The notes under the pieces were generated by a model. The model worked only from the letters and a program-made list of their open reading frames with translations. It was not told where the DNA came from and ran no database searches. Shown here one piece after another: positions 1 to 64,000 of a stretch of 64,000 nt of DNA (position 1 is the first letter of the stretch; each line of letters starts with the position of its first letter). This stretch comes from Candidatus Aenigmatarchaeota archaeon (GTDB taxonomy: Archaea; Aenigmatarchaeota; Aenigmatarchaeia; GW2011-AR5; JAGGXF01), in the NCBI GenBank assembly GCA_021157845.1, contig JAGGVU010000019.1, positions 2,410-66,409 on the forward strand, given 5' to 3'. A program made the translations under genes and the position numbers.

Positions 1-60
1 GGCATGTCATTAAAGGTCTTTTAAATAAATTTTATTTTCTGCCATATCTGATTAAAATTT

Positions 61-342
61 TTACTCTTTCTCAATTTCTGTCGGCATAGAAGTAGGTGTT
101 ATATGCTTCATTATCACTATGTCGCCTATTGATTCAATCATACCAAAAGGAATTACAACGCCCTTTTTATTTCCGACAATACTCTCCAGAAATGAATCTC
201 TGACAGCATCGACCACAAGTGAGCTTATTCTGAATTTCTCTAAGTCAAATATTAGGTCAGTTGATCTTCCGCAATATAGGCCCCTGGTTGTAAACACATC
301 CTTATCCATCATTTCTGATAATGCTTTTATAGTTATCGTCAT
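61..342 (-). CDS. PRC-barrel domain protein (small)
   Basis: 93 aa; RGLYCGRSTDLIFDLEKFRISSLVV resembles archaeal PRC-barrel proteins. Confidence 0.4.
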   Translation of the reverse strand: MTITIKALSEMMDKDVFTTRGLYCGRSTDLIFDLEKFRISSLVVDAVRDSFLESIVGNKKGVVIPFGMIESIGDIVIMKHITPTSMPTEIEKE

Positions 343-467
343 AATTTATCTCCTCCAATAATTATATTTTTTTTCTATATCCCCAACCTTTAAATTATCT
401 ATATTCTATTTTGTTAATAAACATTTAAATCTTTTTAATCACCTTTTTAATCATTAGTTAAAAGAAA

Positions 468-636
468 GCTGGGGTAGCGAAGATCTTCGGATCGCAATCT
501 GGTTTAACGCGCAGGCCTGCTAACTAACCTCTTATGCAGTAAGTCTGTGGCCTTTGTGGCCCCGTGGGTTCAAACCACCCTTTCCACTGACGTGCAAAGC
601 GTGGACGGAAAGGATGTGAAATTCCCACCCCCAGCG
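468..636 (+). tRNA. putative tRNA with multiple introns (isotype undetermined)
   Basis: Acceptor GCTGGGG / CCCCAGC. D-stem GCGA/TCGC. T-stem GTGGG / CCCAC with a ~46-nt insertion inside the T-loop (TTCAAA...ATT), the same architecture as two other tRNAs here. Anticodon arm not resolved. Confidence 0.3.
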
Positions 637-646
637 TATTTTAATC

Positions 647-719
647 GGGTCGGTGGTCTAGTGGTTATGACGCTGCCCTTACAAGGCAGAGATCGCAAGT
701 TCAATTCTTGCCCGACCCA
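647..719 (+). tRNA. tRNA-Val (anticodon TAC), intronless
   Basis: Canonical cloverleaf: GGGTCGG acceptor, anticodon loop CTTACAA, T-arm GCAAGTTCAATTCTTGC, discriminator A. Confidence 0.85.
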
Positions 720-787
720 TTCCAACCTTTAGAAAAGGTTAAACCAAAATAAACTTAAAAAAGTTTTATCAAAAATATGGTGGTAAA

Positions 788-1096
788 ATGGCCAGTATAG
801 AGGAAGACGCAAAAAAGCTGAATATTCGTGGAATATTTACAACAGCCATAGTTTCAGCATTTTCATTTATTGCGGCATTATTTTGGAGAGATGCCATATC
901 CTCCACAATAGATGTGATACTGCCAAGTGGTGAAGGACTATATTATAAATATCTTGCAGCCGTCTTGGCAACAATTATAGCAGGCGTTGCTATTTATTTC
1001 ATATATAAGGCAGAAAAGCTCAAAGAAGAAAAATTTTTAAAAAGGCTACAGAAAATTAAAACAAAAAGTTATGTGAAATTAAAAAAGCTCCGGTAG
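788..1096 (+). CDS. small membrane protein, hypothetical
   Basis: 102 aa; two hydrophobic helices and a K-rich C-terminus. Confidence 0.35.
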   Translation: MASIEEDAKKLNIRGIFTTAIVSAFSFIAALFWRDAISSTIDVILPSGEGLYYKYLAAVLATIIAGVAIYFIYKAEKLKEEKFLKRLQKIKTKSYVKLKKLR

Positions 1097-1250
1097 TCTA
1101 GTCCGGTCAAGGATATCGGCCTTTCGACCAACCTTTAGAAAAGGTTGGACCAAAAAAAAGAAAGCCGACGACACGGGTTCAAACGAACCTTTTTAGAAAA
1201 AAGCTTCAATGGAAAAATCTGAAAAGGCTCTGAAATTCCCGTCCGGAGCA
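1087..1250 (+). tRNA. tRNA-Glu (anticodon TTC) with two introns (canonical 37/38 and T-loop)
   Basis: Acceptor GCTCCGG / CCGGAGC+A. Anticodon stem TCGGC / GCCGA, loop CTTTCG|A interrupted by a ~36-nt hairpin intron. T-stem ACGGG / CCCGT with a 53-nt T-loop insertion. Confidence 0.5.
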
Positions 1251-1260
1251 TTTTTTAGGC

Positions 1261-1688
1261 ATGATGACACAGCATGGAAAACAACTCTTTCCAGAACCAG
1301 TAGTTGGTGTATTAATTTTCAATACAGATGATGAGCTATTTCTGACGAAATCTCAATAAGTGGAAAAATGTCATTCCAGGAGGGCATATAGAACTGGATG
1401 AAAAGATCAAAGATGCCATTAAACGGTAAATTAAAGAAGAGACAGGATTAGATATTTTTGGCATCGAATTTATTTGTTTTCAGTTCATATTTGATGATGC
1501 TTTCTGGAAAAAGAGGCATTTCATTTTTAGACTACGCATGTAAAACAAAACCTAAAGAAATAATTTTGAATTCTGAGGAACAAGAATTTATTTGGATTGA
1601 TCCTAAAGAGGCCCTGAACTTGCCAGTTGAGACATATACAAAGAAAGCCATCGAAAAGTTTATTAAAAAATTTCCAAATGGATTTTAG
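1261..1688 (+). pseudogene. NUDIX hydrolase, disrupted (frameshift plus in-frame stops)
   Basis: MMTQHGKQLFPEPVVGVLIFNTDDELFLTKS, then a stop and frameshift. NUDIX box reads GGHIELDEKIKDAIKR*IKEETGL with TAA inside the box. Intact C-terminal part is ORF 1458..1688. Confidence 0.55.
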
Positions 1689-1900
1689 TTAAATTATTTT
1701 AACCGATTTTTTATTAGATTTTGTGGGCTTGGCTCTAAAAATAGTTTTGACTTGAAATATTTTTTAAGCGCATAAGAAATTAGTCTTTTGTTGGGTTTAT
1801 AAATTTTTTAACGCAAGTCGACAATATTTGTTTTATTAAAATAACAATGTATTAGAATAACTATAACATATTTAAAATTCCTTAAGATATGTTTATTCAC

Positions 1901-2085
1901 GCGGGGATGGCCGAGTCTGGTCAAACCAGCTTTTAAAAAAGTTCGACCAAAAAATTTGGATCAAACCTTTTCAAAAGGGCTGTGTTACAGAAAAAGGTGC
2001 AAGGTTGAGGGCCTTGTCGGTTAGAGATTGGTGCTTTTGCGCCTTTCAGCAAATCCGTTCGTGAGTTCAAATCTCACTCCCCGCA
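1901..2085 (+). tRNA. tRNA-Leu (anticodon GAG) with introns
   Basis: Acceptor GCGGGGA / TCCCCGC+A. D-arm GCC GAGTCTGGTCAAA..GGC with a ~50-nt insert. Anticodon arm CAAGG TTGAGGG CCTTG. Long variable region. T-arm GTGAG TTCAAAT CTCAC. Confidence 0.5.
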
Positions 2086-2108
2086 TTAATAAAAATCGAG
2101 GTTAATTT

Positions 2109-3221
2109 ATGAGTATGCATTCATATAGCGATGACAACGAAGCAAATATCCTTAGCAGGACAGACAATTTTCCTATTCGTTATATTGGTCATATTCATAA
2201 CGGAAAGGTCAGATCTGTTTATTGGCTTTCTCATGAGGACAGCAAAAGAATTATTGACGAGTATAATTACGAAGATATTCATCCAGAATCAAATCTTGGG
2301 GTAATGATTATAAGTGATAGAATATCGGCCTTTAATGTTAACTGGGCTGGCGAGAATGGATATGGGGTTTCTGGTAAAGGGGCATCACTTAATGCCATAT
2401 CAGAATATTGGCTTGGTAAAATATCTGAGCAAGGAATTGCTGAGCATCATATTTTAGATACACCACATCCATTGGTTTGGATTGTGAAGAAGGCCCAACC
2501 AATTAAGATTGAGGCGATTGCAAGACAATATATAACTGGAAGTATGTGGAGAGCATATGAGAGAGGAGAAAGAACCTTCTGCGGCATTTCATTGCCAGAA
2601 GGTCTTGAGAAAAACCAGCGGCTGGACGAACTTTTAATCACGCCAACTACGAAAGGAGTTGTTAGGGAATTGGTGGGTGTTCCTGCAAAGGATGATACGC
2701 CAATTACAAGAAAACAGATTGAAAATAATTATTTTAGGTTGAATTTTTATTCTCCAGAAGATATTGACCATTATGAAACGATAGTCAGAGATGCATTTGG
2801 TTTGATGAATAAAGAACTCTTAGATAAGGAACAAATTCTTGCTGATACAAAGTTTGAGTTTGGATATGTCAGAAAAGAAGATGGGATAGAAATGATTTGT
2901 ATAGACGAAGTCGGGACCCCTGACTCCTCAAGAATGTGGGATAAAGAAAAATACGAGCGAGGAATAATAGAAGAGCGTTCAAAAGAATATTTCAGAAAAT
3001 TTTTGCTTAACAAATTTGGAAAAGATGTGACCAGAACGAAGGTGGCTAAAAAATTAGCAAAAAATTATAAAGTTCCATCAGATGTTTTTGCCGAAGTTTC
3101 GGAGATTTATAGAAAAATGGCAAAAGATATAACTGGAAAAAATATTCCGAATATAAAGAATGCAAGACAAGAAGTGATTGATTCTCTTAAACCTTATGGA
3201 ATTATCAAGAATTTTCAATAA
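2109..3221 (+). CDS. purC: phosphoribosylaminoimidazole-succinocarboxamide (SAICAR) synthase
   Basis: 370 aa; KVRSVYW..., MIISDRISAFN, LADTKFEFGY match the PurC family. Confidence 0.75.
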   Translation: MSMHSYSDDNEANILSRTDNFPIRYIGHIHNGKVRSVYWLSHEDSKRIIDEYNYEDIHPESNLGVMIISDRISAFNVNWAGENGYGVSGKGASLNAISEYWLGKISEQGIAEHHILDTPHPLVWIVKKAQPIKIEAIARQYITGSMWRAYERGERTFCGISLPEGLEKNQRLDELLITPTTKGVVRELVGVPAKDDTPITRKQIENNYFRLNFYSPEDIDHYETIVRDAFGLMNKELLDKEQILADTKFEFGYVRKEDGIEMICIDEVGTPDSSRMWDKEKYERGIIEERSKEYFRKFLLNKFGKDVTRTKVAKKLAKNYKVPSDVFAEVSEIYRKMAKDITGKNIPNIKNARQEVIDSLKPYGIIKNFQ

Positions 3222-3277
3222 ATTACTGCAAATATAATTATATCAGAGGATTGAAATTTATTATATAGAAAAGTTAG

Positions 3278-3562
3278 TTATCTAAATTTATCTAAATAAT
3301 TATTGAGTTTCTCTATTCCATTTCCAAAATTCTTTCTATAACAATCTTGACGTCTTAAATTTAATTTCTTTTCTAAATCTCCAACATCGATTTTACCTTC
3401 GATAAAGCTATTTATTGCATTTGTTTTTTCTTTGGGATATTTTCTAATTTCTGCAGCTTTGTGCATCCCTTTTTGAAGTTCTTCATTTAATTCTTTATAT
3501 TTCTTTTCGGCTTCCTTTGATAACATAAATATATTTAAAATCAGCGAAGCTGATTTTAACAT
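3278..3562 (-). CDS. hypothetical protein
   Basis: 94-aa ORF, K/E-rich, no recognisable motif. Confidence 0.25.
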   Translation of the reverse strand: MLKSASLILNIFMLSKEAEKKYKELNEELQKGMHKAAEIRKYPKEKTNAINSFIEGKIDVGDLEKKLNLRRQDCYRKNFGNGIEKLNNYLDKFR

Positions 3563-3681
3563 ATCAAAATCGAATTTATAAATATCGTAAATTTAATTCG
3601 ATTTAAATATATTAATCCCACGAAGTATTTAAATTATTTTTACTGTTATTTAATATTAATGTAAATTTTTGACGTGATTAT

Positions 3682-3951
3682 ATGGCTAGGGTAAGTGTGT
3701 TTATTTACGGTCGAGTTCAGGGTGTTTTTTATAGAGATTTTGTACAGAAGAATGCAAATCGTTTGGGTTTGACCGGATGGGTAAAGAATCTTGCAGATGG
3801 CCGCGTTGAGGCAGAGCTAGAAGGAGATAAAGAGGTGATAGAGAAAATGCTTATGTTGATGAGACAAGGCCCAGCAGCCGCGAGAGTTGACAGTCTAGAA
3901 ACAACTTGGATAAAAGAAAAAGGAGATGACGCATTTAAGATAATCTATTAA
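3682..3951 (+). CDS. acyP: acylphosphatase
   Basis: 89 aa; YGRVQGVFYRDF and GWVKNLADGRVEA are acylphosphatase signatures. Confidence 0.85.
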   Translation: MARVSVFIYGRVQGVFYRDFVQKNANRLGLTGWVKNLADGRVEAELEGDKEVIEKMLMLMRQGPAAARVDSLETTWIKEKGDDAFKIIY

Positions 3952-3985
3952 GTTTAAATGTTTTATTATTTATTTTTAGTTTATG

Positions 3986-4207
3986 GCCGCGATGGTGTAG
4001 CTAAGTCCCTTTTCGTAAAGAAACAAGTGGTTCTTACAAAGAGGGGCTCTACAATGGTTAGCACAAAGGACTGTGGCAATCCTTTTTGACTTCGCCAGAC
4101 AAAAGAAAGGGTTGCAGACATCCTTTAGGCTGGGTTCAAACGAACCTTTTTAGAAAAAAGCTTCAATGGAAAAATCTGAAAAGGCTCTGAAATTCCCAGT
4201 CGCGGCC
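3986..4207 (+). tRNA. tRNA with multiple introns (isotype undetermined)
   Basis: Acceptor GCCGCGA / TCGCGGC+C. T-stem CTGGG / CCCAG with a 53-nt T-loop insertion identical to the one in tRNA-Glu. 222 nt total implies further introns. Confidence 0.4.
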
Positions 4208-6102
4208 TTTCTTTCTGAACAACGTTTAATACTATCAATTTTTTTCAAATTAAATATAGTCAGCTTGTGTATGGCTATCAAAATAACCTATTAAATTTTT
4301 GGGTAGCCAAACGAAAACTATTTAAGCATTGCCTTCCAAATAAACCATGCTACACTTTGGCGTTTGTTAAGATTTAAGCAGCTTTTGCTTAAAGATGAAG
4401 AACAGTTACCTTTTGTAGTAGAAGTTATGAAGATCTGAATTTATATTTAGGTCAGATATAGTCAAGTAGGTGTTTAACAATATCCGTTAGTAGAACTTCG
4501 TCAATTCCGGTTGATCCCGCCGGAGGTTACTGCTATCAGGATTCGATTAACCCATGCAAGGTTTTGAGATTGACATTCTGTCAAGATCAAACCGAACTGC
4601 TCAGTAACACGTAGTTAATCTGCCCTTAGGTCAGATATAACCTCGGGAAACTGAGGATAATATCTGATAGGAAAAAGATACTGGAAGGTTCTTTTTCTGA
4701 AAGCTTCGGCGCCTAAGGATGAGACTGCGGCGGATTAGCTTGTTGTTGGGGTAAAAGCCCAACAAGGCTATAATCCGTACGGGTCGTGAGAGCGATAGCC
4801 CGGAGATGGATTCTGAGATTTGAAATGAGCGGAATTAATTTATCCGTTCTTCAAACAGAAAACATGAATCCAGGCTCTACGGAGCGCAGCAGGGGCGAAA
4901 CCTTCACAATGCCTGAAAGGGTGATGAGGGAATCCTGAGTGATTTGGCACTGCCAAGTCTTTTGTCTACTCTAAAAAGGTAGACGAATAAGTGGTGGGTA
5001 AGACGGTTGCCAGCCGCCGCGGTAATTCGAATAAACGTAGTGCGTATTCGAACCGCAAATAACCGCGCCACGAGTGGTAATCTCGTTTATTGGGCCTAAA
5101 GCGTTCGTAGCTGGTTTGTTAAGTTTCTGATGAAATCTACTAGTAAACTAGTAGGCTCGTCGGAGATACTAACAAACTAGGGACCGGGAGACGTCGAGGG
5201 TACTCTTGGGGTAGGGGTAAAATCCTTTAATCCTAAGAGGACCACCTGTGGCGTAAATTTTTGGATTAGCCAAAAATTTCCAAACAAGGCGCTCGACGAG
5301 AACGGGTCCGACAGTGAGGGACGAAAGCTAGGGGAGCGACTGGGATTAGATACCCCATTAGTCCTAGCTGTAAACGATGCCCGCTTGGTGTTGCATATCT
5401 CTTGTGGATATGCAGTGCCGGAGCGAAGGTGTTAAGCGGGCCGCCTGGGGAGAGAAAGGTCGCAGCATTTAGTTTAAGAAAAAAATAAATTAAGTCGCGT
5501 GGCCTTTCCCCAAATACGGCCGCAAGGCTGAAACTTAAGGGAATTGGCGGGGGAGCACTACAAGGGGTGGAGGCTGCGGTTTAATTGGATTCAACGCCGG
5601 GAACCTTACCAGAAAAGACAGCAGTATGATGGTCAGTCTGAAGGGCTTACCTGACACGCTGAGAGGTGTTGCATGGCCGTCGTCAGCTCGTGCCGTGAGG
5701 TGTCCTGTTAAACCTTTAGAGCCCAAACTCTAGAGGTACAGATAGTCAGGAAACGAGCGAGACCTGTGTCACTATTTGCTATTACTCTGTCCGCAGAGTA
5801 AGCACTTTAGTGAGACTGCTTCTGCTAAAGAAGAGGAAGGTACAGGCAACGGCAGGTCTGTATGGCCCGAATTTTCTGGGTTACACGCGGCCTACAATGC
5901 GTAGAACAACGGGATGCAACCCTGAAATCATTTGTGCTTTTGCACATATGTCAGTTAGGGAAGCTAAACCCTTAAATCTACGCCTAGTTCGGATCGAGGG
6001 CTGCAACTTGCCCTCGTGAAGCTGGAATCCCTAGTAAGCAGAAGTCATCAAACAATACTTCAGAAGCACTGATGCTTTGGAAGATTGTGTGGAGTCTTTT
6101 GC

Positions 6103-6140
<38 letters not shown>

Positions 6141-6232
6141 GCCATCTGAGTGGAGCTTTGGTGAGGCTTGTTCTAAAGTTGATTTTCAACTAATTGTACA
6201 AGTCGAACCAGAGCCCTACAAGGAGGGCTAAC

Positions 6233-7096
<864 letters not shown>

Positions 7097-7188
7097 AATT
7101 TCTAACATCAAACGCCAAAGGTTCGACGTTAGAAATAGTGTGCCTGCTTACGGATTGTTAAAAAATACCTACTTGGCTGTATCTTAAA

Positions 7189-7332
7189 GGGCCGGTAGAT
7201 CAATGGAATGTCCTTTCCGCTTCGCGGAAATGCGTTAAAGATCGCTACCCTTGCACTGCATTAAAACAATTATAAGGTTTGGACTGTCTACAGGTTAGGT
7301 AGAGGTTGTGGGTTCAAGTCCCATCCGGTCCA
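7189..7332 (+). tRNA. tRNA-Ala (anticodon TGC) in the 16S-23S spacer, with introns
   Basis: Acceptor GGGCCGG / CCGGTCC with the G3:U70 alanine identity pair. Anticodon loop CTTGCA. T-arm GTGGGTTCAAGTCCCAT. 144 nt, so intron(s) in the D-loop and after position 37. Confidence 0.6.
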
Positions 7333-9545
7333 TATGCAGCCTGCCAGCGCAGCTGGTGGGTGAAGTGTTAGATAATGCTTATAGCATTATCAATGAAACA
7401 ATCATAGGTTCAGTTGGAAAGATAGTTAGCTTCCTATATCATCTGGTGGATAACTTGGCTTAGCAACTGATGAAGGTCCTGGCAAGCTGGGATATGTCTA
7501 GGCGAGGCGCATGCAGCCTTAGAACCTAGAATTGCCGAATAGGACATCCTACCCTTTTGGGTACTCACATACGTGAGAAGCAACGCAGGGGATTGAAACA
7601 TCTTAGTACCTGCAGGAAAAGAAAGAAAAAAAATAGATATATGTAGATTTTATCTATATATATCTGACTCGATGCTGTTAGTAAGGGCGACCGAAAGCAG
7701 CACAGAACAAACCGAATCCTTTTTGGAAACAAAAAGGAGATGTGGGGTTGTAGGACCTGCTTCAGCCTAACTAACAAAGTCGAAATCTTTTGGAATAAAG
7801 TGCCAAAGAGGGTGAAAGCCCCGTAGACGTACGTTAGAAGGCCGATATGCAGAGTTCCTGAGTATGGCTGGCTGGATTGCCAGTCAAAATCTGGGAGTCA
7901 TCTACTCCCAATTCTAAATATTTGCTAAGTCCGATAGTGCACTAGTACCGTGAGGGAAAGTTGAAAAGCATCCGTAAAAGGAGTTGAAAAGAGCTTGAAA
8001 CCAGATGGTTACAGTTAGATGGATAGCTTCTGCTTATGCAGAGGTGAACCATCGTCCGTTTTGAAAAACGGGGCAGGGAGTTCATCTTTGTGGCAAGGCG
8101 AAAGCCATAGCGAAAGCGATTGTTCGTAGCTTGCGAAGAACACCGTATGAAAGTGCGGCTAGTCACAAGGATGAGACCAGAAACCAGATGATCTATTCCT
8201 GGGCAGGATGAAATCTTGGGAAACCAAGATGAAAGTCCGCAACCGTTGATGTCGCATACTCTCGGGTGACCTGGGAATAGGGGTGAAATTCGAAGATTAA
8301 ATATCATTTGTAGTTGATAGTCTTCGAACACCAAAAGCCAATCGAATCTGGTGATAGCTGGTTCCTTCCGAAATGTACCTTAGTACAGCCTGCTCTCTAT
8401 AGTCAATGGGGTAGAGTTACTGATTAGATAACCAAGGGAAGAGATTCCCAGTTATCTTGTCAAACTCCGAATCTATTGACATAATAGGAGCAGAGTGAGT
8501 GTATCGGAGTAATTTTGATACACAAGAGGGAAACAACCCAGACTAAAGTTAAGGTCCCTAAATATTGGTTAAGTGTTTTGAAGGTTGTTTTGAACTTAAG
8601 ACAGCGGGGAGGTTGGCTTAGAAGCAGCCATCCTTTAAACAACGCGTAATAGCGGACCCGTCAAAGTTCAAAGCGCTGAAAATAGGCAAATAAACAAAGT
8701 TTATTTGTAATTTTGCCTATCAGCAAAATAGGCGGGGCTAAACCAATTACCGATACTTTAGAAATGTTGTTTAACAACATTTGGTAGGAAGGCGTCCTGT
8801 AAGGGTAGAAGCTATTCTGTAAAGAATAGCGGACCTTATAGGAATGATAATCCTGTCGGGAGTAGCAAGAAGCTGGATTAAAATTCCAGTCGCTGAGAGA
8901 GCAAGGGTTCCCCAGTAAAGTTTATCTGCTGGGGGTTAGTCGGTCCTAAGGCCTTGCTTAACTGACAAGGTCGAAAGGGAAATCGGTTAATATTCCGATA
9001 CTGCTTACCATTTGCTATCCCTTCTTTTAAGTTTTTGGATATTCTGACTGCAGTCATCGCTGTAGCTAACTGTTGAAGCTGGGGGAGTGTTGTAATGACG
9101 AGAACCCAGTGAATGCAGGAATGGGGCGCTGTATAGTGCCTTCAGAAAAGTCCAAGAACCGATGAAAATATAGAAGGTAGAATGATAAGCATCCGTACCG
9201 AGAACCAATACAGGTGCTCTCGCTGAAACTTGAAGGAGCAACCTAATTTTGTTTCTCTTCAAGCAGCAAAAGGCGATGGCGTTCGGGATAATCTAGTTTA
9301 GGGAATTCGGCAAATTGGTCCTGTATCTTTGGTAGAAGGGATGCCTGACTAGAGGTAGTCAGGTCGCAGTGACAAGGAAAACCCGACTGTTTAATAAAAA
9401 CATAGTTGGCTGCTAAATCGAAAGGTTTTGTATAGCCAATGAGTCGTGGCCACTGGCGGTGTGTGATATCTGGTTTCAACCAGAAGAAGCCCCGCTGTAG
9501 GCCGGCCCTAACTCTGAGGGTCTTAAGGTGAAAATTGCCTTAATA

Positions 9546-10306
9546 AAATTTGGCTGTATGCTGAGACATCCAGTTAAGTTCTAGGTCCTGAGTAAGGAAC
9601 AATCCTAGAAATATGGACAATCAGCAGGAAACCGCGAGAGGTGATTTCTATGATAAAAAACAAATACCTTAACTGGTATTTAGTTGGCTTCACAGATGCA
9701 GAAGGTTGTTTTTCAATTTCATTAAAAAGAGAAAAAACAACTAAATTTGGATGGGCATTGGATCCAGTATTCCAAATAACACAGCATAAATCAAATGAAA
9801 AAGTTTTACATTTTTTCAAAAGACAACTGCATTGTGGAAGAATAATAGAAAAATCAGGACAACCAAATATTTTAGTTTATTTGGTTGATAATAGAAGACA
9901 ACTCGTAGAAAAAGTAATACCATTTTTCAAAAGATATAAACTGATTTTGAAAAACAACGATTTTCAGAAATTTACTGAAATTATAACAGACTTGGAAAAT
10001 AAACTGCATTCAAATAAAAAAACATTTATAGAATTAATAAAAAAATGTTTTGAAATGAATTTGAATGGTAAGCAAAGAAAATATGAGCTTGAATTTGTTT
10101 TGAAAAATCTAAAAAAATGAGCGGGATCCCCAGAGACTATACGCCAAACACAAAAATAGAACGGAGAGTATCCTTATTTTTGTGAAGAGATAGTCCGAAC
10201 CTTATGGAGACATAAGGAAACTTGTAGAAATACAAGTTCGCCTTATAGACAAAACATGCTTTGCATGTCAGTCTGTAAAGGTCATAAAGTAACAGATTGA
10301 GCGTAA
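9546..10306 (+). mobile_element. 23S rRNA intron 1 (about E. coli 1915-1930 region) with LAGLIDADG ORF
   Basis: Exon ...GGTGAAAATTGCCTT is interrupted and resumes at CCCTTGCCGGTTAAATGTTGGCCTGCA. Boundaries approximate. Confidence 0.5.
9641..10120 (+). CDS. LAGLIDADG homing endonuclease (single-motif)
   Basis: 159 aa; LVGFTDAEGCF motif. Confidence 0.7.
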   Translation: MISMIKNKYLNWYLVGFTDAEGCFSISLKREKTTKFGWALDPVFQITQHKSNEKVLHFFKRQLHCGRIIEKSGQPNILVYLVDNRRQLVEKVIPFFKRYKLILKNNDFQKFTEIITDLENKLHSNKKTFIELIKKCFEMNLNGKQRKYELEFVLKNLKK

Positions 10307-10804
10307 TCCCTTGCCGGTTAAATGTTGGCCTGCATGATAGATTAACGAGGTTTTCACTGTCCCAAACTAGACCCCGGCGAAACTATCTTTCTGGTGATTA
10401 GACCAGAGACCCCTAATGGGAAGAGTAGACCCCATGGAGCTTTACTGCAGTCTGTTGTTGTTGTATAATTATAATTGTATAGAGTAGGTAGGAGACGTCG
10501 ATATTAGGTCGTTAGATCTAATGGAGTCGCAATGTGTAACACTACCCTTTTATAACTATACAACTAACCTTCGGGGACATCAGCAGATGGGCAGTTTGAC
10601 TGGGGCGGTACGCCTCTGAAAGGATATCAGAGGTGCTCAAAGGTCGGCTCATCAGGGTCAGAAATCCTGAGTAGAGTGTAAAGGCAAAAGCCGGCTTGAT
10701 TGGATTTTGAACATCAAAAAATCCAAAGGCGAAAGCCTGACTTAGCGATACGCATGTTATCCTAGATGGATGCATGTGACATCAGAAAAGCTACCCTGGG
10801 GATA

Positions 10805-11528
10805 GTTTGTAGGTGGTTCTCAGTCGTTCAGCAAGCATATTCTAATTTTCGATCTCAAATACGAAAATTAGATAAGCTTACTTCACCTTAAATAAATCAT
10901 GAAAATTGAAAATTTTCAGTTAAACGCAAGAAATTTAACTAGTAACTATTTTTATGGATTTTTAGTTGGTGCTAGCGAAGACGGAACAGTTTATCAAAGA
11001 AAGAAGAAAAATGAATATATGGTAGAAATCGAGCAAAAATCTAAGTATTGGCTTGAATTTGTTCAGGAAATTATTTTGAGATTTTACAAAAAATCAGTGA
11101 AAATAAGAAAAACTTCAAAAGGATTTTACAGAATAAGAATTTATTCCAAGAAATTTTTCAATCAAATAAAAAAACACAGAATAAATTCCTCATGGATACT
11201 TAGAAAATCCAAAGAATTTCAACTAGGATTTCTTCAAGGAGTATATGATGCAGAAGGAAGTATTAAAAAATCCAGAAATCACATAACAATCAGTTCAAAT
11301 AGAAAAGATTTAATTAGAATATTACAGATTTTATTAACAAATCTTAATTTTAGACTAGGGAAAACTTGGAAAGATTATAATGGTGTTATTACTTTGCCAT
11401 TTTATGGTAAAGATAATCTGAAAAGATTTCAAGAATTAATAAATTTTAGACATCCGAAAAAGAAGGAAAGGCTTGCTGAGCTTCTGAACGATAATTACTT
11501 ACAGACCCCTAAAATGGTGTCGTAGCGG
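10805..11528 (+). mobile_element. 23S rRNA intron 2 (after CCCTGGGGATA, domain V) with LAGLIDADG ORF
   Basis: Conserved AAGCTACCCTGGGGATA is followed by non-rRNA sequence and the ORF. rRNA resumes near GAGAGTTCATATCGAC. Boundaries approximate. Confidence 0.5.
10899..11525 (+). CDS. LAGLIDADG homing endonuclease (double-motif)
   Basis: 208 aa; YGFLVGASEDGTV and LGFLQGVYDAEGSI motifs. Confidence 0.7.
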   Translation: MKIENFQLNARNLTSNYFYGFLVGASEDGTVYQRKKKNEYMVEIEQKSKYWLEFVQEIILRFYKKSVKIRKTSKGFYRIRIYSKKFFNQIKKHRINSSWILRKSKEFQLGFLQGVYDAEGSIKKSRNHITISSNRKDLIRILQILLTNLNFRLGKTWKDYNGVITLPFYGKDNLKRFQELINFRHPKKKERLAELLNDNYLQTPKMVS

Positions 11529-12157
11529 GTGAGAGTTCATATCGACCCCGCGTGTTGCGGCGTCGCTGTCGGCTCGCCCTCTCCTGGCTGTGCAGCAGCA
11601 GCCAAGGGTACCGGAGTTCACGGATTAAAAGGGCACGTTAGCTGGGTTTAGAACGGCGTGAGCCAGTTTGGACTATATCTGTTAGGGGTGCTTTTGTCTG
11701 AGAGTAAGGAAGAACAAGTACGAAAGGAACATTCTTCCGTGGCCTCTAGTCTACCAGTTGTCTGATAAGGCATCGCTGGGTAGCCACGCCACACGCGGAT
11801 AAGGGCTGAAAGCATCTAAGCCTCAAGCCGCTCTCGAAAATAGACAATGAGTGCCAGTAGAAGACTGGTTTGATAGGACAGGGGTGTAAGTATCAAGAAG
11901 AAATTCGAGATATTGAGCCTACTGTTACTAAAACTCACCAAAGCTAACCTTTAAATCAACTGAACCTGTGATTGTTTTTTTCTTTTTTTAAATTGTAGAT
12001 AAGTTTGATATTGCAGAAGCCTTTATAACTTAGAAGAGAAACAAAAAATAAAATCTACAGATAGAGAAGTTGCAATTACTCCGAAAGGTAAATCCTTTCT
12101 ATAAAGATTTATCTTTTACCTCAGTAATTTTTACAACTTTAGCATTTAAATAATTTA

Positions 12158-12604
12158 TTGTTATTAATTAGTGGTATGAGGAAAAAAGAAATTTTCATAA
12201 ATAAAAAATTTCTGGATGAAAATTATTGTGGAGACAATACTATATTTTCTTTAAAAATACCACTTTCCAGGTTTGGGTATATTCCTAAAGATGGGGGCAA
12301 TTTGGATATTGGTGAACGCGGGGTTAGAGAATTTCTTCTCGTCTACGAAAGGAAAATTCCGAGTCCAAAAGACGAACCAGAATTGTTTTCAGCGCCTCAT
12401 TATAAGCAAATTGTGTCTTTGACCGCAACACCCTGCGGAACAAACGGAATAGAAAACTTTTGGGTTAGTGAGATAAACGAACTTTGGCTAAAATATCCGA
12501 ATGCAACTGTTATACTGGCAACAAGAAATGAAGATGATAAATTTAGGAAAGAAAATGAGGAATGGTCAGAAAAAATAGAAGCTATAAGAATTGATTTTGA
12601 CTAA
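12158..12604 (+). CDS. hypothetical protein
   Basis: 148-aa ORF directly after the rRNA operon; no recognised motif. Confidence 0.3.
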   Translation: MLLISGMRKKEIFINKKFLDENYCGDNTIFSLKIPLSRFGYIPKDGGNLDIGERGVREFLLVYERKIPSPKDEPELFSAPHYKQIVSLTATPCGTNGIENFWVSEINELWLKYPNATVILATRNEDDKFRKENEEWSEKIEAIRIDFD

Positions 12605-12669
12605 AATTGGTTAAAATATAGCTTCTATGATAGAAATCTTTTTTAATGTTTCCTGCTCTATATATGTTC

Positions 12670-13004
12670 GGTAACTCGCTGAGCAACCGCCGTGCCTCAG
12701 GTTTTTCTGAGGCATGAGGAAGCTCTGTCCACCCAGAATGGTTTATAGCCATTCTAAAAGTATGGCCAAATTTTGGTTCAGGCGAGAGCCTGAGACTAAG
12801 AACAGAAACGATACTGGCTTCACACTGATTCGTGATGTGTGATTACTCTTCTTTCAAGGGAAGAGCCAGATGAAACGGCTTAGTCCATATGGGTGCAAGC
12901 TGTTTTAAAAGCGCATAGACAAATGGTTGCAACCCTGTTGATGACTTGTTCATAATGTAGAACAATGAAAGGGTTAACAAAAGACGGGCTACATCGAGTT
13001 ACCG
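12670..13004 (+). ncRNA. rnpB: RNase P RNA (candidate)
   Basis: P4-like strands GAGGAAGCTCTGTCCACCC and ACAGAAACGATACTGGCTTCA (compare E. coli ACAGAACCCGGCTTA). Closing helix GGTAACTCG / CGAGTTACC. Followed immediately by TTTTTTT. Confidence 0.55.
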
Positions 13005-13011
13005 TTTTTTT
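13005..13011 (+). terminator. oligo-T archaeal terminator after RNase P RNA
   Basis: TTTTTTT immediately 3' of the closing helix. Confidence 0.4.
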
Positions 13012-13103
13012 ATGTTCGGCAGCAAAAACTATGTGTGGCTGAGCTAGTTACAAACATAGATGCGACATCATTTTTCTGCAGATGTGCTCTAATAGTCGTA
13101 ATT

Positions 13104-13259
13104 TTAAAGAATAAGCGGCAATATTTTAACTAGTATTACAAAACCAATAGAGATAGCCACGACATGAACAGGCTTAAGCTGTATGCCTTCTTTTTCTTCG
13201 TCAAAATATCTTATTAGTCCTGCCTGTGTCATGGGCATTGATTTTTTCTCGGTTGCCAT
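13104..13259 (-). CDS. secG: preprotein translocase subunit Sec61beta (SecG), 51 aa; not in the ORF track
   Basis: Translation MATEKKSMPMTQAGLIRYFDEEKEGIQLKPVHVVAISIGFVILVKILPLIL. The AGLIRYFDEE motif plus a C-terminal TM helix is typical of archaeal Sec61beta. Confidence 0.55.
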   Translation of the reverse strand: MATEKKSMPMTQAGLIRYFDEEKEGIQLKPVHVVAISIGFVILVKILPLIL

Positions 13260-13544
13260 AGTTATCTATGCTCCTTAAAAACTTAAAAAGATTTATTTTA
13301 CCAGATAAATGTATTTGATTCCATATGAATTGCTAGATAATTTAAAATTTCCTGGAATTATTTCAATTTCTAGACAATATGGAAATTCAAGCGCTCCAAG
13401 GATTTTTTTATTTTTTGGATCAGCTTCAGGGCCCCTCTAACTAATTTAATGCAGTATTTCTTTTCTTATTCAGTTAATTCTATACCGCTCATTGTTTAAA
13501 ACGTTTAATTAACTTATTTAAATCGCTTTATAATAATTTATTTC

Positions 13545-14351
13545 ATGGTTCAGAATATATTTCTCGGTCCAGCCGGCTCTCCGGAGAAAAGTACAATAAG
13601 TGGAATTGAGACTATAAGAAAACTTGGGCTTCAGGCCATGGAAGTTGAATTTACATATGGCGTCAGGATGAGCAATGCGCTTGCAAAGAAAATTGGTAAG
13701 ATAAACAAAAAAGAAAAAATAAAACTGAGTGTGCATGCTCCGTATTGGATTAATCTTGCATCTACCGATAAAAAGAAAATTGAAGCAAGCAAAAAAAGGA
13801 TTTTAACATCATGCGAACGTGCACATTACATGGGTGCAAGTCCGGTTGTTTTCCACCCGGCGTTTTATGGAAAGCTAGAGAAAGAAAAAATTTACGATAT
13901 GGTTAAGACTGCTGTTATAGAGATGAACGACATAATTAAAAAAAACAAATGGTCTGTTAAATTGGCACCAGAAACAACTGGAAAACATTCACAATTCGGG
14001 ACTTTAGACGAACTCATAAAACTTTCAAAAGAGGTAAAATGTTTCATCTGTGTAGATTTTGCGCATATCTATGCACGGAATGGTGGAAAAATTAATTATT
14101 CTGATATCTTAAAAAAGATGAAATCATTGCGTCACATCAAACATTACCATTCACATTTTTCTGGTATTGAATTTACAGCAAAAGGAGAAAAAAGACATAC
14201 TATTATGTCAAAACCGGCTTTCAGACCGCTGGCTAAGGAAATTCTTAAGAAAAAAATGAGCATCACGATAATAAGCGAAAGTCCGGTAACGTGGAAAGAT
14301 TCTCAAAAACAAAAAAAGATTTTTGAAGATTTCGGGTATAAATTTAGTTAA
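13545..14351 (+). CDS. nfo: endonuclease IV (AP endonuclease family 2)
   Basis: 268 aa; VHAPYWINL, VVFHPA, LAPETTGK, CVDFAHIYA metal-ligand motifs. Confidence 0.8.
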   Translation: MVQNIFLGPAGSPEKSTISGIETIRKLGLQAMEVEFTYGVRMSNALAKKIGKINKKEKIKLSVHAPYWINLASTDKKKIEASKKRILTSCERAHYMGASPVVFHPAFYGKLEKEKIYDMVKTAVIEMNDIIKKNKWSVKLAPETTGKHSQFGTLDELIKLSKEVKCFICVDFAHIYARNGGKINYSDILKKMKSLRHIKHYHSHFSGIEFTAKGEKRHTIMSKPAFRPLAKEILKKKMSITIISESPVTWKDSQKQKKIFEDFGYKFS

Positions 14352-14377
14352 ATTTATACTAGATATATCATTCTTAT

Positions 14378-15088
14378 GTGATAAAAGTGAAAACACTAAT
14401 TATTGCAGCAGGTAGAGGAAAGCGATTAGCCATGAAAAAATGGCCAAAGTCATTGATACGAGTAAATGAAAAAACAATAATCGAAACTATTTTAGACGCC
14501 TGTAATAGTGTTGGCTTAGACGAGTTTGTTATTGTTACGGGTTATGAAGGAGAAAAAATAAAAGAAGCACTAAAAAATGGTAAAAATAAGATAAAATATA
14601 TTGAGAACCCAAATTTTTCAGAAAAAGAAAATGGGTATTCAGTTTATTGTGCTAAAGATGTTCTTAAAGAGAATTTCTTACTTTTAATGTCTGATCACAT
14701 AGTTGAACCCACTATTTTAGAAAAAATGGTAAATTATGAGATAGCGGATGGTTGTGCACTTTGTATTGACAAAGACCTAGAAAATATATTTGATTTAGAT
14801 GAAGCCACAAAAGTTTATGAGCAGGACAAAAAAATTTTAGATATAGGTAAAAAGATTAAATTATATAATGCTGTTGATACAGGATGTTTTTTTTGTACCC
14901 CATATATTTTTGAATCGTTAGAACAATCGATGAAAAATGGAACAACTAAATTATCTGATGCCATGAAATTAATGGCTTCAGAGGGGAAATTATTTTCTAT
15001 AGATATTACAGGAAACTTTTGGATAGATATTGACACAGAGGAAGATTTACAATGTGCTAGAAATTACTTAAAATCCTTAAAAGCCTAG
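14378..15088 (+). CDS. sugar-phosphate nucleotidyltransferase family protein
   Basis: LIIAAGRGKRL N-terminal NTP-transferase signature; 236 aa. Confidence 0.65.
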   Translation: MIKVKTLIIAAGRGKRLAMKKWPKSLIRVNEKTIIETILDACNSVGLDEFVIVTGYEGEKIKEALKNGKNKIKYIENPNFSEKENGYSVYCAKDVLKENFLLLMSDHIVEPTILEKMVNYEIADGCALCIDKDLENIFDLDEATKVYEQDKKILDIGKKIKLYNAVDTGCFFCTPYIFESLEQSMKNGTTKLSDAMKLMASEGKLFSIDITGNFWIDIDTEEDLQCARNYLKSLKA

Positions 15089-15963
15089 TGTTTAATCCCA
15101 GTCATAATTTTATTTAATATCTTTTCAAATTTTTTTTCAAATTTTTCATCATATTCAACTATAGGTTTTAGACGAACAAGAGCCTCTACGAATTTTTTAT
15201 CATAAGGAAGCTTCCCGAGAATTGATAATTTATTTTTATATGCAAATTGCTCTATTTTTCTGCTGAAATTTCTACTTAGATCATACTTGTTTATAATTAT
15301 TCCACAAGGAATATGAAAATTATCGAGGATCTGGAGACTTCTTTTCATGTCATGAAATGCTGAAGGTGTCGGCTCAGTTACAATCGCTCCATAATCAGAT
15401 CCTTGTATAGAGGATATAACAGGGCACCCAATGCCAGCAGCGCAGTCTATTAACATTATATCAGCGTTCTTTGCTACTTTTGATGCCGTATTTTTTACTT
15501 CTATAATTATTTTACCGCTTCCACTTTCACCCATTTTTAATTTTCCTGTAACTATTGGAAATCCGTGTGTTTGGCTCACACCTATATACGCATTTTTTAC
15601 TTTTTTAAGTTTTATAGCGTTTTCAGGACACACCAATAAACAGGCACCACATCCTTCGCATCGCATTTCGTCGAAGACCGGCCGTTCTTTATCCCACGAG
15701 ATAGCTGAGAAGTTACAAACATGAACACATTTTTTACACCCTATACATCTTTTCTTTATCAATACCGCTTTTTCGTTTGTTGAAATTTCTCTCCACTTAT
15801 AATCATTTTGGCGCAGGCCCAAAACCAGACCAAGATTAGGAGCATCAATATCACAATCAACCGCAATTATCTTCTTTTTTTTGGATAGAAGTACAGCCAA
15901 AGATGCTGTTATTGTTGATTTACCGACCCCTCCTTTTCCTGAAAGTATTGCTATTTTTTTCAT
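15085..15963 (-). CDS. MinD/ParA-family P-loop ATPase with inserted 2x[4Fe-4S] ferredoxin domain
   Basis: ILSGKGGVGKST deviant Walker A; CIGCKKCVHVC and CEGCGACLLVCP cysteine clusters. Confidence 0.75.
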   Translation of the reverse strand: MKKIAILSGKGGVGKSTITASLAVLLSKKKKIIAVDCDIDAPNLGLVLGLRQNDYKWREISTNEKAVLIKKRCIGCKKCVHVCNFSAISWDKERPVFDEMRCEGCGACLLVCPENAIKLKKVKNAYIGVSQTHGFPIVTGKLKMGESGSGKIIIEVKNTASKVAKNADIMLIDCAAGIGCPVISSIQGSDYGAIVTEPTPSAFHDMKRSLQILDNFHIPCGIIINKYDLSRNFSRKIEQFAYKNKLSILGKLPYDKKFVEALVRLKPIVEYDEKFEKKFEKILNKIMTGIKH

Positions 15964-16349
15964 CTAAACACCATACTTTTCATTTTTAGTTTCTTTATTT
16001 TACTTTTATTAATCATAAACAAATGACTTTCACAATTACAATCAGAACATCCAAATCCTTTGATTGGAACAGAAAACCCCATTAATTTTTTTGCAATTAA
16101 GCACTCTAGGTTTTTTGGACCTTTTTTAACCAAAACATCCTTCACGTTTGCATGCTCTAGCAGATAGTCTATATGCCAGTGTTTTTTCTTTCGCCTTTTC
16201 AAATGTCTTTTAACTCTTTGTTCAATTCCATTTTGGGCAGAACCCACGTAAACATACATGCCTCTCTTAAAAGGTATATGACCGAGTGAGCCAACTCTGA
16301 TTTTAATATTTTTCTCCAAATTTATGATAAGCGCATATATCCCTTTCAT
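15960..16349 (-). CDS. DUF123-type GIY-YIG-like nuclease domain protein with C-terminal Cys cluster
   Basis: GIYALIINL...GMYVYVGSA...KKKHWHIDYLL pattern; GCSDCNCESH; start and stop overlap the flanking ATPase genes. Confidence 0.5.
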   Translation of the reverse strand: MKGIYALIINLEKNIKIRVGSLGHIPFKRGMYVYVGSAQNGIEQRVKRHLKRRKKKHWHIDYLLEHANVKDVLVKKGPKNLECLIAKKLMGFSVPIKGFGCSDCNCESHLFMINKSKIKKLKMKSMVFR

Positions 16350-17191
16350 TGTTTGTTCATCTTCTCTATTTTTTCAGCAAGTTTTTCTATATTTTTGTCT
16401 TTTATTAATTCACCTTTGGAATATTGTTGTTGTATTTTTTTGCTATAAGGTATTTCTGATATCATTTCTACTCCGTAATTTTTAGCCATCTGCTTTATTT
16501 TACTTTTTTTTGCTATATCTGATCTATTTAGAATTATCTTTGTCGGTATATCTAATTTTTTTGTAAGTTGCAAAATTAAATCCAAGTCATGCTCTCCAAG
16601 AGGTGTTGGTTCTGTAACTGCTAATGCCAAGTTACATCCATCCAGCGCCGCGATAACATCACAATGTGTGCCTGCGGCAGTGTCTATTAAAATAAAATCA
16701 TAATTGCCTTTTATTTCTTTTTTTAGGGAATCTACAATAAGTTCAGAGATAAGTTCACCGGGCATTAATTCACCACTGAGAAAAGATAGATTTTGGTTTT
16801 TCCCCACAAAAATATTACCGACAGTTTTCGAAGATTTGGTTATAGCGTTTTCAGGACATACCAATAAACAGGCACCACACCCATTACATTGCTCTCTGAA
16901 AAATATAGGATATTTGTTTTTAACTTGGAGGATAGCATTAGCTTTACAAGCTTCAGAACATTTCCCACATTTTATGCACCTATCGAAATTCCATTTCGGA
17001 ATCATTTGTTTTACTTCTTTCAATTTTTTTCTTTCTATAGATAAAATCAGATGATCATTTGGGCAATCTACATCAGCATCTACCAGAAGAACGCTATTTT
17101 TTTTAGAAAGATATCCAGCTAACGATGTAGATATAACTGACTTCCCAGTTCCGCCTTTTCCACCTGTGATTGCGATTCTCATGGTTTTCAT
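16346..17191 (-). CDS. MinD/ParA-family P-loop ATPase with inserted 2x[4Fe-4S] ferredoxin domain (paralog)
   Basis: ITGGKGGTGKSV; CIKCGKCSEAC and CNGCGACLLVCP. Confidence 0.75.
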   Translation of the reverse strand: MKTMRIAITGGKGGTGKSVISTSLAGYLSKKNSVLLVDADVDCPNDHLILSIERKKLKEVKQMIPKWNFDRCIKCGKCSEACKANAILQVKNKYPIFFREQCNGCGACLLVCPENAITKSSKTVGNIFVGKNQNLSFLSGELMPGELISELIVDSLKKEIKGNYDFILIDTAAGTHCDVIAALDGCNLALAVTEPTPLGEHDLDLILQLTKKLDIPTKIILNRSDIAKKSKIKQMAKNYGVEMISEIPYSKKIQQQYSKGELIKDKNIEKLAEKIEKMNKQ

Positions 17192-17763
17192 GAATAATCC
17201 CCAATATTTTTAAAATCTTTGATTAGAATAGCTTTCATGCTCGGATTATATGCAGCAACAGCTGGGTGATACATTGCTACTATTTTTTCAATACCTACAA
17301 GATTAGCCAATGTAAAAACCCTTCCATGTATACTGCTTATTTTTTCTTGCTTCAATCTAAATTTATCAAAAATATATGATAATGCAAAATTTCCTAATGT
17401 AACAATAATCTTTGGTTGAATTATTTTTATTTGTTCATCGAGATAAGGGCTGCATGCCTTTATCTGCTCTGGAGATGGATTTGCATTATCAGGTGGCCGA
17501 CACTTTAATATGTTTGTAATGTAAATATCTTTTCTTTTTAACCCAATTGAGTTGAGTAATTCGTCAAATATTTTTCCTGCCCTGCCTACAAATGGTTTGC
17601 CTTGTTGATCTTCATTATAGCCAGGCGCCTCACCTATAAACATAATATTAGTAGTTAATGAACCTTCCCCGACAACAGGATTAGTTCTGGTTTTCCATAG
17701 ATTACATCGCTTACACAGATAAATCTTTTGTTTCAACGAATTCATTTCATCAATCATACCCAT
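17188..17763 (-). CDS. udg: uracil-DNA glycosylase, family 4 (Fe-S type)
   Basis: CKRCNLW...GEAPG...GKPFVGRAG...HPA family-4 motifs. Confidence 0.8.
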   Translation of the reverse strand: MGMIDEMNSLKQKIYLCKRCNLWKTRTNPVVGEGSLTTNIMFIGEAPGYNEDQQGKPFVGRAGKIFDELLNSIGLKRKDIYITNILKCRPPDNANPSPEQIKACSPYLDEQIKIIQPKIIVTLGNFALSYIFDKFRLKQEKISSIHGRVFTLANLVGIEKIVAMYHPAVAAYNPSMKAILIKDFKNIGDYS

Positions 17764-17801
17764 CTTTTACCATAAATTTCAATTATATTTGATGCCGATT
17801 C

Positions 17802-19268
17802 TCATACCCGTCCCATAACCATTGCTATACCGAGGCAGATTATAATCAATCCAGCGACTAGATGTAAATAGCGAATATTCTTGTCCTTCCATCCGGAAAC
17901 GTCTTCGACCTTCTTAATTCCGGCGTAGACAACTAATGTTATAGCAATCATAGGTAGAACAAAAATTGAGTTATAAATCAATAACCATGGTATGGTTTTC
18001 ATCAGCTCAAGCGCAGATAATATACCACTTGCTATGACATAAGGTCCGATTGTGCAAGGTAAAAGAAACACTGTTACAAACAACCCAACCACAAACGCGC
18101 CCCTCGGTGATGTCACTCTTGATATGATTTTCTTAACCTTCGGTCGCAACATCATAGGCATCTCTGTTCCAAGTCTGCCAGGTTTGTAGTGAAAGAAATC
18201 CCTCAGGTTTAGCAAACCAAGTATCACTGCGAGCAAACCAAGTATTTTATACAACCACAGTCTAATCGCGGCGAGTGCCTGTATAAGCTGGAAGAATCTT
18301 ATAATAACCAAGCCATAGAAAAGATACATGACGAAAACCGATATCGTGAAAGCCAAGCCAGCCAGCAGAACATTTCTTTTCTTTTTCGGATTGTAAGTAA
18401 GTATTGCTATTAGCATCAGTGTAAGCACAGCCAAGGCGCACGGATTCACTGCATCAACAGCTGCCAGCGAAACTATTTTGGGTAGAGTCAAGTCTTTTTT
18501 AGTTTCCTCCTTGTTACTTCTATCTGTCTCGTTTACATCATTAGTCCAGTTGCCACCCGTTCCATTATTCTCCAGACCATTCCCATTCCATTGAAATGTC
18601 CAGCCTTTTAGCTTTATTGCGTTGTCAAATTTCACGCTACTTCCGGAGAGTGGAGCAGGTTTTGCATCAGTTGTCTCATAGCTTTTATTATTCAGCAAAG
18701 AGCAAGGCGTTTCGGTTCCCAACAAATCTTTTAGTAGTTGATTATCTCCCCCTTCCCCTGTCTTTATCAGAATTCTATCCTTGGCCCATATCTTCGGCTT
18801 TCCGGGCAATGATACAATGTCCATCTGACTAAACGGAACAGAAGAACCGTTCAGCAATGGGCAAGGATTCCAGCTAAGATTATTAATTGTTTTTTCCGCA
18901 TTTTGCAAAATCGGGATGTCACCAATAATATGTTTATCCTTGCTAAATATTATTAGAGGAATTCCAAGGCCGGAATTATAGTTAGAATCATAACCATAGA
19001 GCAGTTGAGCATTGTCCCGCTCTTGATAAATTTCATACTCAATTATAACCAGATCATTATATTCGTTGACAAGTTCACTAAGAACGACAGGGTCTGCTCT
19101 TGCACAGTGTGGGCAACCTACACCCGTGAAATAAACAGCACATACAATATTTGTATTATTGGTTATGTTATCAGAATCAGTCGCGAGTGCAAAAGCCGCA
19201 AATGTAGTTATGATTATTGGAATCAAAACAAGTACTGACAAAGTTTTCATTTTTCTCACCCCCCACAT
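17802..19268 (-). CDS. thioredoxin-fold (CPHC) domain fused to CcdA/DsbD-type transmembrane disulfide-transfer domain
   Basis: Signal peptide; GVGCPHCA; C-terminal multi-TM with NPCALAVL and LPCTIGPY. Confidence 0.65.
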   Translation of the reverse strand: MWGVRKMKTLSVLVLIPIIITTFAAFALATDSDNITNNTNIVCAVYFTGVGCPHCARADPVVLSELVNEYNDLVIIEYEIYQERDNAQLLYGYDSNYNSGLGIPLIIFSKDKHIIGDIPILQNAEKTINNLSWNPCPLLNGSSVPFSQMDIVSLPGKPKIWAKDRILIKTGEGGDNQLLKDLLGTETPCSLLNNKSYETTDAKPAPLSGSSVKFDNAIKLKGWTFQWNGNGLENNGTGGNWTNDVNETDRSNKEETKKDLTLPKIVSLAAVDAVNPCALAVLTLMLIAILTYNPKKKRNVLLAGLAFTISVFVMYLFYGLVIIRFFQLIQALAAIRLWLYKILGLLAVILGLLNLRDFFHYKPGRLGTEMPMMLRPKVKKIISRVTSPRGAFVVGLFVTVFLLPCTIGPYVIASGILSALELMKTIPWLLIYNSIFVLPMIAITLVVYAGIKKVEDVSGWKDKNIRYLHLVAGLIIICLGIAMVMGRV

Positions 19269-19323
19269 AATTTGACTTTAAATATTTGTCAAATAAATTT
19301 TAATTTTTTGCTAATCTATGCAA

Positions 19324-19683
19324 CTATATTTTATGTTCGTCGCAACTGTTATCTCTTGTTGCCTTCTCGAGCTTTCCAGATTTCCAAAGATCAAATATTT
19401 CTTTGGCAGTTTTTGCTTGGCTTGTATAAACAACAATTCCAAGCTTTTCACAAAGCTCTATGGCACTTGGGCCAATCCCTTGGCAAAGCAGAATATCAAT
19501 ATTATGCTTCTTAAGCAGTTCTGGCGGAAGTCCTGTTCCTCCCATATGTGCGCTCTCATTATTCAAGGTTTCAACAATTTTTCCATCCTCATCTATAATA
19601 AGATAAAATTCACATCTTCCGAAGTGATACGCGACATCGCTATATAATCCTTTGTTTTCATCGATTGGGATCGCAATTCTCAT
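19324..19683 (-). CDS. NifX/NifB-like (dinitrogenase FeMo-cofactor family) small protein
   Basis: MRIAIPIDE...HFGRCEFYLI...GVD/IL.. pattern; 119 aa. Confidence 0.65.
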   Translation of the reverse strand: MRIAIPIDENKGLYSDVAYHFGRCEFYLIIDEDGKIVETLNNESAHMGGTGLPPELLKKHNIDILLCQGIGPSAIELCEKLGIVVYTSQAKTAKEIFDLWKSGKLEKATRDNSCDEHKI

Positions 19684-20483
19684 TTTAACACCTCTTTTAC
19701 AATAGTATTTACAATATGCTTAAATTCCTCTGCGGATTCAAACGACTCAAGGACAAATGGCTTTTTCTTTTCTGCGCATCTTGCTATCCCCGCATCCAAT
19801 TTCAGCCTGCCTAAAAATTTTACTCCGATATCTGCTGCGGCCTTTTCCCCACCCCCAGTTCCGAATATTTCTCCAGACATGTTTTCTATGATACCCAGGA
19901 CAGGTATCTTAAGTTTTTTTGCCATATTTACTGATTTTTTTGCATCAACAACAGCTACATCTGTTGGTGTTGTTACTACAATTATACCATCTGGTACAAG
20001 CTCTTGCATAATTGTTAAAGAGCTATCGCTTGTTCCTGGCGGAAGGTCAATAACCAAATAATCCAGTTTACCCCATTCAACCTGCTCCAAAAGTTGCATT
20101 ATGGCCTTGGAGAGCATAGGTCCACGCCAGATAATAGGTTGGTCCTCTCTTTCTTGGAGCGACGCAAATGAAACCACATCTATGCCATATTTTTTGATTG
20201 GAATAATTTTTTCATTTTTCACAGATAAATGCTCCTCTATTCCCATAAATTTATTTACATTTGGACAGTCTATGTCAGCATCAAGAAGTGCAACGCGTAC
20301 AGGCTTTGTTGGTTCAGTTTTTGCCAGCGAAACTGCGAGATTGACTGCAACTGTTGTCTTACCAACACCACCTTTGCCGCTCATTACAGCTATTTTATAT
20401 TTTATTTTTTTCATATTTGCTTTTATTATTTCTCTTCTTTTCTGCATCTCTCTGCGCAATTCTAGGATATCCATATCAATCAT
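19680..20483 (-). CDS. Mrp/NBP35/ApbC-family Fe-S cluster carrier ATPase
   Basis: IAVMSGKGGVGKTT, DADIDCPN, DYLVIDLPPGTSD. Confidence 0.8.
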   Translation of the reverse strand: MIDMDILELRREMQKRREIIKANMKKIKYKIAVMSGKGGVGKTTVAVNLAVSLAKTEPTKPVRVALLDADIDCPNVNKFMGIEEHLSVKNEKIIPIKKYGIDVVSFASLQEREDQPIIWRGPMLSKAIMQLLEQVEWGKLDYLVIDLPPGTSDSSLTIMQELVPDGIIVVTTPTDVAVVDAKKSVNMAKKLKIPVLGIIENMSGEIFGTGGGEKAAADIGVKFLGRLKLDAGIARCAEKKKPFVLESFESAEEFKHIVNTIVKEVLK

Positions 20484-20500
20484 CTATTTTTATCAACTTT

Positions 20501-21745
20501 TTAGTCTTTCTTCCTCGTTTGTTTTGTTAATCTTTCAAGTTTATTTTTTAAGAAGTTATCTATAACCTCTTTTGCGGTTCTACCTTTTATCTTGTAGATG
20601 TCAATTAAATTATCTCGCATGCTGTGGAAGGAAATTTCGCCAATTTCTTTTGTTATGAGTATGTCTACTTTTTCTTTCAGAAGAAAATGTACAGTAGATA
20701 GTCCTGCACGGACGCTCTTGCTCTTATTTGGGTTCGGTTTTGAGTAAAATCTGCGGATAGATTTTCTTTCAGTTTCAACAAAGAGAAAATAATCTGCTCG
20801 GCCAAAATGTTCTACGACTACTGAATCCAACCCCTTTGGTTTTTTTATCGGTATCGCAACTTTATGTTTTAAGCTTTCATAAGGTTCTATATGAATAGTA
20901 AAGGAATTGACGTCTTTGAATTTCTTTTTTACTTTTCTTTCAATTTGATCAGCTATTTCATGTGCTTTGTTAACATTAGCAAATTTCTTAATTTTTATAC
21001 TAACCTCCCCAAAAATAAATGGTCCGGACCTCCTAAGTTTAAGATTATTCAAGCTTTCTACACCAGGAGTTAGCTTTATCTGCTTCTCTATGTTTTTAAC
21101 AAGTATTTTATTAGGACTGACATCCATCAATGAAAATATAGAATCCCTTAAACTAAAAAGCCCAAATTTAAGCACAATCATAGAAATTATTATTGTGATT
21201 AGCCCTTCTATATAAGGGATTTTATAATTAGAAAGCAGAATTGTAATAAAAACGATGAAAGAAACAAAAACATCTTTTAGCCGGTCCTTGCTCATTATAT
21301 CAAGGCTCTGGGAGTTTATTTCTTTACTAACTCTTTTTAAATATGCTGAGTTGACAAAGGCCACTAAGCCAGAACTTGCGGCAACGGTTAGTGAGATAAT
21401 AGGATGTTGGATAGTTGCCAGAGCAAAAATTCTCTGATACCCATCAAAAAGTAACCTTATAGCTCCATACGTTATAATTATAGAAATGAATAGGGCCGAT
21501 ATATTTTCAGCCTTATAATAGCCGTAAGGAAATTTTTCATTTGGCTTTCTTTGAGATAACTTGAGGCTAAAAAAAGATGCTAAGCCAGAAATTATATCAG
21601 ATGCTGACTCCAGTGCATCACTTATCAAAACCAATGAGCCAGACAAAAACCCAGCTATTCCTTTTGCTAAAGCTAAGAAAAGGGAAATAGATATAGAGAT
21701 GAGAGAGGCCTTTACTCCCATCTTTAAATCAGTTTCCTTATTCAT
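20501..21745 (-). CDS. cation diffusion facilitator (CDF) transporter fused to C-terminal NifX-like domain
   Basis: TM region with SGSLVLISDALES. C-terminal KVAIPIKK...HFGRADYFLFVE...DILITKEIG matches the NifX-like fold. Start codon uncertain; 21721 is an alternative. Confidence 0.6.
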   Translation of the reverse strand: MNKETDLKMGVKASLISISISLFLALAKGIAGFLSGSLVLISDALESASDIISGLASFFSLKLSQRKPNEKFPYGYYKAENISALFISIIITYGAIRLLFDGYQRIFALATIQHPIISLTVAASSGLVAFVNSAYLKRVSKEINSQSLDIMSKDRLKDVFVSFIVFITILLSNYKIPYIEGLITIIISMIVLKFGLFSLRDSIFSLMDVSPNKILVKNIEKQIKLTPGVESLNNLKLRRSGPFIFGEVSIKIKKFANVNKAHEIADQIERKVKKKFKDVNSFTIHIEPYESLKHKVAIPIKKPKGLDSVVVEHFGRADYFLFVETERKSIRRFYSKPNPNKSKSVRAGLSTVHFLLKEKVDILITKEIGEISFHSMRDNLIDIYKIKGRTAKEVIDNFLKNKLERLTKQTRKKD

Positions 21746-22139
21746 TCCATCTGCCTCTTCTTCCAAAGCCACGTCTAAATCCAAAACCAGCGGTTCTTAT
21801 CTGAGCCTTTTTCAGCTCTCCTCTTATAAATTTTTCTATGTTATCTTTTACAGTTCCGCCAACGCCTTCGTAGATTTCTATTTCAAGTTGCTGCAAAGCT
21901 GCAAAAGCCCTTGGGCCAAATGCCAGCGATATCGCAGCTTTTGCTTCTGTATTACCAACTATTTGCGCTGCTACTATGCCTGCTCCTCCCCTCTGATTTA
22001 TGGCAGGATTCTCTATTACTTCTGTACTTTTTATTTTATTATTTTCTATGTTCACAACTGCAAAATATGGGCATCTTCCAAAAATTGGACTTATCTGGCT
22101 TTCTATATCTTTTCCAGTTGAGCTAATTGCTACTTTCAT
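21738..22139 (-). CDS. NifX-like domain protein with Gly/Arg-rich tail
   Basis: MKVAISSTGKDIESQISPIFGRCPYFAVVNIENNK..., then TAGFGFRRGFGRRGRW tail. Upstream in-frame extension judged unlikely. Confidence 0.55.
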   Translation of the reverse strand: MKVAISSTGKDIESQISPIFGRCPYFAVVNIENNKIKSTEVIENPAINQRGGAGIVAAQIVGNTEAKAAISLAFGPRAFAALQQLEIEIYEGVGGTVKDNIEKFIRGELKKAQIRTAGFGFRRGFGRRGRWNE

Positions 22140-22322
22140 TTTTTTCACCTTCCTAACATACGGGTTCCACACTTTTGGCCCAACTTCTGATTGTATGGAA
22201 TACCCTCTGATGTGTATCTTTATATCCACATTTTGGACATATACATTCGGCTGTTCCAAAATCTTATTCCCACACCTATTCCTTGACCAGTTCCTCTTGG
22301 TATATTAATCATCTCTATATAT

Positions 22323-22565
22323 TTACCATCGCCCTCTTCCATCTCTTGGTCGTGGTAATCCTCTTGGATTTATGTCTGATTGGTGTCCAAATCCTCTGCC
22401 AAATCCTCTTCCACGACCGCGTCCTAGTCCAAATGGTCTGAATCTTGGTCGATAAGTTGGCTCTTTTTTCTCTGTTGTCGGGATTATACAATATCCACGA
22501 CCTCTTCCTGTCATTGGACCCTTTCCTTCTGGACCTGTTCCATCATATCCTGGCATGTTATTCAC
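22323..22565 (-). CDS. DUF5320-family protein (Gly/Arg-rich)
   Basis: MPGYDGTGPEGKGPMTGRGRGYC N-terminal signature followed by RGRGRGFGRGFG repeats. Confidence 0.55.
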   Translation of the reverse strand: MNNMPGYDGTGPEGKGPMTGRGRGYCIIPTTEKKEPTYRPRFRPFGLGRGRGRGFGRGFGHQSDINPRGLPRPRDGRGRW

Positions 22566-22583
22566 CTCCTTTCTAAATAAACA

Positions 22584-22991
22584 TTATTTTCTCCTCATAA
22601 AAGACCCGCATTTTTTACATTTAGTTTTGCTGCAGGGAATTCCTCTTATGTGATATTCTTTGTATCCGCATATAGGGCAGACACAATATTCTGATTTTTG
22701 AGCTATTCTATAATTACCACCCTTTATTTGAATCGCCTTCCCATTAATCAGCGCATCTGAAATCTTCTTTTTAGCTGAGTTCAGTATACGCTGAAAAGTG
22801 CCCCGGGAAATTTTCATCTTTTTGGCGCATGCTTTTTGGTTAAGCCCATTAAGGTCTTTCAATTTTATTGCTTCAAGTTCCTCTATTTTTAGTATAACCT
22901 TTTCTAAATCTGAAAGGGGAATTCTCCTTGGTTTGAAGTAGTTTACCTCTGGTTCATTCTGAACTATTCTTATTTTTCTCGGTCTTACCAT
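22584..22991 (-). CDS. DUF134-family predicted DNA-binding regulator with C-terminal zinc ribbon
   Basis: MVRPRKIRIV..NYFKPRRIP...LEAIKLKDLNGLNQKACAKKMKISRGTFQRIL; CPICG...CKKCG. Confidence 0.6.
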   Translation of the reverse strand: MVRPRKIRIVQNEPEVNYFKPRRIPLSDLEKVILKIEELEAIKLKDLNGLNQKACAKKMKISRGTFQRILNSAKKKISDALINGKAIQIKGGNYRIAQKSEYCVCPICGYKEYHIRGIPCSKTKCKKCGSFMRRK

Positions 22992-23107
22992 ACTGTGCAT
23001 ATGCACATAAATGTTTATAAAGCTATTGTTACGACGATTTTATGCAGAAAGCAATTTTTATGAATTATTTATAAATAATTCGTCATAATCTAATTTAATG
23101 TGATGAT

Positions 23108-23293
23108 ATGAAACTATTGGTTATTTTGTTGGTTATATTAATTTTTGTAAGTGGCTGTGTTACAGGAAACGTGGATGACAATATTTCAGCACAAAAACAG
23201 GCAGCTCAAAACCAAAACAAGTTAATCAACACAACAGAAAATGAGCCAGATTATGAAATAGCTGGTCAGATAAATGTGAGCGGAGTGCCATGA
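23108..23293 (+). CDS. small putative lipoprotein
   Basis: Signal peptide with SGC lipobox-like sequence; 61 aa; weak. Confidence 0.2.
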   Translation: MKLLVILLVILIFVSGCVTGNVDDNISAQKQAAQNQNKLINTTENEPDYEIAGQINVSGVP

Positions 23294-24159
23294 AAGTATT
23301 AGTTACAGGCGGATCTGGGTTTATTGGCTCCTTTTTAGTAAAAGAATTATTAAGAGCAGGTGAAGAGGTTATAATTTTTGACAAAAAAAAGCCACGGTTT
23401 AGAGGAGCTGAATTTATTAAGGGGGACATAAGAGATAAGATAGATTTGCCTCGCGTAAACACAATTTATCATCTTGCTGCCCAGATTTCTGTCCCTTTTG
23501 CTGAAGCGCACCCGGAGGAGAATTATTCTATAAATGTAGAAGGGACCAAGCACGTGCTAATGTATGCGTTGAAAGCCAAAATAAAAAATTTTGTATTTTT
23601 CAGCAGTGCAGCTGTTTACGGGTTGCAGGATAATCCAATAAAAGAAAATGCAATAAAAAAGCCAATAAATAATTATGGCTTGTCAAAATTAGAGGCAGAA
23701 GAAGAATGCCTAAAATATAAAAAATATTTTTCTTTATCCATCTTAAGACCATTCAACGTGTATGGCATTGGTTGTAGCGGTGTTATAAAAAAGTTTATCG
23801 AAGCTGCAAAAAATAATAAAAAGGTCTTTATAGAGGGGGATGGAAAACAAACAAGAGATTTTATTCATGTGAATGACGTTGTTGGTGCAGCTTTATTTTT
23901 ATCAGATAAGCCGGGCGTTTATAACATTGGGACTGGAAAAGAGACGTCTATTAATAAGCTTGTTAAAATTATAGAGAAAGTAAGCTGCAAAAAACTAGAG
24001 AAAGAATACATCAAAGCAAGACAGGCAGACATTAGAAGAAGTGTAGCAGATATTTCCGCCTTGCGACAAGCTGGATTTGATGTTAAAATTTCTTTGGAAA
24101 ATGGAATAAAACAGATATTCAGGGATTATAATTTAGTTGCACGGCAGCTGTCTAAATAA
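23290..24159 (+). CDS. NAD-dependent epimerase/dehydratase (UDP-sugar 4-epimerase family)
   Basis: VLVTGGSGFIGS Rossmann; YGLSK; 289 aa. Confidence 0.8.
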   Translation: MKVLVTGGSGFIGSFLVKELLRAGEEVIIFDKKKPRFRGAEFIKGDIRDKIDLPRVNTIYHLAAQISVPFAEAHPEENYSINVEGTKHVLMYALKAKIKNFVFFSSAAVYGLQDNPIKENAIKKPINNYGLSKLEAEEECLKYKKYFSLSILRPFNVYGIGCSGVIKKFIEAAKNNKKVFIEGDGKQTRDFIHVNDVVGAALFLSDKPGVYNIGTGKETSINKLVKIIEKVSCKKLEKEYIKARQADIRRSVADISALRQAGFDVKISLENGIKQIFRDYNLVARQLSK

Positions 24160-24275
24160 TAAACCTCTAAAAACCCACAATACTCAATTAAAGATTATGC
24201 TTAGCACACTTCATTAAATTAAGGCTTTGCTTTACTTGCTCTGAATCATTTCGGGTTTCGCTTAATCCTCTAACA

Positions 24276-25004
24276 TTACTCAACTAACCATTTAATCATA
24301 CTTCTTGCTGCATGTATTACAACATATTTGAAGTCTTTAAGATATTCCATAATATTCCTTTTTCTTCTCCTTAGCAGGTAGAAAAAATTCCTGAAGCCAT
24401 CAAATACTGTTACGCCCCTTCCTCTTCTATATATAGAAGGGCTTAGGTTTATATTGCACGCCATTATGTTGTGTTTTCCGATTTGAAATATTATATCTGC
24501 AGCTATTTCATATTTTTTCGCCTGAAGTTTTATTTTTTTTAAGCAATTTTTAGAAAATGCCCGATACCCGGACTCTGTGTCCAAAAGAGCTGTTCCTGAA
24601 ATAAGATTGATCATGAACGATAATGAAAGATTACCTAACTTTTTATAAAACGGGTATTTTGACAAATTACGCTTGCCGAGAACAAAATCATATCCTTGGT
24701 TTATTTTTTCTATAAATTTTTTAATATCTTTTGGGTTATGTTGACCATCTGCATCTAGTGTTATTGTAACATCAGCTCCAAATTTTCTGGCCCTTTCCAG
24801 ACCAGTTCTTATAGCTGAGCCGAGGCCCATATTTTTTTTATGTCTTATTACGACTGCTCCGGCTTTTCTGGCTAATTTTGCTGTACTGTCCGATGAGCCA
24901 TCATCTACAACTATGACCTTATTAACATACTGTTTTGTCTTTTTTACCATTTCATATATTGTTTTTTCCTCGTTGTAGGCTGGCATAACTGCAACTATTT
25001 TCAT
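24276..25004 (-). CDS. family-2 glycosyltransferase (Dpm1-like)
   Basis: VMPAYNEE, VVDDGSSD, DADGQH. Confidence 0.8.
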   Translation of the reverse strand: MKIVAVMPAYNEEKTIYEMVKKTKQYVNKVIVVDDGSSDSTAKLARKAGAVVIRHKKNMGLGSAIRTGLERARKFGADVTITLDADGQHNPKDIKKFIEKINQGYDFVLGKRNLSKYPFYKKLGNLSLSFMINLISGTALLDTESGYRAFSKNCLKKIKLQAKKYEIAADIIFQIGKHNIMACNINLSPSIYRRGRGVTVFDGFRNFFYLLRRRKRNIMEYLKDFKYVVIHAARSMIKWLVE

Positions 25005-25158
25005 AAAATAAAGATAAAGGAAAACTAATTAAAGTTTATAATTAACACTTAAATTATAATCAGCCAATAATAATTGACGAATCTGAAACAAAAACTATAA
25101 ATATAATATTTTCCCTAAATATCTCTATTACAAGACCATACTGATACACCGTGGTAAA

Positions 25159-25689
25159 ATGATTGAAATACGCATAAACGGAAGGGGCGGGCAAGGCGCT
25201 GTGACAACTTCCGAGATTTTGGCAATAGCTGCTTTTAAAGACGGAAGATATTCGCAGGCTTTTCCTCATTTTGGGGTCGAGAGAAGAGGAGCACCAGCAA
25301 TGGCATTCTGCAGAATAGACGATAAAGAAATAAAACTGAGGACCCATGTCTATACGCCGGATTATATAATCATCTTGGATCCATCATTGCTTAATCTGCC
25401 GGATACGCTAAATGGGTTGAAAAATAGCGGAATCATCATTCTGAACTCTAAAGAAAAATACATAGAACTTGAAAAAAAATACAAGATTATATATGTTGAC
25501 GCCACCCAGATAGCATTGGATATAATAGGAAAACCAATTGTAAATACAGCAGTACTTGGCGCGCTGTCAAAGAAGACAAGTCTGGTAAGTTTAAACGCAT
25601 TAAAAGATGCTATAAAGGAAAAATTTTCTGGAGAATTGGCTGACAAAAATATTGAGGTTCTGCAAAAAGTTTATGATTCCACTAATTAG
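25159..25689 (+). CDS. porG: pyruvate:ferredoxin oxidoreductase gamma subunit
   Basis: IRINGRGGQGAVT; operon context. Confidence 0.8.
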   Translation: MIEIRINGRGGQGAVTTSEILAIAAFKDGRYSQAFPHFGVERRGAPAMAFCRIDDKEIKLRTHVYTPDYIIILDPSLLNLPDTLNGLKNSGIIILNSKEKYIELEKKYKIIYVDATQIALDIIGKPIVNTAVLGALSKKTSLVSLNALKDAIKEKFSGELADKNIEVLQKVYDSTN

Positions 25690-25968
25690 GTGTGTTTTAT
25701 GGATAAGAAATTTAACGAAGGTGCCTGGGCTGAGCCAGGAACGTCTGTTAAAAATAAGACAGGATCGTGGAGAACTTTTAAGCCGATTGTGACTGATAGA
25801 TGTGTTGGTTGCGGAACATGTACAAAATTCTGTCCTGAAGGAGCTATAAAGATTGTTGAAAAAAATGGGAAAAAAAAGGCAGAGATAAATTATGATTATT
25901 GCAAAGGATGTTTGATATGTTTGAAAGAATGCCCATTTAAGGCTATAGAAAAAGAAGTTGAAAAATAA
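25690..25968 (+). CDS. porD: pyruvate:ferredoxin oxidoreductase delta subunit (2x[4Fe-4S])
   Basis: CVGCGTCTKFCP, CKGCLICLKECP. Confidence 0.8.
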   Translation: MCFMDKKFNEGAWAEPGTSVKNKTGSWRTFKPIVTDRCVGCGTCTKFCPEGAIKIVEKNGKKKAEINYDYCKGCLICLKECPFKAIEKEVEK

Positions 25969-25987
25969 GTTGAAGCGGTGATTTTAT

Positions 25988-27118
25988 ATGAAAAAGGTCA
26001 TAGAAGGAAGCCACGCAGTAGCAGAGGCTGTCCGATTATGTGCACCAAAGGTAATTGCCGCCTATCCCATAACACCGCAAACACATATAGTTGAACGATT
26101 GAGCAAGATGGTTGCTGATGGACAATTGGATAGTGAGTTTTTATGTGTTGAGTCGGAGCATTCAGCTATGTCTGCATGCATAGGTGCTCAGGCAACAGGT
26201 GTTAGAACATATACAGCAACAGCTTCCCAAGGCCTGATGTTGATGCACGAAATGCTGCATGTTGCTTCTGGCATGAGACTACCAATAGTTATAAATGTTG
26301 CGAACAGATCAGTTTCTAGCCCACTTAGTATATGGAATGACTGGCTTGATGCAATGGCTGTTCGTAATTCTGGTTGGGTCCAGTTGTTTGTCGAATCAAG
26401 CCAAGAAGCGTTAGATACCACTATACAAGCTTATAAAATTGCGGAAACAATCCACCTGCCTGTCATGGTTTGCATAGACGGGTTTTATTTGTCTCATACC
26501 TACGAGCCCGTTGATATTCCAGATACGGTAGCTGGATATCTTGGCGACTATAAACCAAAGGTTGTTTTGGATCCAAAAAACCCAATAACACAAGGTATGA
26601 TGGCAGGTCCAAAAGCATTTCAGGAGTTCAAGGAACAACAACATAGGGCTTTGCTTAGCGCTAAAGATGTGATAAAAAATGAGAATAGAGAGTTCAACAA
26701 AAAATTTGGCAGAATATATGGAGATGGGTTGGTAGAAACTTATAATATGGAATCTGCAGATTATGCAATAATTTCTATGGGCTCTGTATGTGGAACAATT
26801 AAGCATATTTTGGATGAGAAAAAAATATCTGATATTGGGCTAATACGTATAAAGACATATAGACCGTTCCCAAATAAAGAAATAATAGATTTAACTAAAA
26901 ATCTAAAAGCTTTGGGTGTGCTTGAGAAGGACATTTCCTTTGGAATTGGAGGAGCGTTGTGGGCAGATGTTAAGACATTTGTAGATAAGCCAGTTTCTAA
27001 TTTTATAGGAGGTCTGGGTGGAAGAGATATTCAGATAGAGGATATAGTCAAAATCTTTGGGACCATAAGAAAAGAAGAAGAAAATATTCATTGGGTCGGT
27101 TCCCAGCTAAAAAAGTGA
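25988..27118 (+). CDS. porA: pyruvate:ferredoxin oxidoreductase alpha subunit
   Basis: 376 aa; GSHAVAEAVRLC..AYPITPQT. Confidence 0.8.
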   Translation: MKKVIEGSHAVAEAVRLCAPKVIAAYPITPQTHIVERLSKMVADGQLDSEFLCVESEHSAMSACIGAQATGVRTYTATASQGLMLMHEMLHVASGMRLPIVINVANRSVSSPLSIWNDWLDAMAVRNSGWVQLFVESSQEALDTTIQAYKIAETIHLPVMVCIDGFYLSHTYEPVDIPDTVAGYLGDYKPKVVLDPKNPITQGMMAGPKAFQEFKEQQHRALLSAKDVIKNENREFNKKFGRIYGDGLVETYNMESADYAIISMGSVCGTIKHILDEKKISDIGLIRIKTYRPFPNKEIIDLTKNLKALGVLEKDISFGIGGALWADVKTFVDKPVSNFIGGLGGRDIQIEDIVKIFGTIRKEEENIHWVGSQLKK

Positions 27119-27122
27119 TATT

Positions 27123-27977
27123 ATGAAAAAATTGCTTTCGTTTGGTACGAGGTCATGCGCAGGTTGTCCAGCATCTTTAGCTGTAAGAAGAATTTTAGAA
27201 GCAGTTGGAGATAATGTTATTATTGTGAATGGAACAAGTTGTCTTGAAGTAACCACAACACAATATCCATTAAGCTCTTGGAATGTTCCCTACATACATA
27301 CAGCCTTTGAATGTACCGGAGCTGTTGCTTCTGGTGTTGAGTCTGCGTTGAAAAAAATGGGAAAAGACACACATGTTGTGGCAATTGCCGGAGATGGTGG
27401 GACATTTGATATTGGATTGCAGTCTTTATCAGGAATGATTGACAGGGGGCATAATGTCTTGTATATATGCTATGATAATGAATGTTACGCAAATACTGGT
27501 TTGCAAAGAAGTTCAGCTACTCCCTATGGTGCAGCTACAACTACCAGCCCCCCTGGCAAATTTTCTATTGGAAATAAAACATTTAAAAAGCCAATTGTGC
27601 AGATGCTTGCTGCACAAAAAGTTCCATATGTTGCCACCGCTTCTTTGGCATACCCAGATGACTTAGAAAGAAAAGTGAAAAAGGCGTTGACAATCAAAGG
27701 CCCGAAATTCATACATATACTTGCGCCATGCCCAATTTCTTGGCGATTTGACAGCTCTGAAACTATACATGTAGCACGGCTTGCTGTTGAAACAGGTATG
27801 TGGATTTTGTGCGAAATAGAAAATGGAAAAATTAAAATAAATGTCACACCATCGGAAAGAAAGCCAGTTAAAGACTATCTTAGTTTGCAGGGCAGGTTTA
27901 AGCATCTAAAGGACGAAGATATAAAAAAAATACAAGAAAAAGTAGACGATGATTGGAAAGCATACAAGAAATATTAA
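27123..27977 (+). CDS. porB: pyruvate:ferredoxin oxidoreductase beta subunit (TPP-binding)
   Basis: CAGCPASL, GDGGTFDIG, TGLQ. Confidence 0.8.
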   Translation: MKKLLSFGTRSCAGCPASLAVRRILEAVGDNVIIVNGTSCLEVTTTQYPLSSWNVPYIHTAFECTGAVASGVESALKKMGKDTHVVAIAGDGGTFDIGLQSLSGMIDRGHNVLYICYDNECYANTGLQRSSATPYGAATTTSPPGKFSIGNKTFKKPIVQMLAAQKVPYVATASLAYPDDLERKVKKALTIKGPKFIHILAPCPISWRFDSSETIHVARLAVETGMWILCEIENGKIKINVTPSERKPVKDYLSLQGRFKHLKDEDIKKIQEKVDDDWKAYKKY

Positions 27978-28013
27978 TTTAAACCTTCACAGCTATTCTA
28001 ATCAGGTGACTTT

Positions 28014-28613
28014 ATGCTTGGAAAATTTATAGTATTTGAGGGTCTGGATGGTTCTGGGATATCGACACAGTCGGGTTTGCTTTATGATTATTTTTCAAAA
28101 AAAGGCAAAAAGACAGTTCTGACAAAGGAACAGACAAACGGTTTAATAGGTGGCTTAATAAAGGCCGGTTTGCGGCATGAATGGAAAACAACTCCTTTAG
28201 CTCTGCAACTTTTATTTGCTGCGGACCGTTCACACCATTTGGATAAACAGATTAATCCAGCTATTAATAATGGAAAGATAGTTATATGTGACAGATACAT
28301 ATTGTCTACGCTGGCATTTGGCTCTTTGGATGTTGATATGCAATTTTTAAAAGAGATTAACTCAAAATTTCCAGCTCCGGATATAACATTCATTTTAGAT
28401 GTTTTGCCAAAAATTTGTCTTCAACGAATTACTAAGTCCAGATTTCACGCAGAATTGTTTGAGGAGGAGGAAAAACTAAATAAAATAAGGAAAGCATATC
28501 TTTCTTTAAAAAATTATTTCCCAAATACATTTGTAATAGATGGCAACAGATCCATAGAAGAAGTTCATAAAGACATAGTTAAAATCGTAGAGGAGCAAAT
28601 CAAAGAGAAATAA
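28014..28613 (+). CDS. tmk: thymidylate kinase-like (P-loop reads GSGIST; canonical Lys missing)
   Basis: FIVFEGLDGSGIST, DRY motif; 199 aa. Confidence 0.65.
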   Translation: MLGKFIVFEGLDGSGISTQSGLLYDYFSKKGKKTVLTKEQTNGLIGGLIKAGLRHEWKTTPLALQLLFAADRSHHLDKQINPAINNGKIVICDRYILSTLAFGSLDVDMQFLKEINSKFPAPDITFILDVLPKICLQRITKSRFHAELFEEEEKLNKIRKAYLSLKNYFPNTFVIDGNRSIEEVHKDIVKIVEEQIKEK

Positions 28614-28664
28614 TAAATAATTGAATCTTAAAAATTATAAATAAACAAAAAATAAAGTGTATCT

Positions 28665-28964
28665 ATGGGCATAAATCGAATCGATAAAATCATAGGTCTG
28701 CTTTCTTTAATTCCCCCCATTTTTACATTTGTTGCGCTTGCTTATGCTTTTACACATTCTTTGAATCTTCCAGGTCCTTTATTTGATTTTTTCATTCCCA
28801 AAGCAACTATTGGTAGTGGTGCAATTTTTTCAATTCTTTTCATAATTTTTTCAGTAAAAGTTTTTTATGAAAAAAAGAGTCTTACTGAAGGAGAAATTTA
28901 TACATTTGTTTTTGTTGGTTTACTATGGACCTTTGTTTTACTATCAGAATTTATATCTTTGTAA
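28665..28964 (+). CDS. small membrane protein, hypothetical
   Basis: 99 aa, three hydrophobic helices. Confidence 0.3.
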   Translation: MGINRIDKIIGLLSLIPPIFTFVALAYAFTHSLNLPGPLFDFFIPKATIGSGAIFSILFIIFSVKVFYEKKSLTEGEIYTFVFVGLLWTFVLLSEFISL

Positions 28965-29056
28965 TTTTATCAATTTCTAGACAGTTGTGTTTTATTTTTA
29001 AGCTGGATGGGCTACAGAAAATGCTCATAAAGAGATTGTGTTAATCATAGAAAAAT

Positions 29057-30991
29057 TTATTGACCAAGAATAAAACTTCCCCTTCTGGAAGGAATTAATT
29101 TCTCTATATCATTCAAATTTATAGATTTCAAAAGATTAGCCTCTTCTTCTGTAACAGCCTTGCTGATAAAGTCTTCTTTTATGCGTCTGGCAAGTTCTGT
29201 TGCAGATGTGTCGCCCGGCTTTATTGTTGTCATGTATTTACATCTGCTTCTTATAGCCTGGGAAGGTCCATATTCAAGTTTTTTGTTTTTTATGTTAAAA
29301 CCTATTGCTATCTTTAATGGCGTTTTTTTCAGGTAATTTCTCTCTCCCTGTATCTGAAAAGAGCCTTTAGGAAGGCCAGGAACTTTTTTTACTTGATTCG
29401 GTCTTATCCAATACATATCAACATTGCCGAGCCCCATTTGCCACGCTTTTGAATATGATGCACCAAATTCTGACGCCTCTCTTATAGCAACAGGTGTTAT
29501 CTCTTTTATTTCCTTTATTCTTGCGTCTATTCTGGATTTTATAACTACAAACGGAGCTCCTTGTATTTCAGCGTGTAAAACGATATCTGTAGGTTCTACA
29601 TACTTTTTAATCAGCTGCTCATTTGTATCCGCATCTTTTCCCGCAACAACTAGAAATCCATCTGACGTCCAAAAATATCTAAACCTTTCATACCATCGTT
29701 TTTGTTTTTTTCGCTCCTTTATTTTTGGGATAAAATCATTTTGTAGTTTAGACAAAATCTTTTCAGGTGACGCTAGGCTTTTTTCTGTTTTTTTCTGTTT
29801 TTTTCTTGCATGCTTTGATTTTTCATATAGCATAGCAGCATTTTCTTCAACAGATTTTGTTATGTCAAGCTCCACGTTCTTTCCATTTAAATCTACCACA
29901 ATTATGCCGTCGTGTTCTCTTATCTCTATAATAGAATTTGCTTCTATGCTGTCTTCTTTTTCTATTATCTGTTTTATTTCGTTCCAGCTATATTTTTGTC
30001 TTGCTTTATTAATTAAATTTAAAATATCGCTAACAAGGCCATAATTTTTGTATATCAAATCTGCTTTAGCTTTTTTTTCTTTTTGTTTTTTTTCAAGTTT
30101 TTTTATCGCCTCTTTATGTTGTTTTATAATAATTTCCCTTTTTTTATCTCGCTCTTCTTCACGATTGTCGGTTTTTTCTAATCCATAATAGCTATCGATG
30201 GCCTGATTAAAGCTAGCCACCTCTTGTATTTGCTTTCCTTCATATACACAAAGCATAAATGGAATTGCATCTATAATTTTATTATTTTCTATTACAATTT
30301 TTGGTTCTGCGTTTTTTGTCATCAGTCTCTTTATTTCGTCAAATAAAATTTTAACCTTTTCTTCTTCAAGTGCTTGGCACATTATCTCTTTATCGATTGC
30401 ACTCTTATTCAGAAGTTCTTCTGCATACAATGACCCAAATCCCAGTCTCACAAGAAAGGATAAGACATCTCTTGGTGAGGCGTATATAATTCTTTTAAAT
30501 TTATTATAATCATCCTCAAACATATTGGTTTTTGGATGTTCATATGTTATGTTTGGAGCAATAATTCTATCTGACCATTTTTGATATTCAAATGCTTTTA
30601 TGATTTTATATGATTTATCTACAAAAATAAAATTGCCGTTATGAAAAAGTTCGATAATTAAAATGTAATCATCAAATATAATTTCAGCTATCCGTTCAAA
30701 ATCATATTGCCGTATCTCTTTTATGCGCTTATTTTTTAATCTCTTTCTGAGAAACATAGAGAATTCTGTCGGTTTTTCTCTTCCTTCTCTGATTTGTTTT
30801 GTAATATGAAACCTGCCAGAAGATGCAAATATTTCAAATGAGCCAATTTTTCTCACATAAACTTTTATTCTTAGATTTCTATCCTTCTTTGTTACGGTGT
30901 CTTGATAAATTTTTTCAACTCTGGCCCCTTCTAGAAATTTCATCTCCTTTATTATGAATTTCAGGTCCAGGCTTGTCATCGCTCTTTGCAC
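29057..30991 (-). CDS. NFACT-family protein (FbpA / Rqc2-NEMF homolog)
   Basis: 644 aa; N-terminal NFACT-N region; C-terminal DUF814-like WYERFRYFWTSDGFLVVAGKDADTNE. Confidence 0.65.
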   Translation of the reverse strand: MQRAMTSLDLKFIIKEMKFLEGARVEKIYQDTVTKKDRNLRIKVYVRKIGSFEIFASSGRFHITKQIREGREKPTEFSMFLRKRLKNKRIKEIRQYDFERIAEIIFDDYILIIELFHNGNFIFVDKSYKIIKAFEYQKWSDRIIAPNITYEHPKTNMFEDDYNKFKRIIYASPRDVLSFLVRLGFGSLYAEELLNKSAIDKEIMCQALEEEKVKILFDEIKRLMTKNAEPKIVIENNKIIDAIPFMLCVYEGKQIQEVASFNQAIDSYYGLEKTDNREEERDKKREIIIKQHKEAIKKLEKKQKEKKAKADLIYKNYGLVSDILNLINKARQKYSWNEIKQIIEKEDSIEANSIIEIREHDGIIVVDLNGKNVELDITKSVEENAAMLYEKSKHARKKQKKTEKSLASPEKILSKLQNDFIPKIKERKKQKRWYERFRYFWTSDGFLVVAGKDADTNEQLIKKYVEPTDIVLHAEIQGAPFVVIKSRIDARIKEIKEITPVAIREASEFGASYSKAWQMGLGNVDMYWIRPNQVKKVPGLPKGSFQIQGERNYLKKTPLKIAIGFNIKNKKLEYGPSQAIRSRCKYMTTIKPGDTSATELARRIKEDFISKAVTEEEANLLKSINLNDIEKLIPSRRGSFILGQ

Positions 30992-31463
30992 TTTTTATCA
31001 CCTTTTTTATAATTTGTTTTTTAACCCCAAAATATTTTTCAAAATTTGGGGTTGTTGTAATGATTTTTGTTCTAGACTTTTTTTCTGTTTTTATAAATCC
31101 CCTCCTTTCCAATTCTTTTATATATTCATATGTTCTATTTCCGATAACTTTGACAATTTCCGATTGTTTTATAGGTTCATAATAAGATATTATAGACAAC
31201 ACGCGCAATACCCCTCTTGACATATCTGCGTGGCTGGTAAGCCTAGAAACCTTTTCGAGGTATTCATCCTTAACTACTAACTTGTACCCGCCAATATTGC
31301 TTAGTTTTATTCCTCTTTCTTCGTTTGCATACAATTCTTTTAAATCATTTAGTAACCACTTAATTTCTTCTTCAGATGTCTTCAATATCCTACTCAGCTG
31401 CTTTATACTGCACGGTTCCTCTGCTGTAAATAAACAGGCTTCAAGCAGGGCTAATTTATTCAT
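30915..31463 (-). CDS. scpB: segregation and condensation protein B
   Basis: ALLEACLFTAEEP.S...L; operon with scpA and smc. Confidence 0.65.
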   Translation of the reverse strand: MNKLALLEACLFTAEEPCSIKQLSRILKTSEEEIKWLLNDLKELYANEERGIKLSNIGGYKLVVKDEYLEKVSRLTSHADMSRGVLRVLSIISYYEPIKQSEIVKVIGNRTYEYIKELERRGFIKTEKKSRTKIITTTPNFEKYFGVKKQIIKKVIKSAKSDDKPGPEIHNKGDEISRRGQS

Positions 31464-32131
31464 TTAACCACCGGGTTTTTTGTAAAAATGAATATCTCAT
31501 CAAAAAATCTCTCCTGAAGATAAAATATCTTTTTTGCATTTAAGAGGTGTAAGAGTGGAAGAAAAACATAAATAATATTTTTTCGTGTCCAGACACCAAC
31601 CAAAGTGGAAAATGCTATTTTTTCATCTGTATAGCTATTTATTTTTTTCATTAAATTATCCGTTCTTTTTTCTATATCCTCCTCATATTTTATAAGCGTT
31701 TCAAAAGTTCTTTTAAGTTTTATCTTTTTCATTTTTTTCTTTTCTTTAAATGCAAATGCCTTCTGCAAGGCCTGTACAAGCTCTGTAATTTTTACTTTCC
31801 TTTTTGGCACCCGCTTTATCGGAGCTTCCAAAGATTTTATATGGCTTATTTCCAGAGGAGTTATTTCTTTCTCCTCTCTTCTTTCTTTCTCCTCTTCCAA
31901 TAATATATCACACTTCATACGAAGCAAAATTGCAGCTACCAAAATAAATCTAGCAGGTATTCTAAAGTCAAAAAATTTTAGTGTATTCAGATATGTTACA
32001 AATGCGTCAGTTAATTTTATTATATCTATTGACCATGGGTCCATATTCTCGTCTATAACTATATTTGTTATGACTTCTTCCCAGTCTGAACTTATTATTA
32101 TATTTTTTATAAGCTCCTGTTCCTTTATCAC
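31460..32131 (-). CDS. scpA: segregation and condensation protein A (kleisin)
   Basis: 223 aa; conserved N-terminal kleisin region; overlaps scpB start. Confidence 0.65.
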   Translation of the reverse strand: MIKEQELIKNIIISSDWEEVITNIVIDENMDPWSIDIIKLTDAFVTYLNTLKFFDFRIPARFILVAAILLRMKCDILLEEEKERREEKEITPLEISHIKSLEAPIKRVPKRKVKITELVQALQKAFAFKEKKKMKKIKLKRTFETLIKYEEDIEKRTDNLMKKINSYTDEKIAFSTLVGVWTRKNIIYVFLPLLHLLNAKKIFYLQERFFDEIFIFTKNPVVK

Positions 32132-32165
32132 TTTAACACCCGGTTAATTTACTTCGGCGACGATA

Positions 32166-34622
32166 CTATTTTTCAGGCATCTTTATCGCAAGTATTTTTG
32201 ACACGCCATCCTGCATAGAAACGCCAAATAATTTATCGGCAACTGCCAATGTTGTTTCATTGTGGGTTATAACTATAAATTGCATGTTTTTTGAATATTT
32301 TTTTATAAGGTTATTAATTTTTTTTGTATTTGCTTTATCCAGAGATGCGTCTACTTCATCAAGCACATAAAATGGTGCAGATTTATATTGCTGTATTGCA
32401 AATAGAAATGCCAATGCTGTTATTGCTTTCTCGCCGCCAGACATGAGATCTATATTTACTAGACTTTTTCCTTTTGGTATTGCCTCTATTACAAGACCAG
32501 AATCTATGTTTTCTCTCTCCTCCAGTTTTAATACGCCTTCGCCACCAGTCAAATCTTTATAAATAACTGAAAAATTTTTTTCTATTTTTTTCAGTGTTTC
32601 CATGAATCTGCCTTTTCTTTTCGATTCTATCTCTTCAGCAGTTTTTAGGATAGCTCCCTTTTCGTCTAATAGTTTATCTAATTTTAGTTTTAGTTCTCCA
32701 AACTCAACATCAGCAATTTTATATTCTTCTATTGCCCGCAGATTTACGGGTCCTATTTTATTTATCTCACTTATTATTGCCCTTATCTTATTTCTAAGTT
32801 CGTCAACGGGTTCGTTATAAAATTTTTTAATGTGCTTGAATTCGTTTTTTTCAATCTTAAGATTATCCAAAATAGCCTCTTTTTTCGCTCTTTTTATTTT
32901 AAGTTCACTTATTTTTCTTTGAAACTCCATCCTTTTTTCAAATAAATCTTTTCTGCTATTTTTTCGCTCTTTTATACATTTTTCAAGTTTTGATATTTTT
33001 TCTTCTAACTCTGATGTTCCTTTAAACTCTTTCTTTTTGAGTTTTTTCAAATTTTCCATCTTTTTTGTCAGAGATTTTATTTCTTCCTTTAATCTTTTGT
33101 TTTCTTCCGCTAACTTTTTCTTTTCTTCCTCAGTCTTTCGAATGCTTATTTTACCCCCCTTTATAATATTATACCCCCCACGAATTGCTCCGCTTGGCTC
33201 AATTACATCTCCGTCCAATGTGACTATTTTTATTCGAATTTTTTTTATTATATGCTTGGCATCTTCGATTGTTTTAACGATAAATGTGTTTCCAAGAACA
33301 TATTCGACAATATTTTTATATTTTGGATCATAGCTGAGAAGGTCTATGGCAAATCCTATTCCTATCTTTTTCAATTCTTCAGGGAGGTCTATCTTTTTTT
33401 TGCCTTTTATCCTATCCAACGGAAGGAAACGCGCCTGCCCAATTTTTTCTCTTTTTAGAAACTTAACCAATTCTATTGCCAAATTGGTGGAATCAACAAT
33501 TATGTCACTTTCATGTCCACGAATGGCTGTTTGTATAGCTGTTTCATATTCTTTTTTTGTAGAAATAATTGAAGAAAATGTTCCATAAACCCCATCCTTT
33601 TTAAGTTCAGCTATCTGTTTTACTGCCCTGTTTTTTGGCACTTCTCCCAAAAACTTTTCAATTCTCTCAATCTCTCTTTTATTAAGCTCTATTTTATCCC
33701 TTTTTCTTAAAATAGATACGCCAAGCTCATCTATTTTTTTTGATGTTGAAAAATCTTTTGTCTTTTTTATTATTTCGCTTTGTAATTTCTGTATTTGTTT
33801 TTCAACATTTTCAACTTCTTTGTCTACAGAAGAAAATTTTTCATTTAATCGTGTAAATTCATTTTCAAGGTTTTTAATTTGGGCAGATATTGTATTCCAC
33901 TCATCTTGTGCATTTTCAAGTTTTTTCTTGACAAGAGAAGCCTTTAATTTTTCTAATTTTTTTTCAAGTTGTAAATATTTTTCAGCATTTCGTTTTTCCT
34001 CCTCGAGTTTTCTTTTTAGCCGCTCCTTTTCGTTGACTATTATAAGCATTTCCCTTACTCTGGTTTCTATATGCTCTAATTCTTGCATGGCCTTTTTCTT
34101 TTTTTCATCAAATTCCGCTATTCCACAGATGTCGTCTATTATTCCTTTCCGTTCCTGTGTATTCATCTCAATAACTCTTGTGACATCACCCTGAACGATT
34201 ATGTTGTAACCATCTGCATAGAGGTTTGCGTTTGCCAAAATATCGACAAATTTTCTTTTTGTCACGTTTTTGCCATTTATTTTATAAACCGAGGTTCCCT
34301 TTCTATTAACCTTTCTTGTTATTTTAATTTCTTCCTCTTTTAGAGGTATTTGCCCATCTTTATTGTCCAGATACAAAGAAACTTCTGCGTAGGAAGCCGG
34401 CTTTCTATCTTTTCCACCGTTAAAAATTAGTGTTTGAAGTTTGTTTGCTCTTATCATTTTTGCAGATGATACACCGAGAACGAACATTATTGCGTCAACA
34501 ATATTGCTTTTTCCAGATCCGTTTGGGCCCGCTATCACGTTGAACCCCGTTGGGAACGGTATGCTAACTTTATCTGCAAAAGATTTGAAACCTCTCAATG
34601 TAATTCTGTTTATTCTAACCAT
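32166..34622 (-). CDS. smc: SMC chromosome segregation ATPase (short, 818 aa, hinge present)
   Basis: GFKSFADKVSIPFPTGFNVIAGPNGSGKSN Walker A; hinge GQARFLPLD; LSGGEK signature; Walker B DE. Confidence 0.8.
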   Translation of the reverse strand: MVRINRITLRGFKSFADKVSIPFPTGFNVIAGPNGSGKSNIVDAIMFVLGVSSAKMIRANKLQTLIFNGGKDRKPASYAEVSLYLDNKDGQIPLKEEEIKITRKVNRKGTSVYKINGKNVTKRKFVDILANANLYADGYNIIVQGDVTRVIEMNTQERKGIIDDICGIAEFDEKKKKAMQELEHIETRVREMLIIVNEKERLKRKLEEEKRNAEKYLQLEKKLEKLKASLVKKKLENAQDEWNTISAQIKNLENEFTRLNEKFSSVDKEVENVEKQIQKLQSEIIKKTKDFSTSKKIDELGVSILRKRDKIELNKREIERIEKFLGEVPKNRAVKQIAELKKDGVYGTFSSIISTKKEYETAIQTAIRGHESDIIVDSTNLAIELVKFLKREKIGQARFLPLDRIKGKKKIDLPEELKKIGIGFAIDLLSYDPKYKNIVEYVLGNTFIVKTIEDAKHIIKKIRIKIVTLDGDVIEPSGAIRGGYNIIKGGKISIRKTEEEKKKLAEENKRLKEEIKSLTKKMENLKKLKKKEFKGTSELEEKISKLEKCIKERKNSRKDLFEKRMEFQRKISELKIKRAKKEAILDNLKIEKNEFKHIKKFYNEPVDELRNKIRAIISEINKIGPVNLRAIEEYKIADVEFGELKLKLDKLLDEKGAILKTAEEIESKRKGRFMETLKKIEKNFSVIYKDLTGGEGVLKLEERENIDSGLVIEAIPKGKSLVNIDLMSGGEKAITALAFLFAIQQYKSAPFYVLDEVDASLDKANTKKINNLIKKYSKNMQFIVITHNETTLAVADKLFGVSMQDGVSKILAIKMPEK

Positions 34623-34740
34623 AATACCAACTATTAATTAGTTGTTTACCTAATTAATAAATTTTATTAATAAAAATTACGCTGCTGATTGTTTATTTGA
34701 TAGAATAGTGAATAGGCCAAAAATAATGAGCAAAGGAGTT

Positions 34741-35928
34741 TTAAAAGCCCAGCTTTTCTTTAATCCCAACTATAGCTAATTTAGATATAAGTTTCATTAA
34801 TTTTGACAGATTGCCACTTGTTATTTCTTCTATCTTCTTTTTGTCAAGCTCGTTTGCAAGTGTATTGAGCTGTCTGTCAGACAACTTTTCAAATAGTGTC
34901 TTGGCTTTTTCCAAGTTTTTTAGCTTGTTTCCACGCTCTTTCCACCAAATCCTGTTATAGTTTGAAAGCCCTCTTCTCGACACGTCATTCTTTGCTATAG
35001 CGTCTGATATGACGGTTCCTGCTATCTTTCCAGCTATTATGGATTCTGCCAAACCACCGCCGTGTAACGGGTTAATTTGGTGCGCAGCATCACCGACAAC
35101 AAGCAGGCCGTTCATAACCATATCATGCATAACCCCACCCAGTGGAATTGCTCCTCCATTGACCTCAATTATGCTCCCTTTTTCAAACTTTCTATTGGTT
35201 TTTATAAATTTGTCAAGATACGCTTTTGCTGTTCTTGAATTTTCAGCTGATATGCCAATGCCAACATTTGCCCTGTCTTCCCCCTTTGGAAATATCCAGA
35301 TATATCCTCCCGGAGCTATTTTCTGGCCAAAATAAAATTCAAGCTTTTTTTTATCTTCTAAATCAATACCAGCCATTTCATACTGGAATCCAGAATCAAA
35401 AAAATTTGGGCTGCTTGGTATTTTCATCCCAGCCTTTTTTGCTATCGTCGATTCTGCCCCATCTGCTGCTACGACAACTTTTGCTCTAATATCAAAATGT
35501 TCAGAGAGAAATTTTGCATGAATACCTTTTACAAAATCACTTTCTTTTATAATACCATCAACAATAGTCTTTGTCTGTATTTGTGCTCCCGCTTTACAAG
35601 CTTCTAAAGCAAGCCATTTGTCAAACTTTTTTCTGTCTATAATATAGCCAACATCTTTCCCATAGTCCATCACTATTTTCTTCCCGTTAGGAGCATATAG
35701 AAGTGCGCCATTTATATATTGATCCACCCACTTTTCATTTCTTTTCAAGCCTATTTGGTTAAGTGCATAATCCCCAAAGCCTTCTCCGCATCTTTTCGGG
35801 CAGCCCAGTTCTTGGTTTCTATCAACTATTAAGACATCAAGGCCACTTCTCGCAATTGCAAGGGCGGTGGACGATCCGGCCGGGCCAGCACCGACAACAA
35901 CAACGTCATATTCGTCTTTTATTATCAT
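34741..35928 (-). CDS. geranylgeranyl reductase family flavoprotein
   Basis: YDVVVVGAGPAGS; GDAAHQINP; 395 aa. Confidence 0.8.
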   Translation of the reverse strand: MIIKDEYDVVVVGAGPAGSSTALAIARSGLDVLIVDRNQELGCPKRCGEGFGDYALNQIGLKRNEKWVDQYINGALLYAPNGKKIVMDYGKDVGYIIDRKKFDKWLALEACKAGAQIQTKTIVDGIIKESDFVKGIHAKFLSEHFDIRAKVVVAADGAESTIAKKAGMKIPSSPNFFDSGFQYEMAGIDLEDKKKLEFYFGQKIAPGGYIWIFPKGEDRANVGIGISAENSRTAKAYLDKFIKTNRKFEKGSIIEVNGGAIPLGGVMHDMVMNGLLVVGDAAHQINPLHGGGLAESIIAGKIAGTVISDAIAKNDVSRRGLSNYNRIWWKERGNKLKNLEKAKTLFEKLSDRQLNTLANELDKKKIEEITSGNLSKLMKLISKLAIVGIKEKLGF

Positions 35929-36098
35929 TTAGACACCTCTAATTTTAACGCCCCAACAGGACAAAAATTTATACATGCTTTACATTTAATACATTTGTCA
36001 TTATCACATTTTAGTTCGCTTTCAAGCTTTAGTGCCTGCACAGGACAAACAGAAACACATCCACCGCATTTCAGGCATTTTTCTTTGTTTATTATCAT
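35925..36098 (-). CDS. 2x[4Fe-4S] ferredoxin, 57 aa; not in ORF track
   Basis: Translation MIINKEKCLKCGGCVSVCPVQALK...CIKCKACINFCPVGAL. Its TGA overlaps the ATG of the reductase (ATGA). Confidence 0.6.
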   Translation of the reverse strand: MIINKEKCLKCGGCVSVCPVQALKLESELKCDNDKCIKCKACINFCPVGALKLEVSK

Positions 36099-36148
36099 AC
36101 TATCACTTATAATTGAACTAACTAAAAGTTTTCGGCAAGGTATATATT

Positions 36149-36793
36149 ATGAATAACATAAAAGAAAAATATTTAAAAAAGATTCAACACGCAGCAGAAT
36201 CTATAATATATCTTGACGAAGTTAATAATCTTGTAATTAAGAAAAGAATTAAAAAAAGATATAGGCTTCCAGAAATTGATGATTCATTAAGAAAATTTCG
36301 CACAAAATCAGAGGCATCTCTTATAAGGAAAGCATCACGCATAGGTATTGATGTTCCAAAAATTTTTTGTGTCGGAGATGATGAAATAAAAATGGAGTAT
36401 TTGGGCAAAAAAAAGATAAGAGATGTTATAACCAAAAAAAATTATGTAAAAATATGTGAGAAAATCGGATTTTTTATTTCGCAGCTGCATAAAAATAATA
36501 TTATTCATGGTGATCTAACAACCTCTAATATGATTCTTAAGGGGGATAGAATCTATTTGATAGATTTTGGGCTTGGGTTTCATAGCAGTCGTATAGAAGA
36601 CAAAGCGACTGATTTACATCTTCTTTTCAAGGCTTTAGAGTCGACACATTTTAGCTTATCGCATGATGCGTGGAATGTTATTATTAACAGCTATAAAGAG
36701 AACTATGGGGACGCAGATAGGGTTTTGAGCCGGTTGAAAAAAATAAAAGAAAGAGGCAGATATAAAAAGAACCCAGATAGAAAAGGTTTTTAA
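36149..36793 (+). CDS. bud32: Kae1-associated kinase Bud32 (RIO-like)
   Basis: IHGDLTTSNMIL, LIDFGLG; 214 aa. Confidence 0.75.
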   Translation: MNNIKEKYLKKIQHAAESIIYLDEVNNLVIKKRIKKRYRLPEIDDSLRKFRTKSEASLIRKASRIGIDVPKIFCVGDDEIKMEYLGKKKIRDVITKKNYVKICEKIGFFISQLHKNNIIHGDLTTSNMILKGDRIYLIDFGLGFHSSRIEDKATDLHLLFKALESTHFSLSHDAWNVIINSYKENYGDADRVLSRLKKIKERGRYKKNPDRKGF

Positions 36794-36882
36794 ACCTTTT
36801 CTCCCTTATTAAAAGCATACTCCTACCGCCCTAATGCCGGTATGTTGGGTTAGCGGAGGTTTTTTGATAATAAGTGAAGAAA

Positions 36883-37332
36883 ATGGCTAGAATGTATTCC
36901 AGAAAACATGGAAAATCAGGTTCGAAAAGACCAGCAAAATACAGCCACAGCTGGGTTATGTATAATAAAGAGGAAATAGAACGGCTTATTATTAAGTTAG
37001 CAAAAGAAGGAAAATCCAGCAGCGAGATAGGAATGATTTTAAGAGATGTGTATGGCATACCTCTTGTAAAAGAGTTCAATTTAAAGATAACTGAAGTTCT
37101 TAAGAAGCACAACCTTGGAAAAGAAATACCAGAAGATTTGTACAACCTGATAAAAAAGGCAGTCAAAATTAGGGAGCATCTTGAAAGAAATAAGCGGGAT
37201 AATATAACAAAAAGAGGGCTTGAACTGACAGAATCAAAAATCAGACGGCTTGGAAAATATTATATTAAAAATAAGAAATTACCGCCCGATTGGAGTTATA
37301 ATCCTGAGAAGGCGAAACTTTTAGTTAAATAA
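36883..37332 (+). CDS. rps15: 30S ribosomal protein S15 (S13e)
   Basis: MARMYSRKHGKSGSKRP; start taken at the second Met. Confidence 0.8.
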   Translation: MARMYSRKHGKSGSKRPAKYSHSWVMYNKEEIERLIIKLAKEGKSSSEIGMILRDVYGIPLVKEFNLKITEVLKKHNLGKEIPEDLYNLIKKAVKIREHLERNKRDNITKRGLELTESKIRRLGKYYIKNKKLPPDWSYNPEKAKLLVK

Positions 37333-37342
37333 GGATGATTTT

Positions 37343-37912
37343 ATGGCTATTAAAAAAGACTGGTATCAGATATTTGCACCACCTATATTTGGAAAAAGAG
37401 TAATAGCAGAAACTTTATGCTCAGAATCTGAGCACATACTGGGAAGAACAGTACATATAAGCCTAGCAGAACTTACGAATAATATTTCAAAATTTTATAT
37501 GATAATGCATTTTAAAATTGTGCAACTAGATGGGCACAACGCGTTTACAGAATTTGTTGGTCACAACATTATGACAGACCAGATATATAGAATGGTGTCC
37601 AAAGGAAAATCACGAATAGATAACGTGGAAGACATGGTAACGAAAGACGGGAAAAAAATAAGGATAAAAATATTAACCATTTTATACAAAAAATCAAAAA
37701 CTTCTGTTAAATCCGCGGTAAGAAAAACTATTTCTAATAAGCTGCAAGAGCTTATAAAAAACAAGACAGTTGGGGATATCGTAAAGATGATAGTTTCTGG
37801 AGATTTGCAAAAGAGCTTAAAGGAAAGCGTAAAAAAGATATATCCAGTACGAACTATTGAGATACGAAAATCCGAGATCATTTCTGGGAAAAATAAATCC
37901 AGTAACGCCTAA
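37343..37912 (+). CDS. rps3ae: 30S ribosomal protein S3Ae (S1e)
   Basis: MAIKKDWYQIFAPPIFG. Confidence 0.8.
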   Translation: MAIKKDWYQIFAPPIFGKRVIAETLCSESEHILGRTVHISLAELTNNISKFYMIMHFKIVQLDGHNAFTEFVGHNIMTDQIYRMVSKGKSRIDNVEDMVTKDGKKIRIKILTILYKKSKTSVKSAVRKTISNKLQELIKNKTVGDIVKMIVSGDLQKSLKESVKKIYPVRTIEIRKSEIISGKNKSSNA

Positions 37913-38036
37913 TAATTTATAACATAAACCGATTTGGGACACAATTTTCTTGCTGCCGAGAGAGAGCCCAACTTAATTTTTAAGTTTAGAAAAAATATGT
38001 GCAAACCATCCGCCGTTAATACCGCTAGCGTTTTAT

Positions 38037-38249
38037 TTATTCGGTTTTTGCATTCACAGCAGCAGAAATCCAAAAAACACCTGCTGAAAGCAGAAGAATA
38101 AAAGTAATCAAAAGCGATAAAATGTAACTAGTTGTGGTTGTTCCTTCTACATATGCAATATTTCCGGCTATCATAGAGCCAAGCAGTAAGCATATGGTTC
38201 CAATTATCCACAATCCATGTACATGAAAATTAAATTTCATATATACCAC
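38037..38249 (-). CDS. small membrane protein, hypothetical
   Basis: 70 aa, two TM helices. Confidence 0.25.
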   Translation of the reverse strand: MVYMKFNFHVHGLWIIGTICLLLGSMIAGNIAYVEGTTTTSYILSLLITFILLLSAGVFWISAAVNAKTE

Positions 38250-38284
38250 CTTACAAATATATTGTTTTTAATTTTTAAATACAC

Positions 38285-39544
38285 TTATTTTTTTCTGCGA
38301 CCTTTTCTTCTTTTAGCTGATCTCTTTTTTTTAGATGAGGTTTTGCCATTTTCAATATCTTCTATTATTTTACTAATGTCTCTTACAAACCTTCTTACAT
38401 ATTCTCTTGCGAGCTGAACATCTTTTTCACTGATTTTATTTTCTTTCTTTTCAGCTACCATTTTCCTCATTGTTATGACTTTCTTGAACAAATCTCTATA
38501 TGAACTTTTTATTAACCCGGTTTCTATCAACTCTTTTTCTATAGCACGTGGAAGATCAGCCGGGTCTTCTGGAAGCTTATCCAGTTTCTTTAGCGTAGCA
38601 ACGACTGCCTTTATCATTATTTCATAGTTTTTAATTATAATATTTTCCTTTTTTTTCTTTTCTAGTGAAGAGAAAATTGACAGCATCTGCTTTAGATATG
38701 ATTTTGAAACTTTGATGAATTTATCTAATTCTCTTCCGCTTATTTTGGTTATTTTCTTATGCTCCACGTCTTTTCTGAATTGTACAATTTTTCTCAGGTC
38801 TGAGAGATATTTTCTTTTTAGTAATTTGTTTTTAACTAAATGCTTTTCAACCCCACTTACAATATGTTTCGGAGCAGGTGCCTCCACGCCCATGTACATA
38901 AGAACTGCTTGTGAAGAGTTTAGCATAGCATAGTAAACATCTTCCGCAACCATATATAACTTGGCCATTTCAACCCTTTGAATTTTTTTAGGTGCCCCCT
39001 CTATTAACAATGAGACTGCCTCTATCGTTCCCGGTATTTTACCAAGTTCCAAGAGTTTTCTTGTTGGTATGAAAAATCCTGTATCATAGAGTGCCCAACC
39101 GTCTCTTACTATCGTGTATAATAATGGATGGCCTATTCGCGCCATTTCCCAAAATTCTGTTAATGTCCACGATGGCTGAACATTTATATCTTTTGAAATA
39201 CTTTTTCCAATCTCCTGTATTTTTTTATCAAACACATTTTTCATCTCTTCTGTAAACCTAGCAGTAGTATCATCGATTATGACAAGAAGATCCACATCGC
39301 TTTTTTCATTAAAATCTCCACGAGCAAAAGAACCAAATATAACAACAGACTTGACAATTTTTCCAAATTTCTTGACAATCTTGTTTTTAAACTCTTCCGC
39401 TGCTTTAAGCTGCTTTTTCTTTAACCTTTCCAACGCTTTTTTTCTTTTCTTTTCCAGTTTTTCAATTTTTTGTTTTTCATCTATTTCCTCTTTTCTCAAT
39501 TTTTGTTCCATTTTTTCATTCAGAGTTGCCATGATAATCACCAA
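38285..39544 (-). CDS. Pol-beta-superfamily nucleotidyltransferase-domain protein with K-rich tails
   Basis: GSFARGDFNEKSDVDLLVI NTase motif; about 300 aa helical C-terminal region; C-terminal KKKRSAKRRKGRRKK. Confidence 0.55.
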   Translation of the reverse strand: MVIIMATLNEKMEQKLRKEEIDEKQKIEKLEKKRKKALERLKKKQLKAAEEFKNKIVKKFGKIVKSVVIFGSFARGDFNEKSDVDLLVIIDDTTARFTEEMKNVFDKKIQEIGKSISKDINVQPSWTLTEFWEMARIGHPLLYTIVRDGWALYDTGFFIPTRKLLELGKIPGTIEAVSLLIEGAPKKIQRVEMAKLYMVAEDVYYAMLNSSQAVLMYMGVEAPAPKHIVSGVEKHLVKNKLLKRKYLSDLRKIVQFRKDVEHKKITKISGRELDKFIKVSKSYLKQMLSIFSSLEKKKKENIIIKNYEIMIKAVVATLKKLDKLPEDPADLPRAIEKELIETGLIKSSYRDLFKKVITMRKMVAEKKENKISEKDVQLAREYVRRFVRDISKIIEDIENGKTSSKKKRSAKRRKGRRKK

Positions 39545-39703
39545 CTATCATATTCAAACATTATTTACTATTAACCAGTAACTATTTAAAGGTTTTTAAT
39601 ACGTTAGTTCTTCCAAATCCTTTAAAACATAATGCATTATATTTTGATGTGTATTTAAGTCTTATGTAAGGCTAGGATAAAGATGAATACGAAATAAAAA
39701 TAA

Positions 39704-41653
39704 TCATTTTAATTCTTCCTTTTTCCACTCAGCGCCTTTCCCCTTTTCCACAGCAGCCCTTGATAAAAACCCGTGCGTTTCTTCAGGTACGGCTAGTAGA
39801 CCTTGCAACGGGTCGAACGCATGCTCCCTTATTGCAATATTTTGTGCAGCTTCAAAATTTTTATTAATGCCGAAAAATTCTGGTGGAAGATCTTCAGGTG
39901 CTATATTTTTTTCAAGCGCGTCAATAATTTTTCTATAAGCTATAGCACTTTGTTTTACACCGTAACTTCCCATTTCCCATATTATGTATGTGTTCTTCAT
40001 TCCAGCTTCTCTAAGCTTGTATATGGTTCTATATAATATGTACATATCATTTGATAATAATGCTATTGGCGCGTGCGCACCTGGAATCGGCCTTGGCGCA
40101 TTCACATGCAGGCATCTTATATATTTTCCGTCACCTGGCATGGTTTTCATTATTTTTTCTGCCTCTTCTTCCGGGCTTATGAAATTTGTTGTTAAGTGTT
40201 CAGTATCCAAACAATACGAGATGTGTTCCGGATCAAGTACTTTTGCGATCTTGATGTGGTCAGTTGCCCGTATTATTCTCAACTTTCCTTCTGCTCCTTC
40301 GCTAGGCATATTTGTTTCTATAAATATATGTACTTTGTTTTTCTTTGCATACTCATACGGTGAAACAAATTTTTTTTCACCAGCAGGAATACCGTATTCT
40401 GGGCCGCTTGCCTTGAGATGTCCTTCTATGTATTTGGCAGCAACAGCTGTTATTATTTCTTTTATACTATCATCTAAACTACCTGTTTGTCCCATTTTGG
40501 TGTTTGCTTCTGAAATTATTTTATCTGGGTCTCTCTGGTCGGTTACTATTGAGGTATATAGCGGGTCTTTATTTTTCCACATCCACTTTGCTGTTGCATG
40601 ATAAACAACATATTCCTCTGCTTCTGAGCCATGTTCTCTCCAATATTCAAATACACTTGGGATATCCAACTGGTATAATGTTATTCTTCTGTAAATTGGA
40701 TATATTTTGTTATATTCACTCTTTCCGTATTTTTCAATTATTTTTTCTTTTATGAACTCAGAGCTATTATTTATAATTCTGCTATATCTTCTATCTTTGG
40801 CCGCTTTTGTTCTTCTTAGCTCGGTTAGCTCTTTAATCAGGTTTTCTCTTTTTTTATTTTCTTCGCTTGTTAACCCCTTTCTCGACCTTTTCAGTTCGAG
40901 CTCTCCCAACTCCTTTTCTTTGTTGCCTGCATCTTTTTCTAGCTGGTCGCTGTCTTCGGCAAGTTTTTTGAGTTCTTCTTTTATCTTGTTTTCAGCTTCT
41001 TCAAAAATTCCGTTTATCCTATCCATTTCCTTTTGAAAATTTTCAATATTATCAAAATATTTGACAACATCCACATCTGGTGGAGAGCCCATAGCAGAGA
41101 ACATAACTCGTATGAATTTTGCCATAAACCACTGTTTAAAATTAAATGATCCTCCGGATTCTTTAACAATCCAGTCCCCAAAATTCATTCCATTCCACGA
41201 TGCCATTTTCGACGGATATTGTCTCTGGCCTGATACAGGGGTTAGATTTGGACGAGGGTTGGACGATGTATGAAAGAGCATGAATTTTGCTTTCATTATA
41301 TCAGCTGCAGCAATGGTTCCAAGTTTAAGCTGTTCCTGCATCGTTGACCATATATAGGCATCTGCAAGACACAAATCCATCCTATAAGGAAGATGTAGGC
41401 CAACTTCTATATTTTGAGCCCTTTTTATATGTTCGACCTGCTGTTTTATATCCGGCTCAAACATTTCAGAAAGCGATTCAAAGTCTATCATTGCAAATTC
41501 AAAGCCAAGACGGGCCGCTTTTGTTATTTTTTTGGCCAGACCCATGAATGTTAGCCTGTTCTCACCTTGTTCAAACTGGGAAAATCCAGGGCTGACGCCA
41601 AGAATATATCCGATTGGTCTGTTTTCTTTGTCCCATTTTGGCATAGTTATCAC
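39704..41653 (-). CDS. xylose-isomerase/Endo-IV-like TIM-barrel protein split by a ~230-aa coiled-coil insertion
   Basis: VGLHLPY, FMLFHTS, ...VHIFIETN, CLDTEHL, YIIWEMG resemble AP-endonuclease-2 barrel motifs; central KE-rich heptad region. Confidence 0.4.
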   Translation of the reverse strand: MITMPKWDKENRPIGYILGVSPGFSQFEQGENRLTFMGLAKKITKAARLGFEFAMIDFESLSEMFEPDIKQQVEHIKRAQNIEVGLHLPYRMDLCLADAYIWSTMQEQLKLGTIAAADIMKAKFMLFHTSSNPRPNLTPVSGQRQYPSKMASWNGMNFGDWIVKESGGSFNFKQWFMAKFIRVMFSAMGSPPDVDVVKYFDNIENFQKEMDRINGIFEEAENKIKEELKKLAEDSDQLEKDAGNKEKELGELELKRSRKGLTSEENKKRENLIKELTELRRTKAAKDRRYSRIINNSSEFIKEKIIEKYGKSEYNKIYPIYRRITLYQLDIPSVFEYWREHGSEAEEYVVYHATAKWMWKNKDPLYTSIVTDQRDPDKIISEANTKMGQTGSLDDSIKEIITAVAAKYIEGHLKASGPEYGIPAGEKKFVSPYEYAKKNKVHIFIETNMPSEGAEGKLRIIRATDHIKIAKVLDPEHISYCLDTEHLTTNFISPEEEAEKIMKTMPGDGKYIRCLHVNAPRPIPGAHAPIALLSNDMYILYRTIYKLREAGMKNTYIIWEMGSYGVKQSAIAYRKIIDALEKNIAPEDLPPEFFGINKNFEAAQNIAIREHAFDPLQGLLAVPEETHGFLSRAAVEKGKGAEWKKEELK

Positions 41654-41660
41654 TTATAAA

Positions 41661-43304
41661 TCAATGGCCAACACCCATTTGGCTCTGTAAAAAGTTGACG
41701 ATTGTGTTAAACCTACCACCAACTGTCATTAGATGGAAGTTAGGTATTCTATCATAGAAGTCTCTTTCATATGGACCGCGTTTCAGAAATTTTAATGGGA
41801 TTCCAAAATAGTTGAAAAAGCTGTGTATAGGGTCTGTAATTTTGGTCAGAAATCCTCTTTTTTTTTCTTTATCTTCTTCCAGTTTGTAAAATTCTTCCGG
41901 ATATTCTTCTCTTAGCTTGTCCATTGTTTCAAATTCTTTTCCTTCTGCAACAAACTTTTTACCTTTTTTTATATAGCGCACTGTTTCTAAATATTTTTCA
42001 GAGCCAACAAGCTGGTTTACATATCGTTCGAATTCCTCATGCTTGGCCTTTATTTCCAGAAGTTTCACAAGAAGGATATTCTTGCTCACCATCTTTCCAG
42101 AGATGTCAAATGTTATATCTTCTAATTCGCTCCCGTCAGGCAACCTATACACATCACGCTGCATTTTTATTGGAAACACACTATAGTAGTCCTGTTCTTT
42201 CCCACTGGTCCAAAACGAGCCTTCAGCAATTAATTCTTTGGTTTTTTGTTCCACCCATTTTTCAGTTATCCATGGAAATTCCTCCACAAGACATTTTTCT
42301 CCATTTTTTCTCAGTTTTTTTCTTATATTTGGAAAATCTGCAGCCAAATCAAATATGAAATTTCTTTTGATAAACTCATCAAGCACAGGCGGTGATTTTT
42401 CTCCAAACAATTCACCAGATGTTTTTTTGAATTCTGCAACATCTATGTAATACCATGCAAATATTTCTATTGAATTCTCAGAAACAGCTTGTGCAGCTGA
42501 TTTATAATATTTGCCCGGTTCTGCTTTTCTAATACTGGGTCTTGACAGCCCTTCTTCTATTAATTTATGTTTTGCTATATATGGTTTTAGCCAGTTTTTA
42601 TATTCTTCTACAGACATTCTTCTGCTTCTCACCAAATTCAAAAGGCTTTTATACCGTTCTTTCACTTCTCTGCTAAATATGTGCTTCCATTGTTCATATG
42701 CTTTCCACTTGACTTTTAACATATCTCGTTCCACCTTTGGCAGGTTTGAAAGATATTTATCTTTTTCTAGGTCTTCCAGTGATTGCATAGACATAAAGTC
42801 TTGAACAATTGTTGGCATAATATTAGCATTGCGCATAAATGCCATGCTAAGCCGGCCCGCTCCTTGTGCAGCACCGCCAGTATAAAAGTCCACCTGATCT
42901 ACAAATATTGCTTTCAGGCTCGCTTCGTCTTTATTTTCAATATAGTTAATAAATTCCCTATATTTTCTTAGGTCATGCTTTAATAATTCTAGGTCTGCGA
43001 CAGCCTGAGATACAGATGCCAGACCCTGCTTTATTTTAGATTCAAGCTGCTCTTTTTGTTGTGTTGTAAGCTGAAAATATTGAGCATGAACAGGAGATAT
43101 ATTTATCCATTCATCTACTTTTATCTCTTTCCAGCCCCATTTTGGAATTTGAAATACAAGAGCATAAAACAGGTTAGTTCCTGTTCCTATTTTTCCTGTA
43201 AAGTCTAATGATGTTTTCGCTTCGTATGGCTGGGCATAACATCCCAACCCATGATGTGGGGCTTCTGGGCCCACCAACGCGTAAATTGCATTCCACGAAA
43301 CCAT
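41661..43304 (-). CDS. hypothetical protein, 547 aa
   Basis: Long ORF with no recognisable motif; 7-nt gap to the downstream gene. Confidence 0.4.
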   Translation of the reverse strand: MVSWNAIYALVGPEAPHHGLGCYAQPYEAKTSLDFTGKIGTGTNLFYALVFQIPKWGWKEIKVDEWINISPVHAQYFQLTTQQKEQLESKIKQGLASVSQAVADLELLKHDLRKYREFINYIENKDEASLKAIFVDQVDFYTGGAAQGAGRLSMAFMRNANIMPTIVQDFMSMQSLEDLEKDKYLSNLPKVERDMLKVKWKAYEQWKHIFSREVKERYKSLLNLVRSRRMSVEEYKNWLKPYIAKHKLIEEGLSRPSIRKAEPGKYYKSAAQAVSENSIEIFAWYYIDVAEFKKTSGELFGEKSPPVLDEFIKRNFIFDLAADFPNIRKKLRKNGEKCLVEEFPWITEKWVEQKTKELIAEGSFWTSGKEQDYYSVFPIKMQRDVYRLPDGSELEDITFDISGKMVSKNILLVKLLEIKAKHEEFERYVNQLVGSEKYLETVRYIKKGKKFVAEGKEFETMDKLREEYPEEFYKLEEDKEKKRGFLTKITDPIHSFFNYFGIPLKFLKRGPYERDFYDRIPNFHLMTVGGRFNTIVNFLQSQMGVGH

Positions 43305-43475
43305 TCTATCGCCTATAATTATATTTCAGCATGATTTATAATATTTTAAATTTTTCATTCACTGGCAATTCACAATGCTCGAGGCATTCTGAACTATCTA
43401 ATTGGCTTTACGTCAATTAAATAAATTTTAGTTGCAGAGTTTATTAAATTTTCATGCTCAGAAATATGACATCAT

Positions 43476-43832
43476 TTAGAAAAATGTCCAGTAAATCCCA
43501 AGTATTATCAAGATAAGGCCAATCAGAATGCCCGTATGCGACAATCCACGATTCGGACCATAATACTGAATTTTCATTGTTGGATATTTCATAGCTAAAA
43601 AACCACCACACAATAATGTTATAATTCCGCCTATCCGCCCAATTAGCTTTGTCTGAACGGCTGAAATCATTTTTAGGCCAATCCATATGAATATGAGAGA
43701 TGTGATTATTATAATCAATAGTTGCCTATCTCCTATTTTTCTGTCATGGCTTGTTAACAAGAACAATGATAATAATGCAAACGCTATAAGGAATGATGCC
43801 ACAAGTTCTAATCCGACGATTTCCAGCAACAT
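43476..43832 (-). CDS. membrane protein, hypothetical
   Basis: 118 aa, four TM helices. Confidence 0.35.
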   Translation of the reverse strand: MLLEIVGLELVASFLIAFALLSLFLLTSHDRKIGDRQLLIIIITSLIFIWIGLKMISAVQTKLIGRIGGIITLLCGGFLAMKYPTMKIQYYGPNRGLSHTGILIGLILIILGIYWTFF

Positions 43833-43896
43833 ATTTATTTATATAGGATTTGATAAATAAATAATTAGTGTTCGCCAATACTAAGAGGGATTAAAA

Positions 43897-44406
43897 ATGG
43901 TATTTACAAGGACGAGGATAACCATATGGGACCAGATTTATAGGCCCAGAAAAAGTTCTATTGTGCGGTATAAAGGTCCTAATACCTCAAAGGCCTACAA
44001 AAAGGTATATAGACTGATTAAATCAATATTCAATGTGCCTTCTGGTTATATTCAAGAAAAGCTCTATAACTGGGAAAATGACAAAGACAAGCAAAGATTT
44101 TCCATAAGGTGGCAAGTTGACAAACCACTTGACCAGTACACATATATAGACTGGGACATTGAGCTGAAGGGGTTTGAAGCAAATAGGACGGGCGAGGTAG
44201 TTATTAGTATAGAGCCAAGGCTTATTACAGAATATCCACAGGATACAATATGGGAGCAAAGCATATTTTACGAGATGCTAAGACGTTTGTGGCATGTCTT
44301 ATTTTACGAAAAGAAACGGGAAGAATTTTTTGAGCTTGGAAAATCCCTAACACAGGAATTTGAAGAAAAGCTTAGAGACGAGTTAAATAAGTTAAAATCT
44401 TCTTAG
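43897..44406 (+). CDS. hypothetical protein (tandem paralog A)
   Basis: 169 aa; shares architecture with the next gene. Confidence 0.4.
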   Translation: MVFTRTRITIWDQIYRPRKSSIVRYKGPNTSKAYKKVYRLIKSIFNVPSGYIQEKLYNWENDKDKQRFSIRWQVDKPLDQYTYIDWDIELKGFEANRTGEVVISIEPRLITEYPQDTIWEQSIFYEMLRRLWHVLFYEKKREEFFELGKSLTQEFEEKLRDELNKLKSS

Positions 44407-44408
44407 TT

Positions 44409-44924
44409 GTGACTATTATGGATGATTTGTTTATATCAGACGATGTCTTGGGACCAGATGAAAAAATACTAATTATTTTTAAAGGCCAGAATCCGATGAA
44501 TATTTTAAAAATAATAAAAGCAGAGATAAAGAGTATTTATCAGATTCCTGGAAAAGACATAAAAACGCTTAAATTAAACTGGGACGCGTCATCTGACAAC
44601 AGAGAAATATATGCACAGTGGTTGATAGAAAAAAAAATGGATAAGTGGTCAAAAAATTGGGTAATTTTTATTGTTCAGGGTCATGTGGATGCTAAAACAA
44701 ACAAAGGAGACATAACCTTTATCATGGTGCCGAGAATACAAACAAAAATCAACTATTCAAACTTTTTACAAAGGGCTTTTTGGTACATATATAATAGATG
44801 GTTTTATAGAAAACAGCGAATGAAATACATCGAAGAGGCAAAGGATTTGGCTTTTAAGTTCAGGGATAAAATAACAGATGAGCTGGGCATTCCGAGGAAG
44901 ATGTATTTTGAGGATAGGGTGTGA
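44409..44924 (+). CDS. hypothetical protein (tandem paralog B)
   Basis: 171 aa; ...GDITFIMVPRIQTKINY... parallels ...GEVVISIEPRLITEY... in paralog A. Confidence 0.4.
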   Translation: MTIMDDLFISDDVLGPDEKILIIFKGQNPMNILKIIKAEIKSIYQIPGKDIKTLKLNWDASSDNREIYAQWLIEKKMDKWSKNWVIFIVQGHVDAKTNKGDITFIMVPRIQTKINYSNFLQRAFWYIYNRWFYRKQRMKYIEEAKDLAFKFRDKITDELGIPRKMYFEDRV

Positions 44925-45319
44925 TTTGCATGTCATTTTTTAATAAAATTTCGGGAAAGATAAAAAATATTTTTTCAAGAGGAAAAAAGGAAGAAATTAC
45001 GCAGATAAAAGAACGGGTTATCAACAAACCGACTCCACCGCTGGAAACAAGACCAAGAAATGACATAGCTATTAATGCAGACTTACCCACTACAAGTGAG
45101 CCAAGACCTGATTCCGTGCCACTGAGAGAGTCGCTTCTTCCAGAACCGAATACAGAGATAGCCAGACCGAGAATAGAATCTCGGTTATTAACACCCCAAA
45201 AAGAGTATAACAGAGAAGCTGATAACAGGGATGATTTAAGAAAACAGCTTCTTGCGATAGAGAAAAGACTGGACGCAATAGACCAAAGACTCAGCTCAAT
45301 AGAATCTAGGATTATATAG
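44921..45319 (+). CDS. hypothetical protein, disordered Pro-rich region plus C-terminal coiled coil
   Basis: 132 aa; ...LAIEKRLDAIDQRLSSIESRII. Confidence 0.3.
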   Translation: MICMSFFNKISGKIKNIFSRGKKEEITQIKERVINKPTPPLETRPRNDIAINADLPTTSEPRPDSVPLRESLLPEPNTEIARPRIESRLLTPQKEYNREADNRDDLRKQLLAIEKRLDAIDQRLSSIESRII

Positions 45320-45815
45320 GAACCAACATCGAAAGCCAGTGAGCAGTTTCTGCTTGCCAGCCTGTAGTTCTCAAGTCCAGATTAGTACATATCATACCTG
45401 ATTTATATATATCAACTTTATGTTTTGAGGTCGAAAGAGATATATAATCAATAGAGTAGGCATCTCTTACAATTTTATTTATCAGTTCTGACAAATTTTC
45501 ATATTTTTCTTTTTTAATTAGTTCATCTATTTTCTTTTCTATTTTTTCATTTTTCGGATTTATTTTAATTTTATTAATCCTTCCCCAGTCGGAAGTCCAG
45601 TATTCCAAAAATTTTGCTATTCTTTTGTCGGGAAATAGTGTGTAAACAATGGGTATGTCTTCATGATATTTTTTCTCAAAAGCTCCTATATTAGAATCAG
45701 GAATTTCTATTGTAACGAACTTCTTATCACCAACATCTATAGGAAACCAGAATGTATCCAATTTTTTATAATCCTCATCTGAAGCAGTTTTTTCGTAAAC
45801 TTGATATGTTTTCAT
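45312..45815 (-). CDS. hypothetical protein
   Basis: 167-aa ORF. Confidence 0.35.
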   Translation of the reverse strand: MKTYQVYEKTASDEDYKKLDTFWFPIDVGDKKFVTIEIPDSNIGAFEKKYHEDIPIVYTLFPDKRIAKFLEYWTSDWGRINKIKINPKNEKIEKKIDELIKKEKYENLSELINKIVRDAYSIDYISLSTSKHKVDIYKSGMICTNLDLRTTGWQAETAHWLSMLVPI

Positions 45816-45844
45816 TTTATCACTAACCTTCAGTCTAAATTTTC

Positions 45845-47584
45845 TTAGGCACCAAGATAATACTCCCCACTTTCTTTTTGTTTTGTATCTTTTTGTGAAC
45901 CAAGCTTATTCGCCCGCGGTCTGTTTGTTTCAACATCTTTTCTAAATGTTACTCCAACCTCTTTTAGAAACGTGTTAAATCCGTCCTTCACTGACATGCA
46001 TTCTGCTTTTCCGATTTTTCCCGGTATTCCTGTAAAAACCATAGCCCGATCTGACAGATAGCTTAAAAACAACAAATCATGATCTATTACAAGGACAGAG
46101 GAATTTTCAGACCGAGTCTTTAAGATTTTAGCCACAGTCAACCTTTGGTCAACATCTAGGTATGCAGAAGGCTCATCCAATAAATATACATCTGCATTTT
46201 TTGCAAGGCATGAGGCTATTGCAACACGTTGTAACTCACCGCCAGACAAATCAGATATATTTTTTTCAAGAAGTTTTGTTAGCTCAAGGGGCTCCATATA
46301 TTTTTGCTTAAATTCCTGTTTTGATTGTACAACTTCTTCAACCTTTCCTTTAAAATCGGAAGAAATGTACTGCGGCTTATATGATATTTTTATTTTTTTA
46401 TCCAGCTCTCCGCTATCCGCGGTCGTCTCACCAGCCAGTATTCTTGCAAATGTCGTCTTTCCAAGCGCATTAGCACCAAATATGCCAAGAACCTCATTTT
46501 TGTAGATTTTATCTGATTTGATATTTAATTCGAATGTCTTAAATCGCTTTTTCAAATCTGTGAATTCTGTTAGGACTGGTTTTTTTATGACATTTTCTGA
46601 TACTGTTGACGAGAACACTGTTTTTTCTCTTATTCTAATATTATCTTCTCTTATATATCCTGATAAAAATGTGTTTATCCCATTTAAGGTGGAATATGGC
46701 TTTGATACAGCACCAAAAACACTTGGCACTCCGTAAAATATATGAATTCTGTCTGCCAAGAAGTCTAGAGTAGCCAAATCATGCTCAACAACCATTACAG
46801 GGCTTTTTTGCGATAATTCCCTTATAATCTTTGCAACGTTCATTCTTTGTCTGACATCCAAATATGATGACGGCTCGTCAAAGTAATATATGTCGGCTTT
46901 CTTTGAAACAGCTTTTGCTATAGCAACGCGCTGTAGTTCTCCTCCAGATAAATCTGCTATATTCCTGTCCAGGCAGTTTTTCAGTTCTAATCTATCTATT
47001 ATTGATTTATCAACGTCTTCTAGCAGTTCCTTGACAACTCCTTTACACACTTTCTTAATCTTGTCAACCTGCTGTGGTTTGTAAACTGTTTTTATCTCTT
47101 CTTTTGACAATTTTTCCAGATAGGTTTGTAATTCATTGCCCCTGTGCATTGTAATTATATCTTTCCATTCTACGTCTCTGTCAAAACATCCAAGATTTGG
47201 TTTTATCTCTCCACTTAAAATTCTAAGAGCAGTTGTCTTTCCGATTCCATTTGGTCCAAGAAGGCCAATAACACCCATCACCGGAATGGGTAACCTAAAA
47301 AGAACAAAACCATTTTGGCCAAAGCGATGTATAGGCGTTTCTTCCAGTGCTTCTGGTGTATTTACAATTGATATGGCCCTTTGACTGCATTTTTTTATAC
47401 ATATTCCACATCCAATGCACAATTTTTCATCTATGACAGGCAGTTGTTTTTTGACACCATTGACTAGCTTTTCCTCTATTCTTATACATTCCTCTCCTTT
47501 CCTGTTCACCGGGCAAAACCGCTTGCATGCATAGTTTGTTTTGGCCGGATTGCACAGGTCATAGTCAATTACAGCTAGTCGCAT
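45845..47584 (-). CDS. abcE1: ribosome recycling ATPase ABCE1 (RNase L inhibitor homolog)
   Basis: N-terminal Fe-S CPV...CIGCGICIKKC; two ABC cassettes with LSGGELQR. Confidence 0.85.
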   Translation of the reverse strand: MRLAVIDYDLCNPAKTNYACKRFCPVNRKGEECIRIEEKLVNGVKKQLPVIDEKLCIGCGICIKKCSQRAISIVNTPEALEETPIHRFGQNGFVLFRLPIPVMGVIGLLGPNGIGKTTALRILSGEIKPNLGCFDRDVEWKDIITMHRGNELQTYLEKLSKEEIKTVYKPQQVDKIKKVCKGVVKELLEDVDKSIIDRLELKNCLDRNIADLSGGELQRVAIAKAVSKKADIYYFDEPSSYLDVRQRMNVAKIIRELSQKSPVMVVEHDLATLDFLADRIHIFYGVPSVFGAVSKPYSTLNGINTFLSGYIREDNIRIREKTVFSSTVSENVIKKPVLTEFTDLKKRFKTFELNIKSDKIYKNEVLGIFGANALGKTTFARILAGETTADSGELDKKIKISYKPQYISSDFKGKVEEVVQSKQEFKQKYMEPLELTKLLEKNISDLSGGELQRVAIASCLAKNADVYLLDEPSAYLDVDQRLTVAKILKTRSENSSVLVIDHDLLFLSYLSDRAMVFTGIPGKIGKAECMSVKDGFNTFLKEVGVTFRKDVETNRPRANKLGSQKDTKQKESGEYYLGA

Positions 47585-47674
47585 TGTGAACACTTTATAA
47601 CTAATTTTTTATTAAAAGTTAATTAGGAATATTAATTAATAAACTTTATATTTAAGTTTCTTTAATAATTCTTT

Positions 47675-48709
47675 ATGGTTGATGAAGATATCAGTGATGA
47701 AAAAAAAGCATGGAAAGAGGCATATTTCAGCGACAATAAAAAAATGGGTTTCTTGAAAAAAATCAAAACAGCAATTTTTCATCCCAATGATTTTTTTGAA
47801 TTAGTCAGAGAAGAAAAGATACATGAAACCATCAAATTTTATGGAATTTTATGTGTCATAGGTTTAATTCTCTCATTGATTTCAGAAAAGGTCAGTGGGA
47901 TTGCTGTTTCTTTGCCCATTAGTAAAATGGTGTTTAGTTTTATATCCGGTCTGGTCTTTTCCTTAGTTACTGTTGCTATTATTCATTTATTTGTTAAATT
48001 GCTAAAAGGAAAAGGAAATTTTTATGATACGCTTAAAGCCAATATTTATTCAGTTATACCACTTTTTGTGCTAAATGTTTTACTATCTCCTCTTATTATT
48101 TTTCTGAATTTAAGGATTTTAAAATCAACGAGTTTTTCATTTTTTATCATAATTATTATAATATTTTTTTTGGGAATTGTTTTGGCAGGTTTGAGTTATT
48201 CAGTTTACTTGTTAGTTGGTGGTTTATCCAAATATCATAAGATTTCCAAGAAAAGGGCTTTGCTAGCTGTTTGTTTACCAATTATATTAATCATGATTTT
48301 AGTCGTGGTTTTATTAGTAGGATCCGCTGTATGGTTTAATAGGGTCACATCTGGTCTTTCAAATATGAGTCTTGAGAGATCAGAACAGTTGTATTGTGCT
48401 ATGGCCGCAATTTCTATTAGGAACGCAACATGTAACTGCGACGGCTCTATTAATATATCAGTATCTAATATAGGAACTGCTAATATAACTATGGATAAAG
48501 TACAAATATCATATAATAATGGAATGAACGTTTCTTTAATAGACCTTCCTAGTACAGAATTTCTGGAGCCAGGAAAAAGTTCATCATTTATAGCAAGAAA
48601 TTTCAATTGTAGAGCCTATAAAATAAGTGCAATTACAGTTTTTGATAAGAATTGTAAACTTGTAGGAGATTTCATAACCGAAGAGTATATAGATTATGAA
48701 AAATGTTGA
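47675..48709 (+). CDS. membrane protein (Yip1-like N-terminal region) with extracytoplasmic C-terminal domain
   Basis: 344 aa; five TM helices then Cys-containing soluble domain. Confidence 0.4.
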   Translation: MVDEDISDEKKAWKEAYFSDNKKMGFLKKIKTAIFHPNDFFELVREEKIHETIKFYGILCVIGLILSLISEKVSGIAVSLPISKMVFSFISGLVFSLVTVAIIHLFVKLLKGKGNFYDTLKANIYSVIPLFVLNVLLSPLIIFLNLRILKSTSFSFFIIIIIIFFLGIVLAGLSYSVYLLVGGLSKYHKISKKRALLAVCLPIILIMILVVVLLVGSAVWFNRVTSGLSNMSLERSEQLYCAMAAISIRNATCNCDGSINISVSNIGTANITMDKVQISYNNGMNVSLIDLPSTEFLEPGKSSSFIARNFNCRAYKISAITVFDKNCKLVGDFITEEYIDYEKC

Positions 48710-49219
48710 TTACTCAAAAACCAGCTCAATATTTTTGTTGCTTAACTCTTTCATAATTTTTCCGAAATTTTCAGGGCTTATACTTATTTTCGAAGAATAT
48801 CTCCTATTTATACATATTCTGAATAATTCACCATCGTTTGTGTATATCGTATCAATCCTATTTATTGGAACATTCCCGAGAAGCGACTTTATAAATCCCT
48901 TAGTCGATCTTGGTATGGCATTTATTCTCACATATTTTTTGACCATATCAGACAATTCCCTGACATATTGGCTACCCGGCCCGATAATTTTTTTTACATC
49001 TTGCGGCTCAACAAACACAAGTATTTTTCCAATATCAATTATATGCTTTATTTCAACTTCATTCAACTCTGGATGTATTTTTGCTAGTTTATAGATAGAT
49101 TTAGCTAGTTCTATTTCTTTTTGAGTTATAATATTATTATCTAGCTTTTTTCTACAATCTTCACAAAGTTTATCTGTTTTCATACATTCGCACGGTTTCA
49201 TAGTCTCATCACTAGCCAA
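48710..49219 (-). CDS. NusA-like KH-domain protein with N-terminal Cys4 zinc ribbon
   Basis: CECMKTDKLCEDC; IGPGSQYVRELSDMVKKYVRIN and KGFIKSLL KH-like segments. Confidence 0.5.
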   Translation of the reverse strand: MASDETMKPCECMKTDKLCEDCRKKLDNNIITQKEIELAKSIYKLAKIHPELNEVEIKHIIDIGKILVFVEPQDVKKIIGPGSQYVRELSDMVKKYVRINAIPRSTKGFIKSLLGNVPINRIDTIYTNDGELFRICINRRYSSKISISPENFGKIMKELSNKNIELVFE

Positions 49220-49312
49220 AAATTTTACACACGCCCCACTTATCTCTTGACTTATAATTATTAGTTTCCACAGATTTTTAAACCTATAACATAATTAATA
49301 TTTGGTAATAAA

Positions 49313-49567
49313 ATGATAAAAATTATGGGCCAGATAGATGAAAAGACTAAAAATTTAACACGAGAATACAATTTATTTTTTGGGCACAAGCTCAAAGAGT
49401 CACGCTACTGTTTTGGCAAAAGAGCTGAAAATATGGTAACAGATAGTGTTATTAAGGATGCTGAGATTAAAGATTTTGCAGGGTTTTTAAAATCCTTTGG
49501 GTTGGCACTCCCATATATATGGGCAAATCCATTCTTATTTGTTTTAAATTTTTGGTTAATTGAATGA
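49313..49567 (+). CDS. hypothetical small protein
   Basis: 84-aa ORF. Confidence 0.2.
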   Translation: MIKIMGQIDEKTKNLTREYNLFFGHKLKESRYCFGKRAENMVTDSVIKDAEIKDFAGFLKSFGLALPYIWANPFLFVLNFWLIE

Positions 49568-50745
49568 TGATAGTTATGATAGAAATCGGCTTGGTAGGAG
49601 TTCCATCATCTGGAAAAAGCACATTTTTCAAGGCAGCCACACTTAAAGATGTTAAGATAGCTTCTTATCCGTTTACAACAATAGAGCCAAATGAGGGGTT
49701 GGCCTATATATCTGTCAAATGCCCGTGTAAGGAGCTTGGACTGAGCTGTTCCTCCTGTATAGATGGTATAAGATTTATTCCAATTAAACTATGGGATGTT
49801 GCAGGGCTTGTTCCTGGCGCACATCTTGGGCGTGGTCATGGCAATGCGTTTTTGGACGATATAATGCAGGCATCTGCTCTTATCCATGTTTTAGATGTTT
49901 CAGGCGGAATAGATTCAGACGGTAACCCAACAGATAATTTTGATCCAGCCAAAAATATACAAATGTTAGAAGAAGAAATTACATACTGGCTTTTGGGAAT
50001 ATTTAAGAAAGATATTCATGCTTATCAAAAAAATCCAGAAAAGTTTAGCGAAATATTTTTAAAGCGCTTTAGCGGGCTTGGTATAACAAAGCAGCACCTT
50101 GATACAACACTTTCATTATCTGGCTTGACGGCAAAAGAACTTTTGGGTTTTGAAGATGAAAATTTGTTTAGATTTATAGATAAAATAAGACAGCTATCAA
50201 AGCCTATAATTATAGCTGCAAATAAAATTGATTTGTCCTCTGCCAAAAATAATTTTATCAGGTTAAAAAAAAGATTTAGCGAAAAAATTATAATTCCAAC
50301 ATCTGCTGAGTGTGAGTTAGCTCTACGTGAAGCATCCGCGAAGCAGATAATAGACTATCTGCCGGGTGCAGCCAGCTTTAAGATTAAGTCAGAAAATATC
50401 ACAGAGCAACAGAGGGAGGCCCTGGAATTTTTGAAAAATTTTTTAATTAAAAATGGCACAACCGGCGTGCAGAATTGTCTTAACAAAATAGTTTTTGACC
50501 TTTTGGATATGATAGTTGTCTATCCTGTTGAAGATGAAAATAAATTTGCACGAAAAGATGGCAAGGTATTGCCAGATGCCCTTTTGGTAAAAAGGGGGAC
50601 AACTGCCAGAGAATTGGCTTATAAGATTCACCAAGAAATAGGGGATAAATTTATAGCTGCTATTGATGCACGAACCAAGCAGCAGGTTTCTGCTGATTAT
50701 GTTTTAAAAAACAATGATATAATATCTATAAGAAGTGGCAGATAA
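49564..50745 (+). CDS. Obg/YchF/Drg-family GTPase with C-terminal TGS domain
   Basis: GLVGVPSSGKST, DVAGLV, AANKID. Confidence 0.7.
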   Translation: MMIVMIEIGLVGVPSSGKSTFFKAATLKDVKIASYPFTTIEPNEGLAYISVKCPCKELGLSCSSCIDGIRFIPIKLWDVAGLVPGAHLGRGHGNAFLDDIMQASALIHVLDVSGGIDSDGNPTDNFDPAKNIQMLEEEITYWLLGIFKKDIHAYQKNPEKFSEIFLKRFSGLGITKQHLDTTLSLSGLTAKELLGFEDENLFRFIDKIRQLSKPIIIAANKIDLSSAKNNFIRLKKRFSEKIIIPTSAECELALREASAKQIIDYLPGAASFKIKSENITEQQREALEFLKNFLIKNGTTGVQNCLNKIVFDLLDMIVVYPVEDENKFARKDGKVLPDALLVKRGTTARELAYKIHQEIGDKFIAAIDARTKQQVSADYVLKNNDIISIRSGR

Positions 50746-52436
50746 TGACATCAGAAATTTTTAAAAAAGAAGTTAAAAGACTACTGAAAGATAAGCTTCT
50801 AGTTGATAATTTAGAAACACCGAAGCTGGAAATAGGTGGAGATGTTGCTCTTCCATGTTTTTTCCTCGCTAAAAAAGAGAAAAAACCACCTTCTGAGATA
50901 GCCAAACGCTTGGCTAAAGATCTTTTGAAGAGGAACAGAAGCAAAATGATAAAAGATATACGCGCAGACGGGTCTTATGTTAATTTTTTTGCAGATAACT
51001 CAATTTTATCTTCTTATATTCTTAAGGTTATACTTGCTGAAAAAGAAAAATATGGCTCTTCTAATATTGGAAAGAGGAAAAGGGTTATGATAGAATTTTC
51101 AAATCCAAACCCCTGCAAAGCTATGCACATAGGTCACGCAAGAACTACGTTTTTAGGTGACGCCCAGTCGAGAATTATGTCTTTTGTAAATTATGATGTT
51201 ATAAGGGCGAATTATTTTAACGACGTTGGAAAACAGGTCGCAAAAGAAGTTTTGGCTTTTAAGTTGTGGGGAAATAAAAAACCAAAAAAGAAGCCAGACC
51301 AATGGCTTGCAGACCTTTATATCAGACTCCATAAGGAGGCGAAAAAAAATCCAGCTCTTTTGAAAGAGGCTCAAAATCTATTATATAAATTTGAGATGAC
51401 TAACGATAAAGCCCTTAAAAAAATATGGAAGCGAGTCGTCTCACTTGCTATAACTGGATTTAAAGAAACGTATAAAAATCTAGGTATAACATTTGATGTC
51501 AATATATTTGAGAGTGAACATAAAGCTCGGGGAAAAGAATTGGTGAAAAGAGCCTTGAAAAAAGGTGTAGCTTTCATAAGCGATGAAAAAACAGTTGTGG
51601 TTGATCTGAAAAAATACGGATTACCTTCCTTTGTTATACTAAGGTCTGATGGAACTGGTGTATATTATACAAGCGATCTAGGTGTGACTGAGTATAAATT
51701 CAAAAAATTTAAGCTGGATAAAGCGGTTTGGGTTGTTGGCGAGGATCAAAAACTGTATTTTAAGCAGTTATTTAAATTGCTAGAGCTCCTTGGATACAAA
51801 TGGGCAAAAAATTGCGTTCACATGTCCTATGGTTTAGTAACCATAAAACATGGAAAAATGTCGTCACGCGCAGGAACATTTGTAACAATAGACGACGTGA
51901 TTGATAAGGTTACCAAGTTGGCCAAAAAAGAAATAGAAAAAAAGAACCCAGCATTAAAAAACAAAGAAAAAATTGCTAACGATATCGGGATAGGCGCGTT
52001 TAAGTTTGCGATTCTGAAGGCAGAGCCAAATAGAGTTGTAGATTTTGATTTGAATGAAATTACAAAATTTGAGGGTAATACAGGCCCATATGTGCAATAT
52101 ACTCATGTTCGTGCGTGCTCCATATTAAAAAAAGCCCGTAAAATTCCAAATGTAAAATTGCTAAACTTTTCTTCTTTTAATGAGAAGGAAGCAAACATAG
52201 TAAAAAAACTTGGCGATTTTCCACTTATTGTAAAAAAAGCATGTGAGGAATACAAGCCATATCTCATAGCCAACTATCTCTTAGATTTATCATCTTTATT
52301 TAACGATTTTTATCACGCATGCAAAGTCATAGGAACAGCTGAAGAAGAAAAAAGATTGTGCATAGTTAAGGGAGTTCAAATAGTTATTCAAAACGGTCTT
52401 AGGCTGCTGGGTATAAAAGCCCTAGAAAATATGTAA
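50745..52436 (+). CDS. argS: arginyl-tRNA synthetase
   Basis: PNPCKAMHIGHARTT class-I HIGH region; 563 aa. Confidence 0.85.
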   Translation: MTSEIFKKEVKRLLKDKLLVDNLETPKLEIGGDVALPCFFLAKKEKKPPSEIAKRLAKDLLKRNRSKMIKDIRADGSYVNFFADNSILSSYILKVILAEKEKYGSSNIGKRKRVMIEFSNPNPCKAMHIGHARTTFLGDAQSRIMSFVNYDVIRANYFNDVGKQVAKEVLAFKLWGNKKPKKKPDQWLADLYIRLHKEAKKNPALLKEAQNLLYKFEMTNDKALKKIWKRVVSLAITGFKETYKNLGITFDVNIFESEHKARGKELVKRALKKGVAFISDEKTVVVDLKKYGLPSFVILRSDGTGVYYTSDLGVTEYKFKKFKLDKAVWVVGEDQKLYFKQLFKLLELLGYKWAKNCVHMSYGLVTIKHGKMSSRAGTFVTIDDVIDKVTKLAKKEIEKKNPALKNKEKIANDIGIGAFKFAILKAEPNRVVDFDLNEITKFEGNTGPYVQYTHVRACSILKKARKIPNVKLLNFSSFNEKEANIVKKLGDFPLIVKKACEEYKPYLIANYLLDLSSLFNDFYHACKVIGTAEEEKRLCIVKGVQIVIQNGLRLLGIKALENM

Positions 52437-52439
52437 ATA

Positions 52440-52946
52440 TTAACGCTTTCTATATAAAAATACAATTTCCATTTCTTTACTTTCTATTGTAAATTCCTTG
52501 ATGAGATCGAGGTCTTTCATTTGCTGTTTTATTTTTTTTATTTTTCTGCCTTTATTTTCTCGGTTGCAAAATGTAGACAATAATAAATATCCATGGTTCT
52601 TCAGGACGCGTTTTATTTCTTTTACATTTTTTATAAGATGTATTGTATCGAGGCAAATTATAAATCCGAATATATTATCTTTAAACGGAAGAGAATTCGC
52701 GTCAGCTATTACATTTTTTAGTTTCACCTTTTGGTTTTTTATCATATTAACATTTTTATCAACGCCTATTATATTTTTTATTTCAATTCCACGCTTTTGT
52801 AAAAATTCTTCAAAAATTCCAGATCCAATCCCGATATCGGCTGTCGGCAGTTTAAGAAGCGGCCGAATATCTATATTTTTGACTATTTGTTTGTATTTTT
52901 CGTTTTGTATAGGTTTCCACGAATTATATATTTTATCTGAATACAT
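52440..52946 (-). CDS. class-I SAM-dependent methyltransferase
   Basis: DIGIGSGIF, FDFIIC-like motif. Confidence 0.6.
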   Translation of the reverse strand: MYSDKIYNSWKPIQNEKYKQIVKNIDIRPLLKLPTADIGIGSGIFEEFLQKRGIEIKNIIGVDKNVNMIKNQKVKLKNVIADANSLPFKDNIFGFIICLDTIHLIKNVKEIKRVLKNHGYLLLSTFCNRENKGRKIKKIKQQMKDLDLIKEFTIESKEMEIVFLYRKR

Positions 52947-52948
52947 AA

Positions 52949-53428
52949 CTATGATGCCAAAGAATTAAATATAGATAATTCTCTTTTTGTAAGTATTTGT
53001 CCGTTTTTTCCATCTATATTGAAGGAATTAATAATCGCTGTTGGATATAAAAGAATATTGACCGTCCAGACATGTTTTTTTAGTTCGCTGTCAAATCTGC
53101 CAATTATTATTATTTTTTTTGTCTTTATCTTGGGATATTTCTTTTTTATATTATTAATTGCAGCAATGGCAGTTATCTTCAATTGGTTTACGTCAATTTC
53201 TTTGGCTTTTTTAATAGCTTTCGATGTTCCCTCAATTTTAGCTTCTTTGTTAACATTTATTGTTATTATTTCATTTTTTTGAGGATTTAAGAAATGAAGT
53301 TTCCAATAGCTTATGCTTTTTGCCTCAATGGTCTCAGCTATCGTCAGCCCAGATACCAAATAAAATCCAGAATGTTTTAGATATTTAAATTTCTCTTCAG
53401 CTTTTTCAACTGCTTCTCTTAATTTCAA
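52949..53428 (-). CDS. hypothetical protein
   Basis: 159-aa ORF. Confidence 0.3.
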   Translation of the reverse strand: MKLREAVEKAEEKFKYLKHSGFYLVSGLTIAETIEAKSISYWKLHFLNPQKNEIITINVNKEAKIEGTSKAIKKAKEIDVNQLKITAIAAINNIKKKYPKIKTKKIIIIGRFDSELKKHVWTVNILLYPTAIINSFNIDGKNGQILTKRELSIFNSLAS

Positions 53429-53492
53429 CTAAAACACCAAATAATAATTATAAAAATAATAAAAATAAAAAGAATACTAAAACAGGAGCTAT

Positions 53493-53729
53493 TTAAACTT
53501 CTTTTAGTTTTTCAGAAATAAAGTTTACTACTTCATTTTCCAAAGGAACTGTGAAAGACCTTTTATATCGTCTTGTTCCATCAGGCAAGAAAAATCCTCT
53601 TGAAAGGGAAATAAACTCATTTTCTCCTTCTTCTGTTATTGCCTTCTTTCTTGCTACTTCGATGAAGTTGTTGTTTCCAAATTTTACTTCTTCCGATTTT
53701 ATGGTTTGAAATTCTACCATTTTTTTCAC
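53493..53729 (-). CDS. possible PC4-like ssDNA-binding transcription cofactor homolog
   Basis: 78 aa; FIEVARKK...ISLSRG...PDGTRRYKRSFTVPLE roughly parallels PC4 C-terminal domain YVSVRDF...IDIREY..PEGEMKPGRKGISL. Confidence 0.35.
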   Translation of the reverse strand: MKKMVEFQTIKSEEVKFGNNNFIEVARKKAITEEGENEFISLSRGFFLPDGTRRYKRSFTVPLENEVVNFISEKLKEV

Positions 53730-54028
53730 ATCCTTTTATTTTTTATATTTATAATGAAGAGAAAGACTTTAAAAGGTTTCCTTTTTTGGTTATGCTTAGT
53801 GAGCATCTGATTAAAATAAAGTCCATTGAGCATATGGTTTTGGCTCAAAAGATATTTTATCTAAAAATATCTTCAGAAGATGTGTTGAATAGTTAAAACA
53901 TAAATGCATCAGGTAGACTTACTGCTGGTATAACACCATTGGTCTGAGTTCATATCTGGCAAGAAATTGAACGAGAGGAATATCGAAAAGTTCAGGCGAC
54001 GAACCGATGCTGACCTTTACATAGCCAT

Positions 54029-55066
54029 CTACTCTGCATCCTCATTAAACCACTTCCTGATTACATCTTCAGCAGGCTTAGTTCTATATTCCCAACCCTT
54101 ATATACTGGGAAGAAATATCCGTCTACATCATTCCACGTTATATTGAAAAACATGTCATAAAACTCAGCCTGTGATTCAGGAGAAACAGTAAAAAAATCT
54201 TCTGGCCACCCATCTGAATTATTTTTCATGTTCTTTGGAGCAATTGGCTCCCACCAGTAATAATCTGGCCCTGTAAAAGCACCGGCGTTGAAGAAGAGAT
54301 ATTTGAATCCCGGGTAGTTTAATTTAAGTGCTAAAAATTCTTCATTAATCATTTCTTCGATCCACTCTGGATGGTCAGCAATATCCTTTGTGCACGTAAG
54401 CCCACCATCTGCAAGATAATCATACTCTGTTAGGTTATACAGATGATCTTTGGCACCCTGAACTTCAAAAACTATCTTTCCTCTGTATTTTTCTCTAATC
54501 TTGGGCAATATTTCCTGTGCCCATTCAGAAACATCATTATCGTTTTTATAAGCTAGCATTTGCGGTTCATTCACAGGGCAAAACATCTCGACACCATATT
54601 CTTCAGCAATAGCTGACCAATTCAGTATAAGAGCTGTGAGTTTATCTAATAAAACTCTTCCCTTTCCTTCTGGAGAATTTGGATCTATTTTACTATCCGG
54701 ATTTGCGGGATTTAAGATTAACAATGTCCTGATGTCATTTTTGTGAAAGTCGTTTATTGAATTCTTTATCTCATTTTCATCTTCACAAATATAGAAATTA
54801 TCATCTTTCTCATTTTTGCATACTTTAATCCCGATTGCGACGATGTTTATACCATCTAGCTTAAGATTATCAATGTCGCCTAAAGCTATCCGAACTTCCC
54901 TTAAAAAGGGCATCCATATTCCTTTATATTTTGTTATACTCGTATCAGAAGGTTTGATAATGACAGAACCTTCGGTGACCTCACTTGTTTGCTTTGTTAA
55001 AAAATAGAAGCCGGCTGTAGCCATAGCCACAATGAGCAAAAGCAAAATCGTTAATTTATTTTTCAT
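54029..55066 (-). CDS. secreted or membrane-anchored GH5-like (cellulase-superfamily) glycoside hydrolase
   Basis: N-terminal TM/signal; CPVNEPQ (NEP catalytic-acid motif); 345 aa. Confidence 0.45.
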   Translation of the reverse strand: MKNKLTILLLLIVAMATAGFYFLTKQTSEVTEGSVIIKPSDTSITKYKGIWMPFLREVRIALGDIDNLKLDGINIVAIGIKVCKNEKDDNFYICEDENEIKNSINDFHKNDIRTLLILNPANPDSKIDPNSPEGKGRVLLDKLTALILNWSAIAEEYGVEMFCPVNEPQMLAYKNDNDVSEWAQEILPKIREKYRGKIVFEVQGAKDHLYNLTEYDYLADGGLTCTKDIADHPEWIEEMINEEFLALKLNYPGFKYLFFNAGAFTGPDYYWWEPIAPKNMKNNSDGWPEDFFTVSPESQAEFYDMFFNITWNDVDGYFFPVYKGWEYRTKPAEDVIRKWFNEDAE

Positions 55067-55129
55067 ATTAAAATCTTATGCAAATTTCTTTTAAAACTTT
55101 CTTTTAGTGCAGCTTCTGAGAGTCTACAA

Positions 55130-56989
55130 CTAGCAACTGCTGTCAAAAAAATTTTTTATGTGATGGTCGGGATGTTTTGTTATTATAGCTCTGAAATCAG
55201 ATGGAAATATTTTCTTATAATTGCCCCACACATACCGCTTATCCATAAAAATGACAACGCCTCTATCAGTTTCTGACCTTATACATCGGCCAGCAGCTTG
55301 CATAGCTTTTATCATGGCCGGATATATGTACGCATAGTCCCACCCTTTTGTAAATTTTTTGTCGTAATAATCTATTATTGCCTTGGTTTCTAATGTCGGC
55401 TTTGAAAGAGGTATTCCCACAATTATTACTGCTCTTAGAAACTTACCTGGAAGGTCTATTCCTTGATCAAAAGACCCGCCTATCACTCCGAACAATGCAG
55501 CACCTTTGTCAGCATAGGAGACAAATTCATCTATAAGATTTTTTCTTTCTTCCTTAGTTGCATCTTTCTTTTCCAATATTATCTCTCTATTTATTTCAGA
55601 GGCCGTGAGAATTGTATAATAAATTTTGTTTCTCATCTCATAGCTAGGAAAAAATACAGCTACATTTCCAGGCACAGTATTGATGCACCTTATTAGATAA
55701 TTTGCTATTTTTTTATATTCATTTTCATTTCTATTTTCATATTTTGTTGTCACATCAGTTAGTATAAGGTTAAGTCTGCTTTTTGCTGGAAAAGACGAGT
55801 GGTATTCTTTTTTTAGTGTTCGCCTCTTTTCCAGTCCCAGAAGATCTTCATACATATTCATCGGTTTTAGCGTTCCTGACATCAAAATGGCAGAATGTAC
55901 ATCATTAAAAATATCTTTCGATATAATAGAGGGGTCGAGACAACTATATGTCAATACTATTTTATTATCTGTTTTTGTTATTATTCTTGTATATCCAAGG
56001 TCGTCTCCAAGCCATCTCTCAAGGAAATTTCCAACAGAGCCTATAAATGATTTCTTTTTTTCTTCTCTTATCTCGTTACCTGCAACATGAAATTTTTCAA
56101 TAAGTGAGTAGTAGTCATCAATTTCTTCCACCAGCTTTATAAATACATCTTTCTTAATATATGCTTCTTCATCAGACCTTCCCGCAAGTTTTGTAATTAC
56201 TTTTTCAAGTTCTTGCAGATTTTCCTTTATTATAGGTGCTTCAAATTCTTCTGCCTCTTTCATAGCAGCTTTCAGCAAAAAGGAAGAGAGCTTTAAGGTA
56301 AGGAGCGATCTTATTCTGTTTGGAAGGTTATGTGCTTCGTCTATTACTAATATAATATCACCCAACGGCTTTTCTACGTTTTCCAATATTGGCGCACTTG
56401 CCGAGGAAAATATATGAAAATAATCTGCTACTATGACATTTGCTTCTTTTGCCATTCTCATCGTAAGTTCATATGGGCACAGGCGTTCATCCTTACAATA
56501 GTAATAAACATCTTCTGTGTGGAGAGGCTGCTTTATTTTTAGGTTCCTGATTACATTTCTGGCTTTTTTTCTTAGCTTGCCGTCTTTTATCGTATTTTTA
56601 TAAAACATACACTTATTATCTTTTCGCATAATTTTGCAATATTCTGTAAAATCGCTATTTGATAATTTATCTATATAAGGAACAGGACAGAGCCATTTTT
56701 TACCTATCAGGTCAACGGCAATGAAATCTTCATCAGAGGAATTTTTAATCATCTTCAACGTTTCTATTGCTAAGAGATGCTGAGAATGTCTGGGTGTTAG
56801 AAAGAAAATAATTTTTTCATTGTCTAGTGCATATTTTAATGCTGGTGCGAGAACAGCCACTGTTTTTCCTATCCCGGTAGGCGCATGTGCCAATAATATT
56901 TTTTTGTTCGCCAGACATAAATTAACATCGTTGAGAAATTCTTTTTGGCCCGGTCTGATTTTTTTAAACGGAAAGAAAGATGTACGCAT
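55130..56989 (-). CDS. xpd: XPD/Rad3-family Fe-S DNA helicase
   Basis: AHAPTGIGKT; four-Cys Fe-S domain; DEAH box VIDEAHN. Confidence 0.8.
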   Translation of the reverse strand: MRTSFFPFKKIRPGQKEFLNDVNLCLANKKILLAHAPTGIGKTVAVLAPALKYALDNEKIIFFLTPRHSQHLLAIETLKMIKNSSDEDFIAVDLIGKKWLCPVPYIDKLSNSDFTEYCKIMRKDNKCMFYKNTIKDGKLRKKARNVIRNLKIKQPLHTEDVYYYCKDERLCPYELTMRMAKEANVIVADYFHIFSSASAPILENVEKPLGDIILVIDEAHNLPNRIRSLLTLKLSSFLLKAAMKEAEEFEAPIIKENLQELEKVITKLAGRSDEEAYIKKDVFIKLVEEIDDYYSLIEKFHVAGNEIREEKKKSFIGSVGNFLERWLGDDLGYTRIITKTDNKIVLTYSCLDPSIISKDIFNDVHSAILMSGTLKPMNMYEDLLGLEKRRTLKKEYHSSFPAKSRLNLILTDVTTKYENRNENEYKKIANYLIRCINTVPGNVAVFFPSYEMRNKIYYTILTASEINREIILEKKDATKEERKNLIDEFVSYADKGAALFGVIGGSFDQGIDLPGKFLRAVIIVGIPLSKPTLETKAIIDYYDKKFTKGWDYAYIYPAMIKAMQAAGRCIRSETDRGVVIFMDKRYVWGNYKKIFPSDFRAIITKHPDHHIKNFFDSSC

Positions 56990-57000
56990 GGTAATAGATT

Positions 57001-57318
57001 TTGTTTAACGTATTTAAATTTATAACTATGAGTTTAATAGTGATTTACATGAATTATAAGAAGAATGAAGCCGATGATGAAATTTCGCTTCTGGATATGA
57101 AGCCAGGATATGCGACGATAAAAGAGATTCGCGGCGGCATAGGAATGAGACAACGATTAACTAAAATGGGCATACAAATAGATGAATATGTCAGGAAATT
57201 ACCATCACGGATTGGTCCATGCTTGGTAGAAGTTAAGGGCAGCCAGATAGCTATCGGGCGCGGAATAGCAAATAAAATAATTATGGATAAAAATTCTTAT
57301 AAGAAGACGATGGATTAA
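57001..57318 (+). CDS. FeoA-domain protein
   Basis: ...TIKEIRGGIGMRQRLTKMGI..G..V...GP..VEVKGSQIAIGRG.A; true start probably internal (about 57049). Confidence 0.5.
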   Translation: MFNVFKFITMSLIVIYMNYKKNEADDEISLLDMKPGYATIKEIRGGIGMRQRLTKMGIQIDEYVRKLPSRIGPCLVEVKGSQIAIGRGIANKIIMDKNSYKKTMD

Positions 57319-57645
57319 TTAGTCAAGGATTTTCGGTAATCCCAGTGAAAGAAGTGAGATGCAATCATTTTCTATTTTTGGCAATCCTATAGAAAGAACT
57401 GATATATCTTCATAAGTTGTCCATGGAGGAATAATTATGTCAACCTCTTTACCATTAATATCTTTTTTACCGATTACAGCTAAATATCCTTCGCCGGTTT
57501 TTTCTTTGGTTTGCGTGTAAAATGCAATTGCTCTGTTAATAAGCTCTCCCACGCTAATACCTTCTTCTTCTGCTTTCTTTACGAGATATCCATTATCCTG
57601 AAACCTTATTTCTTCATTTGGGAACTTCAGGGTATACATTGTCAT
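57319..57645 (-). CDS. hypothetical protein with C-terminal tandem repeat
   Basis: 108 aa; SVLSIGLPKIENDCISLLSLGLPKILD. Confidence 0.35.
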   Translation of the reverse strand: MTMYTLKFPNEEIRFQDNGYLVKKAEEEGISVGELINRAIAFYTQTKEKTGEGYLAVIGKKDINGKEVDIIIPPWTTYEDISVLSIGLPKIENDCISLLSLGLPKILD

Positions 57646-57665
57646 CTTATCACACTACTATTTAT

Positions 57666-58859
57666 TCAATAATCTTTTAATGTCTTTTGTTTTAACTGTC
57701 TCAGAAGCCAGCTTTTTTCTGTCCATTGCGGAATTTTTCTTGTATATTTTATTACGTTTTCCAAGCTTTTAAATTTTATTGCTTTTTTATTAAAGCAACC
57801 CCTTACAGTTTCGCGAACCACCCACACGCCAAGCGGAATAAAATATTCGTCTGATATTTTTCTTAATATCAGCACAGATGCCTGCCTTTTTATTTTATTT
57901 AAATATTCTGCAACACCAAGCCGGGCTGCGTAATAACCGCCTGTGACATTTGATGCATAATTTTTTCTGCCAAAATAGGCTTCATAATCCTGACTGATAA
58001 AGTATTCATTTCTTCTATTCCATACAGAATTCTTTTTCCAGAATTCCATGATTTCAAAGCTCCACAAAGATGGAACTAAGATTATAAGAAAATAGTTTCC
58101 CAGATAGCTATTTTCAAATATTTGGTACTCGTTTATGAGTGGATATTTTTTTATATTTTCAATAAGATTCTTGGATATAACATCATCTGTTGCTGTTATA
58201 GACCAGCGGGTTGGAACAATCTTTTTTTGTGTCTTTGTGCCAAGCAGACCGGCTGAGAATATTTTTTGTATTTGGTTAATATCTGTCAATTTATAGAGTT
58301 TGGTTAGTTGCTCTTCTGCCTTTAAATCATCTCTGACAACATATTCAATTTTTGATGATATTTTTGTGTTTTCGGTTATTACGATTTTTTTTAACTTAGC
58401 AGATGAGCCAATTGGTGCCGTTCTTGTGTCCAAAGATACAACTATCTTTGGTCTTTTACTAAGGATTATTTCACTGGTAACTGGTCTTTTTGCAAGAGCC
58501 ACTTCTTGTACAACTTCTAAAAATTTTTTATCTAGTTTAGCCGGCTTTATGTTTCCTGGTTTTTTGGAGTTTATTAGTTGGTACCTTGTTTCAAGAACAC
58601 TTTGTATCTCATATCTTTTCTTATACCAATAGTCTGGGCTATCCATCGTCCAAGAATTTTTATCTACAACCGGCGGACCAACAATTCCTATATTTACATT
58701 CGGGTATGAATATGTTCCAACAAATACTGAAGGTAATGAGCTGTTGAAATTTTCTTTCACAGATTTGACTTTTTGAACGGAATCAGCAATTCTTTTTAGA
58801 ATTTTACACGGCTTTCCGCACAGACCCTTTCCTTTGCAACGTATACACAGATAATCCAT
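57666..58859 (-). CDS. Nre-family (archaeal DNA-repair-associated) protein
   Basis: N-terminal CIRCKGKGLCGKPC zinc-finger signature; about 400 aa. Confidence 0.45.
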   Translation of the reverse strand: MDYLCIRCKGKGLCGKPCKILKRIADSVQKVKSVKENFNSSLPSVFVGTYSYPNVNIGIVGPPVVDKNSWTMDSPDYWYKKRYEIQSVLETRYQLINSKKPGNIKPAKLDKKFLEVVQEVALAKRPVTSEIILSKRPKIVVSLDTRTAPIGSSAKLKKIVITENTKISSKIEYVVRDDLKAEEQLTKLYKLTDINQIQKIFSAGLLGTKTQKKIVPTRWSITATDDVISKNLIENIKKYPLINEYQIFENSYLGNYFLIILVPSLWSFEIMEFWKKNSVWNRRNEYFISQDYEAYFGRKNYASNVTGGYYAARLGVAEYLNKIKRQASVLILRKISDEYFIPLGVWVVRETVRGCFNKKAIKFKSLENVIKYTRKIPQWTEKSWLLRQLKQKTLKDY

Positions 58860-58890
58860 AATAATGAGCCATGAGAAAAATAAATAAAGT

Positions 58891-59877
58891 TCAATACCAG
58901 ATGGTTCTTGTAAGATGGTGTGGTTTTTTTATTTCGCCATTTCTTCCCACACTCCATAGAGCATAATCTACATGAAGCGCATTCACATTATAGTCAGAGT
59001 CAATTTCTTTTATTAACTTATCTGCTGCATGAATGGTGGCTGCCCTAATTTCTAGTTCTTCCCTTGAGCCAGCATCTATTGGGATTTTATTGTCGACCTT
59101 TTCTCTCAATTCTTTGGTATAGTTAAGCATTTTCATTTCTCGCAATGCTTTGGGCAGTTCATAATCAGCAAATACTGTTAGTTTGTCAATATCTTGAAAT
59201 GGTTTTTTGTCCTGCAATCTTCCATAAATCATTCCAGCAGCCAGCTGTGCCCTTTTATTAAAGTGAACTATTCTTGCGCGGATTCCATCATAGGCCACAC
59301 ACGAATCATTATATGATGGAAAATCATTTACCAGCCTTTCTACAAATCCATCTCCATTGTTAAAAAGCTTTCCATTTGCTTTGTCAAATAAATTATAAAA
59401 GTGTCCGCCGTATTTATCTACAAGAATTTCACCGGCTTCTTGAAGAATTATTTGTCTTTCCTCCAGCATTGGCATCGGCGGATTGCCAGCAAATATTTTT
59501 TCAACATCTTTTTTTGTTAATGCCTTCAGATAATCTCCGCAAAGTATTTGTTCATCTGTTTCTTTCAACGCTCTTTTAAGAGCAGCCCACATGCCGAATG
59601 CTCCGAACCAATGGCCATTATAGTTGACAGAGAATGTTTCGCCGGTTTCAAAATCTGTAAAAGCAAAATTTACAAGATTTCCGACACACAAGAAATCTAC
59701 TATTGTTTCGATATCATCAGTTTCAGGAAAAACAGGCGCATCCCACCTTGGTATTTTTAGTTCCTCTTTCGCGAATTCTTTACCCACCTCTTTGACTTTA
59801 TGGTTGTTTATAAAAACGTATTTTGGATGTTCCACCAAAAATCTTGTCGATTCCAAAACGTTATTCATGTTTACCAT
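58891..59877 (-). CDS. Qng1/DUF2419 queuosine-salvage protein homolog (queuosine-5'-phosphate N-glycosylase family)
   Basis: MPMLEERQIILQEAGEILVDKYGG, FPSYND, FNKRAQLAAG, FADYELPKAL, EELEIRAA, DYALWS, PHHLTRTIWY follow the conserved blocks of human C9orf64/QNG1. Confidence 0.75.
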   Translation of the reverse strand: MVNMNNVLESTRFLVEHPKYVFINNHKVKEVGKEFAKEELKIPRWDAPVFPETDDIETIVDFLCVGNLVNFAFTDFETGETFSVNYNGHWFGAFGMWAALKRALKETDEQILCGDYLKALTKKDVEKIFAGNPPMPMLEERQIILQEAGEILVDKYGGHFYNLFDKANGKLFNNGDGFVERLVNDFPSYNDSCVAYDGIRARIVHFNKRAQLAAGMIYGRLQDKKPFQDIDKLTVFADYELPKALREMKMLNYTKELREKVDNKIPIDAGSREELEIRAATIHAADKLIKEIDSDYNVNALHVDYALWSVGRNGEIKKPHHLTRTIWY

Positions 59878-62388
59878 TCACACAACAGAATTTTCAAAAA
59901 GGCGGTTAAAATCAATCTTTTTTATAAACTCATCGCCCTCTTTTGCATATTTTTCCAACGTTTTCGGAAATATGTCTATAGATATTAATGGACCGGTTTC
60001 CGGTCCTCCAACAGGCAGACCCAATATTTTTGCACCGTTGACCGTACGAGGATAATCATTTGCTTCCCCATACGGGGTATTTGTCTGTCCAAGACAGTAA
60101 CATTTTTGGTGAAAAACATTTCTGCCCAAACTTTCTCCTCCATGATGGCTATGACCAGCACGATTTATCGTAAATTTTTTGGTTACTATGGCTGAAAATG
60201 CACCCCTATTTCTAAATTTATCCCGCATAGTTTTTACATCATCTTTAGTTTTTGACGTGCCTTGTTTATGCTTGTTGTACTCTGAATATGTTTTTTCTTT
60301 TATACCAAAAAGGCCGGCATAAACACCAATTTTACCATATATAGGTGCGCGTATCCTCTCTTCCGGTATACCATGTTGTTTTAGCTCCCTTGCTATTTCT
60401 TTTGGCAAGAAGGACATTCCACTATCGTTTCCTTTTGGAGTTTTTTCTCCATGGTTGCCACCGATTATTACTATAGATGGGCCCACAAGCCCTGCCTTTT
60501 TACCACGTTCAACAACACTTTTGAAGAAATCAATATCCATTATATCTCTGAACTCAATCCCCTGGTCCTGCGGAACAATTATACCGTGCTTATATGAGCT
60601 CATCGCCCCAAGTTTTTTTAGTTTAATTGCCTTTTCTTTATCAGAAATTGGCTCGTTTAAAATTTCATCGGCCTTCTCGCGAAATTGATACGGGGTTAAT
60701 GGTAAATCTGTTTTACCTTCTTTCCATGTAGTTTCTCTCTCGTTTTCAGTGTCTCTATTTTTATATTCTATCAAATCTCCCAAATCATTTACTCTTAAAA
60801 TAGGTGCATTTTTAAGAAAACTTTGTAAAACTTCAAACGAGTACTTTACATCATCTTCTGTCTCTATAACGTATGGAAATTTTGAGCCTATGTGAGTATC
60901 AGCATAATCTAGCTCATACATAATTTTTTCGTCTAAATCTTCACGGCTAAAGATATTTTCATTTGTTAGAAATTCGCTTAGCAGTATTTTTCTTTTCGGA
61001 ATCTCATTTACAAACTCTACAATTATCGCACCAGATGAAAAATCACTTTTTTTTGCCAATTTGTCCATTTTTGTTACAGATCGGTTTTCTCTTTTTCTCA
61101 TTTCGCGGAGTTCTTCCTCATCTAAACATGTTGGTAATTGTATGAGAAGTGTTTCCTTCTGTCCGTCTTCTGTGTCAAACGTAATTGGGTGCATCGTATA
61201 GGTTGGTGACAACCCTCCTTGTACAACTACATCATAAGAAATTCCAGAACTAAGTTCGTCCTGGACTCTTTTTATAAGATTATTTATCATAGTAGAGGAT
61301 GGTTCGTCAGTAGATTTTCGTGTGTCATATATAACGTTAAGCTTATAATCTCCTATATTTATTACAGATTCTCCAGAAGGAATTACCTTAAGATTAGGTA
61401 ATATGCTCTCTAATTTTTTGGATATGTATTCTTTCATTTCATTCGCAAGAAGATTTTTAAAATCATCATCTGTATTTGTCATCATCACGCGGGATAGGTA
61501 CTGATGGCACTCGTTAGTTGCGTTTTCTATATAGCGAATTATATTTTCAGGGTTTCCATCTAAATTATATAGTTTTCCTTTTTTATCAAAATATTTTTTT
61601 ATTTCTTCCAGTTCGTTTTCGTTCTCTTCTATGATATTTTTCATTTTTCTTATTTTATTTTTAAGTTTCTTCTTCTTTTTTTTATCTTTTGTTATAGAAA
61701 ATGTGTATTCTAACAGCGGAAGAATCTGTTTATTGAAAGAAGTTATTTCTGTTAATTTAGTTGCTTTTAATAAATATTTTTCCACCTCTCTCTTTTCTCG
61801 GTTTAGGTCATTAATTAAAGACTTTGTCAACTCTTTTTCTTTAACAGTGGCATTTCTAACTTTTTCATTTATATGTTGCCTAAGCAGGTCATCTTCCATA
61901 TCACCGAAAATTAGATAAATATCTTTATCAAATAGCTCCTTTTCAGTTTCGCCTTTAAACACATGTTCTATATAATCTATTACCATGTCAAATTTTTCTT
62001 TAAAAGTTATAAATAGCGGTTTTCGGTCTTTGGAATTTATTATTTTTTCCGGGTTGCTTATAGTTTTTTTGATTGTTTTCGGGTAGTTTATTTTTTCAGG
62101 GTCTATGCGTATGTGAGACTTTCTTGCCCTATCTGGAGCATATTTTGAATATCGCATCATATCTATATAGAACAAGTTTCCGGTTATTACGATTGCATCA
62201 ACGTCATCATGTTTGCAATATTTAAGAAAATTTTTAACTAGGCCTTTATTTGTTTTTCCTCCGACATAAATAGTATTTATAAATCCAACTTTTGGATTAT
62301 GTTTAACAGAAGGCTTTATATGAATTTCATAATTTTTCAATAAACCGTTTGAATATTTTCTAACTTCTTTCTCTGTTACAATACTCAT
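59878..62388 (-). CDS. 836-aa protein: uncharacterised K-rich N-terminal half plus C-terminal Mre11/PolD-DP1-like calcineurin-type metallophosphoesterase domain
   Basis: Motifs in order: DYADTHIGS (I), NDLGDLIE (II), IIGGNHGE (III), GHSHHGG (V). Confidence 0.5.
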   Translation of the reverse strand: MSIVTEKEVRKYSNGLLKNYEIHIKPSVKHNPKVGFINTIYVGGKTNKGLVKNFLKYCKHDDVDAIVITGNLFYIDMMRYSKYAPDRARKSHIRIDPEKINYPKTIKKTISNPEKIINSKDRKPLFITFKEKFDMVIDYIEHVFKGETEKELFDKDIYLIFGDMEDDLLRQHINEKVRNATVKEKELTKSLINDLNREKREVEKYLLKATKLTEITSFNKQILPLLEYTFSITKDKKKKKKLKNKIRKMKNIIEENENELEEIKKYFDKKGKLYNLDGNPENIIRYIENATNECHQYLSRVMMTNTDDDFKNLLANEMKEYISKKLESILPNLKVIPSGESVINIGDYKLNVIYDTRKSTDEPSSTMINNLIKRVQDELSSGISYDVVVQGGLSPTYTMHPITFDTEDGQKETLLIQLPTCLDEEELREMRKRENRSVTKMDKLAKKSDFSSGAIIVEFVNEIPKRKILLSEFLTNENIFSREDLDEKIMYELDYADTHIGSKFPYVIETEDDVKYSFEVLQSFLKNAPILRVNDLGDLIEYKNRDTENERETTWKEGKTDLPLTPYQFREKADEILNEPISDKEKAIKLKKLGAMSSYKHGIIVPQDQGIEFRDIMDIDFFKSVVERGKKAGLVGPSIVIIGGNHGEKTPKGNDSGMSFLPKEIARELKQHGIPEERIRAPIYGKIGVYAGLFGIKEKTYSEYNKHKQGTSKTKDDVKTMRDKFRNRGAFSAIVTKKFTINRAGHSHHGGESLGRNVFHQKCYCLGQTNTPYGEANDYPRTVNGAKILGLPVGGPETGPLISIDIFPKTLEKYAKEGDEFIKKIDFNRLFENSVV

Positions 62389-62815
62389 TCAGACACCCCA
62401 CAACTACTCTTTATTAATTTTCTATATCAAATATAATTACTATTGTCTCCTAACTATAAATTCATTCAGATGATATTTTATATATTTTAGAATATATATC
62501 GGAATGTATAGAAAAATATTTAATTAACTAGTAAATACAAAAAAGTTGGACAGAACAGCGGTTTAATAGCCGATTCTCGCTTAATTTAGCTAAATTAATC
62601 ACCGGTTTCTATCAAAATGCCAAGGTATTCGGAGACATCTGGTCAAGATATGCTGAATAGTTAAAGCAAACATAAATGCATTATACCTTCAGGACAGAAC
62701 TTGCGAGGACAAGCCTGACTGTAAGAAGTTGTCTAAATTCACTTAAGAATCAGATTATAATAACCTACCCGAATTTAGACAAAAAATAAATTTTTCTTCA
62801 TTTAGGCCCTGCTTA

Positions 62816-63046
62816 CTACCTTTTTCTTCTTTTTGGCTTTTTTTCTTCCATTTCCCATTTCAGGTCTTCATATTCTATCCACGCAACTAGGACGCCAAAG
62901 AAAATCAGGCAAAGTCCGATACTGCCTATAACTACCGTTTTTAATGATCCCAGTGGATTTATGCCATATATTTTGTCAACTGTATACCAGTATATACCGG
63001 CAATAGCTATTAACAGCCCGATAATAAATTTTGCAAACGTCTTCAT
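62816..63046 (-). CDS. small membrane protein
   Basis: 76 aa, two TM helices, KRRKR tail. Confidence 0.3.
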   Translation of the reverse strand: MKTFAKFIIGLLIAIAGIYWYTVDKIYGINPLGSLKTVVIGSIGLCLIFFGVLVAWIEYEDLKWEMEEKKPKRRKR

Positions 63047-63146
63047 ATCATCACCTATATAAATCTTTTGTAGATAAGTTAAATAACTATTTAAAAAAAG
63101 GTTTTTATAGTTTTATTTTAATTAAAAGATAATTTGATAAGATGGG

Positions 63147-63656
63147 ATGATTGCAGTGAAAAGTTTTTATAAATTTTTAAGCAGTATCTGGAGAAAATCC
63201 CCCAGCATAAAGGAAAGGGTAATAACGTGGAGAAAAGGGCCTGTTATAACACGTGTTGAAAATCCGACAAAGCTCCATAGAGCGAGAGAGCTTGGTTATA
63301 ATGCAAAACAAGGATTTGTTATAGTTAGAGTTAGGATAAAAAAGGGAGGAAGAAGAAGAAAAAAAATAAGAAAAGGGCGAAAGCCAAAAACAAGAGGAAG
63401 AGTTAGATTTACAACACAGAAGTCCCTTAAACGGATAGGTGAAGAGAAGGTAGCAAGAAAATATCCTAATATGGAGGTTTTGAATTCTTATTTTGTCGCT
63501 GAGGATGGCCAATATAAATATTTTGAAGTTATTTTAGTAGATAGAAGCCACCCAGCAATTAAGAAAGATAAAAAAATGAAATGGATAACAAAACAAAGAA
63601 GAAGGGCTTTGCGAGGAAAAACATCCGAAGGCAGGAAAAACAGAGGCATTAGATAA
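63147..63656 (+). CDS. rpl15e: 50S ribosomal protein L15e
   Basis: KSFYKF...W...PVITRVENPTKLHRARELGYNAKQGFVIVRVRIKKGG. Confidence 0.85.
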   Translation: MIAVKSFYKFLSSIWRKSPSIKERVITWRKGPVITRVENPTKLHRARELGYNAKQGFVIVRVRIKKGGRRRKKIRKGRKPKTRGRVRFTTQKSLKRIGEEKVARKYPNMEVLNSYFVAEDGQYKYFEVILVDRSHPAIKKDKKMKWITKQRRRALRGKTSEGRKNRGIR

Positions 63657-63776
63657 ATTTTACATTCTAAAATCGCTGGATAAAATCAACGGACATGTAC
63701 ACTATTTAGTTTTTTAAAAAGTTTCGCTTCTAATTATAACTAGGATAATATATAATATAGAGTACGAGCTGAAATT

Positions 63777-64000
63777 ATGAAATATTATGATTTGCATGTC
63801 CATACAAATGTATCTGTTGGTGAAAATTCGCTGGAAGAAATAGTGGAACAAGCAAAGAGGCTTAATATTGATGGATTGGGCATAACAGATTATTTTTCAA
63901 CAGTTGACGAATTCATGCGGCGCAAGAAAGTCAAACGGCCAGATATAGATATAGTTTTTGGCGTTATAATAAGAGCAGAAACAGAGTCGCAACTAAAAAA
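63777..64000 (+). CDS. rnp3: RNase P protein subunit Rpp30 (Rnp3), 5' partial at window end
   Basis: MKYYDLHVHT...SLEEIVEQAKRLNIDGLGITDY; classic rpl15e-rnp3 neighbourhood. Confidence 0.6.
   Translation, partial: MKYYDLHVHTNVSVGENSLEEIVEQAKRLNIDGLGITDYFSTVDEFMRRKKVKRPDIDIVFGVIIRAETESQLK

What the first reader, a model, noticed from the sequence alone, without database searches (positions are those of the whole stretch)
38285..43304. Co-oriented trio of unexplained large proteins: 547-aa unknown, TIM barrel split by coiled coil, NTase-fold protein with K-rich tails
Genes 41661-43304 and 39704-41653 are separated by 7 nt. The 649-aa product has motifs resembling the metal-binding strands of xylose-isomerase/endonuclease-IV TIM barrels (VGLHLPY, FMLFHTS, VHIFIETN, CLDTEHL, IIWEMG). 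These are interrupted by a ~230-aa K/E-rich coiled-coil insertion, an unusual barrel-with-stalk architecture. The 547-aa upstream protein has no recognisable motif. The downstream gene has a minimal Pol-beta NTase motif (GS-x9-DVD) between lysine-rich N- and C-terminal tails, so it could be nucleic-acid-directed. This could be an uncharacterised enzyme-scaffold system, but every element is inference from weak motifs.
Basis: inference. Interest (0 to 1): 0.55.

Follow-up and report, generated by a model that had tools for sequence, protein, structure and literature searches.

The report
Conserved DPANN enzyme-scaffold gene module
The three genes are real and belong to a larger gene cluster, conserved across the tiny symbiotic DPANN archaea, that joins an endonuclease-IV-like metal enzyme carrying a long helical stalk, a nucleotidyltransferase-HEPN fusion protein and several proteins unlike anything known; what it does has not been tested.

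Summary
The window comes from an Aenigmarchaeota (DPANN) archaeon.

- **649-aa protein.** It is a confidently modelled xylose-isomerase-like TIM barrel (pLDDT 90.6). About 310 residues are inserted between strands 4 and 5, including a ~120-residue coiled-coil hairpin. Its invariant His/Glu/Asp residues align with the metal ligands of endonuclease IV, not only with the four-ligand set of sugar epimerases.
- **419-aa protein.** It is a minimal nucleotidyltransferase fused to HEPN-like domains. Makarova et al. (2019) very probably already flagged this family as a DPANN-specific protein of unknown role in a housekeeping context.
- **547-aa protein.** It models well (pLDDT 85.8) but matches nothing in Pfam, PDB or BFVD.

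The trio is the core of a larger module. The other members are two paralogous ~170-aa proteins, a small membrane protein and disordered proteins with conserved termini. These families recur as neighbours in several different arrangements across deep DPANN lineages. The module was absent from viral contigs, and no defence-system model matched it beyond generic NTase and coiled-coil hits.

My best guess is a housekeeping complex that processes nucleic-acid ends, with about 0.35 confidence. It is a new variant of known enzyme kinds inside an undescribed system.

The parts
38285..39544 (-). NT419: minimal nucleotidyltransferase fused to HEPN-like helical domains, with K/E-rich N-tail and K/R-rich C-tail (probable true start ATG at 39532)
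   Evidence: Pfam NTP_transf_2 E 1e-11 and Polbeta E 1.4e-8. The profile matches kanamycin nucleotidyltransferase, E 6.7e-9. HepT-like/HEPN Pfam hits fall in the C-terminal half of relatives. 374 or more relatives.
39209..39382 (-). NTase catalytic core of NT419 (residues 55-112; G71 S72 ... D83 x D85 ... D91 D92)
   Evidence: These columns are invariant in alignment A5. The motif is present in 120 of 120 best relatives.
38450..38977 (-). HEPN-like region of NT419 (about residues 190-365) containing F-R-K-D-V-E-H (Rx4H)
   Evidence: HepT-like hit at 16.9 bits on the window fragment; two relatives score above the gathering cut-off. The Rx4H motif is in 109 of 120 relatives and is lost in the L038-L040 lineage.
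39704..41653 (-). F649: endonuclease-IV-like xylose-isomerase-fold TIM barrel with a large inserted helical/coiled-coil module (probable true start ATG at 41644)
   Evidence: AF2 model pLDDT 90.6, pTM 0.85. Foldseek matches TIM-barrel epimerases, xylose isomerases and Endo IV, TMt 0.62-0.67. hhalign to the window's own Endo IV-like protein gives Prob 86%, E 4.7e-6. PF01261 hit.
40319..41269 (-). Insertion between barrel strands 4 and 5 of F649 (residues 129-445)
   Evidence: DSSP of the model: strands at 124-128 and 442-446 with helices in between. H128 to E446 spacing is 274-431 residues in all 60 relatives.
40676..41038 (-). Coiled-coil hairpin within the insertion (residues 206-326)
   Evidence: Helices 206-259, 263-295, 297-309 and 311-326. 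K+E 34%; lowest sequence conservation of the protein (0.29) yet always present.
41661..43304 (-). F547: alpha/beta protein with a 50-60-residue helical hairpin (helices 74-123 and 190-248); no detectable relative outside its own family
   Evidence: AF2 model pLDDT 85.8, pTM 0.76. No significant match in PDB (best E 0.013, TM 0.13) or BFVD. No consistent Pfam or PDB sequence hit. 369 cluster representatives among 1.84 billion proteins.
43476..43832 (-). TM118: small hydrophobic protein (about four predicted membrane helices) directly upstream of F547
   Evidence: Family found upstream of F547 or divergent from S169 in 13 loci. Membrane helices are inferred from the sequence.
43833..43896 (.). 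64-nt AT-rich divergent intergenic region between TM118 and S169 (probable bidirectional promoter)
   Evidence: Sequence read: TTTATATA-like elements and GAGG before the S169 ATG. The promoter role is an inference.
43897..44406 (+). S169: about 170-aa protein of unknown fold, first of a paralogous pair
   Evidence: Found with S171 in 22 of 46 loci. No Pfam, PDB, PHROG or PADLOC hit. Invariant TEYPQD and aromatic-rich helix.
44409..44924 (+). S171: paralogue of S169
   Evidence: hhalign of the S169 family against the S171 family: Prob 99.7%, E 3.6e-25. BLASTP 25% identity, E 7e-14.
44921..45319 (+). S132: low-complexity protein with N-terminal MSFFNKISGKIK motif and C-terminal helix; tentative member of the module's disordered-protein family
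   Evidence: Same position and architecture as the disordered proteins next to the module in other loci. No BLAST link, so membership is tentative. Weak DUF7310 coiled-coil hit, E 0.009.
38037..38249 (-). Small hydrophobic ORF (70 aa) downstream of NT419; tentative accessory gene
   Evidence: Relatives occur in 4 loci at the same position.

Best explanation
The trio is the core of a vertically inherited housekeeping gene module specific to DPANN archaea.

Shown here:
- F649 is an active-looking metallo-phosphoesterase of the endonuclease IV branch of the xylose-isomerase-like TIM-barrel superfamily. Candidates for eight of Endo IV's nine metal ligands are invariant or nearly so.
- About 310 residues of helical domain plus coiled-coil stalk are inserted between strands 4 and 5 of the barrel.
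- NT419 is a catalytically intact minimal nucleotidyltransferase fused to HEPN-like domains.
- F547, the S169/S171 pair, a small membrane protein and disordered proteins with conserved termini travel with them.

Inferred mechanism:
- The proteins assemble, through the helical hairpins of F547 and F649 and the terminal helices of the disordered proteins, into a complex that may be tethered to the membrane.
- The complex processes phosphodiester-linked substrates, most likely nucleic-acid ends.
- The HEPN domain, or another nuclease, cuts. The Endo IV-type three-metal site removes 3'-blocking groups or cleaves at damaged sites. The NTase then adds nucleotides to the 3'-OH that results.
- Whether the substrate is DNA (repair, or scavenging of host nucleic acid) or RNA (maturation or quality control) is open.
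For: Fold and active site of F649.
- AF2 model pLDDT 90.6 and Foldseek TIM-barrel hits that include Endo IV entries 8edd, 3aal and 6khy.
- hhalign of the insertion-deleted profile against the window's own nfo-like protein gives Prob 86%, E 4.7e-6. It aligns H87, H128, E446, D483 and H486 with the residues that HMMER aligns to S. aureus Endo IV.
- The best PDB profile hit is Apn1, aligning clDfEHl with CLDTCHL and HinaP with HLNDC, but it is not significant (E 0.31).
- H87, H128, D483, H486, H516, H527 and E560 are invariant and E446 nearly so in 60 sequences. Candidate residues at all these positions can also be read in the most divergent homologues.
- The nearest NCBIfam model is the phosphodiesterase CbiR (6 of 18 members, best E 3e-4).

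NT419.
- The NTase motif is present in 120 of 120 relatives and Rx4H in 109 of 120.
- HepT-like hits, a basic protein (pI 9.9), and an HhH_5-like N-terminal extension in one lineage.

Linkage.
- F547>F649>NT419 or sub-sets recur in at least four deep lineages and several arrangements.

Housekeeping character.
- The module lies in synteny with ABCE1, S3Ae, S15 and SMC.
- It is absent from IMG/VR.
- PADLOC matched only the generic NTase domain of NT419 and the coiled coil of F649, and PHROGs gave only weak hits.
- This agrees with the published note on the DPANN MNT-HEPN family (PMC6393860).
- In L004 the neighbours include an HhH-GPD glycosylase, PCNA, TatD and an ordinary Endo IV-like gene.
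Against: - No substrate evidence exists.
- Foldseek ranks ketose 3-epimerases above Endo IV, and the E-D-H-E ligands are shared with them.
- The Endo IV ligand D229 has no counterpart (G/A-A-H), and no nfo model matches F649.
- The Tyr that Endo IV inserts into DNA is not conserved (V in most members).
- The genome already has a separate Endo IV-like gene.
- MNT-type NTases characterised so far modify proteins or small molecules rather than extend nucleic acids (my own knowledge).
- The HEPN Rx4H motif is lost in the L038-L040 lineage.
- The membrane protein and disordered proteins are not explained by a repair or processing role.
- F547 is unlinked from F649 in a large sub-lineage.
- No covariation of coiled-coil lengths was found.
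- Physical interaction could not be modelled.
Confidence: 0.35

Rival explanations
1. Membrane- or envelope-associated structural assembly (cell division, cell shape or host-contact apparatus of these ectosymbionts). F547, the S169/S171 pair, the membrane protein and the disordered proteins form the scaffold. The barrel and the NTase act on a non-nucleic-acid phosphodiester, such as a lipid head group or a phosphodiester-linked glycan.
For: A small multi-pass membrane protein is the conserved upstream partner of F547. The disordered proteins have a conserved short N-terminal G(L/F)xDKLK motif and a C-terminal helix. Coiled-coil hairpins occur in two large proteins. Five of the seven families have no enzymatic signature. 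The closest NCBIfam model, CbiR, cleaves a small-molecule phosphodiester.
Against: None of the large proteins has an evident signal peptide or membrane segment (my reading of the sequences). The N-terminal motif is only weakly amphipathic (hydrophobic moment 0.2-0.6). No ATPase or GTPase and no known cytoskeletal family is present. No Endo IV-family enzyme is known to act on lipids or glycans (my own knowledge).
Confidence: 0.17
2. A nucleotidylylation/de-nucleotidylylation switch. NT419, as in MntA-HepT systems, AMPylates a protein (its own HEPN domain, F547 or S169/S171). The F649 phosphodiesterase removes the nucleotide, and this regulates a housekeeping process.
For: NT419 belongs to the MNT-HEPN class. 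NCBIfam gives a sub-threshold match to the MntA antitoxin, 30.6 bits against a cut-off of 60. An NTase that makes a phosphodiester is paired with a phosphodiesterase that could break one.
Against: No Endo IV-like enzyme is known as a de-AMPylase (my own knowledge). No conserved Tyr target was identified. The coiled-coil and membrane components are unexplained.
Confidence: 0.12
3. F649 is a sugar or sugar-phosphate isomerase/epimerase-type metabolic enzyme with a decorative insertion. Its neighbours are functionally unrelated.
For: The top Foldseek hits are D-tagatose/psicose 3-epimerases and UlaE. The E446-D483-H516-E560 set equals the epimerase metal site. JGI annotates two relatives as sugar phosphate isomerase/epimerase.
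Against: Four further invariant His residues (H87, H128, H486, H527) are not all accounted for by the epimerase site, and at least H87 and H128 match Endo IV-specific ligands. NCBIfam's epimerase model hits 1 of 18 members at E 0.053, whereas CbiR hits 6 of 18. The conserved neighbourhood contains no sugar-metabolism genes.
Confidence: 0.1
4. The adjacency is inherited synteny without functional coupling: three unrelated lineage-specific genes that happen to sit in a slowly rearranging housekeeping region.
For: Within Aenigmarchaeota the whole region from ABCE1 to SMC is syntenic. F547 is unlinked in one sub-lineage. NT419 is adjacent in only 15 of 46 loci.
Against: The same families re-associate in different orders and orientations, while the flanking genes differ completely (L004, L005, L035, L038-L040, L044, L045). 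This is the signature of selection for linkage.
Confidence: 0.08
5. A toxin-antitoxin or antiviral defence island built around the MNT-HEPN gene.
For: MNT and HEPN are typical toxin-antitoxin/defence domains. PADLOC candidate families PDC-S09/M70A/M05A hit the NTase domain.
Against: The gene is fused and mostly single-copy, and it is conserved across DPANN in a housekeeping context (PMC6393860). No PADLOC hit was found for the other proteins apart from a coiled-coil match. The module is absent from viral contigs, and there are no mobile-element neighbours.
Confidence: 0.03

Closest known systems
Endonuclease IV (Nfo/Apn1) family of AP endonucleases / 3'-repair diesterases
   Same: Same TIM-barrel superfamily. 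Conserved residues sit in the same order and on the same strand ends as the trinuclear-zinc ligands (H-H-E-DxxH-H-H-E). Local motifs are alike: HLPY...DL, LFHxxS, IETxxP, C(L/M)D(T/F)EH.
   Different: A roughly 310-residue helical/coiled-coil insertion between strands 4 and 5, plus a conserved 65-residue C-terminal extension. The D229-equivalent ligand is missing. The DNA-inserting Tyr is not conserved. No nfo HMM hit and no significant PDB sequence hit. The genome also encodes a separate short Endo IV-like protein.
CbiR cobamide-remodelling phosphodiesterase (AP endonuclease 2 superfamily; PMC7733943)
   Same: It is the best-scoring NCBIfam model for the barrel (6 of 18 members). It shows that this superfamily includes phosphodiesterases acting on non-DNA substrates.
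   Different: Scores are far below the family cut-off (best E 3e-4; cut-off 105 bits). No cobamide genes are nearby. CbiR has no insertion.
Kanamycin nucleotidyltransferase-type MNT-HEPN fusions; DPANN cluster cls.004259 (NEQ050) of Makarova, Wolf and Koonin 2019
   Same: An N-terminal minimal NTase followed by HEPN-like helical domain(s). DPANN-specific, strongly conserved, in a housekeeping context.
   Different: Identity with cls.004259 could not be checked because no NEQ050 sequence was available. The paper does not mention linkage to an Endo IV-like barrel or to F547. The lysine-rich tails, or an HhH extension, are lineage-specific additions.
MntA-HepT (type VII) toxin-antitoxin systems
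   Same: The same two domain types; sub-threshold NCBIfam match to the MntA antitoxin, 30.6 bits against a cut-off of 60.
   Different: Here the domains are fused into one conserved chromosomal gene rather than a patchy, mobile two-gene module. A second, degenerate HEPN-like domain is present.
Ketose 3-epimerases / L-xylulose-5-phosphate 3-epimerase UlaE
   Same: Best Foldseek E-values (5e-4 to 2e-3), and a shared E-D-H-E metal site.
   Different: Four extra invariant His residues, the Endo IV-like motifs and the insertion. The epimerase HMM essentially does not match.
Las1-Grc3 type HEPN-nuclease processing complexes (analogy from my own knowledge, not tested)
   Same: A HEPN nuclease acting in a housekeeping RNA-processing role together with an end-modifying enzyme in one complex.
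   Different: No homology beyond the HEPN class. The partner here is a phosphoesterase plus an NTase, not a polynucleotide kinase. This is purely a conceptual parallel.

Membership tests
Xylose isomerase-like TIM barrel superfamily (Pfam PF01261, AP_endonuc_2) | (beta/alpha)8 barrel recognised by the family HMM | tested here: met
   PF01261 scores 32.2 bits against a cut-off of 31.1 for the window protein, and 35 of 60 relatives hit (best E 1.6e-15). The AF2 model has eight strands. Foldseek probability is 1.0 with TMt 0.62-0.67.
Endonuclease IV (Nfo/Apn1) | Nine-residue trinuclear metal site (E. coli H69, H109, E145, D179, H182, H216, D229, H231, E261; numbering from my own knowledge) | tested here: inconclusive
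   Candidates for eight of the nine positions are invariant or nearly so: H87, H128, E446, D483, H486, H516, H527, E560. Five are aligned by hhalign/HMMER through the window's own nfo-like protein. H516 is aligned only by a non-significant Apn1 alignment. H527 and E560 are placed only by their position in the model. There is no Asp at the D229 position (G-A-H). Metal content is untested.
Endonuclease IV (Nfo/Apn1) | Match to curated nfo models / significant similarity to solved Endo IV structures | tested here: not met
   No NCBIfam nfo hit for F649 or for the insertion-deleted alignment. Best PDB profile hit is Apn1 at E 0.31. By contrast, the window's 268-aa protein hits nfo models at E 5e-16.
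Endonuclease IV (Nfo/Apn1) | Compact single-domain barrel of about 250-300 aa | tested here: not met
   649 aa, with 274-431 residues between the strand-4 His and the strand-5 Glu in all 60 relatives.
Endonuclease IV (Nfo/Apn1) | DNA-intercalating Tyr/Leu after the first His (HxxYL; role known from my own knowledge) | tested here: not met
   Tyr in the window protein (HLPY) but Val or Thr in most relatives.
Endonuclease IV (Nfo/Apn1) | AP-endonuclease / 3'-diesterase activity | not testable with these tools
   Needs biochemistry.
CbiR cobamide phosphodiesterase (NF041277) | Score above the curated cut-off and a cobamide-gene neighbourhood | tested here: not met
   Best E 3e-4, 6 of 18 members, cut-off 105 bits. 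No cobamide genes in 46 neighbourhoods.
Ketose 3-epimerase / sugar isomerase | E-D-H-E single-metal site and a match to epimerase models | tested here: inconclusive
   The ligand set is present and the Foldseek top hits are epimerases. However, the epimerase HMM hits 1 of 18 members at E 0.053, and the extra invariant His residues are not explained.
Minimal nucleotidyltransferase (Pol beta superfamily, PF01909/PF18765) | hG[GS] ... [DE]x[DE] ... third carboxylate | tested here: met
   G71 S72, D83 x D85 and D91 D92 are invariant, and the motif is present in 120 of 120 relatives. Both Pfam models score above their cut-offs.
HEPN domain (fused to MNT, KNTase-like architecture) | Helical HEPN fold with an Rx4-6H motif | tested here: inconclusive
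   HepT-like scores 24.4-24.7 bits (cut-off 23.5) in two relatives and 15-21 bits in five others; the window fragment scores 16.9 bits. RKDVEH is present in the window protein and in 109 of 120 relatives. hhalign to a stand-alone HepT is not significant. No structure was predicted.
DPANN cluster cls.004259 (NEQ050; PMC6393860) | Orthology with NEQ050 | not testable with these tools
   The description matches (MNT fused to HEPN, housekeeping context, DPANN-specific), but no NEQ050 sequence was available.
Toxin-antitoxin / anti-phage defence systems | Recognised defence models, patchy or mobile distribution | tested here: not met
   PADLOC hits only the generic NTase domain and the coiled coil. 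No IMG/VR relatives. Conserved housekeeping synteny.

The most novel reading that the evidence does not exclude
The module encodes a previously unrecognised machine, restricted to DPANN and probably essential there. It is built from folds with no known relatives (F547, S169/S171) around an Endo IV-type barrel on a coiled-coil stalk and an MNT-HEPN enzyme. It carries out a lineage-specific 'cut, heal, extend' processing of RNA or of scavenged host nucleic acid at the membrane. That function would help explain how these reduced ectosymbionts maintain or acquire nucleic acids.
Probability: 0.15. Interest if true: 0.8.

Novelty: new variant of a known kind. Interest (0 to 1): 0.58.

Why it matters
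DPANN archaea are a large radiation, mostly uncultured, with reduced genomes. In 2019 only a handful of lineage-wide protein families of unknown function were listed as top priorities for experiment, and the MNT-HEPN fusion was one of them (PMC6393860).

This analysis places that enzyme in a conserved neighbourhood with two other kinds of component:
- an endonuclease-IV-like metalloenzyme with an unprecedented stalk insertion;
- several proteins with no detectable relatives.

An isolated 'hypothetical' protein therefore becomes a multi-component system with concrete assays: metal content, phosphoesterase substrates, nucleotidyl transfer and complex formation.

If the module proves to process nucleic-acid ends or scavenged nucleic acids, it would bear on how these symbionts survive with minimal repair and biosynthetic capacity. 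If not, it still defines a new architectural variant of the Endo IV barrel and at least two new protein folds or families.

Tried and rejected
Searches that found nothing significant:
- Sequence-profile searches of PDB for F547, full-length F649 and S169.
- Foldseek of the F547 model against PDB and BFVD. There were only low-TM hits; an apparent enrichment of ssRNA-phage maturation proteins had TM about 0.1 and was judged meaningless.
- Pfam on 69 F547 relatives and on distant F547-like proteins: no recurrent family.
- PHROGs and PADLOC. PADLOC's significant matches were confined to the generic NTase domain of NT419 (PDC-S09 and similar) and the coiled coil of F649 (LmuB).
- IMG/VR scan.
- Rfam around the module.

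Comparisons that failed or were uninformative:
- hhalign of full-length F649 against an ordinary AP_endonuc_2 protein failed because of the insertion. Deleting the insertion (A3) rescued it.
- A forced global hhalign did not give a usable alignment of the C-terminal barrel half.
- hhalign between module families found no hidden homology other than S169-S171.
- hhalign of NT419 against a stand-alone HepT was not significant.
- Covariation of coiled-coil lengths between F547 and F649, as a proxy for pairing: rho 0.16-0.26, p > 0.3, n = 17.

Tools unavailable or exhausted:
- The F547 alignment was too divergent to seed the genome scan.

Literature:
- Searches found no description of the module beyond the 2019 note on the MNT-HEPN family.

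Ideas considered and dropped:
- A toxin-antitoxin or defence reading.
- A viral or mobile origin.
- SMC-like homology of the insertion, which is only coiled-coil similarity.

Full report
**Observation**

The window is from a low-GC DPANN archaeon. The 547-aa product is 100% identical to a hypothetical protein of a Candidatus Aenigmarchaeota MAG. The neighbours are archaeal housekeeping genes: SMC, geranylgeranyl reductase, a Bud32-like kinase, S15, S3Ae and ABCE1. An rRNA operon and RNase P RNA also lie in the window.

The quoted barrel motifs are present, and each contains residues that are invariant or nearly so in 60 relatives. Small corrections:
- Relatives and near-identical database entries indicate ATG starts at 41644 and 39532.
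- The NTase motif is GS-x10-DVD.
- The barrel interruption is about 310 residues. Only residues 206-326 form a K/E-rich coiled-coil hairpin.

**The 649-aa protein (F649)**

Pfam detects PF01261 in the C-terminal half and in 35 of 60 relatives. An AlphaFold2 model built on 60 relatives is confident (pLDDT 90.6, pTM 0.85). It has eight barrel strands. Between strand 4 (124-128) and strand 5 (442-446) lie a short helical region, a long helical hairpin (206-326) and a further helical domain (331-414).

Foldseek against PDB returns only xylose-isomerase-like barrels: ketose 3-epimerases, UlaE, xylose isomerases and several endonuclease IV entries. TM-scores normalised to the targets are 0.62-0.67 when the alignment spans both halves. 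The fold therefore does not discriminate between sub-families, but the residues do:
- Beyond the E-D-H-E set shared by the whole superfamily (E446, D483, H516, E560), the family has invariant H87, H128, H486 and H527.
- All of these sit at the C-terminal ends of strands 3, 4 and 6 and in the loop after strand 7.
- I deleted the insertion from 18 relatives to make alignment A3. Its profile aligns with the window's own short Endo IV-like protein (13545-14351; nfo models E 5e-16, S. aureus Endo IV E 1.5e-4) at 86% probability, E 4.7e-6.
- That alignment matches GLH87LPY to VHAPY, LFH128 to VFHP, IE446T to PET, and D483-x-x-H486 to DFAH. These are the positions HMMER aligns with Endo IV.
- The best PDB profile hit, though not significant, is Apn1 (E 0.31). 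The best NCBIfam model is the phosphodiesterase CbiR, a member of the same superfamily that cleaves a non-DNA phosphodiester (PMC7733943).
- By inspection, candidate residues at all eight ligand positions are also present in the most divergent homologues found (L044, L045).

Features that do not fit Endo IV:
- The D229 position lacks an Asp.
- The Tyr that follows the first His is not conserved.
- No nfo model matches.

I conclude that F649 is a divergent barrel of the Endo IV branch, most probably a multi-metal phosphoesterase, and not a bona fide Nfo. The insertion is present in every relative (274-431 residues). Its hairpin is the least conserved part (0.29 against 0.66 for the barrel). The flanking helical parts and a 65-residue C-terminal extension are well conserved.

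**The 419-aa protein (NT419)**

- Pfam NTP_transf_2 and Polbeta both score above their cut-offs.
- The family profile matches kanamycin nucleotidyltransferase and MntA-type proteins in PDB.
- The catalytic G-S, D-x-D and D-D are invariant and present in 120 of 120 best relatives.
- The C-terminal 230 residues give recurrent HepT-like/HEPN Pfam hits: two relatives above the gathering score, the window fragment at 16.9 bits.
- An Rx4H motif (RKDVEH) is present in 109 of 120 relatives. The L038-L040 lineage has lost it and instead carries an N-terminal extension with HhH_5-like hits.
- JGI annotates relatives as 'nucleotidyltransferase/UPF0332'.

[quoted passage not shown] The authors listed it as a top-priority unknown (PMC6393860). 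I could not verify orthology for lack of the NEQ050 sequence.

**The 547-aa protein (F547)**

The model is good (pLDDT 85.8, pTM 0.76). It shows an N-terminal beta-alpha-beta unit, a hairpin of two 50-60-residue helices (74-123, 190-248) with the most conserved motif of the family on it, two beta-rich regions and C-terminal helices. Nothing significant matches it in PDB or BFVD, in PDB by sequence profile, or in Pfam. An exhaustive profile search of 1.84 billion cluster representatives finds 369 members. One of the distant members sampled carries a Nanohaloarchaea name. Two of them still sit in the same gene order.

**The module**

I mapped seven family profiles on 46 loci. These were contigs of relatives, 37 loci from GTDB species representatives (all DPANN by title, apart from two probably mis-binned MAGs) and the window. 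The trio turns out to be the core of a larger set:

| Family | Loci (of 46) |
|---|---|
| F649 | 45 |
| S169/S171 paralogous pair | 22 |
| F547 | 20 |
| Disordered proteins with G(L/F)xDKLK start and L..IK.LR.QN..IL..L end | 19 by BLAST, plus look-alikes in the window, L001, L044 and L045 |
| NT419 | 15 |
| Small membrane protein TM118 | 13 |

S169 and S171 are paralogues at hhalign 99.7%. The disordered-protein family is described.

Arrangements differ:
- S171<S169<|>TM118>F547>F649>NT419 in the window, L001, L004/5, L007-9 and L032.
- S169>S171>disordered<|>F649(>NT419) in many 'Nanohalarchaeota'/Nanobdellati contigs.
- F547<TM118<|>S169>S171 in L035.
- F547>F649>NT419 with three disordered-protein genes upstream in L044/L045.

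In the second arrangement F547 is encoded elsewhere in the same genome, again behind a small gene. L003 and L047 are from one assembly. The flanking genes differ between these lineages, so repeated re-association rather than frozen synteny links the families. ABCE1 is within a few genes in 13 loci from several lineages; I treat that as context only.

The module has no PHROG hit of note, and PADLOC matches only the generic NTase domain and the coiled coil. It has no relative in IMG/VR and no Rfam element.

**Mechanism**

Shown:
- Two enzymes with intact, strongly conserved active-site residues: a multi-metal phosphoesterase of the Endo IV branch and an MNT-type nucleotidyltransferase with a mostly intact HEPN motif.
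- They are genetically linked to each other, to a protein of new fold with a helical hairpin, to a paralogous pair, to a membrane protein and to disordered proteins.

Inferred:
- The proteins form a complex, using the hairpins and terminal helices. It acts on phosphodiester-linked substrates.
- I favour nucleic-acid end processing (confidence 0.35). Endo IV chemistry removes 3' blocks and cleaves at lesions. HEPN domains are RNases that leave cyclic phosphate ends. NTases need a free 3'-OH. NT419 is very basic (pI 9.9), and one lineage adds an HhH. In L004 the neighbours are a DNA glycosylase, PCNA, TatD and an ordinary Endo IV-like gene.

Against this:
- There are membrane and disordered components.
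- The DNA-inserting Tyr is not conserved.
- A separate Endo IV-like gene is present in the same genome.
- Characterised MNT enzymes have protein or small-molecule substrates.
- The Rx4H motif is lost in one lineage.
- F547 is unlinked in one clade.
- There is no coiled-coil length covariation.

The rivals are listed with their own tests: a structural or envelope assembly with a non-nucleic-acid phosphodiester substrate, an AMPylation switch, a sugar epimerase, mere synteny, and a defence island.

**Novelty and verdict**

The two enzyme domains belong to known superfamilies, and the MNT-HEPN family has very probably been flagged before. New here:
- the Endo IV-like barrel with a stalk insertion;
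- the F547 and S169/S171 families without detectable relatives;
- the demonstration that they form one conserved DPANN module with the MNT-HEPN gene.

I found no paper describing this, although the library searched is incomplete. I rate it a new variant of known kinds embedded in an undescribed system, with interest 0.58.

Noticed in passing
window 4504-6256 and 7423-11950: The SSU rRNA spans 1753 nt against a 1478-nt model. The LSU rRNA spans 4528 nt against a 2987-nt model. Both genes therefore carry large insertions, probably introns. ORFs at 7942-8334 (-), 9641-10120 (+) and 10899-11525 (+) lie inside the LSU span and could be intron-encoded proteins.
   Followed up: no
window 13545-14351 (+): A separate short (268 aa), divergent endonuclease IV-like gene. 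It hits nfo models at E 5e-16 (below their cut-offs) and S. aureus Endo IV at E 1.5e-4. In L004 and L005 a comparable gene lies close to the module's NTase.
   Followed up: partly
window 12670-13003 (+) and 647-719 (+): Archaeal RNase P RNA (89.9 bits) just downstream of the rRNA operon, and a tRNA-Val(TAC).
   Followed up: no
window 45845-47593 (-); L001, L005, L007, L008, L032, L039, L040, L044, L045: The ribosome-recycling factor ABCE1 (RLI) lies within a few genes of the module in lineages whose other flanking genes differ. This could be ancient synteny or a hint of a link to translation.
   Followed up: partly
L021 and L026 (GTDB records titled Methanosarcinales and Bathyarchaeota): These contigs carry the same module arrangement and near-identical genes as 'Nanohalarchaeota' contigs L022/L023. 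They are probably DPANN contigs mis-binned into other MAGs.
   Followed up: no
L038-L040, 12552-14390 (+): In this Nanobdellati lineage the NTase is 553-595 aa. It has a ~150-residue N-terminal extension with HhH_5-like hits (E 5e-4, below cut-off), and the HEPN R and H are replaced (FAKDVEY).
   Followed up: partly
L004 3790-5070 (+): A form III-like RuBisCO large-subunit gene sits inside the module, between the S169/S171 pair and F547. Cytidylate-kinase-like genes flank the module in L004 and L005.
   Followed up: no
window 45312-45815 (-): A 167-aa ORF between the module and ABCE1 has no relative in any of the other 45 loci and no family hit.
   Followed up: no
B6U68 genome (proteins P0339 and P0358): The same Aenigmarchaeota MAG encodes two NT419-family paralogues, B6U68_02175 next to the module and B6U68_02555 elsewhere. 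The NTase is therefore not strictly single-copy.
   Followed up: no

Follow-up and report, generated by a model that had tools for sequence, protein, structure and literature searches.

Does a homolog of the queuosine-salvage enzyme Qng1 (DUF2419) encoded by a DPANN archaeon still act on queuosine, and does it form a functional module with the genes on either side of it? This question is raised by a cluster of genes within a 64,000-nucleotide stretch of DNA (the window) from Candidatus Aenigmatarchaeota archaeon, a small, symbiotic-type archaeon. The original prediction saw in this cluster an archaeal rarity and a nucleic-acid or nucleoside processing module made up of Qng1, an 836-aa Mre11/DP1-like phosphoesterase, and an Nre-family protein.

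Organization and conservation of the gene string

The genes for the 836-aa protein, Qng1, and Nre all point in the same direction on the minus strand, at the positions first assigned to them (Table 1). The predicted abutment at 59878/59877 was borne out: at the 836-aa/Qng1 junction (minus strand, ...gtg TGA ATG gta aac ATG...), the TGA stop codon sits directly beside the ATG start codon. Public gene callers start Qng1 at the second ATG, 9 nt downstream, which yields a product of 325 aa. A gap of 31 nt separates the Qng1 stop codon from Nre, and the 108-aa ORF that comes next has no match in Pfam or NCBIfam and no convincing relationship to the small protein trailing other 836-aa family members; it may be the final gene of a transcription unit that includes Nre, Qng1, and the 836-aa gene. 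Given the tight spacing, the layout suggests that the four genes are co-transcribed, and such co-transcription may entail some functional coupling within the lineage.

The region upstream of the string contains no ORF of at least 60 aa, no Rfam match at E ≤ 1, and no trace of the N-terminal HTH of the 836-aa family, and its fold z-scores were -1.55 and -1.04. A Shine-Dalgarno-like GGGGTG element is located ~7 nt ahead of the 836-aa ATG, with AT-rich, TATA-like tracts farther upstream; the gene string's promoter and 5' region presumably lie here.

Table 1. Features of the gene string and its surroundings, numbered from the first nucleotide of the window
Feature	Position	Strand	Basis or remark
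836-aa ORF	59878..62388	-	Member of an unannotated DPANN/CPR family; no Pfam/NCBIfam match
N-terminal alpha/beta region, part 1 (residues 20-162)	61903..62331	-	Conservation
Coiled-coil insertion (residues 163-329, ~165 residues)	61402..61902	-	AF2 secondary structure, pLDDT >90
N-terminal region, part 2, beta-rich (residues 330-485)	60934..61401	-	AF2 strands 333-470; consensus
C-terminal metallophosphoesterase domain (residues 486-836)	59881..60933	-	Motif conservation, Foldseek
Helical insertion between motifs II and III (residues 566-632)	60493-60693		
328-aa ORF	58891..59877	-	DPANN-type Qng1 homolog, PF10343
Nre-family protein, 397 aa	57666..58859	-	PF04894 + PF04895
108-aa ORF	57319..57645	-	Same orientation, 20 nt beyond the end of Nre; no family match
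XPD/Rad3 helicase near the gene string	55130-56989		Pfam/NCBIfam matches
Upstream region, ORF-free, 427 nt	62389..62815	.	Presumed promoter/5' region of the gene string

The adjacency of the 836-aa, Qng1, and Nre genes recurs only in strains that are ~98% identical (contigs L001-L003). Around other Qng1 homologs (loci L004-L007 and L011-L041), the 836-aa + Nre arrangement is absent, no neighbor family occurs in more than four loci, and none recurs among divergent DPANN genomes; likewise, the 836-aa family members at loci L009 and L010 have no Qng1 + Nre arrangement around them. A conserved operon or module of the three genes was therefore rejected, and with it the processing module originally proposed. 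What this Aenigmatarchaeota-like DPANN genome contains here is a lineage-specific run of four closely spaced genes in one orientation rather than a conserved functional module.

The gene placed after Qng1 was correctly predicted to be Nre. The 397-aa protein shows full-length matches to both Nre domains (PF04894, E = 3e-84; PF04895, E = 6.4e-33), as archaeal Nre proteins and NreA do, and it carries an N-terminal Cys cluster (CIRCKGKGLCGKPC) as well as a C-terminal QKTLKDY tail, a putative PIP-like box by comparison with NreA. With 309 bits against NF041387 NreA, it falls under the 700-bit equivalog cutoff for haloarchaeal NreA, so that its membership holds at the family level only. It is an ordinary Nre-family repair factor.

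The 836-aa protein and its family

An exhaustive HMMER search retrieved 89 relatives of the 836-aa protein (31 at E ≤ 1e-30), which come from Woesearchaeota, Nanoarchaeota, Parcubacteria, and Sungbacteria. The protein itself has no match in Pfam or NCBIfam, including no threshold match to PF00149 or PF12850, and 3 of 50 relatives gave weak Pfam matches, two to PF00149 (best E = 0.012) and one to PF12850 (E = 4.5e-4). An AF2 model built from a 50-sequence alignment reached a pLDDT of 91.2 and a pTM of 0.86. Most relatives carry an N-terminal winged-HTH that is missing from the 836-aa protein, whose N-terminal extension measures 19 aa versus ~65-200 aa in most of them.

Part 1 of the N-terminal region contains conserved N38, G43, D64, 'TGN' 69-71, D76, and G162..E165. 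Its layout resembles Mre11 motif II without the metal-ligand set, the match of the family profile to that motif is weak and not significant (E = 0.06-0.08), and hhalign revealed no homology between part 1 and the C-terminal domain. The predicted coiled coil consists of helices 163-232, 236-273, 280-300, and 308-329, and at its apex lies the Lys-rich KDKKKKKKLKNK (residues 234-245), in line with the K-rich N-terminal part noted originally; this stretch gave only weak matches of the coiled-coil type (Rad50 coiled coil, LmuB). Part 2 carries a conserved 'QLPxCxD' element.

Metallophosphoesterase (MPE) motifs I, II, III, and V had been recognized in the C-terminal part from the outset, and all of them were recovered together with motif IV: ADTHIG (I, 496-501), LGDLIEYKN (II, 536-544), GNH (III, 644-646), KHK (IV, 706-708), and GHSHHGG (V, 745-751). 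The key residues follow in order as D497-x-H499, G537-D538, G644-N645-H646, H707, and G745-H746-x-H748. Among 50 family members, H646 is present in all, D538 in 49, H707 in 47, H499 and H748 in 46 each, N645 in 44, and D497 in 41, and position 746 is occupied by H in 27 and by D in 22. A Foldseek comparison of the model with BFVD returned 15 matches at E ≤ 1e-3 (best 2.7e-8), and all those with names are metallophosphatases, the best significant ones being uncharacterized phage metallophosphatases. Against PDB, the model of the full 836-aa protein was closest to E. coli SbcD (4M0V), with a nonsignificant E of 0.013, followed by purple acid phosphatases. The C-terminal domain is thus modeled as an MPE fold with all five motifs and intact metal ligands, and we infer that the protein would be a Mn/Fe-dependent nuclease or phosphodiesterase with nucleic acid as its target.

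The protein had been described as Mre11/DP1-like, and by no family test is it either of the two; that it is the PolD small subunit (DP1) or a canonical Mre11 seems to us exceedingly improbable. With Mre11/SbcD (calcineurin-like, PF00149), it has in common the five ordered MPE motifs, all the metal ligands, the top PDB fold match, and an N-terminal 'D-A-V-V-I-T-G-N' motif-II-like segment with a very weak match to Mre11 (E ~0.06). With DP1, it shares the MPE-type C-terminal domain, a marginal profile match at the GHxH motif (E ~2-9; for the PDB DP1 entry, E 1.9-8.8 over ~37 residues), and one BFVD fold match annotated 'DNA polymerase II small subunit'. It departs from Mre11/SbcD, however, in having no threshold PF00149 match, no Rad50/SbcC beside it, a helical insert of ~67 residues that separates motif II from motif III, and an extra ~470-residue N-terminal region that holds the coiled coil, and from DP1 in having no evident OB-fold, no DP2 neighbor, and no family match whatever in Pfam or NCBIfam. 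The overall architecture also differs, with a ~165-residue coiled coil inside the N-terminal domain and an HTH in relatives, and the family extends to CPR bacteria; bacteria are not known to have PolD. Neither DP2 (the PolD large subunit) nor Rad50 or SbcC is encoded in the window or in ~8 kb of public contig past its end, and no Rad50/SbcC gene adjoins the 836-aa gene in the window or in L001, L009, and L010. An SMC encoded at 32166-34622 was rejected as a Rad50/SbcC partner, being a hinge-containing SMC with ScpA.

Catalytic core and substrate pocket of the Qng1 homolog

The assignment to Qng1/DUF2419 was upheld by PF10343, which matched the 328-aa protein with an E of 1.5e-61 and 209 bits (cutoff, 25) over profile positions 4-285 of 285. 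In PDB, full-length homologs of similar length are the queuosine-5'-monophosphate N-glycosylases of S. thermophilus (StQng1, 7U07/7U91; E = 2.1e-45 for 7U07) and human (HsQNG1, 7UGK; E = 2e-32). The homolog is no rarity among archaea, given that 351 relatives were retrieved, mainly from DPANN lineages, and that NCBI already labels archaeal members 'queuosine salvage family protein'. A neighbor-joining tree separated a DPANN-type clade, whose hosts are chiefly DPANN archaea, from the type of the characterized enzymes in 500 of 500 bootstrap replicates, with identities of 47.8% within the DPANN type versus 31.5% between types. Judged from sequence, it is near-certain that the 328-aa protein is a genuine full-length Qng1/PF10343 member within a distinct DPANN-type clade. 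As to individual gene neighborhoods, one Woesearchaeota copy sits among phosphodiesterase, PNP, and NUDIX genes, and one Woesearchaeota homolog comes after a T4 endoV-like gene.

Residues were compared across 120 homologs (StQng1 numbering unless assigned to the 328-aa protein). As in Qng1/QNG1, the HhH catalytic pair, K199 and the nucleophile D231, with the following Tyr, Y232 (K208, D238, and Y239 in the 328-aa protein), and the guanine-face reader D298 with the stacking W302 (D304 and W308) are kept in 107-120 of the 120 homologs: K199 and Y232 in all, D298 in 119, and D231 in 116. In addition, the C-terminal Y323 and its anchors E267 and H316 are each present in 119 homologs and correspond to Y328, E274, and H321 of the 328-aa protein, which ends in ...TIWY. 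In StQng1, the carboxylate of this Tyr holds the ribose 3'-OH and seals the site around a free nucleotide (PMC9881137).

The queuosine side-chain pocket and proton relay are not preserved in the 328-aa protein, where D69 is replaced by N67, D207 by M216, Y93 by A93, W94 by F94, H53 by F50, W299 by Y305, and I203 by L212. The same replacements set the DPANN type apart from the Q type (D69N, Y93A/S, W94F/Y/M, I203L, D207M, and H53F/Y): position 69 is N in 94 of 120 homologs, position 93 is A in 95 and S in 23, and position 207 is M in 82 and D in none. Per genome, the pattern is bimodal, with nearly all DPANN loci in one state and Chloroflexia/Thermomicrobia in the other, apart from isolated single-position exceptions. 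In StQng1, D69, N72, and D207 relay a proton from the side-chain amine, Y93 makes a cation-pi contact with the 7-methylamine, and Ala substitution of D69, N72, D207, or D231 compromises complementation (PMC9881137). The 5'-phosphate contacts R80, K233, and Q306 have likewise changed, to T81, E240, and R312 in the 328-aa protein, and Q236 has become K243. Across the clade, K occupies position 80, V or E position 233 (K233V/E), K, or else R, position 236 (Q236K), and R, or else K, position 306 (Q306R); the Thr of the 328-aa protein at position 80 thus differs from the clade's Lys. The DPANN-type phosphate site is, as read from these alignments, remodeled yet still cationic.

Candidate substrates

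The explanation that we favor, with moderate confidence in the package as a whole and near-certainty in its structural and phylogenetic parts, combines a four-gene string, a DPANN-type Qng1 that probably does not use queuosine, an 836-aa phosphoesterase family, and an ordinary Nre. Since the HhH glycosylase machinery and the Tyr328 carboxylate with its Glu274 and His321 anchors are kept, the DPANN-type enzyme would most likely still hydrolyze the N-glycosidic bond in free 5'-mononucleotides (or nucleosides) of the guanine type and release a reusable base. Because Asn67, Met216, Ala93, and Phe94 take the queuosine side-chain positions, the substrate would, by analogy with StQng1, differ from queuosine phosphate, and another modified guanine base is probably released. 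This agrees with the different substrate that the original prediction had offered as one option.

Genuine queuosine salvage, in which queuine from bacterial queuosine-5'-phosphate would feed a bacterial-type TGT of the archaeon, is unlikely in our judgment. The NCBI name, the strong full-length PF10343 match, and the intact catalytic core speak for it, and genomic data have overtaken the view that queuosine use is not known in archaea (Castelle 2021; PMC8204110): bacterial Tgt/QueA/QueH were reported in 34 archaeal genomes, including 12 from DPANN. However, the side-chain contacts at positions 69, 207, 93, and 94 are replaced across a clade that stands cleanly apart from both characterized enzymes, and positions 69 and 207 matter in StQng1. 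Nor is a TGT gene nearby: tgt, arcS, and queCDE are absent from the 64-kb window and ~8 kb beyond. Slightly less probable again is a general hydrolase that would act on some other modified guanine nucleotide (e.g., methylated or oxidized GMP) from host RNA turnover and supply base and ribose-5-phosphate, with no 7-deazaguanine involved. The retained D298, the more hydrophobic 7-substituent pocket, the nucleotide-salvage neighborhood of one lineage, and the reliance of DPANN archaea on scavenged nucleotides, as described in PMC8204110, are compatible with it, whereas the Qng1 family characteristically has no residue anchoring purine N7, which fits 7-deaza substrates, and GMP, AMP, CMP, and UMP are not cleaved by StQng1 or HsQNG1 (PMC9881137).

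The surroundings of the gene also bring to mind a DNA glycosylase in a repair operon with an Mre11-like nuclease (SbcD being the top PDB fold match of the 836-aa protein), Nre, and the XPD/Rad3 helicase, and the T4 endoV-like gene preceding one homolog and the HhH fold that Qng1 shares with Ogg1, AGOG, and EndoIII (PMC9881137) would suit such a role. We nevertheless consider it highly unlikely: the near-invariant terminal Tyr carboxylate, E267, and H316 enclose the ligand in StQng1, an arrangement that leaves no room for a residue inside a polymer chain; StQng1 and HsQNG1 show no activity on tRNA or Q-3'MP (PMC9881137); and the gene order is lost outside the near-identical strains.

Returning to a non-queuosine substrate, we tentatively propose, again by analogy with StQng1, a preQ0-type one. 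The enzyme would accept a 7-deazaguanine nucleotide whose 7-substituent is neutral, the preQ0 (7-cyano) nucleotide being the most plausible candidate and the archaeosine nucleotide, whose freed base would decay to preQ0, the alternative; free archaeosine base is known to deamidate to preQ0, and salvage of preQ0 by archaea has been proposed (PMC5699537; PMC5372724). The phosphodiesterase, PNP, and NUDIX genes around one Woesearchaeota copy would suit a preQ0-type role as well. The archaeosine version is weakened by the expectation that protonated archaeosine needs an acidic partner, none of which is conserved. Against our reading as a whole also count the lack of tgt, arcS, and queCDE in the window and ~8 kb beyond and the Thr of the 328-aa protein at phosphate position 80. 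The freed base would feed a tRNA-guanine transglycosylase of a nucleotide-scavenging organism. Slightly more doubtful is the broader proposal that DPANN-type Qng1 is the missing base-release step in archaeal 7-deazaguanine recycling or scavenging, with the 5'-monophosphates coming from the turnover of the organism's own or host tRNA and preQ0 passing to arcTGT in symbionts unable to make it de novo, and that, separately, the 836-aa family is a new DPANN/CPR-specific class of HTH/coiled-coil/metallophosphoesterase nucleic-acid enzymes. In keeping with a preQ0-type role, the transporter adjoining an Acidobacteriota qng1 moves preQ0/preQ1, not Q (PMC11130926).

Active site of the DPANN-type Qng1 clade

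No enzyme family other than Qng1 is known to release queuine from its nucleotide. A significant whole-model match to PF10343 (E 1.5e-61) bears out the original prediction that the 328-aa protein is a Qng1 homolog, and the protein aligns end to end with the solved Sphaerobacter thermophilus enzyme StQng1 (E 2e-45) and with human QNG1 (E 2e-32). A large protein search brought up 351 homologs, and those that are close and named come from Woesearchaeota, Pacearchaeota, Micrarchaeota, an uncultured archaeon, and Haloferax; a Qng1 gene in an archaeon is no oddity. Scanning one genome per GTDB species yielded 31 Qng1 loci. Those at 40-51% identity belong to Nanoarchaeota, Woesearchaeota, Micrarchaeota, and Parvarchaeota, plus one Elusimicrobiota and one Armatimonadetes MAG, and those at 29-37% mostly to Chloroflexia/Thermomicrobia (i.e., the group containing the characterized bacterial enzyme), along with Acetothermia, two CPR bacteria, and one Gammaproteobacteria MAG. 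In neighbor-joining analysis, a clade that we call DPANN-type separated from the other type in 500 of 500 bootstraps, with mean identities of 47.8% among DPANN-type sequences and 31.5% across the two types.

The residue roles established for StQng1 (PMC9881137) were mapped onto 120 homologs and onto each genome locus (StQng1 numbering unless stated otherwise). The core responsible for catalysis and for ribose and base recognition is essentially invariant: K199 and Y232 are kept in all 120 homologs, D298, E267, H316, and the C-terminal tyrosine (Y323) in 119 each, D231 in 116, and W302 in 107. A tag at the C terminus inactivates StQng1. In that enzyme, the protonated secondary amine of queuosine passes a proton to a relay of D69, N72, D207, and a water and is in cation-pi contact with Y93; alanine at D69, N72, D207, or D231 compromises complementation (PMC9881137). 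The residues surrounding the queuosine 7-substituent have changed as a set across the 120 homologs. More specifically, D69 is replaced by N in 94, Y93 by A in 95 and by S in 23, W94 by F, Y, or M, I203 by L in 119, and H53 by F or Y in 88; position 207 is never Asp and is M in 82. The phosphate site is rearranged as well (K233 to V/E, Q236 to K/R, and Q306 to R/K). In its own numbering, the window protein has the core residues K208, D238, Y239, E274, D304, W308, H321, and Y328, and the pocket and phosphate-site residues F50, N67, A93, F94, L212, M216, E240, K243, Y305, and R312.

Per genome, the pocket states are nearly bimodal, with nearly all DPANN loci in one state and Chloroflexia/Thermomicrobia in the other; the single-position exceptions are D69, retained at one Nanoarchaeota locus, and W94, missing at the Acetothermia locus. 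Human QNG1 has N53 and Y299, yet it retains D69, Y93, W94, and D207.

Bacteria also host a third PF10343 pocket variant, neither Q-type (i.e., like the characterized enzymes) nor DPANN-type, in proteins P0110 and P0118 and at loci L049-L051 (Terriglobia and related metagenome proteins). Its residues are G/D69, D72, A/S93, D94, L203, M207, A299, and H306. On the short contigs of the Terriglobia homologs, the upstream fragment had no Pfam match. In addition, a Haloferax sp. contig carries a DPANN-type Qng1 gene amid a tyrosine recombinase, a VP3-like protein, a Csa3-like HTH protein, and several DUFs. These surroundings resemble an integrated element or provirus and suggest that this copy was transferred horizontally; its residues depart at W302F, Q306D, and K236N. 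Scans of viral contigs for the Qng1 and 836-aa protein families were both negative. A contig labeled "uncultured Methanosarcinales archaeon" (L015) has almost all flanking gene families in common with a Nanoarchaeia locus (L012), and it is therefore probably a mis-binned or mislabeled DPANN contig.

Candidate substrate of the DPANN-type enzymes

We show that the 328-aa protein belongs to a distinct Qng1-family clade in which the glycosylase machinery is intact, and the 7-substituent pocket has been rebuilt, with both of its carboxylates lost. Likewise intact is the terminal carboxylate, the device by which the site would close on a free nucleotide. Our key functional claim, which we infer, is that DPANN-type Qng1 still cleaves a guanine-type mononucleotide, not queuosine phosphate. 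As a whole, the finding gives studies of tRNA modification and of DPANN biology a solid lead that can be tested. The best-fitting substrate would lack the cationic aminomethyl group, the 7-cyano compound preQ0 being the obvious candidate. A preQ0-type role is plausible given that free archaeosine base decays to preQ0, whose salvage by archaea is thought to occur (PMC5699537, PMC5372724), that the transporter adjoining Acidobacteriota qng1 unexpectedly carries preQ0/preQ1 rather than Q (PMC11130926), and that a Woesearchaeota locus has salvage-type neighbors. At that locus, Qng1 lies beside genes for a T4 endonuclease V-like protein, a nucleotide pyrophosphatase/phosphodiesterase, a PNP/UDP-family nucleoside phosphorylase, and a NUDIX hydrolase; the neighborhood resembles nucleotide salvage in this lineage only.

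The original prediction took archaea not to use queuosine. That premise is outdated, so true queuine salvage by DPANN-type Qng1 is a live alternative to the preQ0-type role, albeit a less likely one. We found no tgt, arcS, or que genes in the window or within 8 kb adjoining it. It is tempting to read the gene cluster (phosphoesterase, HhH protein, Nre, and XPD helicase) as one for DNA repair. This is at odds with the invariance of the terminal-carboxylate device and with the lack of activity on polymers in the characterized Qng1 enzymes (PMC9881137).

The protein families involved are of known kinds (PF10343, metallophosphoesterase, and Nre). The DPANN-type clade with its coherent pocket switch appears to be undescribed in the searchable literature, and the annotation of its members is probably wrong in specificity: several of the named close homologs already carry the label "queuosine salvage family protein," which has probably been mis-propagated. 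The specificity residues of Qng1 are known at the atomic level (PMC9881137), and here a large, well-separated clade, concentrated in ultra-small symbiotic archaea, probably retains Qng1 chemistry while swapping exactly those residues. This offers a concrete, testable lead on the source of the base for archaeosine, or for queuosine, in organisms that lack de novo 7-deazaguanine synthesis.

Gene order and other genes of the window

Archaeal SSU and LSU rRNA, archaeal RNase P RNA, ribosomal protein L15e, and a GC content of ~35% mark the window as archaeal, and the nearest match among public records comes from a Candidatus Aenigmatarchaeota MAG (locus tag DRP08_00520, 98% identity). The ORF listing confirms that the 836-aa, Qng1, and Nre genes are co-directional, at the predicted positions. 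The predicted abutment is also seen at the junction, which reads, on the minus strand, ...gtg TGA ATG gta aac ATG aat..., with an ATG directly after the stop of the 836-aa gene. Public gene calls on near-identical contigs start at the second ATG, which lies 9 nt further downstream and yields 325 aa. The gap from the Qng1 stop to the Nre start is 31 nt, and a 108-aa ORF lies 20 nt past Nre. Packing is tight whichever ATG is used, and from the spacing the juxtaposed genes probably form one transcription unit.

The proposal that these genes make up a functional module did not hold. The three-gene order was found on no contigs other than those ~98% identical to the window, and the genes beside four more distant archaeal Qng1 loci are unrelated to these; the juxtaposition is therefore lineage-specific. 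When all flank proteins from 35 loci were clustered, no family recurred at more than four loci, and none was common to divergent DPANN genomes. In the 836-aa family, two further members have neither Qng1 nor Nre as a neighbor.

Coordinates of features in the window and at homologous loci
Feature	Location	Coordinates	Strand	Remark
SSU rRNA gene	Window	4504-6256		1753 nt; Rfam model 1478 nt
LAGLIDADG ORF	Window	6255-7064	+	In or at edge of rRNA gene
LSU rRNA gene	Window	7423-11950		4528 nt; Rfam model 2987 nt
LAGLIDADG ORF	Window	9641-10120	+	In or at edge of rRNA gene
LAGLIDADG ORF	Window	10899-11525	+	In or at edge of rRNA gene
Uracil-DNA glycosylase	Window	17188-17763	-	Family-4 type
NFACT protein	Window	29057-30991	-	
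ScpA	Window	31460-32131	-	
Short SMC	Window	32166-34622	-	818 aa
Pol-beta-type nucleotidyltransferase	Window	38285-39544		After the 547-aa/649-aa pair
649-aa protein	Window	39704-41653	-	Adjoins 547-aa gene
547-aa protein	Window	41661-43304	-	No family match
XPD/Rad3 helicase	Window	55130-56989	-	
Nre	Window	57666-58859	-	397 aa
Qng1 homolog	Window	58891-59877	-	328 aa
836-aa protein	Window	59878-62388	-	
Upstream gap	Window	62389-62815		427 nt
Inverted repeat	Window	about 62723-62782		13 bp, perfect
Haloferax sp. Qng1	L007, JAMQOO010000016.1	6001-6984		
Woesearchaeota Qng1 locus	L006/L016, JAFGRK010000016.1	around 5527-10192		
~100-aa protein	L009	3007-3315		
~100-aa protein	L010	9816-10139		
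~100-aa protein	L044	3845-4150		
~100-aa protein	L047	1576-1899		

Upstream of the 836-aa gene lies an unusually long stretch without ORFs, which contains an inverted repeat (GUCUAAAUUCGGG ... complement). This gap had no Rfam match, no significant folding signal, and no HTH remnant. Elsewhere in the window, both rRNA genes are overlong, and together with the three LAGLIDADG homing endonuclease ORFs (PF00961, E 1e-21; PF14528, E 2e-19 and 8.5e-8) this points to an rRNA operon with several endonuclease-bearing insertions or introns. The 649-aa protein has only a weak, partial match to the AP_endonuc_2 TIM barrel. The SMC, ScpA, uracil-DNA glycosylase, XPD/Rad3, and NFACT genes look like ordinary housekeeping genes.

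The 836-aa phosphoesterase family

The 836-aa protein had no match in Pfam, NCBIfam, PADLOC, or PHROG, and word-indexed protein searches with it alone or with a 50-sequence profile recovered only itself; words from the Lys-rich coiled coil probably swamped the candidate list. Exhaustive HMMER searching uncovered 89 relatives, mostly 800-1000 aa long, 31 of them at E<=1e-30. They belong to Woesearchaeota, Nanoarchaeota, Parcubacteria, and Sungbacteria, and their names go no further than "hypothetical" or "HTH domain-containing." The family thus spans both radiations of reduced-genome episymbionts, the DPANN archaea and the CPR bacteria, and has no annotation. PADLOC and PHROGs returned only HTH matches, in relatives, and the C-terminal domain matched none of 50,697 phage genomes by tblastn. 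Most relatives have an extra ~65-200 residues at the N terminus. Where this extension can be assigned, it is a winged HTH (Pfam finds it in 7 of 50 members, and it is clear in P0124 and P0128); the window protein lacks the extension, with no remnant upstream.

AlphaFold2 with a 50-sequence alignment gave a pLDDT of 91.2 and a pTM of 0.86 (single sequence, pLDDT 38.5 only). The model has an alpha/beta region (residues 20-162 and 330-485) split by a coiled-coil arm of four long helices with a Lys-rich tip (163-329), and a second alpha/beta domain (486-836) with a helical insert (566-632). This high-confidence model supplies the family with a domain plan and a predicted catalytic site. Regarding the phosphoesterase motifs, the original prediction of I, II, III, and V stood, and all five are ordered in the C-terminal domain with family-conserved metal ligands; its likening of the protein to Mre11 or DP1 did not, as the family criteria recognize it as neither, and DP2 and Rad50 genes were not found nearby. 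Foldseek against the PDB ranked E. coli SbcD top, followed by purple acid phosphatases, at E only ~0.01-0.05, and against predicted viral structures it gave 15 matches at E<=1e-3 (best 2.7e-8), every named one a calcineurin-like metallophosphatase. From the HTH of the family, its coiled-coil arm, and a fold like that of SbcD, the protein is predicted to be a metal-dependent phosphodiesterase or nuclease acting on nucleic acid. This HTH/coiled-coil/phosphoesterase family of DPANN and CPR appears to be undescribed in the searchable literature.

We also considered the N-terminal alpha/beta region as a degenerate second metallophosphoesterase domain arising by internal duplication. This was not supported, with an hhalign probability of 0.3%; the sole point toward it is a non-significant match to Mre11 motif II.

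A conserved ~100-aa protein is encoded directly after the 836-aa-family gene in three independent lineages, with 44-54% identity between lineages. It had no Pfam, PADLOC, or PHROG match and is absent from the window, L045, and L046, the comparison with the 108-aa ORF of the window being unconvincing. The protein bears the motif GQVD(I/L)V.WDK.G.P..(I/V)E(I/L)TTG and may be a partner subunit of the 836-aa family.
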